Shown: in pieces, positions 1 to 25,408 of the stretch
Position numbering within the stretch: the first letter of the stretch is position 1
How the letters are laid out: every line of letters begins with the position of its first letter
DNA from: a virus
Taxonomy: Duplodnaviria > Heunggongvirae > Uroviricota > Caudoviricetes
Length of the DNA stretch: 25,408 bases
IMG/VR virus record: IMGVR_UViG_2734482775_000005
Strand: one strand, 5' to 3'
The notes under the pieces: generated by a model
The model's input: the letters and a program-made list of their open reading frames with translations, nothing else
Told to the model about the DNA's origin: nothing
The model's database searches: none
Program-made: the position numbers and the translations under genes

Positions 1-1053
1 TTACGGGGTAATGCCAACCGCTGCCGCCACTTTGTCGCCACTTGGCAGCGTTGCCAGAGGATTGAAACGGAGCGCCGTTTCCAGATGATCCGGTGCCAGA
101 TGTGCGTAACGCATAGTCATTTTTATATCGTGGTGTCCGAGAATTTTTTGTAAGGCCAGAATGTTTCCACCCGACATCATGAAGTGCGCTGCAAACGTAT
201 GGCGCAGAACGTGTGTGAGTTGACCGCGAGGGAGCACGATAGACGTTTTTTCCATCACGGATAAAAATTGAAAATAGCAGTCTGTGAAGAAATTGAACCC
301 ATCGAGCGCCATGATCTCTTCGTAAAGCTCTTTACTGATAGGGATGCTTCTGTTTTTCTTCCCCTTCGTTCTGACAAAGGTAATTCGGTATTTGGTCACC
401 TGTGAGCGGGTAAGATTTACGGCTTCACGCCAGCGTGCGCCTGTGCTTAAGCATATCTTAACTACCAGTGCCAGAATTGGGTCCTGACGTTTGCAATCAG
501 CCAGCAATTCAACAATCTGCTCATGGGTAAGCCATGCCATCTCTTTTTCTGCGATGGTGAATTTTCGCATGTTCTCCAGTGGGTTCGGATACGACCATTC
601 GCCCAGACGGGATAGTTCGCTAAAAACACTACTTAGATAGCTTTGCTCCAGGTTAATGGTGACCGGGCTTGCTCCTTTCTTCCATTTCTCGCTGAAGTAG
701 ATCTCGCCTGTCAGGCGTTTATCTCGATAGTGGGCAAACATTTTAGAGGTTAGATCAGTTGCAAGGGGATTGCCCAGAGCGTCAACCATCAGCAGCAATT
801 TGTCATAGACATGCTGCCCAGCAGTCAGTGATTTACCATGTAGTTTGAACCATAGCTCAACCACGTCTTTCAGTGTTCGACGATCCACTGATTCACCTAG
901 CCAGGGCTTTGCTTCGGTTTCTTCCATCGTGTGACGCTCAAAAGCCAGAGCTTCGCCTTTGGTGGCGAATTGTTTACGCACACGACGTCCACTACGTCCG
1001 GCGGGATAACATTCGCACAGCCATTTTCCTGTGGTGAGTTTTCGTACTGCCAT
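1..1053 (-). CDS. int: Tyrosine recombinase / phage integrase (P2 family)
   Basis: 350 aa ORF; C-terminal catalytic region ...HVLRHTFAAHFMMSGGNILALQKILGHHDIKMTMRYAHL (R..H..R..Y pattern); ATG at 1053-1051, stop at 3-1. Confidence 0.9.
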   Translation of the reverse strand: MAVRKLTTGKWLCECYPAGRSGRRVRKQFATKGEALAFERHTMEETEAKPWLGESVDRRTLKDVVELWFKLHGKSLTAGQHVYDKLLLMVDALGNPLATDLTSKMFAHYRDKRLTGEIYFSEKWKKGASPVTINLEQSYLSSVFSELSRLGEWSYPNPLENMRKFTIAEKEMAWLTHEQIVELLADCKRQDPILALVVKICLSTGARWREAVNLTRSQVTKYRITFVRTKGKKNRSIPISKELYEEIMALDGFNFFTDCYFQFLSVMEKTSIVLPRGQLTHVLRHTFAAHFMMSGGNILALQKILGHHDIKMTMRYAHLAPDHLETALRFNPLATLPSGDKVAAAVGITP

Positions 1054-1078
1054 AAAAAAGCCCTCATATCAGAGGGCT
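1054..1078 (-). terminator. Intrinsic terminator-like hairpin between the cargo gene and int
   Basis: 7-bp stem AGCCCTC/GAGGGCT (1059-1065 and 1072-1078) with 6-nt loop; on the minus-strand RNA it is followed by a U-run (complement of A-run 1054-1058) and then directly by the int ATG. Confidence 0.5.
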
Positions 1079-1136
1079 AAATTTAACTGTATATACAACC
1101 AGTAATCAATGTGTGATTGCTATGAAACATACATTG

Positions 1137-2813
1137 CTAAGCAACATGTAGTTCATCGTTGGCGGAAGTGGCTGCTTTGCGTTCCTGCTCAATAGCTAGT
1201 GACTCTCTATATTCTTTCGCCTCTGCAAACATTGTCCAGTGGGCATTGATGTTCATATCTTCAATAACCGATTTAATTTCTTTAATATTTACGTTAAAAA
1301 ACTCTTTTCGTGAGTTAATTTTATTGACCTGCTTTTCGTTGAAGACTTTATGCAGATGATTTTCTAATGACGGTGCATCATCACTATAAATCATCGCATG
1401 AACATCGAACGCAAAAGGAACACTAGCATCCCCAAGTTCACGAACACGATCAAGTGGTTCAAGGCGGCGTGTCATTCCAATTTTATATACATCTTCGCCA
1501 AATGAGCCAATATTGCTAATTATATAAACATGGCCTGATCTAGTTTGTTGAGCCATAGAAATAGCTCGTTGGTTTTTAGCTTCAGCTTCTTCATATTTTA
1601 ACTGTAGTTCAGCTATTTTTTGCTCTAAAGCTAAGCGTTGTTCTTCATTTGCAAGCATAAGCTCTTTCGTCGCTTTATTTATAGCTTGCTGAATAGCTTT
1701 CTCTTCTTTTTCGGCTTCTTTTATCGCTTTTTCATACTCTCTACGAGCTCTTTCCTCTTCACGAAGCTGTTCTTTAATCCTTCTTTGCTCCTCTTTTTCT
1801 TCGAGCATAATTTCATTAACTGCAACTCCCCATTTTAGCTCGTTGAGTCGTGCCTGAAGATAGATGTCACTTATTTTTGCGGATTTAAAAGCAGAGCCAT
1901 TATAATTTACAAGTTGAAATGCATCTTTTATTTCTTGGGAAAGTTTTCCAAAATTGTTGTGTTTGACTTTTGATAAAATACTGTCAACTCTTCCATTGAA
2001 GGCATCCAAAACAAAGTTGATAGCAGTATTACGCCTGTTTTGCTCAACATAATCACACGAAGCTGCTTTATTAGTTTTTATTAATGATTTTGTTAACTCC
2101 CTGGCTTTTTGTAATTCCTTGCCTGCATCTGTAAACTCATAATTTTCTGCCAATTCATCAAGTACACTGCGGTTAGGGATGATCCATTCATCGCCATAAC
2201 CTTCAATTTTATTTTTCATTGATTTGGCAACTGCTTCATATTTTTCTGCAAACTCTTTAGCTTCATATGCTGAACCAGCAATCTCTTTTGCTCTTTCTTC
2301 TGCATCGGAAATAATTTTTACTGCGTTGTCATTAGCATTTGAGATCAGCTCATTTGCTTTACTGTTGGCATTATCAAGACGTTCTTTGGCTTTCAGGCGT
2401 GCATCGCGAGCGTCTTTGGTGATTGCTATAGCTTCGCTATTAGCGTTGCTTATTGTTATCTGAGCTTGATAATTTGCTTCGTTTACTGTCTTAGCAGCCT
2501 TTATTTGGGCTTCTTCTATTTTTTGCCTGGCTATTGAGTCTGCATTTTTTATCTTATTCTCTGCTTCCATCACTGCGCTGTGCAATTCTACGTATTGCCA
2601 TAATGGTGCAGCTCGTCCTTCAAGCTCTGATAGATCTCGTACAGTCTGTGCTAATTCTTCTTGATTTTCTTTCAGTTGGCTGGAAAGAGCTATGTTGTTA
2701 GCCGTCAGGTTATCTATGGCGGTTTTGTGTTCTTTACTTTGCTTAAATAATATTATAGCTAGAACAGGGGCGAGAAATGCTAATAAGAATATAACGATGG
2801 AAAATGAATTCAT
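1137..2813 (-). CDS. Membrane-anchored coiled-coil protein with C-terminal T5orf172/GIY-YIG-like (MUG113-type) domain; DUF4041-like architecture; candidate defence/abortive-infection cargo
   Basis: 558 aa; N-terminal hydrophobic helix MNSFSIVIFLLAFLAPVLAIILF; about 400 aa of K/E/A-rich heptad-like coiled coil; C-terminal motif GHVYIISNIGSFGEDVYKIGMTRRLEPLDRVRELGDASVPFAFDVHAMIY...EFF; AAGGA RBS 8 nt upstream of ATG at 2813; AT-rich relative to phage core. Confidence 0.75.
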   Translation of the reverse strand: MNSFSIVIFLLAFLAPVLAIILFKQSKEHKTAIDNLTANNIALSSQLKENQEELAQTVRDLSELEGRAAPLWQYVELHSAVMEAENKIKNADSIARQKIEEAQIKAAKTVNEANYQAQITISNANSEAIAITKDARDARLKAKERLDNANSKANELISNANDNAVKIISDAEERAKEIAGSAYEAKEFAEKYEAVAKSMKNKIEGYGDEWIIPNRSVLDELAENYEFTDAGKELQKARELTKSLIKTNKAASCDYVEQNRRNTAINFVLDAFNGRVDSILSKVKHNNFGKLSQEIKDAFQLVNYNGSAFKSAKISDIYLQARLNELKWGVAVNEIMLEEKEEQRRIKEQLREEERARREYEKAIKEAEKEEKAIQQAINKATKELMLANEEQRLALEQKIAELQLKYEEAEAKNQRAISMAQQTRSGHVYIISNIGSFGEDVYKIGMTRRLEPLDRVRELGDASVPFAFDVHAMIYSDDAPSLENHLHKVFNEKQVNKINSRKEFFNVNIKEIKSVIEDMNINAHWTMFAEAKEYRESLAIEQERKAATSANDELHVA

Positions 2814-2833
2814 TTTTAAATCCTTTTACTATA

Positions 2834-3430
2834 TCAATTTGAAACTATTGTACTTCTTATACAAGCAACCACTTCAATATCAGAAAATGCACATTCAAAG
2901 CTATTCTCTGTAGTTGTAATTTTAATCATACCTTTTGGAAGCTTTGTGATTTTTCGAATGGAATAGGTTCCGTCGATGTTGATTAACCAGTGCCCATCAA
3001 GTACTTCAGAAAATTTTTGATCACAAATGTATGTGACAAGCCCATCCTGAATAACAATTGGTGATGAAAGATTTGCAGGAAGAAATGATGAATCGAAGAC
3101 ATATGAACCATCTTCAATCATTTTGCCTGCGGTAAGGCGAAACTTGGGAAGCTCTTCTGTGGCTACTGTCAGCGAGCTTTGCTTAAGTCCTTGCCCGGTG
3201 GTTAACCATTTCAGTGAGGTTCCTGTTTCAAGAGCACATTGGATTATCCAGTCTGCAGGAAACGTATCCCGCAAATACCTGTTCGCCAGAGTGCTTTTTG
3301 ATACTTCCAAGTGATCAGCTAAAGCCTGTCGTGTCGTAAAGCCATAAGCTTCGACTAATCGCTCAATCGCAGCCTTACCACCTTTATTGGGATTTATTTT
3401 GATCTCACTTGGGTACTTTGATGTTGACAT
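2834..3430 (-). CDS. cI: CI-type immunity repressor (N-terminal HTH, no recognisable S24 autocleavage motif; phage 186 CI-like)
   Basis: 198 aa; HTH-like segment FTTRQALADHLEVSKSTLANRYL; transcribed divergently from the early lytic operon; sits between int and the Apl/CII genes as in phage 186. Confidence 0.65.
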   Translation of the reverse strand: MSTSKYPSEIKINPNKGGKAAIERLVEAYGFTTRQALADHLEVSKSTLANRYLRDTFPADWIIQCALETGTSLKWLTTGQGLKQSSLTVATEELPKFRLTAGKMIEDGSYVFDSSFLPANLSSPIVIQDGLVTYICDQKFSEVLDGHWLINIDGTYSIRKITKLPKGMIKITTTENSFECAFSDIEVVACIRSTIVSN

Positions 3431-3452
3431 ATCTCTTTTGCGATCCTAGTAT
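3424..3452 (+). promoter_or_regulatory. Early lytic promoter (pR-like), near-consensus sigma70
   Basis: TTGACA (3424-3429), 17-bp spacer, TAGTAT (3447-3452); overlaps the cI start codon; reads toward apl/cII. Confidence 0.55.
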
Positions 3453-3525
3453 CAGTTTTGTCCCCATTTGGGTGCTTGTCACGATTACTACAGGCTCACC
3501 ACAAGCCAATAGGAGATGTTGCATC

Positions 3526-3747
3526 ATGACCCCTAACATTTCAATAACTCTGAATACGCCACATGTCACAATTGAGCGTTATAGCGAACTTACTGGTCTT
3601 TCAATCGACACAATTAACGATATGCTGGCTGACGGTCGCATCCCTCGGCATCGCCTTCGGAAAGACAAGAAAAGAGAAAAGGTGATGATCAACCTTGCTG
3701 CTCTTACCGTTGATGCACTTACTGATTGCAATGTTGTATTCAACTAG
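3526..3747 (+). CDS. Apl/Cox-like excisionase and transcriptional regulator (small HTH protein)
   Basis: 74 aa from ATG 3526 with AGGAG RBS; HTH-like [25 protein letters not shown]; first gene of the rightward early operon. The longer track ORF from 3409 is rejected because it would overlap the promoter and cI start. Confidence 0.6.
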
Positions 3748-3779
3748 TTCCATTTTGGGATACATCAGGGGTGTCGACC

Positions 3780-4289
3780 ATGTTTGATTACCAAGTTTCC
3801 AAACATCCACATTTTGATGAAGCCTGTCGTGCATTCGCACTGCGCCACAACCTGGTGCAACTGGCAGAACGTGCAGGCATGAATGTGCAGATTCTGCGGA
3901 ACAAGCTGAACCCAGCTCAACCTCATTTATTAACCGCACCAGATATCTGGCTACTTACCGATCTGACTGAAGATTCAACGCTGGTAGACGGTTTTCTGGC
4001 ACAGATTCATTGTCTGCCATGTGTACCGATTAATGAGGTGGCAAAAGAGAAACTGCCACATTACGTCATGAGTGCAACCGCAGAGATCGGGCGTGTTGCT
4101 GCAGGTGCGGTATCTGGCGATGTAAAAACCAGTGCAGGTCGTCGTGATGCTATCAGCAGCATTAACTCTGTAACACGACTGATGGCGTTGGCTGCTGTTT
4201 CATTGCAGGCCCGTTTACAGGCTAACCCTGCGATGGCGAGTGCAGTTGATACCGTGACTGGCCTCGGTGCTTCATTCGGTTTGCTGTGA
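3780..4289 (+). CDS. cII: CII-like phage regulatory protein (phage 186 CII-like, 169 aa)
   Basis: ATG 3780 preceded by AGGGGTG RBS; position directly after apl; length matches my recollection of 186 CII. Confidence 0.55.
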
Positions 4290-4296
4290 GGTACTT

Positions 4297-4593
4297 ATGC
4301 TGACGAAAGAACCATCATTTGCATCGCTGCTGGTAAAGCAAAGCCCGGCAATGCACTACGGTCACGGCTGGATCATGGGTGAGGATGGAAAACGCTGGCA
4401 TCCATGTCATTCACAAGATGAATTGCTGTCTGAATTGACCACGAGGAAACGGAGAAAGTCAAAATGTATGCAGCGGAAAGTGAAGTGGTTTATCAGTTTC
4501 GTTACAGAGGGGAGAGTTATTCAGTACCTGAAGATGATTTGCTCTGTTGTTATCCGTCGTTGTCGGGCGATGGCAGTTACTTTTTCACGCTAA
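4297..4593 (+). CDS. Hypothetical early protein (3' extent uncertain; overlaps next ORF out of frame)
   Basis: ATG 4297 with GAGGT RBS overlapping the cII stop; N-terminal half looks protein-like, C-terminal half is R/C/K-rich and low-complexity. Confidence 0.35.
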   Translation: MLTKEPSFASLLVKQSPAMHYGHGWIMGEDGKRWHPCHSQDELLSELTTRKRRKSKCMQRKVKWFISFVTEGRVIQYLKMICSVVIRRCRAMAVTFSR

Positions 4594-4688
4594 AAGATGG
4601 GGCGTTTTTACGGGGAGAGCAGGTTAAAGAGACGATACGAAAAAATGTATCTCCTCTTGAACGTTACCGTAATAACAAACAACGATAG
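4464..4688 (+). CDS. Hypothetical early protein
   Basis: 74 aa; ATG 4464 with GGAGAAAG RBS 6-13 nt upstream; protein-like composition. Confidence 0.4.
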   Translation: MYAAESEVVYQFRYRGESYSVPEDDLLCCYPSLSGDGSYFFTLKDGAFLRGEQVKETIRKNVSPLERYRNNKQR

Positions 4689-4710
4689 TTGCGTTTTGGG
4701 GATATGAATT

Positions 4711-5052
4711 ATGGCAATTAATGGCGCTGCGGCGACTGTTCCATTAAGCCCCGGTGAACGCCTGAATGGACTTAATCACATTGCGGAGCTAAGGGCGAAA
4801 GTTTTTGGCCTGAATATTGAGTCAGAGCTTGAGCGGTTTATTAAAGATATGCGTGATCCACGGGATATCAATAACGAACAAAATAAACGGGCACTGGCTG
4901 CTATATTCTTTATGGCAAAAATTCCAGCTGAACGTCATAGCATCAGCATTAATGAGCTGACCACTGACGAAAAGCGGGAGTTGATTAAAGCAATGAATCA
5001 TTTTCGTGCAGTGGTGAGCTTATTTCCCAGACGGCTAACCATGCCGAATTAA
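4711..5052 (+). CDS. Hypothetical early protein
   Basis: 113 aa ORF in the early operon, same orientation, short intergenic spacing. Confidence 0.5.
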   Translation: MAINGAAATVPLSPGERLNGLNHIAELRAKVFGLNIESELERFIKDMRDPRDINNEQNKRALAAIFFMAKIPAERHSISINELTTDEKRELIKAMNHFRAVVSLFPRRLTMPN

Positions 5053-5119
5053 CCAACTAATGAAATTAATGGCGTAAACCCGCCGGGTATCCCTTTATCT
5101 AAATTCAGGAGAATTGATT

Positions 5120-5353
5120 ATGCGTAATATTGAAACCCTCACGACTAAAACCAGACCGGATGATGCAGGGCTTAATATTTTACTGACAGAGGCTCGTCTG
5201 GAAGAACGCCGGGCAAGGGCTGAAGCAATGGCAGCTCGCCTTGATAGCCTGGCGTGTCATATCACATCCCGCCAGCTAAACCACGTCGAAGCAGCAGAAC
5301 TACTGCGTGTAACTGCTGAAGCAATCCAGAACGAAGCGCAGGAGATCCACTAA
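5120..5353 (+). CDS. Hypothetical early protein (helical, Ala/Glu/Arg-rich)
   Basis: ATG 5120 with AGGAGA RBS 8 nt upstream; stop overlaps next start (TAATG). Confidence 0.5.
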   Translation: MRNIETLTTKTRPDDAGLNILLTEARLEERRARAEAMAARLDSLACHITSRQLNHVEAAELLRVTAEAIQNEAQEIH

Positions 5354-5580
5354 TGGCTGATGCAATGGATCTCGTACAGCAGCGCGTTGAAGAAGAACGC
5401 CAGCGCCATATCCGTGCTGCCCGTGCCAAAACGCCGGGCGTGTCCCGCGTGCTTTGCATTGAGTGTGAAGCGCCAATTCCGCCAGCACGCCGCCGCGCCA
5501 TTCCAGGTGTGCAGCTTTGCATTACCTGTCAGGAAATCGCAGAGCTGAAAGGCAAACATTACAACGGAGGTGCTGTATGA
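5353..5580 (+). CDS. TraR/DksA-family C4 zinc-finger protein
   Basis: 75 aa; CIECEAPIPPARRRAIPGVQLCITCQ gives CxxC-17-CxxC; GGAG RBS; translationally coupled to flanking genes. Confidence 0.7.
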   Translation: MADAMDLVQQRVEEERQRHIRAARAKTPGVSRVLCIECEAPIPPARRRAIPGVQLCITCQEIAELKGKHYNGGAV

Positions 5581-6434
5581 GCACCATCCTGAAATGGGCG
5601 GGAAATAAAACCGCAATTATGTCCGAACTGAAAAAACACCTTCCTGCTGGCCCGCGACTGGTTGAACCTTTCGCAGGTTCCTGTGCTGTGATGATGGCGA
5701 CGGATTATCCAAGCTATCTGGTTGCGGATATTAATCCTGATTTAATCAACCTCTATAAAAAGGTTGCCGCTGATTGTGAATCGTTTATATCTCGCGCCAG
5801 AGTTTTATTTAAGGAAGCAAACAGGGAGGTGGCTTATTACAACATAAGGCAGGAGTTTAATTACTCAACTGAAATTACTGATTTCATGAAAGCGGTATAT
5901 TTCCTGTATCTCAATCGTCACGGTTACCGTGGTTTATGTCGCTATAACAAGAGCGGGCATTTCAACATTCCGTACGGTAATTATAAAAATCCGTATTTCC
6001 CTGAAAAAGAAATTCGCGCATTTGCAGAGAAAGCCCAGCGGGCAACGTTTATCTGCGCAAGCTTTGATGAAACGCTGGCGATGCTGCAGGTGGGGGATGT
6101 GGTGTATTGCGATCCGCCGTATGACGGTACGTTTTCCGGCTATCACACTGATGGTTTCACTGAAGATGACCAGTATCACCTGGCATCCGTTCTTGAACAT
6201 CGGTCATCAGAAGGACATCCGGTCATTGTTTCTAACAGTGACACATCCCTGATCCGTTCGCTATATCGCAATTTTACTCACCACTACATCAAGGCAAAAC
6301 GCAGCATCGGTGTGGCAGCTGGTGAGAGTAAATCTGCAACAGAAATCATCGCTGTTTCCGGGCCGCGCTGCTGGGTGGGATTTGATCCTTCGCGTGGCGT
6401 GGATAGTTCTGCCGTGTACGGAGTGCGTGCATGA
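5577..6434 (+). CDS. dam: DNA adenine methyltransferase (Dam-like, N6-adenine MTase)
   Basis: N-terminal WAGNK-type motif (LKWAGNK), FAGSCAV AdoMet-binding region, catalytic DPPY motif (CDPPYDGT); ATGA overlap with upstream stop. Confidence 0.85.
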
Positions 6435-8845
6435 GCCATGCTGATATGAACAACTGCAGCGGCTTTAACGAGGTCGCCGCAGCATTCTCATGGAACAGCC
6501 CGAAAAAGGCCATTAACCCTTATCTGGACCCGGCGGAAGTTGCGCCGGTTTCTGCGCTTTCAAACCTGATCACTCTGTACGCTGCCGATAACGAGCAGGA
6601 ACAGCTGCGCCGTGAGGCGCTGAGTGATCAGGTCTGGGAGCGTTATTTCTTTAATGAATCCCGTGATCCTGTCCAGCGCGAAATGGAACAGGATAAGCTC
6701 ATTAGTCGGGCAAAGCTGGCGCATGAGCAGCAGCGTTTTAATCCGGATATGGTCATTCTGGCGGACGTCAACGCCCAGCCTTCCCATATCAGCAAGCCGC
6801 TGATGCAACGTATTGAATACTTCAGCAGCCTGAGCAGGCCAAAGGCTTATTCCCGCTATTTGCGTGAGACGATTAAGCCATGTCTGGAACGACTGGAGCA
6901 TGTACGCGACAGTCAGCTATCTGCGTCTTTTCGCTTTATGGCAAGCCATGAAGGGCTGGACGGCCTGCTGATCCTGCCTGAAATGAGTCAGGATCAGGTG
7001 AAACGCCTGTCCACCCTGGTAGCTGCGCATATGAGTATGTGCCTTGATGCCGCTTGTGGCGATTTGTATGCCACCGATGACGTTAAGCCAGAAGAAATCC
7101 GCAATACATGGGAAAGGGTGGCAGCGGAAACCCTGCGTCTGGATGTCATCCCGCCTGCGTTTGAGCAACTCCGTCGGAAAAGAAACCGCCGTAAACCCGT
7201 GCCCTATGAACTCATTCCGGGTTCGCTGGCACGTATGTTGTGCGCCGACTGGTGGTATCGGAAATTATGGAAGATGCGTTGCGAATGGCGGGAAGAGCAG
7301 TTGCGTGCTGTCTGCCTTGTCAGCAAAAAAGCATCTCCCTATGTCAGCTATGAAGCCGTGTTGCATAAACGTGAGCAGCGCCGTAAGTCGCTGGAGTTTT
7401 TCCGTTCTCATGAACTGGTGAACGAAGACGGCGACACGCTGGACATGGAGGATGTGGTAAACGCCAGCAGCAGCAACCCTGCGCATCGCCGCAATGAGAT
7501 GATGGCCTGTGTTAAAGGTCTGGATCTTATCGCGGAAATGCGCGGTGACTGCGCCGTTTTCTACACCATCACCTGTCCGTCACGTTTCCATTCCACGCTA
7601 AATAACGGCAGGCCCAACCCGACCTGGACAAATGCGACGGTAAGACAAAGCAGCGATTATCTGGTCGGTATGTTTGCTGCATTTCGTAAGGCGATGCACA
7701 AAGCCGGGTTGCGCTGGTATGGCGTGCGGGTGGCTGAGCCGCATCACGACGGCACAGTTCACTGGCACCTGTTGTGTTTCATGCGCAAAAAAGACCGCCG
7801 CGCCATTACTGCATTGTTGCGTAAGTTTGCTATCCGTGAAGACCGCGAGGAGCTGGGCAATAACACGGGGCCGCGCTTTAAGTCTGAGCTGATTAACCCG
7901 CGCAAAGGAACGCCGACAAGCTACATAGCGAAATACATCAGTAAGAACATTGACGGGCGTGGTCTGGCTGGCGAGATCAGCAAGGAAACGGGTAAATCTC
8001 TGCGTGATAACGCTGAATACGTGAATGCCTGGGCGTCTTTGCATCGTGTTCAGCAATTCCGCTTCTTTGGCATTCCGGGACGTCAGGCTTACCGTGAACT
8101 GCGATTGCTGGCTGGTCAGGCGGCAAGGCAACAGGGGGACAAAAAAGCAGGTGCGCCGGTACTGGATAACCCGCGCCTTGATGCCATCCTGGCTGCTGCT
8201 GATGCTGGTTGTTTTGCCACCTACATCATGAAGCAGGGCGGCGTACTGGTTCCCCGTAAATATCACCTCATCAGAACCGCTTATGAAATCAACGAAGAGC
8301 CGACCGCCTATGGCGATCACGGCATTCGTATTTATGGCATCTGGTCACCCATTGCAGAGGGCAAGATCTGCACTCATGCAGTGAAGTGGAAAATGGTTCG
8401 TAAAGCCGTTGACGTTCAGGAGGCGGCAGCCGACCAGGGCGCTTGCGCCCCTTGGACTCGTGGCAATAACTGTCCCCTTGCTGAAAATTTGAACCAACAA
8501 GGGAAAGACAAATCAGCTGATGGGGATACCAGAACGGATATCACCCGCATGGATGACAAGGAGTTGCACGATTACCTGCACAGTATGAGCAAAAAAGAGC
8601 GCCGGGAACTGGCAGCAAGATTACGCCTGGTGAAACCGAAACGGCGTAGAGACTACAAACAGCGAATTACAGACCATCAACGACAGCAGCTCGTCTATGA
8701 ACTGAAGTCCAGAGGATTTGATGGCAGCGAGAAAGAGGTCGATTTACTCCTTCGCGGCGGCAGTATTCCGTCAGGAGCAGGCCTGCGAATCTTCTATCGG
8801 AACCAGCGTTTGCAGGAAGATGATAAGTGGCGGAACCTGTATTAA
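6431..8845 (+). CDS. A: Replication initiation endonuclease (P2 gpA-like rolling-circle initiator)
   Basis: 804 aa; HUH-type motif VHWHLL; size and position as P2/186 gene A; ATGA coupling with dam. Confidence 0.85.
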
Positions 8846-8936
8846 TTACGCGGGTTAACAATTCGTGCTCTTAATAATACCAGCATATCAGGCTGATGAA
8901 CGTAAAAAAACGTTTTACATCAGTAAGATTATTATA

Positions 8937-8956
8937 TACTGTAAATATAAACAGTG
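8937..8956 (+). promoter_or_regulatory. LexA-binding SOS box overlapping a promoter
   Basis: TACTGTAAATATAAACAGTG = CTGT-N8(AT-rich)-ACAG, a perfect match to the core LexA consensus; TTTACA -35-like hexamer about 20 bp upstream. Confidence 0.7.
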
Positions 8957-8997
8957 ATTATACATACAGTATTGCGTGTGGTGTCATAGGAGGAAAG

Positions 8998-9186
8998 ATG
9001 CAGGACTATTTTTTGGAGTCTTTGAAGCTCCAGCGCATTGATTTTTTTCTTAAGCTTGTAGCGGCTAGTGAGTGTAGTGATGAAGAGAAGGGGCTGGCTC
9101 TGCAGTGGGTTTCTGAATTGACTGATGAACTCATGGCAAAAATCAGAACCCACGAATACAACCGCTCAATGGATGTCATCAGCTGA
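8998..9186 (+). CDS. Small SOS-controlled protein, candidate antirepressor (Tum-like role)
   Basis: 62 aa from ATG 8998 with AGGAGGA RBS, directly downstream of the LexA box; the longer track ORF from 8896 would begin upstream of the box. Confidence 0.45.
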   Translation: MQDYFLESLKLQRIDFFLKLVAASECSDEEKGLALQWVSELTDELMAKIRTHEYNRSMDVIS

Positions 9187-9196
9187 GGTGACTTTT

Positions 9197-9430
9197 ATGC
9201 GCATTGAAATAATGATCGATAAAGAGCAGAAGATTAGCCAGTCTACCCTGGACGCCCTTGAATCCGAGCTTTACCGCAATCTGCGCCCCCTGTATCCCAA
9301 AACGGTAATTCGCATTCGCAAAGGTAGCTCTAACGGTGTGGAACTAACCGGACTGCAACTGGACGAAGAAAGAAAACAAGTGATGAAAATTATGCAGAAG
9401 GTGTGGGAAGACGACAGCTGGCTGCATTAA
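9197..9430 (+). CDS. dinI: DinI-like protein (DinI/MsgA family)
   Basis: 77 aa; MRIEIMIDK...LESELYRNLRPLYP...VWEDDSWL resembles E. coli DinI; GAGGTG RBS; same LexA-boxed operon. Confidence 0.7.
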   Translation: MRIEIMIDKEQKISQSTLDALESELYRNLRPLYPKTVIRIRKGSSNGVELTGLQLDEERKQVMKIMQKVWEDDSWLH

Positions 9431-9565
9431 GAAACGTTGCTGGCGTCTGAACTTGCTTCTGGCGTCAGCAAGGTTGAACAACGAGCCCTTGCGAGGCGTT
9501 AGCTCTGTAGTGCATGTCTATGCCGCATGAGATCGCATGATCGTTTGAGGATCGTTTTTGCTAAG

Positions 9566-9590
9566 GCCCGCCAGAACTGGCGGGCTTTTG
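9566..9590 (+). terminator. Rho-independent terminator ending the SOS operon
   Basis: GCCCGCCAG-AA-CTGGCGGGC stem-loop followed by TTTTG. Confidence 0.7.
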
Positions 9591-9788
9591 CGTAGATCAT
9601 GCAGGTGCATGAAAACCACTACATAAAGCGGGCAGGCGTGGCGGGGATACGAGCGCGCGCCCGGTAGTTTAAATATAAAGTTATCAAAAGATGTTTTGAT
9701 GGAACTTTGTTATGGTTAATGTGTCAACCAAGATGTAAACTATATTGAAAAGAACGTTATTGATGGATTTTAAAATTAGGAGGGCGAC

Positions 9789-10595
9789 ATGAGTGACAGC
9801 AATCGCATGTCCAATGCACCCGTATACTATGTGCTGGCGCAAGTTAAGTTTACGCCTATCAAGGCGATGAAAAAGTATGTCGATGACATTCAGGAAGCAT
9901 TGCGTTTAAGGGGCTATCCACTCTTTGAAAGAAGAGAGGCAATGCAAATGGTGTTTGATGTTAATACGCCCGGTGAATCGCCTCAGCCATCTTTTGAAAT
10001 GGTCCAGCAGTGGTATATGTCTGACATCACTAAGACTTCAGGTTTTGTCTTGGGTAACGATTTTATTACTTTCCAGACGACTGATTACAAAGAACATGAA
10101 CCGTTCTTTAAAGCATTGATGGAAGGATTGTCTGTCGTAATAGAACATGCTAACCCAGCCCTTTTGACAAGACTTGGTTTGAGGTATCTGGATGCCGTAA
10201 TACCTAGTGAGGGTGAAAAGATTGAGCAGTACCTTTGCAATGGCTTACATGGTGTAGATTTGGATTTATCTCCGATACAATCGGTTAACGAGATGGTTTT
10301 CCAAACAAATGTTGGTCCTGTTATAAGTACTGGCTTTTTAGTAACTCGTTTGCATAAGATGTTTGGTCAGTTGAGTTTTCCTCCAGATATCTTGCCCTTT
10401 GGGGTTGAAATGCTTGAGCGGTTCAGGAGCGACAAGGCTCTTTGGCATGGGATTATTGATACAGACCATTATGTTGAAGGAAACATGCCGCCAGAAATAG
10501 ATTCAATTGAGCAACAGTTCAATTCACTACATGGTGTTGTAAAGGAAAGCTTTAATAAAATGGTATCCCAACATGCCATTAATAGGTGGGTATAA
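9789..10595 (+). CDS. Cargo gene 1 of three-gene operon: unknown-function protein (268 aa)
   Basis: AGGAGGG RBS before ATG 9789; no family assigned with confidence (N-terminal NAPVYYVLAQVKF is, very tentatively, reminiscent of TIGR04255-type uncharacterised proteins); AT-rich versus phage core. Confidence 0.75.
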   Translation: MSDSNRMSNAPVYYVLAQVKFTPIKAMKKYVDDIQEALRLRGYPLFERREAMQMVFDVNTPGESPQPSFEMVQQWYMSDITKTSGFVLGNDFITFQTTDYKEHEPFFKALMEGLSVVIEHANPALLTRLGLRYLDAVIPSEGEKIEQYLCNGLHGVDLDLSPIQSVNEMVFQTNVGPVISTGFLVTRLHKMFGQLSFPPDILPFGVEMLERFRSDKALWHGIIDTDHYVEGNMPPEIDSIEQQFNSLHGVVKESFNKMVSQHAINRWV

Positions 10596-10612
10596 CACCG
10601 GGGAGGTGTAAT

Positions 10613-11254
10613 ATGCGTCAATCCATGACTGGTAGTTGCTATGGGACTCCTGGTTTAGCTCCTATTGCTGGAGCGTTATTTGTTGCAACCTCTATGTTCC
10701 TGAGTGGAACAGGAGCGAGCTATTCTGTGAAGGATGTAAACCAGTGGCGTGGTTTTGTACAACCTAAAGTCCATTTTGGGTTATCTAAACTTGAAAATCA
10801 TGGGGATACAGATAATGACCCTGTTGATATCAGGACAATTTCAGAACATTTAAGTAATGTTAGGGATACTCTTTCTCCATCAATGTCAGAACTGGCTAAA
10901 GATTTGGGTATTACTAGGCAAGCATTATACAAATGGTTATCCGGTGACAGTCAGCCTGATGATATTGGGAAAGCTGGTTACATCATTGAACTCAGTAGAT
11001 TAGCCGATCGCTTTAACAAAGCAGGAGTAGAAAATGCTAAGTTGATGTCAAAAATGAAAGCGTTTGACGGCTTATCTATTATTGATTTGATTAAGCGAGG
11101 CGATGACTGGAAGTCGTCTGTGAATCTCTTAATCGATGAAGCTCGCCAGCTTAAAATTGCAGGTGTAAAAGCGAATTTAACTGGGAGCAAAAGCACGCCA
11201 ACTGACGGGTGGATGTCGTCTGTTTCTATACCTGGTTCAGGAATGAAGGAGTAG
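10613..11254 (+). CDS. Cargo gene 2: protein with central XRE-type helix-turn-helix and an N-terminal hydrophobic segment
   Basis: ATG 10613 with GGGAGG RBS, 17 bp after gene 1 stop; HTH-like MSELAKDLGITRQALYKWLSGDSQP; N-terminal GLAPIAGALFVATSMFLSGTGA is possibly a membrane helix. Confidence 0.7.
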   Translation: MRQSMTGSCYGTPGLAPIAGALFVATSMFLSGTGASYSVKDVNQWRGFVQPKVHFGLSKLENHGDTDNDPVDIRTISEHLSNVRDTLSPSMSELAKDLGITRQALYKWLSGDSQPDDIGKAGYIIELSRLADRFNKAGVENAKLMSKMKAFDGLSIIDLIKRGDDWKSSVNLLIDEARQLKIAGVKANLTGSKSTPTDGWMSSVSIPGSGMKE

Positions 11255-11264
11255 ATAGTCATTT

Positions 11265-12104
11265 ATGGTTGATATTGCTACAGCATGGCGCCAAGGCCAG
11301 GTTCTTAGGCATGAGGATGCAGTTTCTTTGGGTATTCTTACCGAAGAGGAAATAGGCGTTAAAGTTGTCGTGATCAGTCATGATTGTGACTTGCAAAGCT
11401 CTTCTGAACCCAGCGTTGAGCTTATTGCTGGCCCTCTCATTAAGGGGGCCAGCAATTATGCACGTGCTAAACATCCCAGAGTTCTGCATTTGCATTTAGA
11501 GCAAGCGCGTGACGCGAATCAAAATGCAATTGAACTAAGACATGACAACAAATTTCGTATTGATAAAGAACGTTTCACGTGTGTGGGATGTGACCCTACT
11601 TGCCAAATATCCCCTGAGGAAAAGCAAGGTTTAAAACAATGGCTTGCTGCCCGCTATGGGCGACCTGCCTTTCCTGATGTTTTTGAGAGTAGGCTAAGAG
11701 CTTTCGACACAAAGAAATTTAGATTCGAAAAACAACTCGCAAAGATAATTAGCAAACATTCAGTCTATTTGATAGGTGTATTCTTTGATTTAGGCGAAGA
11801 TCGTTTCAATGATTTAGAGGAAGGTGTACCTTACGAACTGAATATTCATCTTGTCTATGATTCTATAGATGGTGGGCCGGATGCAAGAGCAGAGGCAGAG
11901 CAGGCGGCAACACAAATTGAAGAGTTCTTTGTAACGTACCATGGTGATGCGTCTGAAAGTGAACTCATTGCGCTTATGTCTTGTAACGCAGTTCCTGACG
12001 TTGAATTCAGTCTGTATGCGTTACGGCGAATGGACCAGTGGCGGGTTGAGTACATTAGTCTACAAGGTGATGACGTGGGTGATTACATCAACCCAGCCAT
12101 CTAA
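11265..12104 (+). CDS. Cargo gene 3: unknown-function protein (279 aa)
   Basis: ATG 11265 ten bp after gene 2 stop with AAGGAG upstream; no recognisable domain by eye; ends at the bidirectional terminator. Confidence 0.75.
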   Translation: MVDIATAWRQGQVLRHEDAVSLGILTEEEIGVKVVVISHDCDLQSSSEPSVELIAGPLIKGASNYARAKHPRVLHLHLEQARDANQNAIELRHDNKFRIDKERFTCVGCDPTCQISPEEKQGLKQWLAARYGRPAFPDVFESRLRAFDTKKFRFEKQLAKIISKHSVYLIGVFFDLGEDRFNDLEEGVPYELNIHLVYDSIDGGPDARAEAEQAATQIEEFFVTYHGDASESELIALMSCNAVPDVEFSLYALRRMDQWRVEYISLQGDDVGDYINPAI

Positions 12105-12110
12105 TATATT

Positions 12111-12153
12111 AAAAAGTACTGTGTGTTCAATTTGAACAAACAGTACATTTATT
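12111..12153. terminator. Bidirectional intrinsic terminator between convergent cargo gene 3 and portal gene Q
   Basis: Near-perfect 15-bp inverted repeat GTACTGTGTGTTCAA / TTGAACAAACAGTAC (one mismatch) flanked by AAAAA on the left and ATTTATT on the right. Confidence 0.55.
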
Positions 12154-13186
12154 CCCTTGGTTCTAGACAATATGATTCAAAGCGAGCTACCTCCTCACCA
12201 ACCCATTGGTTAAGTTCTTGCAGCCGCTTCTGTAGCGGAATTAGCTCGTTTCGGACAAAGACTTTGCTGGCCTTTTCCACATCACCAAACCCCCCGACAT
12301 TATTAGGCATAATCCCCATCATTTGCGGCGGCACGCGGTGCGCAGCCATCATGTCATCACGGCTCACGTTCTTGATATTCAGAAACTCATCCTTCGCTGC
12401 GACTTCTGACAACGGGATAATCTGAAGTCCGTCCTTTTTGCCGTTAGGCGAGTACATAAACAGATTGCGGAAGTTGCCAGGGCCTTTGGCGCTTTTCATC
12501 GCGTTGCGGAGGTTGTTCACATCCTCCTGGTTCTGCGCGGCATCGGTCATATACATGATGAAGCCTGCATGGCTGCCGTTGATGTAATACTTACGGCGGA
12601 ACAGCGTGGCGGACTCGTTGAGCAGGGCTGACGGAATGGCAGAAAGATAACCGGGCAGGCCGTAGATCTCCTGATTAATATCCGGTTCCATCAGATGAAA
12701 AATGCTGCCTTTCGTGAACTGATACGGCTGGGTTGTCATACCGTATTGCACAAACCAGTAGGTATCCAGGTCTAATCCGCGTCGGGTGTATTTTGCCAGC
12801 GCAGGTTCAAGGGCGATCACTTCACCGAAGCGGTTCGTGCGTTTCTCCAGATAGGCATTGCCAAATACCAGATAGTCCTGCACAAAACGCGAAAAAGCCT
12901 GCTGGCTGAGCAGAGGATGAGGGATATAGGTACTGGTCAGAATGTTACACTTTACTGCAATCGGGGAACTGTGATGCACGGCAGCGCGGAAGGTGCGCGC
13001 CAGTCCGTCAAAGCTGACGGGAGGCTCATACCAGCGGTCCATCTGTACGCATTCCACATAGTCCAGCAGTTCACGGCGGTCCAGAACAGGAACGGGATCG
13101 CCGAAGCTGAATGCTTCGGCTGTAGTTTGACTTTTAAGCTGGATCTGTTTCGTCGCCGCAGCTCGGTTCTTCTTACTCTTTCCCAT
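12149..13186 (-). CDS. Q: Portal (capsid portal vertex) protein, P2 gpQ-like
   Basis: About 345 aa; position and orientation as P2 Q; ATG at 13186 overlaps the terminase stop. Confidence 0.9.
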   Translation of the reverse strand: MGKSKKNRAAATKQIQLKSQTTAEAFSFGDPVPVLDRRELLDYVECVQMDRWYEPPVSFDGLARTFRAAVHHSSPIAVKCNILTSTYIPHPLLSQQAFSRFVQDYLVFGNAYLEKRTNRFGEVIALEPALAKYTRRGLDLDTYWFVQYGMTTQPYQFTKGSIFHLMEPDINQEIYGLPGYLSAIPSALLNESATLFRRKYYINGSHAGFIMYMTDAAQNQEDVNNLRNAMKSAKGPGNFRNLFMYSPNGKKDGLQIIPLSEVAAKDEFLNIKNVSRDDMMAAHRVPPQMMGIMPNNVGGFGDVEKASKVFVRNELIPLQKRLQELNQWVGEEVARFESYCLEPRE

Positions 13187-14952
13187 CAAAAAATCTCCAC
13201 AATATTGCTGGTATTGGCGGATTCGCCCTGCAGCGGTTCGTTAAACAGTGCGTGCATCGTTGCCCATGCCAGATCGGCGTGGCTGGCTTCTTCGCTGCGG
13301 CTGGCTTCATAGGTCGGGCGGTTGCCACTGGCGGTGGTGGCGCGACGGATTGCCATAAAGGACTGCGCTATGTCGGTGTGTCCGGCGTCAAACTCCAGAC
13401 GGCGGTGGCTGATAATGTCGTAGGCCTTGAGTACCAGGGCGTTTTTAACGTTGGGGTTGTAGACAAACTCCCGGACGGCAGGAAAGAACGCTTTCACGTT
13501 CTCATAAACCCCGTGACCGACACCTGTCGAGTCGATACCGATATAGGTCACGTTGTACTGTTCAGTCAGTTTTTTGATGGCGTCCGCCTGGGCACGGAAG
13601 TCCATCCCGCGCCACTGGTGACGCTCAAGAATGCGGAATTTACCGCCCGGCACGGCTGGCGGAGCCACCACCACGCATCCGGCACTGTCGCCGTTCTGCG
13701 TACCTTTTGCCGGGTCATAACCGATCCACACCTCGCGCCAGCCAAACGGGCGCAGGGCCAGTGCATGAAAGTCGGTCCAGACTTCCCAACTGTCCACCAT
13801 GCACGCCTGCAGTTCGCTGAGCGGGAACACGGACGCGAGATCGTCTACGAACTCGCACATCAGCAGGTTCTGGTATTCGTCCGGGCTGTACTCCATGCGT
13901 AGCTGGTCGAGGTCGAACAGGTTACAGCCGCCGCGCACCGCATCTTCCACGGTGACTATCTGGCGGTATTGCCCGTCTGCGCACAGCAGGCCGGGGGCCA
14001 GATTGCTGTGGGACAGGTCGATGTCCACCTTGTCAGCTTTGTTGCGCCCACGGTTGAACAGCGCACCGGACCAGAACGGATAAGCACTGTGGGTCAGGCT
14101 GGATGGTGTGGAAAAATAGGTCTGCCGCCATTTCTTGTGAATAGCCATACCGGAAGCCACTTTGCGCAGCTCCTGAAATTTTGGTATCCAGAAATATTCA
14201 TCCAGATACAGGTTGCCGTGGTAACTCTGGGCCGTGCGGGCATTGGTGCCGAGGAAGTAAAGCGTGGCCCCGTTGGGAAGCACCATCGGATCGCCTTTCA
14301 GCTCCGCCTCCACTTCTTTGGCGAAGTCGATGATGTACTGCTTAAAGACGTGAGCCTGTGCCTTACTGGCAGAAAGGAAAATCTGGTTACGTCCGGTAAG
14401 CAGGGCGTCAATCAGGGCTTCACGGGCAAAGTAAAAGGTCGCGCCGATCTGGCGTGACTTCAGCAGGTTGCGGATGCGGTTGGTTTTTCCGGCTTCCCAC
14501 CAGTGGCGCTGGTAGTTGAACATGGAGGAATGGAAGATTTCTTCCAGCTTCTCAATCTGTTCATCGGTGAAGACATTCTTTTCCGGCTGACGGCGCGGGC
14601 CTTTGTTGCGGTTGGCGACGTTAGGGTTTAAGTCAGCTTCGTTGCCGCCATTGTTAAACTTGCCGATCCGCGCGTGGCGCTCAGACTGGCGCGCCAGCAG
14701 GTCAATCTCTTTGAAATCTTTCCCTTCTTTGTGCTCCTTCATAATGAGCTGGCAGTAGCGTGCGGCGGTGGTGAGCTGCATCTGATCCAGCGGCCCATAG
14801 TCACCCCACTTGTCGCGTTTTTTCCAGCTGTGAACGGTTGCAACTTTCTCGCCCAGCATTTCAGCAATGCGGGCTACGCGGTATCCCTGAAAGTACAGCA
14901 GCATGGCCTGCCGACGGGGATCGAGATCTGCGGGTGTCAGTGTGGTGTTCAT
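13186..14952 (-). CDS. P: Terminase large (ATPase) subunit, P2 gpP-like
   Basis: 588 aa; conserved position upstream of Q and divergent from O. Confidence 0.9.
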   Translation of the reverse strand: MNTTLTPADLDPRRQAMLLYFQGYRVARIAEMLGEKVATVHSWKKRDKWGDYGPLDQMQLTTAARYCQLIMKEHKEGKDFKEIDLLARQSERHARIGKFNNGGNEADLNPNVANRNKGPRRQPEKNVFTDEQIEKLEEIFHSSMFNYQRHWWEAGKTNRIRNLLKSRQIGATFYFAREALIDALLTGRNQIFLSASKAQAHVFKQYIIDFAKEVEAELKGDPMVLPNGATLYFLGTNARTAQSYHGNLYLDEYFWIPKFQELRKVASGMAIHKKWRQTYFSTPSSLTHSAYPFWSGALFNRGRNKADKVDIDLSHSNLAPGLLCADGQYRQIVTVEDAVRGGCNLFDLDQLRMEYSPDEYQNLLMCEFVDDLASVFPLSELQACMVDSWEVWTDFHALALRPFGWREVWIGYDPAKGTQNGDSAGCVVVAPPAVPGGKFRILERHQWRGMDFRAQADAIKKLTEQYNVTYIGIDSTGVGHGVYENVKAFFPAVREFVYNPNVKNALVLKAYDIISHRRLEFDAGHTDIAQSFMAIRRATTASGNRPTYEASRSEEASHADLAWATMHALFNEPLQGESANTSNIVEIF

Positions 14953-14998
14953 GGCACAAACCTACAGCCTTGAATGAAGGCTTTCCCCGCCTGCGGTT

Positions 14999-15016
14999 TG
15001 TGTGGTTGTCGGTACA
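14999..15016 (+). promoter_or_regulatory. Late-promoter activator site (TGT-N12-ACA dyad, Ogr/B-type) in the P/O divergent region
   Basis: TGTgtggttgtcggtACA about 85 bp upstream of the O start codon; P2-family late promoters carry such a dyad near -55. Confidence 0.45.
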
Positions 15017-15094
15017 AATACCGCGCATTGTTTCACGGCCCCCATCACCGCAACCATAAGGCTCCAGTAAGTTTTTTCTAACGGAGCACGGCTC

Positions 15095-15928
15095 ATGACA
15101 GTGAAAGCAAAGCGTTTTCGCATCGGGGTGGAAGGTGCCACCACCGACGGACGCGAAATCCAGCGTGAATGGCTGGAACAGATGGCAGCCAGCTACAACC
15201 CGGCGGTGTATACCGCGCTGATTAACCTTGAGCACATCAAGTCTTATCTCCCGGACAGCACCTTTAACCGCTACGGCAAGGTGACGGCGCTGTTTGCTGA
15301 AGAAATCACGGAAGGCCCGCTGGCAGGCAAGATGGCTCTGTATGCCGACGTTGAGCCAACGGAGTCCCTGGTGGAACTGGTGAAAAAAGGCCAGAAATTA
15401 TTCACCTCTATGGAAGTCAGCCCGAAGTTCGCTGATACGGGCAAAGCCTACCTGGTCGGCCTGGCTGCCACTGATGATCCTGCCAGTCTGGGCACTGAAA
15501 TGCTGACATTCAGCGCCAGTGCAGCCCATAACCCGCTGGCAAACCGCAAGCAGAATCCCGCCAATCTCTTTACCGCCGCAGAGGAAACGGTGATCGAACT
15601 GGAAGAAGTCCAGGACGACAAACCGTCCCTGTTTGCCCGCGTCACGGCGCTGTTTACCAAAAAAGAGCAGTCCGATGACGCCCGGTTCTCTGATGTGCAT
15701 AAGGCCGTGGAGCTGGTCGCCACTGAGCAGCAGAACCTGAGCGCACGCACCGAAAAATCCCTGTCTGAGCAGGAAGAACGTCTGTCTGAGCTGGAGACTG
15801 CCCTGCAGGCACAGCAGAACGCCTTTAACGAACTGGTGAATAAGCTGAGTCATGAAGACAGCCGCCAGGACTACCGCCAGCGTGCAACAGGCGGTAACGC
15901 CCCCGCTGACACTCTGACCAATTGCTGA
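15095..15928 (+). CDS. O: Capsid scaffolding protein, P2 gpO-like
   Basis: 277 aa; N-terminal FRIGVEGATTDGREI; GGAG RBS. Confidence 0.85.
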   Translation: MTVKAKRFRIGVEGATTDGREIQREWLEQMAASYNPAVYTALINLEHIKSYLPDSTFNRYGKVTALFAEEITEGPLAGKMALYADVEPTESLVELVKKGQKLFTSMEVSPKFADTGKAYLVGLAATDDPASLGTEMLTFSASAAHNPLANRKQNPANLFTAAEETVIELEEVQDDKPSLFARVTALFTKKEQSDDARFSDVHKAVELVATEQQNLSARTEKSLSEQEERLSELETALQAQQNAFNELVNKLSHEDSRQDYRQRATGGNAPADTLTNC

Positions 15929-15943
15929 TGGAGCACAAACCTG

Positions 15944-17002
15944 ATGAAGAAGAATACCCGCTTTGCTTTTAACGCTTATCTGCAGCAACTGGCACGTCTG
16001 AACGGTGTGGCAGTTGAAGAACTGTCCAGCAAGTTCACTGTAGAGCCGTCTGTGCAGCAGACGCTGGAAGACCAGATCCAGCAGTCCGCCGCTTTCCTGA
16101 CGCTGATTAACGTCACGCCAGTGACTGAGCAGTCCGGTCAGCTGCTGGGGCTGGGTGTTGGCAGCACCATTGCCGGAACCACTGACACCACCGCGAAAGA
16201 GCGTGAACCTGTCGATCCGACGCTGATGGTCGATGTGGAATACAAATGCGAGCAGACCAACTTTGACACGGTGCTGACCTACGCGAAGCTGGACCTGTGG
16301 GCGAAGTTTCAGGATTTCCAGGTGCGTATCCGTGACGCCATCGTGAAACGTCAGGCACTGGACCGCATCATGATCGGCTTTAACGGCGTGAAGCGTGCGA
16401 AAACCTCCAACCGTAGTGAAAACCCGCTGCTGCAGGATGTGAACAAAGGCTGGCTGCAGAAAATCCGTGAGGATGCACCGGATCACGTCATGGGCAGCAC
16501 CACCACGGGCGGTGAAACCACTCCGGGTGCGGTGAAAGTCGGGAAAGGTGGCGAATATGCCAACCTGGACGCTGTGGTGATGGATGCCGTCAATGAGCTT
16601 ATCGACGTGGTTTACCAGGACGATGACGATCTGGTGGTGATTTGCGGTCGTGAACTGTTGTCTGACAAGTATTTCCCGCTGGTCAACAAAGAGCAGGAAA
16701 ACAGTGAAAAACTGGCTGCCGATATGATCATCAGCCAGAAACGCATGGGTGGCCTGCAGGCCGTGCGTGCGCCGTTCTTCCCGCCGAATGCGCTGCTGAT
16801 CACCCGTCTGGATAACCTGTCCATCTACTGGCAGGAAGACACCCGCCGCCGTTCAGTTATCGACAACCCGAAACGTGACCGGATTGAAAACTTTGAATCC
16901 GTTAATGAAGCCTATGTGGTTGAGGACTACCGCTGCGCCGCACTGGTGGAAAACATCCAGATTGGTGATTTCAGCGCCGCCGCAGCCGAAACCGGAGCGT
17001 AA
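15944..17002 (+). CDS. N: Major capsid protein, P2 gpN-like
   Basis: 352 aa; position between O and M. Confidence 0.9.
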   Translation: MKKNTRFAFNAYLQQLARLNGVAVEELSSKFTVEPSVQQTLEDQIQQSAAFLTLINVTPVTEQSGQLLGLGVGSTIAGTTDTTAKEREPVDPTLMVDVEYKCEQTNFDTVLTYAKLDLWAKFQDFQVRIRDAIVKRQALDRIMIGFNGVKRAKTSNRSENPLLQDVNKGWLQKIREDAPDHVMGSTTTGGETTPGAVKVGKGGEYANLDAVVMDAVNELIDVVYQDDDDLVVICGRELLSDKYFPLVNKEQENSEKLAADMIISQKRMGGLQAVRAPFFPPNALLITRLDNLSIYWQEDTRRRSVIDNPKRDRIENFESVNEAYVVEDYRCAALVENIQIGDFSAAAAETGA

Positions 17003-17005
17003 TCC

Positions 17006-17656
17006 ATGAGCCTGAGTCCCGCACGGCAGCATCGCCTGCGCGTTCAGGCTGAACAGGCCGCCCGCGAGGGCGGCAGTGTTCGCCACGCATCGGGCTATGA
17101 CCTGATGCTGCTGCAACTGGCGGAAGACCGCCGCCGTCTCAAGGGCGTTCAGTCCACGGTCAAAAAAGCGGAAATCAAGGTGGAGCTGCTGCCGAAGTAC
17201 GCCGCCTGGGCAGAGGGTGTCCTGGCTGCCGGAGGCGCTCAACAGGATGACGTGCTGATGTACGTGATGCTGTGGCGCATTGATGCCGGAGATTATGCCG
17301 GGGCGCTGGAGATCGGGCGTCATGCCCTGCGTCATGGCTGGGTGATGCCGCTGGGTAACCGCAACGTGCAGACCGTGCTGGCAGAGGAAATGGCAGACGC
17401 CGCGCAGAGCGCAATGCTTGCCGCCACCGGCTTTGATGCCGATCTGTTGTTGCAGACGCTGGAGCTGACAGACGGTCTGGATATGCCGGACCAGTCACGG
17501 GCGCGTCTGCATAAAGCGATTGGCGCTGTCCTGAGTGAAAGCAATCCGGCTTCCGCCCTTAATCATCTCAACCATGCGTTACAGCTTGATCCCCGCTGTG
17601 GCGTGAAAAAAGACAAACAGCAGCTGGAGCGCAGACTGCGCAATGACAGCCGCTGA
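17006..17656 (+). CDS. M: Terminase small/endonuclease subunit, P2 gpM-like
   Basis: 216 aa; resembles P2 M (…DDVLMYVMLWRIDAGDYAGALEIGRHALRHG…). Confidence 0.85.
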   Translation: MSLSPARQHRLRVQAEQAAREGGSVRHASGYDLMLLQLAEDRRRLKGVQSTVKKAEIKVELLPKYAAWAEGVLAAGGAQQDDVLMYVMLWRIDAGDYAGALEIGRHALRHGWVMPLGNRNVQTVLAEEMADAAQSAMLAATGFDADLLLQTLELTDGLDMPDQSRARLHKAIGAVLSESNPASALNHLNHALQLDPRCGVKKDKQQLERRLRNDSR

Positions 17657-17751
17657 CAGAACGTGCCCCCGCGCACGGGCGGCACGGGGTGGCGAAAGGC
17701 ACTGCCACATCAAAACCCCGTCCACCGCCCTCTATTTCAGGAGAAAGCAGC

Positions 17752-18216
17752 ATGAAGTTTGTTGCGCCAGAACAGGCACCGGAACAGGCGGAAATCATCA
17801 GAAATACGCCGTTCTGGCCTGATGTGGACCTGTCGGAGTTTCGCAGTGTCATGCGCACTGACGGCACGGTGACGCAGCCGCGTTTAAAGCAGGTTGCGCT
17901 GTCGGCAATTTCGGAGGTCAACGCAGAGCTGTATGAGTTTCGCAGACGTCAGCAGATGCTGGGGTATGTGTCGCTGGCTGAGGTTCCGGCGGAACAGCTG
18001 GACGGCAAAAGTGAGCGCATTCAGCACTATTTCAACGCGGTTTACTGCTGGGCACGCGCCATGCTCAACGAACGATACCAGGACTATGACGCCACGGCAT
18101 CCGGTGTGAAGCGAGGCGAGGAACTGGCGGAATCCAGCGGTGATTTGTGGCGTGACGCCCGCTGGGCTATCAGCCGGGTGCAGGATGCGCCGCACTGCAC
18201 AGTGGAGCTTATCTGA
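17752..18216 (+). CDS. L: Head completion/stabilisation protein, P2 gpL-like
   Basis: ATG 17752 with AGGAGAAAG RBS (track ORF begins at an upstream GTG); ATGA overlap with X. Confidence 0.8.
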   Translation: MKFVAPEQAPEQAEIIRNTPFWPDVDLSEFRSVMRTDGTVTQPRLKQVALSAISEVNAELYEFRRRQQMLGYVSLAEVPAEQLDGKSERIQHYFNAVYCWARAMLNERYQDYDATASGVKRGEELAESSGDLWRDARWAISRVQDAPHCTVELI

Positions 18217-18419
18217 TGAAAGTGCGTGCGCATCAGTATGACACGGTGGACGCGCTTTGCTGGCGTCATTACGGGCGCACGCAGGGTGTCACGGAGCAGG
18301 TACTGAAGGCAAATCCGGGGCTTGCCGAATATGGCCCCTTTTTACCTCACGGGCTGCAGGTGGAGCTGCCGGACATTCCGACCACCACCACCGTGCAGAC
18401 CGTCCAGCTATGGGACTGA
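18216..18419 (+). CDS. X: Tail protein X, P2 gpX-like
   Basis: 67 aa; conserved position between L and the lysis cassette. Confidence 0.8.
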   Translation: MKVRAHQYDTVDALCWRHYGRTQGVTEQVLKANPGLAEYGPFLPHGLQVELPDIPTTTTVQTVQLWD

Positions 18420-18422
18420 ATT

Positions 18423-18638
18423 ATGACGCTTGAGCGAATCAGCGCCTTTATCACGTACTGCATCGCCGTTGTGCTGGCCTGGCTGGGCGATTTGTCCATC
18501 AAGGATGCCTCAACGCTGGGCGGCCTGATGATTGGTGTGCTGATGCTGGCTATCAACTGGTACTACAAACACAAAGCCTACCAGCTTCTGCGCGACGGGC
18601 AGATCTCGCGGGAGGACTATGAATCCATCAATCGTTAA
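18423..18638 (+). CDS. Holin
   Basis: 71 aa with two hydrophobic helices and a charged C-terminus; first gene of the lysis cassette, overlapping the endolysin start. Confidence 0.7.
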   Translation: MTLERISAFITYCIAVVLAWLGDLSIKDASTLGGLMIGVLMLAINWYYKHKAYQLLRDGQISREDYESINR

Positions 18639-19131
18639 ACGCTGCCTTGTCGGGGCCGTGCTGGCTATTGCTGCCACGCTGCCGGGGTTTCAGCAGCTTC
18701 ACACCTCCGTGGAGGGGCTGAAACTGATTGCCGATTACGAAGGCTGTCGTCTGCAGCCGTATCAGTGCAGCGCGGGCGTCTGGACCGACGGCATTGGTAA
18801 CACGTCAGGCGTCATTCCCGGCAAAACCATTACGGAACGACAGGCAGCAGAAGGACTGATTTCCAACGTGCTGCGTGTGGAGCGGGCGCTGGAAAGGTGT
18901 GTGAAACAACAGCCGCCGCAGAAGGTATATGACGCTGCGGTGTCGTTTGCCTTCAACGTGGGAACGGGCAATGCCTGCAGTTCCACGCTGGTGAAATTAC
19001 TCAATCAGCGGCGCTGGGCGGATGCGTGCCGACAGTTGCCGCGCTGGGTTTATGTGAAAGGTGTGTTTAATCAGGGGCTGGATAACCGCCGTGCGCGGGA
19101 GATGGCCTGGTGTTTACAGGGAGCAAACTGA
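18619..19131 (+). CDS. K: Endolysin (phage lysozyme), P2 gpK-like
   Basis: 170 aa; lysozyme-like EGCRLQPYQCSAGVWTDGIGNT; GGGAGG RBS. Confidence 0.85.
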   Translation: MNPSIVKRCLVGAVLAIAATLPGFQQLHTSVEGLKLIADYEGCRLQPYQCSAGVWTDGIGNTSGVIPGKTITERQAAEGLISNVLRVERALERCVKQQPPQKVYDAAVSFAFNVGTGNACSSTLVKLLNQRRWADACRQLPRWVYVKGVFNQGLDNRRAREMAWCLQGAN

Positions 19132-19132
19132 A

Positions 19133-19510
19133 ATGAAAAAGAAGTTAATCAGCGGGCTGTTTCTGATGTTATGGATGGCGCTGTTAATCGCAGCAATGGT
19201 GTATCCGCAGGGGATTTTTCCGGTACTGGCAGCGTCCGGCGTTTGGGTAGCCTGTTTACTGACATGGGCGGTAATTCCGGTAGCACTGGCTGCGTTAATT
19301 AAGAACGGCCCGCTCTGGCAGGAGTTGAGGGCATCTTTGCTTAAGACCATTACCCGAAAAGAAAACGTATTTATCAGCTGGGTGATGCGATTGCTGATTG
19401 TCGTAAGTCTCGCCTGGACGGGGTGGGCTATTACTCTGGTCTTTTATCTGCTGACCGCTATTGCCTTCTGGATCACCCGTAATCAGATGGCGCAACAGGT
19501 AGCAGCATGA
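19133..19510 (+). CDS. lysA: LysA-like multi-pass membrane lysis accessory protein
   Basis: ATG 19133 with AGGGAG RBS; several hydrophobic helices; position as P2 lysA. Confidence 0.6.
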   Translation: MKKKLISGLFLMLWMALLIAAMVYPQGIFPVLAASGVWVACLLTWAVIPVALAALIKNGPLWQELRASLLKTITRKENVFISWVMRLLIVVSLAWTGWAITLVFYLLTAIAFWITRNQMAQQVAA

Positions 19511-19935
19511 ACCGGTTGCTGCTGGTTATGCTGGCGTTATTACTGGCGGCGCTGGGCTGGCAGACGTGGCGGCTGGCTGATGCCAGCCAGACCATCAGCA
19601 CGCAGGCAGACGAGCTGCAGCGCCAAAGCCAGGCACTGGCAAAGAGCAACAGCCAGCTTATCAGCCTGTCCATTCTGACTGAAACCAATAACCGGGAGCA
19701 GGCGCGGCTCTATGCCGACGCAGAACAGACCAGCGCACTGCTGAGACAACGACAACGCCGGATGGAGGAACTGAAACGTGAGAACGAGGATTTACGCCGC
19801 TGGGCTGATACTCCTTTGCCTGCTGACATTATCCGGCTGCGGGAACGTCCGGCACTCACCGGAGGTGCAGCTTACCGTCAGTGGTTGTCCGCGAGTGACG
19901 CCGTGTCGGCTGGATCAGGCAACGCCGCGCACTAA
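19507..19935 (+). CDS. lysB: LysB (Rz-like inner-membrane spanin)
   Basis: N-terminal transmembrane helix LLLVMLALLLAALGW then coiled coil; ATGA overlap with lysA. Confidence 0.7.
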   Translation: MNRLLLVMLALLLAALGWQTWRLADASQTISTQADELQRQSQALAKSNSQLISLSILTETNNREQARLYADAEQTSALLRQRQRRMEELKRENEDLRRWADTPLPADIIRLRERPALTGGAAYRQWLSASDAVSAGSGNAAH

Positions 19936-20068
19936 TGGTGATCTGAACGCGTTGCTGGATGAAACGGAGGCTGCCTGGGCGGTCTGTGCAGACAAAGTGG
20001 ACATGATTATTGCGTGTCAGGAGCGAAACAGTGAACAAACCACAATCCCTGCGCCACGCCCTCAATAA
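19778..20068 (+). CDS. lysC: LysC (Rz1-like outer-membrane lipoprotein spanin), overlapping lysB out of frame
   Basis: GTG start with GGAGG RBS; lipobox LLTLSGC; embedded in and extending beyond the 3' end of lysB. Confidence 0.65.
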   Translation: MRTRIYAAGLILLCLLTLSGCGNVRHSPEVQLTVSGCPRVTPCRLDQATPRTNGDLNALLDETEAAWAVCADKVDMIIACQERNSEQTTIPAPRPQ

Positions 20069-20462
20069 AGCGGTGCCTTATGTCCGCAATAACCCGGACA
20101 AACTGCATCTGTTTGTGGATAACGGTTCGCTGGTTGCCACGGGGGCCAGCTCCATGTCGTGGGAGTACCGTTACACCCTGAACGCGGTGATTGAGGATTT
20201 CAGTGGCGACCAGAATCTGCTGATAGCTCCGGTTTTGCTGTGGCTGAGGGATAACCAGCCCGATGCCATCAATAACCCGGCGTTACGGGAAAAACTATTC
20301 ACCTTTGAGGTGGATATTCTGCGCAACGATGTCTGTGATATCAGCCTGAACCTGCAACTGACGGAGCGTGTGCTGGTCAGCACTGACGGCAGTGTGTCGA
20401 GCGTTGAAGCTGTAGCGGAACCTGATGAACCTGAAGAAATGTGGACGGTGAAACGTGGCTGA
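20031..20462 (+). CDS. R: Tail completion protein R, P2 gpR-like
   Basis: GTG 20031 with AGGAG RBS 7 nt upstream (track ORF begins at TTG 20010); N-terminus NKPQSLRHAL resembles P2 R as I recall it. Confidence 0.75.
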   Translation: MNKPQSLRHALNKAVPYVRNNPDKLHLFVDNGSLVATGASSMSWEYRYTLNAVIEDFSGDQNLLIAPVLLWLRDNQPDAINNPALREKLFTFEVDILRNDVCDISLNLQLTERVLVSTDGSVSSVEAVAEPDEPEEMWTVKRG

Positions 20463-20901
20463 ACTGCAGAAAGTGGACGACTGGCTGAGTGCCTTGCTGG
20501 CGAATCTGGAGCCAGCCGCCAGAAGTCGCATGATGCGCCAGCTGGCGCAGGAACTGCGCCGGGCACAGCAGCAGAACATCAGGATGCAGCGCAATCCAGA
20601 TGGCAGCAGTTATGAACCGCGACGGGTAACAGCACGCAGTAAAAAAGGCCGTATCAAACGTCAGATGTTTGCAAAGCTGCGCACCACAAAATACCTGAAA
20701 ACTTCCGCCAGCGCCGACTCTGCCAGCGTGCAGTTTGAAGGCAAGGTGCAGCGCATTGCCCGCGTTCACCATTACGGCCTGCGTGATCGCGTCAGTCGCA
20801 AAGGACCGGAGGTCCGTTACGCAGAGCGTCGCCTTCTGGGTGTAAATGATGATGTTGAGGCAATGACCCGCGACATGATTCTGCAATGGCTGGCGGGGTG
20901 A
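20455..20901 (+). CDS. S: Tail completion protein S, P2 gpS-like
   Basis: 148 aa; GTG start overlapping R stop. Confidence 0.8.
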   Translation: MAELQKVDDWLSALLANLEPAARSRMMRQLAQELRRAQQQNIRMQRNPDGSSYEPRRVTARSKKGRIKRQMFAKLRTTKYLKTSASADSASVQFEGKVQRIARVHHYGLRDRVSRKGPEVRYAERRLLGVNDDVEAMTRDMILQWLAG

Positions 20902-20905
20902 TCTT

Positions 20906-20923
20906 TGTATCAGCACTGATACA
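20906..20923 (+). promoter_or_regulatory. Late-promoter activator site (TGT-N12-ACA dyad) upstream of V
   Basis: TGTatcagcactgatACA in the S-V intergenic region; a second CAGCACTG copy lies 19 bp downstream. Confidence 0.45.
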
Positions 20924-20969
20924 AGTTGCAGCACTGCCGCCTTTCTTCCCCTGATGGCAACCTTTCCCT

Positions 20970-21548
20970 ATGAACGCACAATTAACCGAAATCATGCGCC
21001 TTATCACCAACCTGATCCGCACAGGGGTAGTCACCGAAGTGGACAGGGAAAACTGGCTTTGCCGGGTGAAAACGGGCGAGCTTGAAACCAACTGGATCAG
21101 CTGGCTGACGCTGCGTGCCGGGAATGCCCGTACATGGTGGCGACCATCGGAAGGTGAGCAGGTGGTGCTGCTGAGTCTGGGCGGCAATCTGGAAACCGCC
21201 TTTGCGCTGCCCGCTGTCTATTCGAATCAGTTCGCACCACCGTCGACGTCGGCGGACGCCTGCGTGACAGAACATCCTGACGGTGGCTGGTTTGAATACG
21301 AACCCGCCACCGGGCGCTGGTATGTCAGGGGCATCAAATCAATGGTCATTGAGGCTGCTGACAACATCACCATGAAAACCAGTGAGTTTGTACTGGAGGC
21401 TGACCGCACGCGCATTAACAGCGAAGTGGTGATCAATGGTGGCGTTACCCAGGGCGGCGGAGCGATGAGTTCTAACGGGATCGTGGTTGATGCGCATCAG
21501 CATACTGGCGTCCTGAAAGGCGGCGATACAACCGGAGGCCCGGTATGA
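20970..21548 (+). CDS. V: Baseplate spike/assembly protein V, P2 gpV-like
   Basis: 192 aa; first gene of the tail/baseplate operon. Confidence 0.85.
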   Translation: MNAQLTEIMRLITNLIRTGVVTEVDRENWLCRVKTGELETNWISWLTLRAGNARTWWRPSEGEQVVLLSLGGNLETAFALPAVYSNQFAPPSTSADACVTEHPDGGWFEYEPATGRWYVRGIKSMVIEAADNITMKTSEFVLEADRTRINSEVVINGGVTQGGGAMSSNGIVVDAHQHTGVLKGGDTTGGPV

Positions 21549-21904
21549 CGCTTTATAGCGGGATGAACAATACCAGCGGCAAAGTCATTACTGATATTGA
21601 TCATCTGCGCCAGTCGGTGCGGGACATTCTGCTGACACCGCAGGGTAGCCGTATTGCCCGCCGGGAATATGGTTCCCTGCTGTCGGCACTGATAGATCAG
21701 CCACAAAATCCGGCATTACGCCTGCAGGTCATGTCGGCAGTGTATGTGGCGCTGAGTCGCTGGGAGCCACGGTTGACGCTGGATTCCATCACCATCAACA
21801 GCAATTTTGACGGTTCAATGGTGGTGGAGCTGACCGGGCGGCGGAATAACGGTGTGCCTGTGTCCCTTTCCGTATCAACAGGAGCAGAGAATGGCAGTGA
21901 TTGA
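21545..21904 (+). CDS. W: Baseplate assembly protein W (gp25-like), P2 gpW-like
   Basis: 119 aa; ATGA overlap with V. Confidence 0.85.
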   Translation: MTLYSGMNNTSGKVITDIDHLRQSVRDILLTPQGSRIARREYGSLLSALIDQPQNPALRLQVMSAVYVALSRWEPRLTLDSITINSNFDGSMVVELTGRRNNGVPVSLSVSTGAENGSD

Positions 21905-22799
21905 CCTTTCGCAGTTGCCTGCACCGCAGATTGTGGATGTGCCGGACTTTGAGACGCTGCTTGCCGAACGCAAGGCAGAATTTGTGGCGCTTCATCCGAA
22001 AGATGAGCAGGAAGCAGTGATCCGCACGCTGGAACTGGAATCTGAACCCGCCACTAAATTGTTGCAGGAGAACGCTTACCGTGAGTTGCTTCTGCGCCAG
22101 CGTATTAACGAAGCCGCGCAGGCGGTGATGGTGGCTTACGCGATGGGCGGCGATCTTGACCAGCTCGCTGCCAACTACAACGTGACACGCCTGACGGTGA
22201 CGCCTGCTGATAATGATGCTGTGCCGCCCGTTGCAGCTGTGATGGAAAGCGATGAAGCGTTGCGCCTGCGTGTGCCTGCAGCCTTTGAAGGGCTTTCTGT
22301 TGCGGGGCCAACTGCAGCTTATGAATTTCATGCCCGAAGCGCCGACGGTCGGGTGGCGGATGCCAGTGCAACCAGCCCGGCACCTGCAGAGGTGGTGCTG
22401 ACTGTCCTTAGCCGCGAAGGCGATGGAACTGCAGAAAAAGACCTGCTGGACGTGGTGGAAAAAGCTCTGAACAGTGAGAACGTCCGCCCGGTGGCTGACC
22501 GTCTGACGGTTCGCAGCGCAGAAATCATCCCGTATCGCGTGGAAGCCACCATTTTTCTCTATCCGGGACCGGAAGCTGAGCCGGTAATGGCAGCGGCAAA
22601 AGCCAGTCTGCAGAAGTACATTGCCAGCCAGACGAGGCTTGGTCGGGATATTCGCCGTAGCGCCATCTTTGCTGCTCTGCATGTTGAGGGTGTTCAACGT
22701 GTGGAACTGGCTTCTCCGCTGGCGGATGTGGTCCTGAACAAAACACAGGCGGCATCATGTACGCAGTGGAGCGTAACCAACGGAGGAACGGATGAATAG
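21891..22799 (+). CDS. J: Baseplate assembly protein J, P2 gpJ-like
   Basis: 302 aa from ATG 21891 with AGGAG RBS; overlaps W stop. Confidence 0.85.
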   Translation: MAVIDLSQLPAPQIVDVPDFETLLAERKAEFVALHPKDEQEAVIRTLELESEPATKLLQENAYRELLLRQRINEAAQAVMVAYAMGGDLDQLAANYNVTRLTVTPADNDAVPPVAAVMESDEALRLRVPAAFEGLSVAGPTAAYEFHARSADGRVADASATSPAPAEVVLTVLSREGDGTAEKDLLDVVEKALNSENVRPVADRLTVRSAEIIPYRVEATIFLYPGPEAEPVMAAAKASLQKYIASQTRLGRDIRRSAIFAALHVEGVQRVELASPLADVVLNKTQAASCTQWSVTNGGTDE

Positions 22800-23397
22800 T
22801 CTGCTGCCACCGGGTTCAACGCCACTGGAGCGCCGACTGGCGCAAACCTGTAGCGGGATTTCTGATCTGCAGGTGCCGCTGCGTGACTTGTGGAATCCGG
22901 CTACCTGTCCGGTCAGCTTCCTGCCTTATCTCGCCTGGGCGTTCTCTGTGGATCGCTGGGACGAGGGCTGGACAGAAAGCGTCAAACGCCAGGTAGTGAA
23001 GGATGCTTTTTATATTCATCAGCATAAAGGAACCACCAGTGCCGTGCGGCGGGTGGTGGAACCGTTCGGATTCCTGATCCGCATTATTGAGTGGTGGCAG
23101 ACCGGAGAAACACCGGGCACGTTTCGCCTGGATATCGGCGTGCAGGACCAGGGCATCACTGAAGATACCTATCTGGAACTTGAGCGACTGATAAGCGATG
23201 CCAAACCATGTAGCCGTCACATGATCGGCATGTCCATCAATCTGCAGACCAGCGGCCCGCATTGGGTGGGAGCCGCCAGCTATCTTGGCGAAGAAATCAC
23301 GATCTATCCGTATATCAACGAAACGATTATTTCCGGTGGCACCGCGCATGAAGGCGGGGCGGTCCATGTTATTGACACAATGAGAGTGAATCCATGA
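22792..23397 (+). CDS. I: Baseplate/tail protein I, P2 gpI-like
   Basis: 201 aa; overlaps J stop and H start. Confidence 0.85.
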   Translation: MNSLLPPGSTPLERRLAQTCSGISDLQVPLRDLWNPATCPVSFLPYLAWAFSVDRWDEGWTESVKRQVVKDAFYIHQHKGTTSAVRRVVEPFGFLIRIIEWWQTGETPGTFRLDIGVQDQGITEDTYLELERLISDAKPCSRHMIGMSINLQTSGPHWVGAASYLGEEITIYPYINETIISGGTAHEGGAVHVIDTMRVNP

Positions 23398-24569
23398 GCA
23401 CAAAATTTTATACCCTGCTGACGGATATTGGCGCGGCGAAACTTGCCAGCGCCGCCGCGCTCGGTGTGCCGCTAAAAATTACCCATATGGCGGTGGGCGA
23501 TGGCGGTGGAGTATTGCCAACGCCGGACGCAAAGCAGACGGCACTGGTAAATGAGAAACGCCGGGCTGCGCTGAATATGCTTTATATCGACCCGCAGAAC
23601 AGCAGCCAGATTATTGCCGAACAGGTGATCCCTGAAAACGAGGGCGGTTGGTGGATACGTGAAGTGGGCTTGTTTGATGAGTCCGGGGCATTGATTGCCG
23701 TGGGCAACTGCCCGGAAAGCTATAAGCCGCAACTGGCTGAAGGTAGCGGGCGCACTCAGACCGTGCGCATGGTGCTGATTACCAGCAGTACGGACAATAT
23801 CACCCTGAAAATCGACCCTGCTGTAGTGCTGGCAACCCGCAAGTATGTGGATGACAAGGCACTGGAGCTGAAGGTGTACGCGGATGATCAGATGGCAAAA
23901 CATCTTGCCGCACCGGACCCGCATTCACAGTACGCGCCAAAAGCCAGCCCGACATTTACCGGAACCCCCAAAGCGCCAACGCCAGCGGCGGGGAATAATA
24001 CCACGCAGGTTGCGACCACTGCGTTTGTACAGGCGGCACTGACGGCCCTTATTAATGGTGCGCCAGCCACGCTGGACACGCTGAAAGAAATAGCCGCTGC
24101 CATTAATAATGACCCGAACTTTGCCACGACAATGCTTAATGCGCTGGCAGGTAAACAACCGCTGGACGATACGCTGACTAATTTGAGTGGAAAGGATGTA
24201 GCTGGTCTTCTCGCATACCTTGGTTTGGGAACGGCATCGAAAAGGAATGTCGGGACGGGGGCAAATCAGATACCGGACATGTCCGCCTTCGCGTCAGGAT
24301 CTGGGTATCAAAAACTACCGGGAGGATACATTTTGCAGTGGGGATCTGCGAGTGCAGGTAACTCAGCATCAACGGGAATATCTAATACGTTCCCAATTCC
24401 ATTCCCGTCAGGGATTATCATCATTACGACCGGGCAGATTGACCCCTCTTATACTTCAGCACAACAGCCAGCAGCAGTCGGTATTTCGTCGCCCACTCTC
24501 ACTGGGTTTATTGCGAAGTCAACCGCAGCTAACACGGATGCTTTTAACTATTTAGCGATTGGGTACTGA
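23394..24569 (+). CDS. H: Tail fibre protein H: conserved N-terminal part plus short, AT-richer C-terminal receptor-binding part
   Basis: 391 aa; N-terminus MSTKFYTLLTDIGAAKLA typical of P2/Mu-type tail fibres; shorter than P2 H as I recall it; composition shifts near 24230. Confidence 0.8.
   Translation: MSTKFYTLLTDIGAAKLASAAALGVPLKITHMAVGDGGGVLPTPDAKQTALVNEKRRAALNMLYIDPQNSSQIIAEQVIPENEGGWWIREVGLFDESGALIAVGNCPESYKPQLAEGSGRTQTVRMVLITSSTDNITLKIDPAVVLATRKYVDDKALELKVYADDQMAKHLAAPDPHSQYAPKASPTFTGTPKAPTPAAGNNTTQVATTAFVQAALTALINGAPATLDTLKEIAAAINNDPNFATTMLNALAGKQPLDDTLTNLSGKDVAGLLAYLGLGTASKRNVGTGANQIPDMSAFASGSGYQKLPGGYILQWGSASAGNSASTGISNTFPIPFPSGIIIITTGQIDPSYTSAQQPAAVGISSPTLTGFIAKSTAANTDAFNYLAIGY
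24208..24233. other. Candidate 26-bp DNA-invertase crossover site (gix/hix/cix-like) inside H
   Basis: TTCTCGCATACCTTGGTTTGGGAACG matches about 15 of 26 positions of recalled hixL/gixL sites, including the ACC..GGTTT core; lies at the constant/variable junction of H. Confidence 0.4.
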
Positions 24570-24570
24570 C

Positions 24571-25005
24571 ATGGGAAATTATATTTTTAGTCCATCAAAA
24601 AATGCTTTCTATCCGTTTGAGCTAAAAACTTCATACGAAGCAACAGACTCATGGCCGGAGGATGGAGTTGATGTAGAAGATTCTATTTTTATAGAGTTCA
24701 CAGGAATTCCACCTGAGGGAATGATTCGTGGGGTTAGCGATAAAAATATGCCAGTCTGGGTTATGTGCCCTGAACCTACACAAGATGAGTTAATTGCAAA
24801 TGCTGAAGCAAAAAAACAATACCTTATTGAACAAGCGAACAATTACATCAATAGTAAGCAGTGGCCCGGCAAAGCCGCTTTAGGTCGCCTGAAAGACGTG
24901 GAAAAAGGGCAATATAATCTGTGGCTGGATTATCTCGATGCGCTGGAGGCCGTAGACACCTCCGGCGCACCAGATATTAACTGGCCTGAGTCGCCGGAGG
25001 CGTAG
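24571..25005 (+). CDS. Tail fibre assembly protein (Tfa/G-like chaperone)
   Basis: 144 aa from ATG 24571; N-terminal YIFSPSKNAFY is the classic Tfa signature. Confidence 0.8.
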   Translation: MGNYIFSPSKNAFYPFELKTSYEATDSWPEDGVDVEDSIFIEFTGIPPEGMIRGVSDKNMPVWVMCPEPTQDELIANAEAKKQYLIEQANNYINSKQWPGKAALGRLKDVEKGQYNLWLDYLDALEAVDTSGAPDINWPESPEA

Positions 25006-25408
25006 GCCATTCCGGGTCTGCTGTTTCAACACGCATCAGCAGCACCCGGTATTTTTTCCATTCAGTAAGCGCGGCGGTTTCAACTTCCGTCGCGATGCCT
25101 ACATCAACGGCATCCTGTCGCCATGCTATTTCTGAATCTGCAATAACGCGCAGGGCTGCTTTTTTGTCTTCATTTGCAGCAATTATGTCTTCTTGAGTTG
25201 GTGCTGGTATATCTGTCCATGCCGGAAGGCCGTCATCACCTGCTATTCTCATCTTTCCTTTTTCAGCAGGCGTCTGAATAAAGTTAAATACAATATCATC
25301 GCTAACTTCCACTGAATCCTCAGGCCACGCCCCTGATTTAAGGTATTCAGATCTTAAATCAGAAAGATAAAACTCATTTTTGGAAGGACTATAAAAAAAC
25401 TTATCCAT
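24977..25408 (-). CDS. Second tail fibre assembly protein on the opposite strand (alternative Tfa of an invertible segment)
   Basis: 143 aa; FFYSPSKNEFY N-terminus and C-terminal EWKKYRVLLMRVE; convergent with and overlapping the forward Tfa by 29 bp; start codon at the window edge. Confidence 0.7.
   Translation of the reverse strand: MDKFFYSPSKNEFYLSDLRSEYLKSGAWPEDSVEVSDDIVFNFIQTPAEKGKMRIAGDDGLPAWTDIPAPTQEDIIAANEDKKAALRVIADSEIAWRQDAVDVGIATEVETAALTEWKKYRVLLMRVETADPEWPTPPATQAS

Follow-up and report, generated by a model that had tools for sequence, protein, structure and literature searches.

The 558-aa protein encoded between the integrase and repressor genes of a P2/186-like prophage, on the 25,408-nt stretch of viral DNA analysed here as a whole (IMG/VR record IMGVR_UViG_2734482775_000005; hereafter the window), very probably belongs to the SNIPE (PD-λ-1) anti-phage family, whose systems consist of one protein each, and its gene is accessory cargo of the lysogenic operon. 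The system itself is already known: the family was discovered in 2022 as PD-λ-1 by Vassallo et al. (PMC9519451), and its mechanism was solved in 2026 by Saxton et al. in Nature, who renamed it SNIPE (PMC13190303). The reference protein, RCP76574.1 of E. coli ECOR26 (500 aa; PMC9519451; PMC13190303), is a nuclease of the inner membrane by which the DNA of siphoviruses is cut while being injected, in a direct and not an abortive form of defence (PMC13190303). The experiments reported for it comprise membrane localisation, PhoA/LacZ topology and the cutting of radiolabelled phage DNA as it is injected; it associates with ManYZ and with the tape measure protein, and its range is confined to siphoviruses (PMC13190303).

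With respect to family membership, the open reading frame lies between int and cI as the sequence-only reading of this DNA had placed it (Table 1), and the same frame is called by RefSeq in an identical segment of E. coli JML285, where the product, WP_001084071.1, bears the name 'SNIPE associated domain-containing protein'. In PADLOC the protein matches the PD-Lambda-1 profile PDLC03976 (E = 1.3e-119; residues 107-550 of the protein against positions 37-481 of the 491 in the profile) and the second profile of that system, PDLC03977 (E = 5e-116), the two together spanning residues 105-551; apart from these, only PDC-S57 and, marginally, the coiled coil of LmuB were matched. Three Pfam families were found, all past their gathering thresholds, namely DUF4041 (PF13250, renamed 'SNIPE' in newer Pfam; residues 267-322, E = 3.1e-12, 46.6 bits as compared with a 27-bit cut-off), T5orf172 (residues 427-520, E = 2.3e-16) and MUG113 (residues 443-520, E = 1.2e-19), so that both domains proposed earlier from the letters, DUF4041 and T5orf172, were recovered by profile search. 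The C-terminal motifs quoted at that time could likewise all be located, GHVYIISN at residue 427, VYKIGMT at 442, SVPF at 464 and RKEFF at 502, and the VYI...YKIG...R...E pattern is invariant in a 32-sequence alignment of the subfamily. The Pfam matches to both families and this conserved motif pattern would place the domain in the T5orf172/MUG113 branch of the GIY-YIG superfamily, with a putative α/β fold and conserved Tyr, Tyr, Arg and Glu; the protein differs from that superfamily in the fusion of the nuclease to a membrane anchor and to DUF4041. A sequence search of the PDB returned no relative of solved structure.

Table 1. Features of the SNIPE-family gene and its surroundings in the 25,408-nt window
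Feature	Position	Strand	Basis
Tyrosine integrase gene int, 350 aa, downstream gene of the lysogenic operon	1..1053	-	Pfam Int_N and Phage_integrase; operon from phage 186 annotation
Terminator-like hairpin and T-run, adjoining the int ATG	1054..1078	-	Hairpin 1078..1059, AGCCCTC-tgatat-GAGGGCT, then TTTTT; scan and sequence
SNIPE / PD-λ-1 family gene, 558 aa	1137..2813	-	Open reading frame with ATG start; PADLOC, Pfam, BLASTP, RefSeq name
GIY-YIG-type nuclease codons (T5orf172/MUG113, residues 427-520)	1254..1535	-	Pfam; 73% identity to reference nuclease
E484 codon, counterpart of SNIPE catalytic E414	1362..1364	-	Pairwise mapping; invariant in 32-sequence alignment
Charged E/K/R-rich linker helix codons (residues 326-424)	1542..1838	-	77% A/E/K/Q/R/L; AF2 helix H317-424; 47% identity to reference linker
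DUF4041 core codons (residues 267-322)	1848..2015	-	Pfam PF13250; 30% identity to reference DUF4041
N-terminal helical stalk codons (residues 25-203)	2205..2741	-	AF2 helices; periodicity; weak DivIVA and ATP-synthase-b matches
Predicted N-terminal transmembrane helix codons (residues 4-23)	2745..2804	-	Kyte-Doolittle; KQSKEHK after it
Shine-Dalgarno sequence AAGGA, 7 nt before the ATG of the SNIPE gene	2821..2825	-	Sequence reading; within the 20 nt that follow the cI stop
186-type cI repressor allele, 198 aa	2834..3430	-	Pfam Phage_CI_repr and Phage_CI_C

For comparison with the characterised system, a 500-aa protein of lambdoid prophages (L005/L006) served as proxy, which is valid because it contains every one of the nine residues that the SNIPE paper names. 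In a BLASTP alignment of 293 aa (residues 265-555; E = 9e-77) the 558-aa protein is 49% identical to it, and in hhalign 50% (probability 100%, E = 1.9e-59). Both proteins are built from the same parts in the same order, i.e., transmembrane helix, helical stalk, DUF4041, charged linker helix, GIY-YIG nuclease and short tail, and both are encoded by a single gene on a temperate prophage. The nuclease domains are 73% identical, and the catalytic glutamate is conserved, E414 of the reference corresponding to E484; in the reference, the exchange E414A abolishes defence as well as the toxicity of the ΔTM form (PMC13190303). The domain architecture, the membership in the family and the conservation of the catalytic residue are thereby established. 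The N-terminal half, in contrast, is divergent: the first approximately 264 residues could not be aligned with the reference N-terminus by either BLASTP or hhalign, the protein carries some 70 additional N-terminal residues (558 versus 500 aa) by which both domains are shifted, and DUF4041 is just 30% identical, with differing residues at the positions that contact the tape measure protein (E223→S292, W257→K327 and N250→Q320). Because of the different stalk and the different contact residues, specificity, i.e., which siphoviruses are recognised and whether through ManYZ or another entry factor, would be expected to differ, and the siphovirus and ManYZ details may therefore not transfer to the 558-aa protein. 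The accession WP_001084071 does not occur in the accessible part of the supplementary material of the SNIPE paper, whose set comprises 474 homologues.

Residues 4-23 (FSIVIFLLAFLAPVLAIILF) form the sole hydrophobic segment above 1.6, with a Kyte-Doolittle maximum of 2.99 over 19 residues, in agreement with the single N-terminal transmembrane helix postulated earlier. By the positive-inside rule, the KQSKEHK that follows predicts that the N-terminus faces outwards and the remainder the cytoplasm. Of 120 close homologues, 119 retain the helix, and a single-pass helix is also found in the reference protein and in 59% of homologues. An AF2 model, computed from the 32-sequence alignment with all available homologues at least 81% identical, gives three long helices (H2-67, H71-203 and H317-424); the model is of low confidence (mean pLDDT 53, pTM 0.23, globular domains including the nuclease below 50), and its secondary structure alone was used. 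The very long coiled coil of the sequence-only reading withstood closer inspection in part. In the stalk (residues 25-203) hydrophobicity recurs every 3.65 residues in a hendecad-like manner, a periodicity exceeded by 0.3% of shuffled sequences (p ≈ 0.003), whereas a heptad periodicity in the linker (residues 317-424) was not significant (p = 0.19), so that the evidence speaks for a coiled coil in the stalk, whereas in the linker it is unproven. The weak matches of the N-terminal region to DivIVA and ATP-synthase b correspond to the N-termini resembling these same two proteins that were described among membrane-anchored SNIPE homologues (PMC13190303). While a tethered GIY-YIG-type effector had been recognised correctly, the element holding it at the membrane is the predicted transmembrane helix and not the stalk, which is a variable adapter or spacer.

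The gene has a G + C content of 37.4% as compared to 50.7% for the window, of which the lowest-GC stretch of 1677 nt falls within it; the marked AT-richness noted before is thus evident. It follows the cI stop codon by 20 nt and has its own Shine-Dalgarno sequence. A scan for σ70-like promoters found none between cI and the SNIPE gene, and yielded only pR on the plus strand and one weak site in the 3' end of the gene, although pL itself is missed by this simple consensus scan; a dedicated promoter is not supported by these sequence features. As cI and int are annotated as one operon in phage 186, this arrangement makes expression from the lysogenic transcript, co-transcribed with cI, plausible. 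A terminator-like hairpin does follow the gene, as had been stated, but it is part of a leader of about 65 nt before int that is common to related prophages carrying other cargo or none, its T-run leads up to and into the ATG of int, and for these reasons it does not count as a terminator specific to the gene; the GAGGG of its 3' arm is also the only Shine-Dalgarno-like sequence available to int. The backbone is shared with prophages carrying other cargo up to position 1120 or so, and homology breaks at about position 1121. A repeat search detected neither direct nor inverted repeats flanking the cargo that would point to an insertion mechanism, no Rfam family was matched anywhere in the window, and PADLOC matched none of the three genes in the window's other accessory locus.

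Comparison with related genomes shows that the gene is accessory. It is present in 164-165 of 1,113 E. coli genomes having this integrase (about 15%) and absent from phage 186, where there is no cargo and cI abuts int, so that it is not universally conserved at this junction, in line with the earlier proposal of an inserted single-gene, prophage-borne anti-phage function, which membership in the SNIPE family supports by homology. Besides SNIPE, the slot between int and cI can be occupied by a KAP NTPase with a match to PDC-S20, a defence candidate (E = 1.3e-173), a 323-aa protein of no assigned family or a 63-aa ORF. Among E. coli genomes, 163 contain the 198-aa cI allele and 165 the SNIPE gene, which was found at a single place in each; the complete arrangement is present in 164, i.e., in all but one of the 165 copies; the order cI(198)-SNIPE(558)-int also occurs in contigs encoding Klebsiella- and Citrobacter-type homologues. 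Accessory status and genetic linkage to one cI allele are hence established alongside the conserved transmembrane helix. About 3% of complete E. coli genomes carry this SNIPE subtype, close homologues are named from Klebsiella, Citrobacter, Salmonella and Enterobacter, and homologues occur in a scattered fashion among phages from many phyla.

The region between int and cI or the primase gene has been reported as a minor defence hotspot of P2-related phages, and the locus resembles the defence hotspots of P2-like prophages (PMC9122126; PMC9519451; PMC13586616) in that a variable, AT-rich slot within a conserved backbone holds different defence genes in different strains. However, it is neither of the classical hotspots of E. 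coli P2, which lie between gpA and the portal gene and at Z/fun within the tail genes, and in contrast to these the cargo here forms part of the lysogenic operon and is passed on along with a particular cI allele. The near-identical copies of the proxy SNIPE (L005/L006) also differ in setting, residing in lambdoid prophages between replication and nin genes, while the 558-aa gene sits in the cI-int operon of a P2/186-like myovirus prophage.

By homology with E. coli SNIPE, the protein would be a constitutively made nuclease kept off the chromosome. At the site of injection, its cytoplasmic DUF4041 domain would bind both DNA and the infecting siphovirus's tape measure protein, and the C-terminal GIY-YIG nuclease, with E484 as putative catalytic glutamate, would cut the entering phage genome; the infected lysogen would survive, and defence would thus be direct and not abortive. 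The carrier prophage is itself a myovirus, a class outside the targets of the characterised SNIPE. Anti-phage activity, target range, topology and any host partner are properties that we infer for the 558-aa protein. Other systems, namely Zorya, Kiwa and superinfection-exclusion proteins of phages such as SieA of P22 or Imm of T4, likewise operate at the inner membrane, upon genome injection or directly thereafter (compared in PMC13190303) and, when prophage-encoded, also shield the lysogen from superinfection. By the PADLOC search, none of them is related in sequence to the 558-aa protein, and SNIPE differs from such envelope- or injection-stage defences in being a single polypeptide with its own nuclease that recognises the tape measure protein and not a perturbation of the membrane.

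The sequence-only reading had left the choice between abortive infection and exclusion, of which exclusion fits, whereas abortive infection is at odds with the characterised homologue: infected cells protected by SNIPE survive and grow at high MOI, unlike those with the abortive-infection control PD-λ-3 (PMC13190303). That infection would set free or activate the tethered nuclease, which would then degrade host and phage DNA alike and kill the cell, is hence an unlikely course of events, even though high toxicity and cutting of the chromosome are seen with the ΔTM form of the reference (PMC13190303), which reveals a potential for suicide, and the divergent N-terminal half could in principle alter regulation. 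The near-universal retention of the anchor among close homologues argues against such a release, as does the lack of neighbouring genes for a protease, a sensor or a release module. Less probable still, and indeed very improbable, is a role outside defence, either as a selfish or mobile homing-type GIY-YIG endonuclease or as a nuclease of the lytic cycle of the prophage serving, e.g., host-DNA degradation. GIY-YIG and T5orf172 domains are known from homing endonucleases and phage regulators, and an AT-rich, horizontally acquired cargo with homologues scattered among phages would be in keeping with this. However, the full-length architecture fits the defence family end to end in PADLOC, the gene belongs to the lysogenic and not the lytic operon, flanking repeats or target-site signatures were not found, and a single site per genome with a stable link to one cI allele (164 of 165 copies) points the other way.

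The least credible of the alternatives, to be given practically no weight, is a structural or SMC-like 'chromosome segregation ATPase' or a subunit H of the V-ATPase. The former name is used in the records of phages KP12 and vB_EcoM-813R9 and the latter is the JGI name for some homologues, and the weak coiled-coil-type matches to DivIVA and ATP-synthase b might seem to agree with them. Yet such matches reflect low-complexity coiled-coil likeness, reaching 24.5 bits against a cut-off of 260 bits, and the protein was found to have no Walker A motif ([AG]xxxxGK[ST]) and no SMC, AAA or ATPase domain of Pfam; both names are therefore rejected.

Within the SNIPE family, it is possible, although the balance tips somewhat against it, that the 558-aa, cI-linked form represents a functionally distinct subtype, which would address another inner-membrane entry factor or another clade of tape measure proteins than ManYZ and λ, respectively, and in which defence would be coupled to prophage immunity and exchanged with it as one 'immunity plus defence' cassette. 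Distinct targeting would be suggested by the unrelated hendecad stalk, longer by about 70 residues, together with the altered surface of DUF4041, and the coupling to immunity by the position between cI and int and by the inheritance together with one cI allele in Escherichia, Klebsiella and Citrobacter alike.

In summary, raw sequence allowed a correct reading of how a defence system is built whose mechanism did not appear in print until 2026. The biological gain is modest and consists of a divergent SNIPE subtype that P2/186-like prophages of Enterobacteriaceae commonly carry, that is tied to a single immunity allele, and whose carriage helps to predict how resistant such lysogens are to siphoviruses, e.g., in phage therapy.

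The 558-codon ORF at 1137..2813 (minus strand) is intact and, as the sequence-only reading had placed it, lies at the junction between int and the gene for a 186-type CI repressor; beyond cI, the opposite strand carries an apl-like gene, cII (CP76) and fil as well as replication and late genes of P2 type. The gene was described there as AT-rich, which is borne out by a G + C content of 37.4% against 50.7% for the window, whose lowest-GC stretch of 1677 nt falls inside it. The 3' half of cI is also low in G + C (34%). The quoted sequence motifs are all found in place, and the proposed N-terminal transmembrane helix corresponds to residues 4-23, the one hydrophobic segment of the protein (19-residue Kyte-Doolittle maximum of 2.99). 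From the KQSKEHK that comes after it, a single-pass anchor with the N-terminus out and the C-terminus in is predicted. Likewise, DUF4041 (PF13250; residues 267-322, E = 3e-12) and the T5orf172-like C-terminus (residues 427-520, E = 2e-16) were recovered by Pfam profile search together with MUG113 (residues 443-520, E = 1e-19), all above the gathering cut-off. Of the long coiled coil, only the N-terminal stalk could be substantiated, having a hendecad-like hydrophobic periodicity of 3.65 residues (p ≈ 0.003 versus shuffles), whereas the periodicity test gave no significant heptad signal in the E/K/R-rich linker, which may form a single charged helix. In an AF2 model of low confidence (mean pLDDT 53), helices are predicted at 2-67, 71-203 and 317-424, while residues 215-302 form a small bundle of helices and residues 427-528 a β/α domain.

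With respect to family membership, the two PD-Lambda-1 profiles of PADLOC matched the protein over nearly their whole length (E = 1.3e-119 and 5e-116). PD-λ-1 (RCP76574.1, 500 aa; DUF4041 at 197-252, T5orf172 at 357-448) was discovered in E. coli ECOR26 by functional selection (PMC9519451), and its present name, SNIPE, dates from a mechanistic study (PMC13190303). Since a 500-aa E. coli protein recovered from lambdoid prophages (L005/L006) has all nine residues named in the latter study (E223, N250, L253, W257, E264, K305, I308, T319, E414), it was used as the SNIPE reference. The two proteins are 49% identical over residues 265-555 (E = 9e-77; hhalign: 50%, E = 1.9e-59), identity being highest in the nuclease (73%), lower in the linker (47%) and lowest in DUF4041 (30%), and the counterpart of the catalytic E414 is E484, a residue invariant in 32 homologues. 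The 558-aa protein thus has the architecture and the catalytic residue of SNIPE. However, its first ~264 residues cannot be aligned with the reference and its two domains are offset by 70 residues; therefore, its membrane-proximal stalk is longer and unrelated. This stalk has weak DivIVA and ATP-synthase-b matches, and N-terminal regions of that class have already been tabulated for TM-bearing SNIPE homologues (PMC13190303).

In public annotation this exact gene is already labelled: in the identical segment of E. coli JML285 its RefSeq product name is 'SNIPE associated domain-containing protein'. PF13250 is now called 'SNIPE' in Pfam, and the PhiR26_1 phage copy is annotated 'PD-lambda-1'. The family, its defence role and mechanism, the variability of the N-terminus and this type of hotspot are likewise all published. 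The label 'chromosome segregation ATPase' carried by several homologues (OM835953.1 of KP12, ON470620.1 of vB_EcoM-813R9, KP836356.2, OZ018341.1 and MW221967.1) is a coiled-coil artefact, the protein having neither a Walker A motif nor an ATPase domain, as is the JGI name 'vacuolar-type H+-ATPase subunit H' for some others. The window is 100% identical to the JML285 segment over 1-4300; beyond this point ORF coordinates drift (e.g., 9789 versus an expected 9795), and the prophage is therefore close to that of JML285 but not the same one.

The SNIPE gene is accessory. The check proposed in the sequence-only reading showed that many relatives lack it at the same junction: the integrase type of the window occurs in 1,113 complete E. 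coli genomes, of which only 164-165 have the gene, and it is missing in phage 186. There, cI directly adjoins int in the lysogenic operon, annotated as being under the control of pL and pE, and it is into this operon that about 1.8 kb are inserted in the window prophage. As the gene starts 20 nt past the cI stop, is preceded by an AAGGA Shine-Dalgarno sequence, and no promoter-like site was found between the two genes by promoter scan, it is likely co-transcribed with cI in the lysogen. Among complete E. coli genomes, the cI allele is present in 163, the SNIPE gene in 165 and the whole arrangement in 164, so that the allele is essentially always accompanied by SNIPE. The order cI (198 aa)-20 nt-SNIPE (558 aa)-82 nt-int also recurs in Klebsiella- and Citrobacter-type homologue contigs at other chromosomal sites. 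Therefore, the cI allele and the defence gene behave as one exchangeable module.

In strains with alternative cargo the prophage is likewise integrated beside rcdA, and each cargo is paired with a cI of other length (191, 289 and 189 aa). One occupant, a KAP P-loop NTPase, matches PifA and QatA as well, though less strongly than PDC-S20. Two hotspots were reported previously: cI-integrase, in Vibrio phages related to P2, and integrase-primase, with 8% of P2 systems. Within the window, the region from the replication endonuclease gene gpA to the portal gene (9432-12148), which is the classical P2 defence hotspot #1, holds a three-gene cargo of lower G + C content (42.6%), for which PADLOC gave no match and which is a candidate defence or accessory system. 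At the DNA adenine methylase locus, phage 186 has other non-essential ORFs; the methylase is also found in the Citrobacter-type contigs and is absent from the Klebsiella-type ones.

Features flanking the SNIPE gene, other cargo of the window and alternative occupants of the int-cI slot
Feature	Coordinates	Strand	Remark
Tyrosine integrase (int), complete	1..1053	-	flanks SNIPE gene
186-type CI repressor (cI), 198 aa	2834..3430	-	flanks SNIPE gene
DNA adenine methylase	5517-6434	+	early operon, just upstream of replication endonuclease
TIGR04255-family protein	9789-10595	+	three-gene cargo; E = 3.9e-47
HTH protein	10586-11254	+	three-gene cargo
279-aa protein without family	11265-12104	+	three-gene cargo
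KAP P-loop NTPase, 443 aa	L002 (E. coli TUM9803):1987-3318		PADLOC defence candidate PDC-S20, E = 1.3e-173
323-aa unknown protein	L003 (CFT073):1993-2964		sub-threshold DUF2207_C match only
63-aa ORF	L004 (S40):1742-1933		sole occupant of slot

The gene had also been credited with its own terminator, which does not hold. The terminator-like hairpin downstream of it (1078..1059, minus strand) belongs to a ~65-nt int leader that is common to related prophages, whether they have different cargo or no cargo at all, and homology with these breaks only at about 1121. Its T-run, moreover, reaches the int ATG. The hairpin is therefore part of the backbone. Together with the T-run it spans 1054-1078 (minus strand); its 3' arm, GAGGG, is the sole Shine-Dalgarno-like sequence for int, and relatives with different cargo have a degenerate version of the hairpin in this position. 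It could act on int either by attenuating the transcription that enters the gene or by masking its ribosome-binding site.

An abortive-infection function, one option of the sequence-only reading, is disfavoured, because cells infected in the presence of the characterised homologue survive (PMC13190303) and the transmembrane anchor is conserved among homologues. A homing or selfish endonuclease is disfavoured as well, given that the architecture matches the defence family over its full length, that the gene sits in a lysogenic operon at a single conserved location, and that a repeat search found no flanking signatures.

As a SNIPE protein, the 558-aa form would by homology share the mechanism of the reference, from which its activity, topology and targets are predicted. 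The reference requires DUF4041 and E414, cuts radiolabelled phage DNA during injection, associates with ManYZ and the λ tape measure protein, contacts the Bas14 tape measure protein via DUF4041, and acts on siphoviruses only; without its transmembrane helix it becomes a toxin cutting the chromosome (PMC13190303). Because of this toxicity, a form 99% identical to the window protein (P0075, 477 aa; a cluster of 164 member sequences), which is annotated as beginning at M82 of that protein and so lacks the helix, probably reflects wrongly called starts or alleles that have been disrupted.

In contrast to the reference, the tape-measure-tuning residues E223, W257 and N250 are replaced by S292, K327 and Q320, and since the stalk is also unrelated, phage range or host partner would be expected to differ. 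That the 558-aa, cI-linked form is a subtype with its own specificity, and that its place inside the lysogenic operon has a bearing on its function, is a tentative and, in our view, somewhat doubtful proposal. Proteins of Synechococcus phages (PP438427.1, OM868080.1) and Marinitoga viruses (KP836356.2, OZ018341.1) are 53-55% identical over 72-87% of its length and, over the N-terminal part, nearer to it than E. coli lambdoid SNIPE. Such similarity suggests that the long-stalk subtype has spread widely by horizontal transfer. The gene is carried here by a prophage of a P2/186-like myovirus and is also present in the isolated phages KP12 and vB_EcoM-813R9; as myoviruses are not targeted by the reference (PMC13190303), SNIPE should be a cargo that does not interfere with its carrier's own kind.

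What the first reader, a model, noticed from the sequence alone, without database searches (positions are those of the whole stretch)
8900..9430. LexA-boxed operon (small ORF + DinI-like) next to a non-autocleavable CI-type repressor
A perfect CTGT-N8-ACAG LexA box (8939-8954) overlaps a promoter just upstream of a 62-aa ORF and a DinI homologue. The CI-like repressor shows no S24 autocleavage motif that I can see, so SOS induction would need an antirepressor, as Tum does in phage 186. The 62-aa protein is the obvious candidate but is much shorter than 186 Tum as I recall it, so it may be a distinct small antirepressor.
Basis: partly seen in the sequence, partly recalled or inferred. Interest (0 to 1): 0.5.

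Follow-up and report, generated by a model that had tools for sequence, protein, structure and literature searches.

The report
Split Tum antirepressor SOS operon
This is the well-known DNA-damage switch of a P2/186-like (Fels-2-type) prophage: a LexA-repressed promoter drives a 62-residue antirepressor (TumA) and a DinI-like protein (TumB); it is ordinary, very common in E. coli, and a 98%-identical copy has already been tested genetically.

Summary
A strong LexA box (TACTGTAAATATAAACAGTG, 8937-8956) overlaps the -10 of a promoter (TTTACA-N17-TACTGT). That promoter drives a 62-aa ORF (8998-9186) and a 77-aa DinI-family ORF (9197-9430). The prophage repressor (2834-3430, minus strand) belongs to the phage 186 CI family and has no S24 peptidase domain.

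It is homologous to the N-terminal half of 186 Tum (hhalign 94.9%, E 4.7e-8; reciprocal PHROG hits). The DinI ORF matches the C-terminal half of Tum (41% identity). This is the "split tum" arrangement already annotated as tumA/tumB in PSP3 and described for Fels-2.

The 62-aa protein is 98% identical to Fels-2 STM2728 and to ECHS_RS04495 of E. coli HS prophage DuoHS. An in-frame deletion of that gene, or a lexA(Ind-) allele, abolishes mitomycin C induction (Nat Microbiol 2025). The operon is in 1144 of 5426 complete E. coli genomes.

Verdict: already known, low interest. What remains is an annotation gap ("hypothetical protein", no Pfam family). There is also a modest new hint that TumA co-varies with the CI DNA-binding domain rather than with its oligomerisation domain.

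The parts
8914..8919 (+). -35 hexamer TTTACA of the SOS promoter (equivalent of 186 p95)
   Evidence: Read from the sequence. It lies 17 nt upstream of TACTGT. TT(T/C)ACA-N17/18-TACTGT is conserved in SEN8, ST258phi16.1, ESSI2, 186 and PSP3 although the spacers differ. 186 p95 is annotated with the same layout. Inferred, not shown by transcript mapping.
8937..8942 (+). -10 hexamer TACTGT, embedded in the left half of the LexA box
   Evidence: Same arrangement as the annotated 186 p95 -10. Conserved.
8937..8956 (.). LexA (SOS) box TACTGTAAATATAAACAGTG
   Evidence: 3 mismatches to the 20-mer consensus, and 0 of 100 shuffles do as well. Conserved in 12 of 13 relatives. Identical in E. coli HS DuoHS, where lexA(Ind-) blocks induction.
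8964..8971 (.). Conserved half LexA site ATACAGTA, 15 bp downstream of the full box. It aligns with the right half of the single box of 186 and PSP3. Probably a relic or an auxiliary half-site.
   Evidence: The left half is degenerate (GTGA instead of CTGT). Function not tested.
8988..8993 (+). Shine-Dalgarno AGGAGG for tumA
   Evidence: Sequence. Conserved in relatives.
8998..9186 (+). tumA: 62-aa antirepressor, homologue of the N-terminal half of 186 Tum
   Evidence: 98.4% identical to Fels-2 STM2728. 61/62 identical to ECHS_RS04495, the experimentally deleted 'tum' of DuoHS. hhalign against 186 Tum residues 3-45: probability 94.9%, E 4.7e-8. PHROG cross-hits. dN/dS 0.04-0.12. AF2 model is a helical hairpin, pLDDT 85.7.
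9197..9430 (+). tumB/dinI: 77-aa DinI-family protein, homologue of the C-terminal half of 186 Tum. Its ribosome-binding site GAGGTG (9185-9190) overlaps the tumA stop codon.
   Evidence: Pfam DinI E 6.6e-23. 41% identical to Tum residues 71-145. 78% identical to PSP3 TumB and 100% to the Fels-2 protein.
9433..9475 (+). Stable hairpin directly after dinI, at the position of 186 t95a. No U-run follows it.
   Evidence: RNA fold. Role inferred only.
9565..9589 (+). Terminator-like hairpin GGCCCGCCAGAACTGGCGGGCTTTT; likely end of the SOS transcript
   Evidence: Sequence and fold. The scan tool missed it because the T-run has only 4 Ts. Inferred.
2834..3430 (-). cI: 198-aa immunity repressor of the 186 CI family, the presumed target of TumA
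   Evidence: Pfam Phage_CI_repr E 8e-32 plus Phage_CI_C E 2.5e-27, and no S24. Best solved relative is 186 CI, 2FJR, E 6e-27. 33% identical to 186 CI, 41% to Fels-2 CI, 55% to DuoHS CI.
3526..3747 (+). apl/cox-like excisionase and repressor, first gene of the lytic operon that CI represses
   Evidence: phrog_575, 'Cox-like excisionase and repressor', E 9.6e-32.
3780..4289 (+). cII (186-type lysogeny establishment activator); context
   Evidence: Pfam Phage_CP76 E 1.3e-41.
6431..8845 (+). Replication endonuclease gpA. The SOS operon follows it directly, as in 186, PSP3 and Fels-2.
   Evidence: Synteny with the annotated records.

Best explanation
The region is the SOS induction module of a Fels-2-type (P2/186-like, Peduoviridae) prophage.

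In an undamaged lysogen, host LexA binds the box at 8937-8956. This box covers the -10 of the promoter TTTACA-N17-TACTGT and keeps the two-gene operon tumA-tumB(dinI) off.

DNA damage activates RecA, LexA cleaves itself, and the operon is transcribed. TumA is a 62-residue helical hairpin homologous to the N-terminal half of 186 Tum. It binds the 186-type CI repressor, which has no autocleavage domain, and sequesters it from its operators. The lytic promoter then fires and expresses Apl and the early genes, leading to excision and lytic growth.

TumB is a DinI-family protein. It most likely tunes RecA filament activity, and therefore the strength or duration of the SOS signal, rather than acting on CI.

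Shown by sequence here: the box, the promoter layout, the homologies and the domain content of CI. Shown experimentally elsewhere for a 98%-identical orthologue: induction depends on both tum and LexA cleavage. Inferred: direct TumA-CI binding in this phage, which CI surface is bound, and the role of TumB.
For: - LexA box and promoter. Conserved in 12 of 13 relatives, with a conserved -35/-10 layout. This corresponds to the annotated 186 p95 promoter and LexA site.
- TumA is homologous to the Tum N-terminal half: Smith-Waterman score 57 against shuffles 21.5 +/- 4.0, with 0 of 2000 reaching it. The 186 Tum 1-70 fragment hits the window protein's family phrog_698 at E 5.9e-6 in the same register. 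Both hit phrog_8554, and both hit phrog_1993, the PSP3 TumA family. hhalign probability 94.9%, E 4.7e-8.
- DinI ORF: Pfam E 6.6e-23; 41% identical to Tum 71-145.
- CI: 186-CI domains and no S24.
- TumA is a real gene: dN/dS 0.04-0.12. 66 representative relatives, nearly all small stand-alone proteins.
- Literature: 186 induction works through LexA-regulated p95 and the anti-CI factor Tum (PMC7708051). Fels-2 and PSP3 have tum split by a stop codon, and in PSP3 the upstream gene carries the antirepressor activity (PMC3121763). The PSP3 record is annotated tumA 'UV induction of prophage' and tumB. In E. coli HS, in-frame delta-tum (ECHS_RS04495) and lexA(Ind-) abolish MMC induction of DuoHS (PMC12055606).
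- ECHS_RS04495 is 61/62 identical to the window ORF and has the same upstream box.
Against: - Nothing was measured on this particular phage.
- Its CI is only 55% identical to the DuoHS CI and 33% to the 186 CI, so TumA-CI pairing here rests on homology.
- BLASTP alone finds no TumA/Tum alignment. The match to PSP3 TumA by hhalign is weak (E 0.005, probability 7%), so that link runs through family profiles.
- The -10 hexamer is poor, and the generic promoter scan reports no site.
- The PSP3 antirepressor assignment is a personal communication, quoted second-hand.
- The DuoHS in-frame deletion could in principle also lower translation of the coupled dinI gene.
Confidence: 0.9

Rival explanations
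1. The 62-aa protein is not sufficient as an antirepressor. Either the active species needs both halves (TumA plus the DinI-like TumB acting as a non-covalent Tum), or TumB is the real effector and TumA is an accessory.
For: In 186 the two halves are one polypeptide. The two ORFs are tightly coupled, with the dinI ribosome-binding site overlapping the tumA stop codon. The DuoHS delta-tum deletion could be partly polar on dinI.
Against: [quoted passage not shown]
- ESSI2-type phages carry a LexA-boxed tumA with no dinI after it.
- The 186 record annotates the DinI-only product (Tum72) as modulating SOS induction, not as inhibiting CI.
- Most TumA relatives are stand-alone proteins of 55-75 aa.
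Confidence: 0.06
2. The split is a decayed tum gene: a nonsense or frameshift event killed a fused Tum, the 62-aa ORF is a remnant, and the prophage no longer responds to SOS.
For: 62 + 77 aa is close to the 146 aa of fused 186 Tum. The two ORFs are in different frames, separated by 10 nt.
Against: - Strong purifying selection on the 62-aa ORF (dN/dS 0.04-0.12 at dS around 1).
- It has its own AGGAGG, and dinI has its own ribosome-binding site and ATG.
- The same split is present in over 1000 E. coli genomes and in Salmonella and Klebsiella phages.
- Fels-2-type DuoHS, with the same split, is MMC-inducible in a tum-dependent way.
Confidence: 0.01
3. The repressor is inactivated directly by RecA-stimulated self-cleavage as in lambda, and the LexA-controlled operon is only an SOS-modulating moron.
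For: The DinI-like gene alone would fit an SOS-modulating role. An Ala-Gly dipeptide exists in the CI linker region (residues 100-101; sequence).
Against: - No Peptidase_S24 match even at E<=10.
- CI belongs to the 186 CI family (2FJR). The 186 CI is inactivated by Tum, not described as cleaved.
- Delta-tum abolishes induction of DuoHS although its SOS response is intact.
Confidence: 0.02

Closest known systems
tum (ECHS_RS04495) / dinI-like (ECHS_RS04500) of P2-like prophage DuoHS, E. coli HS (Ortiz de Ora et al., Nat Microbiol 2025, PMC12055606)
   Same: The 62-aa protein is 61/62 identical. The LexA box, -35, -10 and SD are identical. The gene order gpA - tum - dinI is the same. Induction by MMC requires tum and cleavable LexA.
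   Different: The CI repressors are only 55% identical. The cargo genes downstream of dinI differ. RefSeq still labels the gene 'hypothetical protein'.
Fels-2 STM2728 / STM2726.1 (Salmonella Typhimurium LT2)
   Same: TumA 98.4% identical and DinI 100% identical. Same LexA box and same position after gpA. [quoted passage not shown]
   Different: CI is 41% identical overall: N-terminal domain 72%, C-terminal domain about 30%. Different cargo.
PSP3 tumA / tumB
   Same: Same split architecture and a LexA box upstream. tumA is annotated 'similar to 5' end 186 tum; UV induction of prophage'. TumB is 78% identical to the window DinI.
   Different: PSP3 TumA is only about 12-20% identical to the window TumA and belongs to a different PHROG (1993 against 698); the link is at profile level. 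PSP3 has one LexA box about 40 nt from the start codon. The window has a box at -61 plus a relic half-site. PSP3 CI has a duplicated HTH domain.
Phage 186 Tum (146 aa) and the p95 SOS operon
   Same: LexA box overlapping a TACTGT -10. Location directly after gene A. N-terminal half homologous to TumA and C-terminal half homologous to the DinI ORF. The cognate CI is of the same family and lacks S24.
   Different: In 186 the two halves are fused in one polypeptide, with internal starts giving DinI-only products. The operon continues into orf97. Here there are two separate, translationally coupled genes, with a terminator-like hairpin and then unrelated cargo.
Gifsy/Fels-1 LexA-controlled antirepressors (GfoA, GftA, FsoA) and N15 AntC
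   Same: Same logic: a LexA-repressed small antirepressor that sequesters a non-cleavable repressor, often co-transcribed with a dinI homologue.
   Different: No sequence relationship was detected. The gene order is reversed (dinI first) in the Gifsy phages. The repressor families differ.

Membership tests
186 Tum / PSP3 TumA-type antirepressor | Sequence homology to the N-terminal (non-DinI) half of 186 Tum | tested here: met
   hhalign of 27 TumA homologues against 186 Tum: probability 94.9%, E 4.7e-8, Tum residues 3-45. 186 Tum 1-70 hits phrog_698, the window protein's family, at E 5.9e-6. Smith-Waterman z about 8.8. Plain BLASTP is negative.
186 Tum / PSP3 TumA-type antirepressor | Expressed from a LexA-repressed promoter (SOS box overlapping the promoter) | tested here: met
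   Met at sequence level only. 20-mer box with 3 mismatches to consensus, overlapping the TACTGT -10 and conserved in relatives. The identical box is in DuoHS, whose induction needs cleavable LexA. LexA binding to this DNA was not measured.
186 Tum / PSP3 TumA-type antirepressor | Located immediately downstream of replication gene A in a P2/186-like phage | tested here: met
   gpA is 6431-8845 and tumA is 8998-9186. Same synteny in 186, PSP3, Fels-2 and DuoHS.
186 Tum / PSP3 TumA-type antirepressor | Cognate immunity repressor is a 186-type CI without an autocleavage (S24) domain | tested here: met
   Phage_CI_repr plus Phage_CI_C, no S24 at E<=10. 2FJR E 6e-27.
186 Tum / PSP3 TumA-type antirepressor | Binds CI and prevents operator binding; required for SOS induction | not testable with these tools
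   Shown genetically for the 61/62-identical DuoHS gene and biochemically for 186 Tum (cited). Not measured for this phage.
Fused 186-type Tum (single 146-aa polypeptide) | Antirepressor half and DinI half in one reading frame | tested here: not met
   TGA at 9184-9186 ends the 62-aa ORF. The DinI ORF starts at 9197 in the +1 frame with its own ribosome-binding site. This is the split tumA/tumB form, as in PSP3 and Fels-2.
DinI family (PF06183) | Match to the DinI profile over its full length, including the acidic C-terminal helix | tested here: met
   Pfam DinI E 6.6e-23, profile positions 1-63 of 63. C-terminal ...VWEDDSW aligns with Tum ...VWEDESW. It is below the NCBIfam equivalog cut-off for chromosomal DinI (42.7 against 111 bits), so it is a paralogue, not host DinI. 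RecA binding not testable.
Lambda-type self-cleaving repressor (S24 / LexA-like) | Peptidase_S24 C-terminal domain with a Ser-Lys dyad | tested here: not met
   No S24 hit at E<=10. The C-terminal domain is Phage_CI_C.

The most novel reading that the evidence does not exclude
TumA recognises the conserved N-terminal DNA-binding domain of CI rather than its variable C-terminal oligomerisation domain. One invariant TumA could then inactivate many CI variants whose C-terminal domains have diverged.

If the N-terminal differences (72-85% identity) still define separate immunities, co-resident Fels-2-type prophages would be cross-induced in trans, as with Gifsy-type antirepressor crosstalk. Up to 4 copies of the operon occur per E. 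coli genome.

Supporting hints: TumA is 98-100% identical in phages whose CI is only 39-55% identical overall. Across 12 phages, TumA identity tracks CI N-terminal domain identity (Spearman 0.79, Mantel p 0.001) but not C-terminal domain identity (0.16, p 0.21).

The correlation may simply reflect shared ancestry and saturation of the C-terminal domain.
Probability: 0.3. Interest if true: 0.35.

Novelty: already known. Interest (0 to 1): 0.1.

Why it matters
Scientifically it adds little. The LexA-Tum-CI induction pathway of 186-like phages is textbook. The split tumA/tumB form has been described for PSP3 and Fels-2 and tested genetically in E. coli HS.

The practical point is annotation. The 62-aa antirepressor has no Pfam or NCBIfam model, sits in a PHROG of 'unknown function', and is called 'hypothetical protein' (once even 'levan regulatory protein') in RefSeq and GenBank. 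Yet it is present in about a fifth of complete E. coli genomes. Prophage-inducibility predictions that look only for S24 repressors or named antirepressors will therefore miss it.

Tried and rejected
- BLASTP of the 62-aa protein against 186 Tum gave no alignment. Homology appeared only with Smith-Waterman plus shuffles and with profile methods.
- The generic sigma-70 and terminator scan found no promoter and missed the likely terminator. The promoter was assigned by comparison with the annotated 186 p95 and by conservation.
- Pfam, NCBIfam and PADLOC have no model for the 62-aa protein.
- No solved structure is related by sequence. The Foldseek PDB search of the AF2 helical hairpin gave only generic two-helix matches (best E 0.73, ExoVII small subunit), so it was not interpreted.
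- Rfam found nothing in the window.
- Bunny et al. 2002 (PMC151935) is not held, so it is cited only through Lemire et al. 2011.
- The idea that the 96-aa extension of the ORF (ATG 8896) is real was rejected. It would start upstream of the promoter and LexA box, and it lacks a ribosome-binding site. The annotated 62-aa form in the fetched relatives (Fels-2, KP12, DuoHS and others) starts at the equivalent of 8998.
- A second full LexA box at 8952-8971 was considered and rejected. Its left half is GTGA rather than CTGT, with 5 mismatches to consensus.

Full report
**Context**

The window is the left two-thirds of a P2/186-like prophage of the Fels-2 type (Peduoviridae). The genes, in order:
- integrase, 1-1053 (minus strand)
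- a 558-aa moron, 1137-2813 (minus strand)
- cI, 2834-3430 (minus strand)
- an apl/cox-like gene, 3526-3747
- cII, 3780-4289
- small early genes and a Dam methylase
- replication gene A, 6431-8845
- the region of the finding
- a three-gene cargo island, 9789-12104
- portal, terminase and the late genes

The 700 bp around the finding are 90-99% identical to many Escherichia, Klebsiella and Salmonella P2-like phages. They occur in 1144 of 5426 complete E. coli genomes.

**Observation**

CTGT-N8-ACAG lies at 8939-8954 and is the only such match in the window. On its own this is not significant: 0.28 matches are expected, and 23 of 100 shuffles have one. The 20-mer TACTGTAAATATAAACAGTG (8937-8956) is within three mismatches of TACTGTATATATATACAGTA, and no shuffle reaches that.

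The box is present upstream of the homologous gene in 12 of 13 related phages I extracted. In the thirteenth it differs at one core base.

The generic promoter scan found nothing. However, TTTACA (8914-8919), a 17-nt spacer and TACTGT (8937-8942) reproduce the annotated p95 promoter of phage 186. That promoter is TTCACA-N18-TACTGT, with the -10 forming the left arm of the LexA site. The TT(T/C)ACA-N17/18-TACTGT layout survives in SEN8, ST258phi16.1 and ESSI2, although their spacer sequences are unrelated.

A perfect AGGAGG (8988-8993) precedes the ATG at 8998. The 62-aa ORF ends at 9186. The DinI ORF (9197-9430) has its ribosome-binding site, GAGGTG, overlapping the upstream stop codon. A stable hairpin (9433-9475) and a terminator-like hairpin with a TTTT tail (9565-9589) follow. 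In many relatives, homology ends exactly at the dinI stop codon, so the variable cargo island begins there.

**What the proteins are**

- The 77-aa ORF is a DinI-family protein (Pfam E 6.6e-23). It is 41% identical to residues 71-145 of 186 Tum.
- The 62-aa ORF has no Pfam, NCBIfam or PADLOC model, and BLASTP does not align it to Tum.
- A Smith-Waterman alignment to Tum residues 6-41 scores 57, against 21.5 +/- 4.0 for 2000 shuffles.
- It belongs to phrog_698 (E 3.6e-38). The N-terminal 70 residues of 186 Tum hit the same profile in the same register (E 5.9e-6).
- Both proteins also hit phrog_8554 and phrog_1993. The latter is the family of PSP3 TumA.
- An exhaustive HMMER search of 1.84 billion representatives found only 66 relatives, nearly all stand-alone proteins of 50-75 aa.
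- A 27-sequence alignment of these relatives matches 186 Tum residues 3-45 by hhalign, with 94.9% probability and E 4.7e-8.
- Conserved positions are D3, E7, R13, C26, W37, E40, L41 and L45.
- AlphaFold2 predicts a two-helix hairpin (helices 2-22 and 28-61, mean pLDDT 85.7). Fold and sequence searches of the PDB give nothing specific.
- The ORF is under strong purifying selection: dN/dS is 0.04-0.12 at dS around 1.

So the 62-aa and 77-aa ORFs together correspond to the two halves of the 146-aa 186 Tum.

**The repressor**

The 198-aa protein at 2834-3430 (minus strand) carries Phage_CI_repr and Phage_CI_C. It has no Peptidase_S24 match even at E<=10. Its best solved relative is 186 CI (2FJR, E 6e-27). 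It is 33% identical to 186 CI, 41% to Fels-2 CI, 55% to E. coli HS DuoHS CI and 100% to Klebsiella phage KP12 CI. It lies 5.5 kb from the SOS operon, as in 186, so it is not 'next to' it.

**What is already known**

- The 186 record annotates p95, its LexA site, tum ('expression repressed by LexA; inhibits CI DNA binding') and the DinI-only internal products that 'modulate SOS induction'.
- Murchland et al. 2020 summarise that 186 induction occurs through the anti-CI factor Tum after SOS derepression of p95 (PMC7708051).
- The PSP3 record annotates tumA ('similar to 5' end 186 tum; UV induction of prophage') and tumB ('similar to dinI and 3' end of 186 tum').
- Lemire et al. [quoted passage not shown] They cite Bunny et al. 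2002 and a personal communication from G. E. Christie (PMC3121763).
- The window protein is 98.4% identical to Fels-2 STM2728, and its DinI is 100% identical to the Fels-2 one.
- Ortiz de Ora et al. [quoted passage not shown] They showed that delta-tum and lexA(Ind-) both abolish mitomycin C induction, while the SOS reporter still fires in delta-tum (PMC12055606).
- I fetched that locus. ECHS_RS04495 is a 62-aa 'hypothetical protein' followed by a DinI-like gene. It is 61/62 identical to the window ORF and has the same -35, LexA box and SD.

**Mechanism**

LexA occupies the box over the -10 and silences tumA-tumB. DNA damage activates RecA, LexA self-cleaves, and the operon is transcribed. TumA then sequesters CI, the lytic promoter is derepressed, and Apl with the early genes drives excision and lytic growth. 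TumB (DinI-like) probably modulates RecA filament activity.

The sequence features and homologies are shown here. The dependence on tum and LexA is shown in DuoHS. Direct TumA-CI binding in this phage and the role of TumB are inferred.

**A small extra observation**

TumA is 98-100% identical in phages whose CI proteins are only 39-55% identical to the window's. Splitting CI gives a clearer picture:
- N-terminal HTH domain identity to the window is 72-85% where TumA is at least 84% identical, 63% where TumA is 47-49% identical (ESSI2), and 43-48% for 186 and PSP3.
- C-terminal domain identity stays at 23-43% throughout.
- Over all 66 pairs of 12 phages, TumA identity correlates with N-terminal domain identity (Spearman 0.79, Mantel p 0.001) but not with C-terminal domain identity (0.16, p 0.21).

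This fits TumA contacting the DNA-binding domain, and it raises the possibility of cross-induction among co-resident Fels-2-type prophages. Shared ancestry and saturation of the C-terminal domain could produce the same pattern.

**Rivals**

- TumA needs TumB. This is unlikely, given the PSP3 data, ESSI2-type phages that have a LexA-boxed tumA without dinI, and the 186 annotation of DinI-only products as modulators.
- The split is a decayed gene. This is refuted by the dN/dS values, the separate ribosome-binding sites, the wide conservation and the inducibility of DuoHS.
- CI self-cleaves. There is no S24 domain, and delta-tum blocks induction in DuoHS.

**Verdict**

The 'distinct small antirepressor' idea is not supported: this is the known TumA half of a split Tum. 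Novelty is 'already known' and interest is low. What remains is the annotation gap and the untested hint that TumA contacts the CI N-terminal domain.

Noticed in passing
window 1137-2813 (-): A 558-aa protein with DUF4041 and T5orf172/MUG113 domains sits between int and cI. It matches the PADLOC model for the anti-phage defence protein PD-Lambda-1 (E 1.3e-119). It is a defence moron at the int-cI junction. KP12 annotates the same gene as 'chromosome segregation ATPase'.
   Followed up: partly
window 9789-12104 (+): A three-gene cargo island lies between dinI and the portal gene, at the P2 tin/old-type variable hotspot. It holds a 268-aa TIGR04255-family protein (E 3.9e-47), an HTH protein (222-aa ORF whose start is uncertain; the exact sequence is not in the protein collection) and a 279-aa protein with no family. 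None has a PADLOC hit, and no paper in the library mentions TIGR04255. It may be an uncharacterised defence or toxin-antitoxin-like system.
   Followed up: partly
window 8964-8971: A conserved ATACAGTA half LexA site lies 15 bp downstream of the full box. It aligns with the right arm of the single LexA box of 186 and PSP3. Fels-2-type phages therefore seem to have gained a new full box upstream and kept a relic, or an auxiliary half-site.
   Followed up: partly
L009 1480-1692 (ESSI2_ev129) and proteins P0032, P0034, P0037, P0040, P0049, P0054, P0057, P0062, P0066: Distant TumA homologues carry a Gly-rich C-terminal tail ending in (L/F)Q, for example ...NGGISGGGSRFQ. The window protein lacks it. 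ESSI2_ev129 has a LexA-boxed tumA but no dinI gene after it. The meaning of the tail is unknown.
   Followed up: no
L005, L012, L003 (4LV2017, ST258-KPC3phi16.2, PSP3 cI genes): Some relatives encode a longer CI (about 286-313 aa) with a tandem duplication of the N-terminal HTH domain, while keeping the same TumA.
   Followed up: no
window 2834-3430 and 9197-9430: The exact CI and DinI sequences carry the UniProt names 'Protein ORFi in retron Ec67' and 'DinI-like protein in retron Ec67'. The classic Ec67 retron element therefore sits in a phage of this same type. This window has different cargo (no reverse transcriptase was seen) at the hotspot.
   Followed up: no
window 8998-9186: Annotation gap. 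The exact 62-aa sequence is on at least 1000 contigs and is named 'hypothetical protein', or once 'levan regulatory protein'. PHROG 698 is listed as 'unknown function', and there is no Pfam or NCBIfam model.
   Followed up: yes

Follow-up and report, generated by a model that had tools for sequence, protein, structure and literature searches.

P2-like phages possess, between their gpA and gpQ genes, a hotspot for variable cargo that in P2 itself holds old and tin (Rousset et al. 2022). This slot, which is to say the interval between the replication and portal genes, is an experimentally validated defence hotspot (Rousset et al. 2022). Among its cargoes is Rst_3HP, listed as 'hp + hp + hp', which gives protection against phage P1 (Rousset et al. 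2022). P2 hotspots also hold non-defence cargo, including partition systems and a cytolethal distending toxin (Rousset et al. 2022). A 2026 NAR survey found 19% of P2 hotspots to be without an identifiable defence gene and, in that same survey, six of eight randomly chosen hotspot loci of unknown function gave phage protection, with the loci tested all being from P4 satellites.

Considered here is a three-gene cassette from this same slot. The window, that is, the whole stretch of viral DNA analysed, is 25,408 nucleotides long. An earlier note on this DNA had placed the cassette at the equivalent of the P2 tin/old position, and that placement is correct: upstream are a replication endonuclease, a small ORF and DinI, downstream are portal and terminase, and the interval is the one which Rousset et al. 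(2022) define as the P2 gpA-gpQ hotspot. The catalogue entry for the cassette in Rousset et al. (2022) is 'hypothetical x4 + DinI', and the cassette is absent from the 19 systems tested in that study. The features to which we refer are as follows, using window coordinates.

9560-9591, + strand: intrinsic terminator of the DinI/early transcription unit, which precedes the cargo.
9600-9683, no strand assigned: conserved P2-like backbone flank, holding the cos-like ggcgtggcggggatacgagcgcgcg (9636-9660); the variable hotspot has its left edge here.
9684-9788, + strand: AT-rich leader with two TTGATGGA direct repeats (9696, 9760) and a Shine-Dalgarno sequence, AGGAGG (9778-9783); presumed promoter region.
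9789-10595, + strand: gene A, 268 aa, TIGR04255 family protein; proposed sensor or enzyme subunit.
10613-11254, + strand: gene B, 213 aa from ATG, XRE-type helix-turn-helix (HTH); proposed repressor and antitoxin.
11265-12104, + strand: gene C, 279 aa, two-domain protein; proposed effector (toxin).
12116-12146, no strand assigned: hairpin between the converging gene C and portal gene Q; bidirectional terminator candidate.

The three open reading frames are co-oriented, all on the + strand, with intergenic gaps of 17 and 10 nt, and they match exactly the three tightly spaced, same-strand genes that the earlier note had described. Each also has, as had been claimed, a ribosome-binding site of its own: AGGAGG lies 5 nt ahead of the start of gene A, GGGGAGG lies 6 nt ahead of that of gene B, and GAAGGAG lies 13 nt ahead of that of gene C, which is beyond optimal spacing. 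Gene B has an alternative start as well, i.e., an in-frame GTG upstream at 10586, which would yield a protein of 222 aa. A, B and C are real genes, with hundreds of full-length homologues found for each. At 41.6% GC (9684-12148), the cassette is indeed AT-richer than the phage core, for which the equivalent values are 53.4% (replication gene), 55.0% (portal plus terminase) and 56.9% (late region).

Terminators had been proposed to bracket these genes. The upstream one stands, consisting of an inverted repeat (9560-9574 and 9577-9591) followed by TTTTG (UUUUG in the RNA), with a predicted RNA fold of -23.7 kcal/mol (z = -4.9) that was equalled by 0 of 200 shuffles. The downstream hairpin folds on both strands, at -15.5 kcal/mol (z = -4.15) on the + strand and -15.2 kcal/mol (z = -4.43) on the - strand. 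Its U-run is good on the - (portal-gene) strand and weak on the + strand, and we retain the bidirectional terminator as a candidate.

Between the upstream terminator and gene A there are two distinct segments. The first, the flank at 9600-9683, belongs to the phage backbone: 1262 E. coli records match the 9600-12160 interval only over query positions 1 to ~83, at 89-100% identity. In reverse complement, this flank is also what lies next to 3HP, an unrelated cargo that was cloned in the same study (Rousset et al. 2022, Table S2A), and it is because Rousset et al. (2022) state that the hotspot adjoins cos that we describe ggcgtggcggggatacgagcgcgcg as cos-like. The second segment, the leader, presumably supplies the cassette promoter. 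We describe that promoter as presumed since a promoter scan of 9684-9788 returned no match to the sigma-70 consensus. No operator was identified there either, the leader showing only the 8-nt direct repeat TTGATGGA, present twice, and weak palindromes.

The order and strand of A, B and C are kept at 80 of 80 species-representative genome loci and in 47 of 49 viral contigs, with both sets of loci found through C alone. The co-occurrence in other genomes that the earlier note had proposed looking for is thus what is seen. This architecture is kept, moreover, down to approximately 30% identity, the identities of the three proteins rise and fall together (Spearman 0.69-0.80, n = 125), and one genome encodes a natural A-B fusion. 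Plasmid copies are found beside transposons and a RES toxin, and some copies are near integrases or near other toxin-antitoxin genes (RES, a HigBA-like pair). The trio, that is, is one self-contained, horizontally mobile module. It is present in at least 162 of 185,579 species genomes, its carriers span more than 10 bacterial phyla (Proteobacteria, Nitrospirae, Chloroflexota, Omnitrophota, Chlamydiae, Verrucomicrobia, Acidobacteria, Gemmatimonadota and Actinobacteria among them), and the family comprises roughly 2000 protein clusters at 50% identity.

P2-like phages have captured this module repeatedly as cargo in their cos-proximal hotspot. A P2-type portal directly adjoins 35 of the 49 viral copies (40-100% identity) versus 4 of the 80 genome loci, and it is by way of this gpA-gpQ slot that the cassette is found within a validated defence hotspot. 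The other cargo slot of the same prophage holds PD-Lambda-1, a known defence gene. Known defence genes are also found within three genes of some non-phage copies, whereas housekeeping genes flank others. Such neighbours include a DUF4011/MTES_1575 helicase along with a type IIG-like restriction-modification gene, and BrxR-WYL with an SNF2-NOV_C helicase. Across 23 neighbourhoods, as scanned over 137 ORFs with results taken as family counts, the defence families seen were Hhe, PDC-S37, Wadjet, BREX, HmaA and DrmD. Many non-phage copies, on the other hand, lie among genes for type II secretion, TonB receptors, DNA polymerase I or gyrase, such that the signal from the neighbourhoods is a mixed one.

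The earlier note had recognised no domain in either of the proteins flanking B, and this turns out to be wrong for both of them. Protein A is a TIGR04255 member, matching the NCBIfam model over positions 1-251 of its 252 (161.2 bits where the cutoff is 30, E = 3.9e-47), and RefSeq likewise annotates an identical gene A as TIGR04255. Neither single-sequence nor profile searches of the PDB yielded relatives of protein A. Its model displays a large antiparallel sheet, with an invariant charged cluster (R128, R132, D135, E168, D224, D226) and with a fold-level resemblance to phosphagen and protein-arginine kinases. In Burkholderia P2-like phages, the equivalent slot holds a distant TIGR04255 protein together with two proteins which are unrelated to B and C.

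Protein C, in turn, carries a recognisable MazF-like fold. That is, its N-terminal domain (approximately residues 12-100) is an SH3-like barrel of the MazF/Kid/CcdB superfamily type, with D40-C41-D42, E52 and R72 invariant. There is then a highly conserved linker, WLAARYGRPAFP (W126-L127-A-A-R-Y131-G-R133-P-A-F-P137), as well as an alpha/beta C-terminal domain that is weakly nucleotidyltransferase-like. Sequence profiles for MazF/PemK/Kid/CcdB (Pfam PemK_toxin or CcdB) do not match protein C, which has no Pfam match at E <= 0.1 and none at E <= 1 that is consistent among 61 diverse relatives; its profile also found no match among PDB sequences. Sequence homology between C and MazF was rejected at an hhalign probability of 0.2%, in a weak test made with four MazF/Kid sequences. 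The catalytic Arg of MazF corresponds to a variable position in protein C, a point against a toxin-antitoxin-like reading of the trio. As for a minimal nucleotidyltransferase (MNT / Pol-beta), the Gly-Ser ... Asp-x-Asp motif was not found in C, and the acidic residues of its C-terminal domain, D175, D199 and D245, are not invariant across the wider family.

Of the earlier claim that protein B has an XRE-type HTH following a hydrophobic segment, the first half holds and the second is less certain. The HTH is central, preceded by a hydrophobic/GTG segment at the N-terminus and followed by a conserved tail, SK..DW.S..SIPG, at the C-terminus. Pfam HTH_3 (PF01381) barely exceeds its cutoff in B itself (23.5 bits versus 23) and nonetheless matches 29 of 29 aligned homologues (best E = 1e-5), being precomputed as well for many database relatives. 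The hydrophobic stretch, with a Kyte-Doolittle value of 1.56 over 19 residues, is a borderline membrane helix and is absent from some homologues. An Xre/MbcA/ParS antitoxin domain, suspected for the C-terminal half, gave no Pfam match, and sequence and profile searches of the PDB returned no relatives beyond generic HTH proteins. B is the fastest evolving of the three, with a mean identity of 34% among distant loci versus 42-43% for A and C. Disruptions are found particularly downstream of it: the precise junction of B and C has twice, independently, received an insertion sequence, a few loci have frameshifts in C, and overall there are 5 loci with disrupting insertions or frameshifts in C or at the B|C junction versus 1 for A. 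These insertions between B and C, along with the frameshifts in C, fit with C being costly to express.

Searches against described systems returned little. Proteins A and C had no matches at E <= 0.1 among the 5027 models of PADLOC v2.0.0 (2023; known systems plus PDC candidates), a collection in which later-named systems could be missed. B had only weak, HTH-level matches there (RmrA and mad1, E = 0.003-0.008). With PHROGs, B matched only transcription regulators and C had a marginal match of unknown function; besides the latter, Pfam, PADLOC v2, NCBIfam and PHROGs collectively identified only TIGR04255 in A and the HTH in B. The cassette is not P2 old or tin, against which the A, B and C profiles scored at most 1.3 bits (hmmsearch; Old as its first ~500 residues), or orf91, in which these profiles found nothing, nor is it 3HP, for which the three published proteins (Table S2A) gave at most 0.3 bits (hmmsearch). 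A literature text search for TIGR04255, CHP04255, IPR026349 and 12 RefSeq accessions found none of them in the papers searched, and keyword searching for a three-gene system with MazF-like and XRE proteins yielded nothing beyond RelE/ParE work, which is unrelated. In the DefensePredictor supplements, 'TIGR04255 family protein' is confined to a feature-attribution table, and the accessions do not occur at all. Confident homology to named systems or to ordinary phage genes, including tin or old homologues, is what the earlier note had offered as grounds for abandoning its proposal, and none was found. Given as well the strict synteny, the repeated capture by P2-like phages, the known defence genes beside some non-phage copies and the toxin fold in C, the suggestion of a candidate undescribed defence system has gained support.

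Defence is the most likely function for this cassette, a view which derives from its location and its associations. More specifically, we consider it somewhat probable that the trio is a toxin-antitoxin-like abortive-infection system in which B is both repressor and antitoxin, C is the effector, and A is a sensor or enzyme, roles which are assigned by inference. The anatomy is consistent with this, i.e., tight spacing, a toxin-fold gene immediately preceded by an HTH gene, and B evolving the fastest. In a lysogen, B would bind the cassette leader via its helix-turn-helix and so repress the operon, and may also keep C inactive through direct contact, whether by its conserved tail or its N-terminal segment. 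C would be the effector, with the Asp-Cys-Asp, Glu and Arg cluster of its barrel forming either an active site or a site of target binding, RNA cleavage being the most plausible activity, and with its C-terminal domain perhaps serving in regulation or assembly. A may be an infection sensor or a modifying enzyme, employing a sheet that, like the one in phosphagen and protein-arginine kinases, bears invariant Arg, Asp and Glu. Upon infection by a competing phage, A would release or activate C, and growth of the infected cell would stop. A bolder version, which we regard as distinctly doubtful, is that this is a new three-component immune system in which TIGR04255 is an unrecognised class of kinase/ligase-sheet enzyme or sensor controlling a MazF-fold effector with a new Asp-Cys-Asp site, and in which TIGR04255 is reusable with unrelated partners, as in the Burkholderia P2-like phages.

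The same anatomy, that is, an HTH protein and then a toxin-fold protein, tightly spaced, could as well be that of a module for addiction or stabilisation, a toxin-antitoxin set of three parts which retains a prophage, plasmid or island and has no direct anti-phage role. Copies on plasmids and copies near transposons, integrases, and RES and HigBA-like toxin-antitoxin genes are in keeping with that possibility, as are the many copies without defence neighbours. Post-segregational killing would be of little use to integrated P2-like prophages, however, and the gpA-gpQ slot is enriched for systems that truly protect against phages; we therefore consider it unlikely that stabilisation is all that the cassette does. 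Indeed, as many toxin-antitoxin systems are abortive-infection systems, this reading overlaps with the defence reading rather than excluding it. Alternatively, the system could be defensive with its roles swapped, such that A is an enzymatic effector (e.g., a kinase or ligase that consumes ATP and has its target in the host or the phage), C a sensor or adaptor, and B a regulator. The fold of A is the best conserved, its sheet bears the invariant charged cluster, its closest structures are kinases and ligases, and C is without the MazF sequence signature. In addition, since the Burkholderia P2-like phages keep a distant TIGR04255 protein while its two partners there have no relationship to B or C, A would be the constant part of a variable set. 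That argument cuts both ways, though, as the constant part of a modular defence system may be either its sensor or its effector. As disruptions affect C or the B|C junction at 5 loci versus A at 1, and only the fold of C has a known toxin precedent, we view such a swap as rather improbable.

Lastly, the cassette might act outside of phage conflict altogether, as an accessory stress-response, signalling or metabolic regulator, or it might instead serve the phage, i.e., in counter-defence or lysogeny control. None of the three families has a known function, several of the chromosomal copies have metabolic or envelope genes around them, and P2 hotspots do also hold partition and cytolethal distending toxin genes, all of which such proposals would accommodate. 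A phage life-cycle role is unlikely, though, because 76 of the 80 genome loci are not beside P2-type genes, and an accessory role has set against it the hallmarks of conflict systems: the module is low in GC and patchily distributed over phyla, it is linked to integrases, insertion sequences and defence genes, and it has a toxin fold beside an HTH. We consequently give these proposals little credence.

Should the abortive-infection-like trio prove to be phage-protective, then it would represent a widespread addition to the defence catalogue, given its presence in at least 162 species genomes and more than 10 phyla. It would provide as well a first function for three orphan families, one (TIGR04255) without literature and two without a Pfam entry and, if the proposed roles are true, a MazF-type toxin barrel with a different chemistry and under three-part control. 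The whole unit is 2.5 kb, is from E. coli, and is clonable with its own leader, making the cassette a ready test of the idea that unknown P2-hotspot cargo usually is defensive.

How, then, does the cassette compare with what has been described? With P2 old and tin it shares its slot, these being prophage-borne exclusion genes. Old is an ATPase-nuclease, however, and tin a single protein, and neither is accompanied by an HTH protein or by TIGR04255. Rst_3HP (Rousset et al. 2022) is similar in consisting of three genes without clear domains that are found in the same hotspot and next to the same cos-side flank, but its proteins, of 336, 367 and 226 aa, differ from A, B and C. The cassette differs from HEPN-MNT and AbiEi/AbiEii in having no HEPN partner and, within C, no Gly-Ser ... 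Asp-x-Asp motif. Protein A is comparable at the level of fold to phosphagen (guanidino) kinases and McsB and, more broadly, to glutamine synthetase/guanidino kinase and TBP-like double beta-alpha-beta folds, whereas by sequence (Pfam ATP-gua_Ptrans) it does not belong with guanidino kinases or McsB. The N-terminal domain of protein C has its fold in common with MazEF, Kid-Kis and CcdAB (type II) and with ToxIN/CptIN (type III abortive infection), yet it displays no sequence-level relationship with any of these, conserving Asp-Cys-Asp, Glu and Arg instead. At 279 aa, C also differs from MazF-type toxins in possessing an additional conserved linker and a second domain. Its upstream partner is a 213-aa protein with an XRE-type HTH rather than one of the MazE/AbrB or CcdA type, and the third, invariably linked gene of the cassette, encoding TIGR04255, is without a counterpart in MazEF, Kid-Kis, CcdAB, ToxIN or CptIN.

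A P2-like prophage of 186/Fels-2 type makes up the window. A cassette of three co-oriented genes, here A, B and C, is found in it among the following features:

Upstream of the cassette: integrase, CI repressor, early genes and a Dam-type methylase
6431-8845: replication endonuclease (804 aa), upstream of the cassette
Within 8896-9430: phrog_698 family protein (~62 aa), upstream of the cassette
Within 8896-9430: DinI-like protein (Pfam DinI, E = 1e-22), upstream of the cassette
9560-9591: terminator hairpin with U-run (-23.7 kcal/mol, z = -4.9), ending the upstream unit
9636-9660: cos-like sequence, ggcgtggcggggatacgagcgcgcg, upstream of the cassette
9789-10595, plus strand: gene A (268 aa)
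10613-11254, plus strand: gene B (213 aa)
11265-12104, plus strand: gene C (279 aa)
12116-12146: hairpin between the converging gene C and portal gene (z about -4.2 on either strand)
12149-13189, minus strand: portal gene, then terminase and late genes

The earlier note had proposed these three ORFs as a candidate defence operon, and coordinates, lengths and intergenic gaps (17 nt for A-B, 10 nt for B-C) proved identical to those it gave. A Shine-Dalgarno sequence indeed precedes each gene, that of C standing 13 nt from its ATG, and the bracketing terminators which had been described correspond to the two hairpins. The cassette is also AT-richer than the phage core, as had been claimed, at 41.6% GC versus 53-57% for the backbone.

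Its placement in the slot which in phage P2 is occupied by old and tin, i.e., the cos-adjacent gpA-gpQ hotspot defined by Rousset et al., lying between the replication and portal genes, likewise holds. More than 1200 E. coli records match the flank as far as position ~9683 and diverge beyond, and an unrelated cargo which Rousset et al. cloned is bordered by the same flank; the cargo thus is roughly 9684-12148. As the cos-like sequence is upstream of the cassette, cos separates that cargo from the replication gene, and the cargo lies between cos and the portal gene. The published clone of 3HP, the 'hp + hp + hp' system of Rousset et al. 2022, is arranged alike, with cargo on the portal side of cos. 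The hotspot table of Rousset et al. counts the phrog_698 and DinI genes within the variable interval ('hypothetical ... + DinI'), despite which both are kept in most of the related prophages examined.

Elsewhere in the window, between integrase and CI repressor, an ORF of 558 aa (1137-2813, minus strand; GC 37%) encodes DUF4041 and T5orf172/MUG113 nuclease domains. It matches PD-Lambda-1, a known single-gene defence system (PADLOC E = 1e-119), so that besides the slot of the cassette the prophage has another one for cargo, occupied by a defence gene already described. In the near-identical prophage of E. coli MFDS1001074 this ORF gives way to a 'P-loop NTPase fold protein'.

The three genes travel as a unit. 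A search of 185,579 species-representative genomes with conserved C peptides returned 162 relatives, and in all 80 of the best 80 loci C is directly preceded by homologues of A and B on the same strand, in the order A-B-C, an architecture that holds also for A relatives at ~30% identity and in plasmid copies of Klebsiella and Pseudomonas. Percent identity to the copy in the window co-varies among the three proteins (Spearman 0.69-0.80, n = 125), with B diverging fastest. A few loci carry frameshifts, and two Chlamydiae assemblies have a mobile element exactly between B and C; insertions between A and B were not seen in about 140 loci. One of those elements is an IS66 with a group II intron reverse transcriptase inside it, next to a frameshifted C (L054, 3729-7992), while the other is an IS607-like serine recombinase element (L084, 5684-8001).

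Hosts include Gamma-, Beta- and Alphaproteobacteria, Nitrospirae, Chloroflexota, Omnitrophota, Chlamydiae, Verrucomicrobia, Acidobacteria, Gemmatimonadota and Actinobacteria, a patchy spread that is typical of horizontally moving genes. The full trio is present in 47 of 49 C-carrying viral contigs, and a P2-type portal gene directly adjoins it in 35 of the 49, at identities from 100% down to 40%, versus just four of the 80 genome loci. Hence the cassette has an existence of its own outside P2-like phages, which have captured it into this slot more than once. Among complete E. coli genomes it is rare: DNA comparison finds a version in 19 of 5426 (one of the window type, 18 of a type ~64% identical), with all inspected copies in the same hotspot slot. 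A diverged trio on the 338.8-kb Klebsiella pneumoniae plasmid pVA126-339 (L143) has a tape measure protein gene a few kb away, and this element may thus be a phage-plasmid; its C has Gln for the nearly invariant His39 (SQDCD) while retaining Asp-Cys-Asp.

Protein A belongs, over its full length, to NCBIfam TIGR04255 (161 bits, cutoff 30), with no Pfam family by Pfam scan and no sequence relative by PDB searches. Its AlphaFold2 model is confident (pLDDT 91.8, pTM 0.88), consisting of a beta-alpha-beta sheet in two repeats which, from likeness of shape, suggests a putative role in ligand binding or catalysis; invariant residues include Y13, Q18, R39, R128, R132, D135, E168, D224 and D226. Burkholderia P2-like phages (vB_SBP38 and six related phages; L145, 4986-8274) encode, between integrase and portal gene, a TIGR04255 protein that matches the A profile distantly (E = 2e-16). 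Next come two small proteins that lack a Pfam family and resemble neither B nor C and, further downstream, a Gp49/HigB-like toxin together with an HI1420-type antidote. TIGR04255 may, that is, be a reusable module able to work with exchangeable partners.

For B, the XRE-type helix-turn-helix that the earlier note had recognised stands (residues 80-116; just at the gathering score of Pfam HTH_3, which 29 of 29 aligned homologues match), while the N-terminal hydrophobic segment it had also described is present but borderline as a membrane helix and missing from some homologues. An invariant Gly-Thr-Gly lies, like that segment, ahead of the helix-turn-helix, and a helical region and conserved tail (SK..DW.S..SIPG) follow the helix-turn-helix. 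In one Arenicellales MAG (OZ241916.1; L076, 6706-7986) a continuous 427-aa ORF joins a TIGR04255 domain to the helix-turn-helix and tail of B, lacking the hydrophobic segment and lying directly upstream of a C homologue; if not an assembly error, this fusion suggests that A and B touch physically.

C matches nothing in Pfam, NCBIfam or PADLOC, and Pfam gave no consistent match for 61 diverse relatives either; its family comprises 2068 representatives at 50% clustering, almost all of ~280 aa. The model (pLDDT 80.7) has two domains, a barrel and a C-terminal alpha/beta domain of weak likeness to minimal nucleotidyltransferases, the latter keeping no invariant acidic residues across the wide family. 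Invariant across that family are, rather, D40, C41, D42, E52 and R72 of the barrel and W126, L127, Y131, R133 and P137 of the linker. Since no sequence-level link to MazF was found, C is not assigned to the MazF family, with which it shares only a fold.

The anatomy matches that of a toxin-antitoxin-like abortive-infection system, in that a DNA-binding gene directly and closely precedes a toxin-fold gene, the regulator is the fastest to evolve, decoupling or breakage, where found, affects the toxin-fold gene, and a third gene is obligatory. B presumably would repress the operon and restrain C, whose Asp-Cys-Asp/Glu/Arg cluster would be the effector site. Its activity, to judge from MazF, Kid and ToxN, would most plausibly be RNA cleavage; the Kid RNase uses Arg, Asp and His, and such residues can thus support RNase chemistry on a fold of this type. 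A would sense infection or modify a partner, thereby freeing C. The roles could instead be swapped, with A an enzyme effector.

A further rival is a pure addiction module, and another is a function unrelated to phages. At loci outside of phages the trio adjoins, variously, a DUF4011/MTES_1575 helicase with a type IIG-like methylase-nuclease, BrxR-WYL with an SNF2/NOV_C helicase, IS66 elements with an integrase, or a RES toxin with a Tn7-like transposon. Within three ORFs to either side of 23 loci, Hhe, PDC-S37, Wadjet, BREX, HmaA, DrmD and methyltransferases occur once each, along with many housekeeping genes. The association with defence is real, that is, but not uniform.

The cassette is real, ancient and mobile, and resides in a validated defence hotspot. 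It is a good candidate, if an unproven one, for a defence system not yet described, i.e., candidate toxin-antitoxin-like prophage defence cargo, the mechanism being conjecture. Hotspot cargo without known function is common and usually turns out to be defensive. A 2026 survey of P2 and P4 hotspots, used here as a rough prior, found 19% of P2 hotspots without a recognisable defence gene and, testing P4 loci only, six of eight random unknown loci to be protective.

As to named systems, neither A nor C has a model in PADLOC v2 (2023), consistent with the original reading, and a name more recent than that release may exist. Neither TIGR04255 nor any of twelve protein accessions was found in the papers searched, the accessions being absent also from the DefensePredictor supplements (PMC13092281); 'TIGR04255 family protein' does appear twice in Table S3 there (supplementary file 11), apparently a table of neighbouring-gene product names with attribution scores. 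Profile searches of A, B and C found no homology to tin or orf91, nor to old over its first ~500 residues, so that the tin or old homologue which might have explained the cassette did not emerge. In the hotspot-content table of Rousset et al. the cassette appears under hypothetical proteins and DinI, and the systems which these authors tested do not include it. Identity with 3HP was rejected by profile comparison with the published sequences: 3HP too consists of three hypothetical proteins, but these form a different set, distinct from A, B and C.

Follow-up and report, generated by a model that had tools for sequence, protein, structure and literature searches.

A probable invertible tail-fibre segment truncated by the end of a P2/186-like prophage sequence

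Does the tail-fibre gene at the right end of this prophage sequence have a single C-terminus, or is its last part one of two alternatives in a switch that is cut off by the end of the DNA? The last 4.4 kb of the window (the whole stretch of 25,408 nucleotides analysed here) form the tail module of a P2/186-like prophage, in which the baseplate genes V, W, J and I (20970-23397) are followed by the tail-fibre gene H. The original prediction, made from the letters of the window, was that this end has the arrangement of the Mu G segment and the P1 C segment. This arrangement was recovered: the constant part of H, a crossover site, a fibre tip and the assembly genes lie in the window, and the remainder is found in relatives. 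Very probably, the tail-fibre region of this P2/186-like (Peduoviridae) prophage contains an invertible segment, a host-range switch of the Mu-G or P1-C type, and the window ends inside it.

Tail-fibre genes at the end of the window

The features of the region are collected in Table 1. H is shorter than its homologue in two relatives, which has 463-465 residues compared with 391 here. Residues 1-150 match the Pfam family Phage_tail_fib (E = 4.6e-65), and residues 307-391 match Gp53-like_C (E = 5.5e-13). The N-terminal part is conserved at 94-99% identity across many P2-like phages of E. coli and Klebsiella, up to approximately position 24230.

Table 1. Positions of the tail-fibre features in the window
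Feature	Position	Strand	Description
Tail-fibre gene H	23394-24569	+	ORF, 391 aa
H constant N-terminal part, outside the proposed invertible segment	23394-24219	+	Residues 1-275 and first two bases of codon 276
Left 26-bp crossover site (gix/cix/pix-like)	24208-24233		TTCTCGCATACC TT GGTTTGGGAACG; central TT at 24220-24221
In-window share of the proposed invertible segment	24221-25408		1188 bp, ~78% of ~1532 bp
H variable C-terminal tip, inside the segment, predicted to be the one currently expressed	24222-24569	+	~115 aa, gp53-like receptor-binding tip
Tail-fibre assembly (chaperone) gene, cognate to the expressed tip, Mu U equivalent	24571-25005	+	Caudo_TAP (Pfam), E = 1.6e-32
Second tail-fibre assembly gene, Mu U' equivalent, predicted silent in this orientation	24977-25408	-	Caudo_TAP (Pfam), E = 3.6e-29

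Downstream of H are two tail-fibre assembly (Tfa) genes. As originally described, they lie on opposite strands, are convergent and overlap, and both prove to be Caudo_TAP members that share 29 bp at their ends. Their products are 36% identical. The plus-strand gene corresponds to RefSeq WP_033558720.1, a 'tail fiber assembly protein'; the minus-strand gene has its ATG in the final three bases of the window.

The base composition changes along the same region. GC content stays at 0.53-0.62 across the baseplate genes and the larger part of H (to ~24100), and falls to 0.385-0.49 past ~24300, with a local peak of 0.555 at 24900-25099, where the assembly genes meet. The AT-richer turn that had been noted after about 24230 is thus real, amounting to a fall from roughly 0.55-0.60 to 0.39-0.49.

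The left crossover site

A search pattern, TTNTCNNAWACCNNGGTTT, was derived from the phage Mu gix and P1 cix records with the window excluded. The reference sites were the annotated crossover sites of the P1 record (cixL, CAATCCTAAACC TT GGTTTAAGAGAA; cixR, TTATCCAATACC TT GGTTTAAGAGAA) and the G-segment boundaries of the Mu record (gix, TTATCCAAAACC TC GGTTTACAGGAA). The window contains a single match, at 24208-24226 with no mismatch, and the match remains single when one mismatch is allowed. A chance match was rejected, as 0.01 matches are expected in the window; one of 100 shuffles contained one. The Gin/Hin/Cin/Pin-like site that had been noted at 24208-24233 is therefore present, as the unique match to a pattern built from Mu and P1.

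The site consists of two imperfect inverted half-sites of 12 bp that flank a 2-bp core. In the half-sites TTCTCGCATACC and CGTTCCCAAACC, TC is kept at positions 4-5 and A(A/T)AC at positions 8-11. The site is read in frame within H, where it encodes L-L-A-Y-L-G-L-G, and the Y-L-G-L frame over it is the same as that over P1 cixR.

Similarity to relatives breaks off at this site. A megablast search with 23394-25408 matched 46 phage and 1348 E. coli records, and in nearly all of them the match ends at query positions 836-948, most often at 836-896, which corresponds to 24229-24289 of the window. With the site in frame in a 391-residue ORF and the similarity break at the same place, the original description of H as a short gene whose C-terminal part begins right after the site is upheld.

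Continuation of the segment in relatives

Two complete E. coli chromosomes, JML285 (NZ_AP024114.1) and Z1323PEC0012 (NZ_CP148275.1), match positions 23394-25408 at 100%, and JML285 is identical to the window base for base over 15497-25408 (9.9 kb). In both chromosomes, the end of the window is followed by a minus-strand gp53-like piece, an inverted site, an invertase gene and the tail sheath gene. An alternative H C-terminus, an inverted second site and an invertase gene had all been predicted to lie beyond position 25408, and extension of the sequence to the right had been proposed as the check. Both identical relatives carry all three, including the inverted copy of the 26-bp site and the Gin/Pin/Cin-like gene.

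In JML285, the silent tip is a promoterless gp53-like reading frame on the minus strand that begins 2 bases past the end of the window. The right site reads TCCTCCTAAACC AA CGTTTAAGAAAA in both chromosomes, with the central AA being the inverted TT of the left site. As read from JML285, its full form, TCCTCCTAAACCAACGTTTAAGAAAA, lies approximately 332-357 bases past the end of the window, and the invertase gene follows at approximately 413-979 bases, 55 bp beyond the right site. The two sites occupy 8815-8840 and 10347-10372 of the extended JML285 locus (L002, 18 kb), so that the segment measures ~1532 bp between the central dinucleotides. The core pattern AWACSNNSGTWT has exactly two matches in this locus, namely these two sites.

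The crossover sites were located by inspection of the sequence and with the search pattern. A repeat search of the extended locus did not report the two as an inverted repeat, their perfect shared core being only 7 bp long; the inverted-repeat pairs that it did report were rejected as coding similarity between the two assembly genes or as chance. Scanned for promoters and terminators, the extended locus gave no more hits than expected from shuffled sequence.

In the relatives, both the silent tip and its chaperone have intact ORFs. Inversion of the segment in silico yields an intact H of 389 residues that continues in frame, with the other assembly gene immediately after it. An IMG/VR contig and Klebsiella phage KP12 share this layout together with both site cores, and the KP12 invertase is 99.5% identical. 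In all four extended loci with the minus-strand assembly gene, the right half is present.

No genome in the collection matches the window over its whole length; JML285 differs at 9662-12236. Strain MFDS1001074 matches this part and shares the cargo genes of the window; it is absent from the records that cover at least 80% of the fibre-region query, and the tail-fibre regions of these phages are highly mosaic, MFDS1001074 being an example. Because no genome matches the whole window, we infer the right site, silent tip and invertase of the source from relatives that are identical or nearly so.

Mosaicism offers another reading of the 26-bp sequence, as a conserved coding motif (YLGLG) that marks a module boundary. 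The modules would have been swapped by homologous or illegitimate recombination, and the assembly gene on the opposite strand would be a leftover. The break in similarity at the site and the reading frame shared with cixR fit this reading, as do related cassette pieces in the lambdoid phages HK97 and SfIV, neither of which has the present layout. However, it leaves unexplained the inverted second site with its matching central dinucleotide, the adjacent Gin-like invertase, and the promoterless alternative tip that is in frame.

The adjacent invertase

The invertase of JML285 has 188 residues and is encoded on the plus strand at 10428-10994 of the extended locus, just outside the right site. 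It contains a Resolvase domain (Pfam, E = 2e-53) and an HTH_7 domain, and it is 79% identical to P1 Cin (tblastn). Residues 1-184 align with the structure of Mu Gin (3UJ3; E = 8e-93), and the catalytic Ser9 is aligned. At the protein level, the invertase is common to Klebsiella phages at 99%. NCBIfam returned no specific invertase model above the cut-off and no model naming the fibre proteins.

When the invertase is aligned to Gin and to the DNA-binding domain of Hin, K46, K47 and R50, together with Q150, R153 and L154, fall at Hin positions 47, 48 and 51, and 151, 154 and 155. The numbering of Hin is presumably offset by +1 relative to this invertase, which is consistent with the alignment to the 1HCR chain. 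The residues Lys47, Arg/Lys48, Arg/Lys51, Gln151, Arg154 and Leu155 of Hin have been described as unique to the invertases that depend on Fis and an enhancer (McLean et al., PMC3798978).

The P1 enhancer is annotated at nucleotides 19-90 of cin. The same stretch of the invertase gene aligns without gaps and is 78% identical, compared with 71% for the whole gene. This is suggestive of a conserved enhancer; the stretch is a coding region, and coding constraint alone could explain the difference. By analogy with Gin, Hin and Cin, inversion would be expected to depend on Fis and on an enhancer.

Both orientations among related genomes

The segment is present in three of 5426 complete E. coli genomes, and in one of them it is turned around. 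In E. coli E47 (NZ_CP121151.1), a segment of 1530 bp that is 98.2% identical is inverted relative to H and the invertase. The left junction reads ...CTTCTCACATACC TT GGTTTAGGAGGAGCC... and the right junction ...CCGTTCCCAAACC AA CGTTTAAGAAAATGC...; recombination of the two JML285 sites with each other would give exactly these two reciprocal products, and the exchange falls within the 7 bp that the sites share, TTGGTTT. H of E47 is annotated as an intact ORF of 463 residues that runs in frame into the alternative tip. The gene found on the minus strand of the window lies directly downstream of the flipped H, and the tip expressed from the window has become the silent piece adjoining the invertase. 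A single fixed orientation had been named as the outcome that would speak against a switch, and the comparison, made between genomes rather than between reads, found the segment in both.

A repeat of 7 bp is not long enough for homologous recombination, so the E47 junctions are the footprint of a site-specific inversion, and a RecA-type inversion was rejected on the same ground. An exactly reciprocal inversion is also what a mosaic boundary fails to explain, the perfect repeat being too short for a RecA-type exchange, and the probability that the locus is nothing but such a boundary is close to negligible. Module exchange at the site and inversion are nevertheless compatible and do not exclude each other.

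The two junctions expected in a switching locus read ...CATACCTTGGTTTGGGAACG... and ...CATACCTTGGTTTAGGAGGAG.... A metagenome scan for either type of junction recovered two contigs in the orientation of the window and one with an unrelated tip, and no flipped copy beyond that of E47. The IMG/VR scan gave one relative, and a scan of genome contigs gave no match. JML285, Z1323PEC0012, the IMG/VR contig and the two metagenome contigs all have the orientation opposite to that of E47, so that one in seven copies of the cassette is flipped when the window itself is counted. Near-identical Klebsiella phage records that share the invertase are in one orientation in 12 of 12 cases; these probably represent one clone and are therefore uninformative.

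An orientation that predominates in this way might indicate a frozen relic, in which the architecture of an invertible segment persists and switching has been lost in the source, the invertase being lost, inactive or unexpressed or the half-sites unbound, so that the orientation is fixed. Six of the seven cassette copies, with the window counted, share one orientation, and the window itself ends without an invertase or a second site. The inner half-sites are also degenerate: CGTTCCCAAACC and TCCTCCTAAACC depart from the consensus TTNTCNNAAACC. On the other hand, the invertase ORF is intact in the relatives that are 100% identical, with the catalytic serine and the invertase-specific residues kept; the central dinucleotide is identical at both sites; the silent tip and its chaperone are still intact reading frames; and E47 is flipped with exact junctions and 98% identity over the segment. 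Loss of switching in the source is accordingly unlikely. The reading as a working invertible segment is preferred, and inversion would be expected to occur in the source strain as well.

Proposed mechanism and role of the switch

Synapsis, cleavage and subunit rotation are well established for Gin, Hin and Cin, and the present locus can be read in the same terms. The constant part of H would lie outside the segment and the variable receptor-binding tip inside it, and the segment would consist of two cassettes in opposite orientations, each comprising a tip and a chaperone. The serine invertase of the Gin/Cin/Pin family, encoded just outside the right end, would bind the two inverted 26-bp sites. 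Invertase dimers on both sites would then come together in a synaptic complex, assembled on an enhancer that lies towards the 5' end of the invertase gene and is bound by Fis. Cleavage of the four strands at the central TT would leave phosphoserine links, after which one pair of subunits would rotate by 180 degrees and the ends would be religated. A mechanism of this kind, with synapsis through Fis and the enhancer, cleavage and rotation, has been described for the serine invertases (PMC3798978).

Inversion is predicted to join the other tip, with its chaperone, in frame to the constant part of H. With the segment oriented as in the window, H would end in ...LLAYLGLG-TASKRNVG...NYLAIGY, followed by the plus-strand assembly gene. 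After inversion, it would end in ...LLAYLGLG-GAAKLDAAS...YYLAIGY, followed by the other assembly gene. In each orientation, one tip and its cognate chaperone would be produced from the late H operon, and the particles would differ in receptor specificity. The expressed tip and the silent alternative are 38% identical, and the two would be expected to recognise different receptors and thus to confer different host ranges.

A role that benefits the host rather than the phage can also be envisaged, in which inversion in the lysogen yields a protein derived from the fibre which blocks the receptors used by other phages. There is a published precedent for such a role in the inversion of the e14 P segment, which acts via PinQ and StfE2 of the cryptic prophages Qin and e14 (PMC12529663), and the present prophage carries a PD-Lambda-1 defence gene, i.e., host-protective cargo. 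However, the prophage looks complete, with int, cI, replication, head, lysis and tail genes and ogr. H therefore belongs to a late operon that should be silent in a lysogen, and the sequence has no sign that H or the silent tip is expressed outside lytic growth. A switch that mainly serves the host in this manner is very improbable.

More broadly, the consequences of the switch might reach beyond the host range of the phage. Flipping in the lysogen, by its own or another Pin-like invertase, could alter the susceptibility of the cell to other phages by way of fibre-derived products, or the two very short gp53-like tips could toggle between receptors of Escherichia and Klebsiella. The locus shares its H constant part with Klebsiella phages at 94-96% (DNA) and its invertase at 99% (protein). 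Such wider effects are improbable, and host-range switching of the phage itself is the favoured role.

The switch is easily overlooked in annotated genomes. RefSeq labels hide it, as the invertase is a 'recombinase family protein' and the silent tip a stand-alone 'gp53-like domain-containing protein'. A 1.5-kb inversion between assemblies of such prophages can be biological rather than an error, and host-range prediction for the prophage should consider two receptor-binding tips. The locus also illustrates that a truncated invertible segment can be recognised from one site and half a cassette.

Comparison with known inversion systems

The mechanism, the invertase family and the presence of such segments in P2-like E. 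coli prophages are already textbook knowledge or published. The closest parallel in layout is the Mu G segment (Gin; S/U and S'/U'), which has the same order of constant part, site, tip and chaperone, inverted chaperone and tip, site and invertase. The site core ACC-NN-GGTTT is also shared, and in both cases the invertase is encoded on the plus strand just outside the right site. In contrast to Mu, the present phage is a P2/186-like myovirus, the segment is ~1.5 kb rather than ~3 kb, the gp53-like tips have only ~113 residues, and 29 bp are shared by the two tfa genes. Mu has TC as its central dinucleotide, whereas TT is found here, as in cix.

The P1 C segment (Cin), with which the systems of P7 and p15B (Min) are grouped, has an identical core, ACCTTGGTTT, including the central TT. 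Unlike the present invertase gene, cin is located on the far side, where cixL overlaps its 3' end, and the P1 segment is 4.2 kb long. The Min system of p15B has several sites and works as a shufflon, whereas only two sites are present here.

In terms of phage family, host species and mechanism, the locus resembles the P2-like prophages of E. coli E2348/69 (PMC4272514), which are compared here from their published descriptions. Read mapping and PCR have demonstrated inversion of the fibre C-terminus in two P2-like prophages of this EPEC strain (Goldberg et al. 2014, PMC4272514). One of these loci has two variants, and the other has three sites and four variants (PMC4272514). An invertase with inversion of neighbouring genes is frequent at the Z/fun fibre hotspot of P2-like phages (bioRxiv 10.1101/2024.10.15.618418). 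The present locus differs from those of E2348/69 in that its variable cassette is rare (3/5426 complete E. coli genomes).

Two further systems share the invertase family and the type of 26-bp site. In the e14 P segment, which is served by Pin, inversion likewise joins the fibre to alternative C-termini; e14 itself is a defective lambdoid element. The Salmonella H segment with Hin, in contrast, flips a promoter for flagellin genes rather than a coding cassette, and hin is located inside its own segment. The locus departs from Mu and P1 by degree, with a 1.5-kb segment, tips of ~113 residues, overlapping chaperone genes, and a cix-like central TT combined with a Gin-like position of the invertase gene.

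Extent and Type of the Prophage

With the integrase gene (1-1053, minus strand) at one end and the start codon of tfa', one of the two tail-fibre assembly genes, at the other, the window holds about three quarters of a prophage of ~34 kb. In E. coli JML285, the prophage lies between ybjL and rcdA, and its gene content includes cI, cII, fil, a DinI-like gene and ogr. This set is 186-like rather than P2-like.

Features discussed in the text; window coordinates unless a locus is named (L002, extended locus of E. coli JML285; L008, locus of Klebsiella phage KP12)
Feature	Coordinates	Strand	Location or sequence
558-aa protein gene	1137-2813	-	between integrase and cI repressor genes
Three-gene cargo	9662-12236; ORFs 9789-10595, 10586-11254, 11265-12104	+ (all)	between DinI-like and portal genes
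Silent tip (alternative H C-terminus), RefSeq ORF	L002 10017-10400	-	just past window end
KP12 invertible segment, related cassette	L008 2570-4420		
12-nt inverted repeat	24956-24967 and 24992-25003		3' ends of tfa genes; ACACCTCCGGCG / CGCCGGAGGCGT

Accessory Genes

The gene for the 558-aa protein is a known anti-phage gene, located in a known P2-like hotspot. In PADLOC, its product scores against the defence model PD-Lambda-1 at E = 1e-119, and in Pfam it matches DUF4041 and T5orf172/MUG113; the JML285 copy is named 'SNIPE associated domain-containing protein' in RefSeq.

The three-gene cargo differs from the JML285 sequence at this position. It shares 99.7% identity with E. coli MFDS1001074, in which the annotations read TIGR04255 family protein, HTH regulator and hypothetical protein. 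A PADLOC search of the three genes gave no match, and Pfam returned a weak HTH_3 match and nothing else. Because the cargo occupies the place of the old/tin hotspot of P2, it may represent a defence or toxin-antitoxin-like cassette not yet characterised.

Variation in and around the Tail-Fibre Segment

The length of the tail-fibre protein H varies, reaching 463 aa in E. coli E47 and 465 aa in the IMG/VR relative. Both have an additional, diverged copy of a ...APATLDTLKEIAAAINNDPNF... repeat (~72 aa, 77% identical at the DNA level) directly upstream of the crossover site; H of the window has one copy (positions 4376-4660 of the E47 locus and 2458-3855 of the relative, compared with window ~23946-24230).

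The lambdoid phages HK97, HK106 and SfIV match parts of the KP12 segment at 90-98% identity in their side tail fibre and tfa genes, and matches in this range extend to KC618326.1 (a record from an O157:H43 strain, titled Escherichia phage P2) and other P2-like phages. These matches illustrate how phages of different families exchange fibre modules around these crossover sites.

The convergent tfa and tfa' genes overlap by 29 bp at their 3' ends (24977-25005). The inverted repeat found there, with arms 92% complementary and a 24-nt spacer, might serve as a stop signal for both directions midway through the segment; a terminator scan of the extended locus did not call it (24956-25003).

Annotation of the Silent Tip

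RefSeq lists the silent tip as a separate 127-aa 'gp53-like domain-containing protein'. The ATG of this ORF lies outside the invertible segment, and its reading crosses the right crossover site. The stand-alone annotation is probably an artefact that masks the switch; S' is annotated likewise in the record of phage Mu (Mup52).
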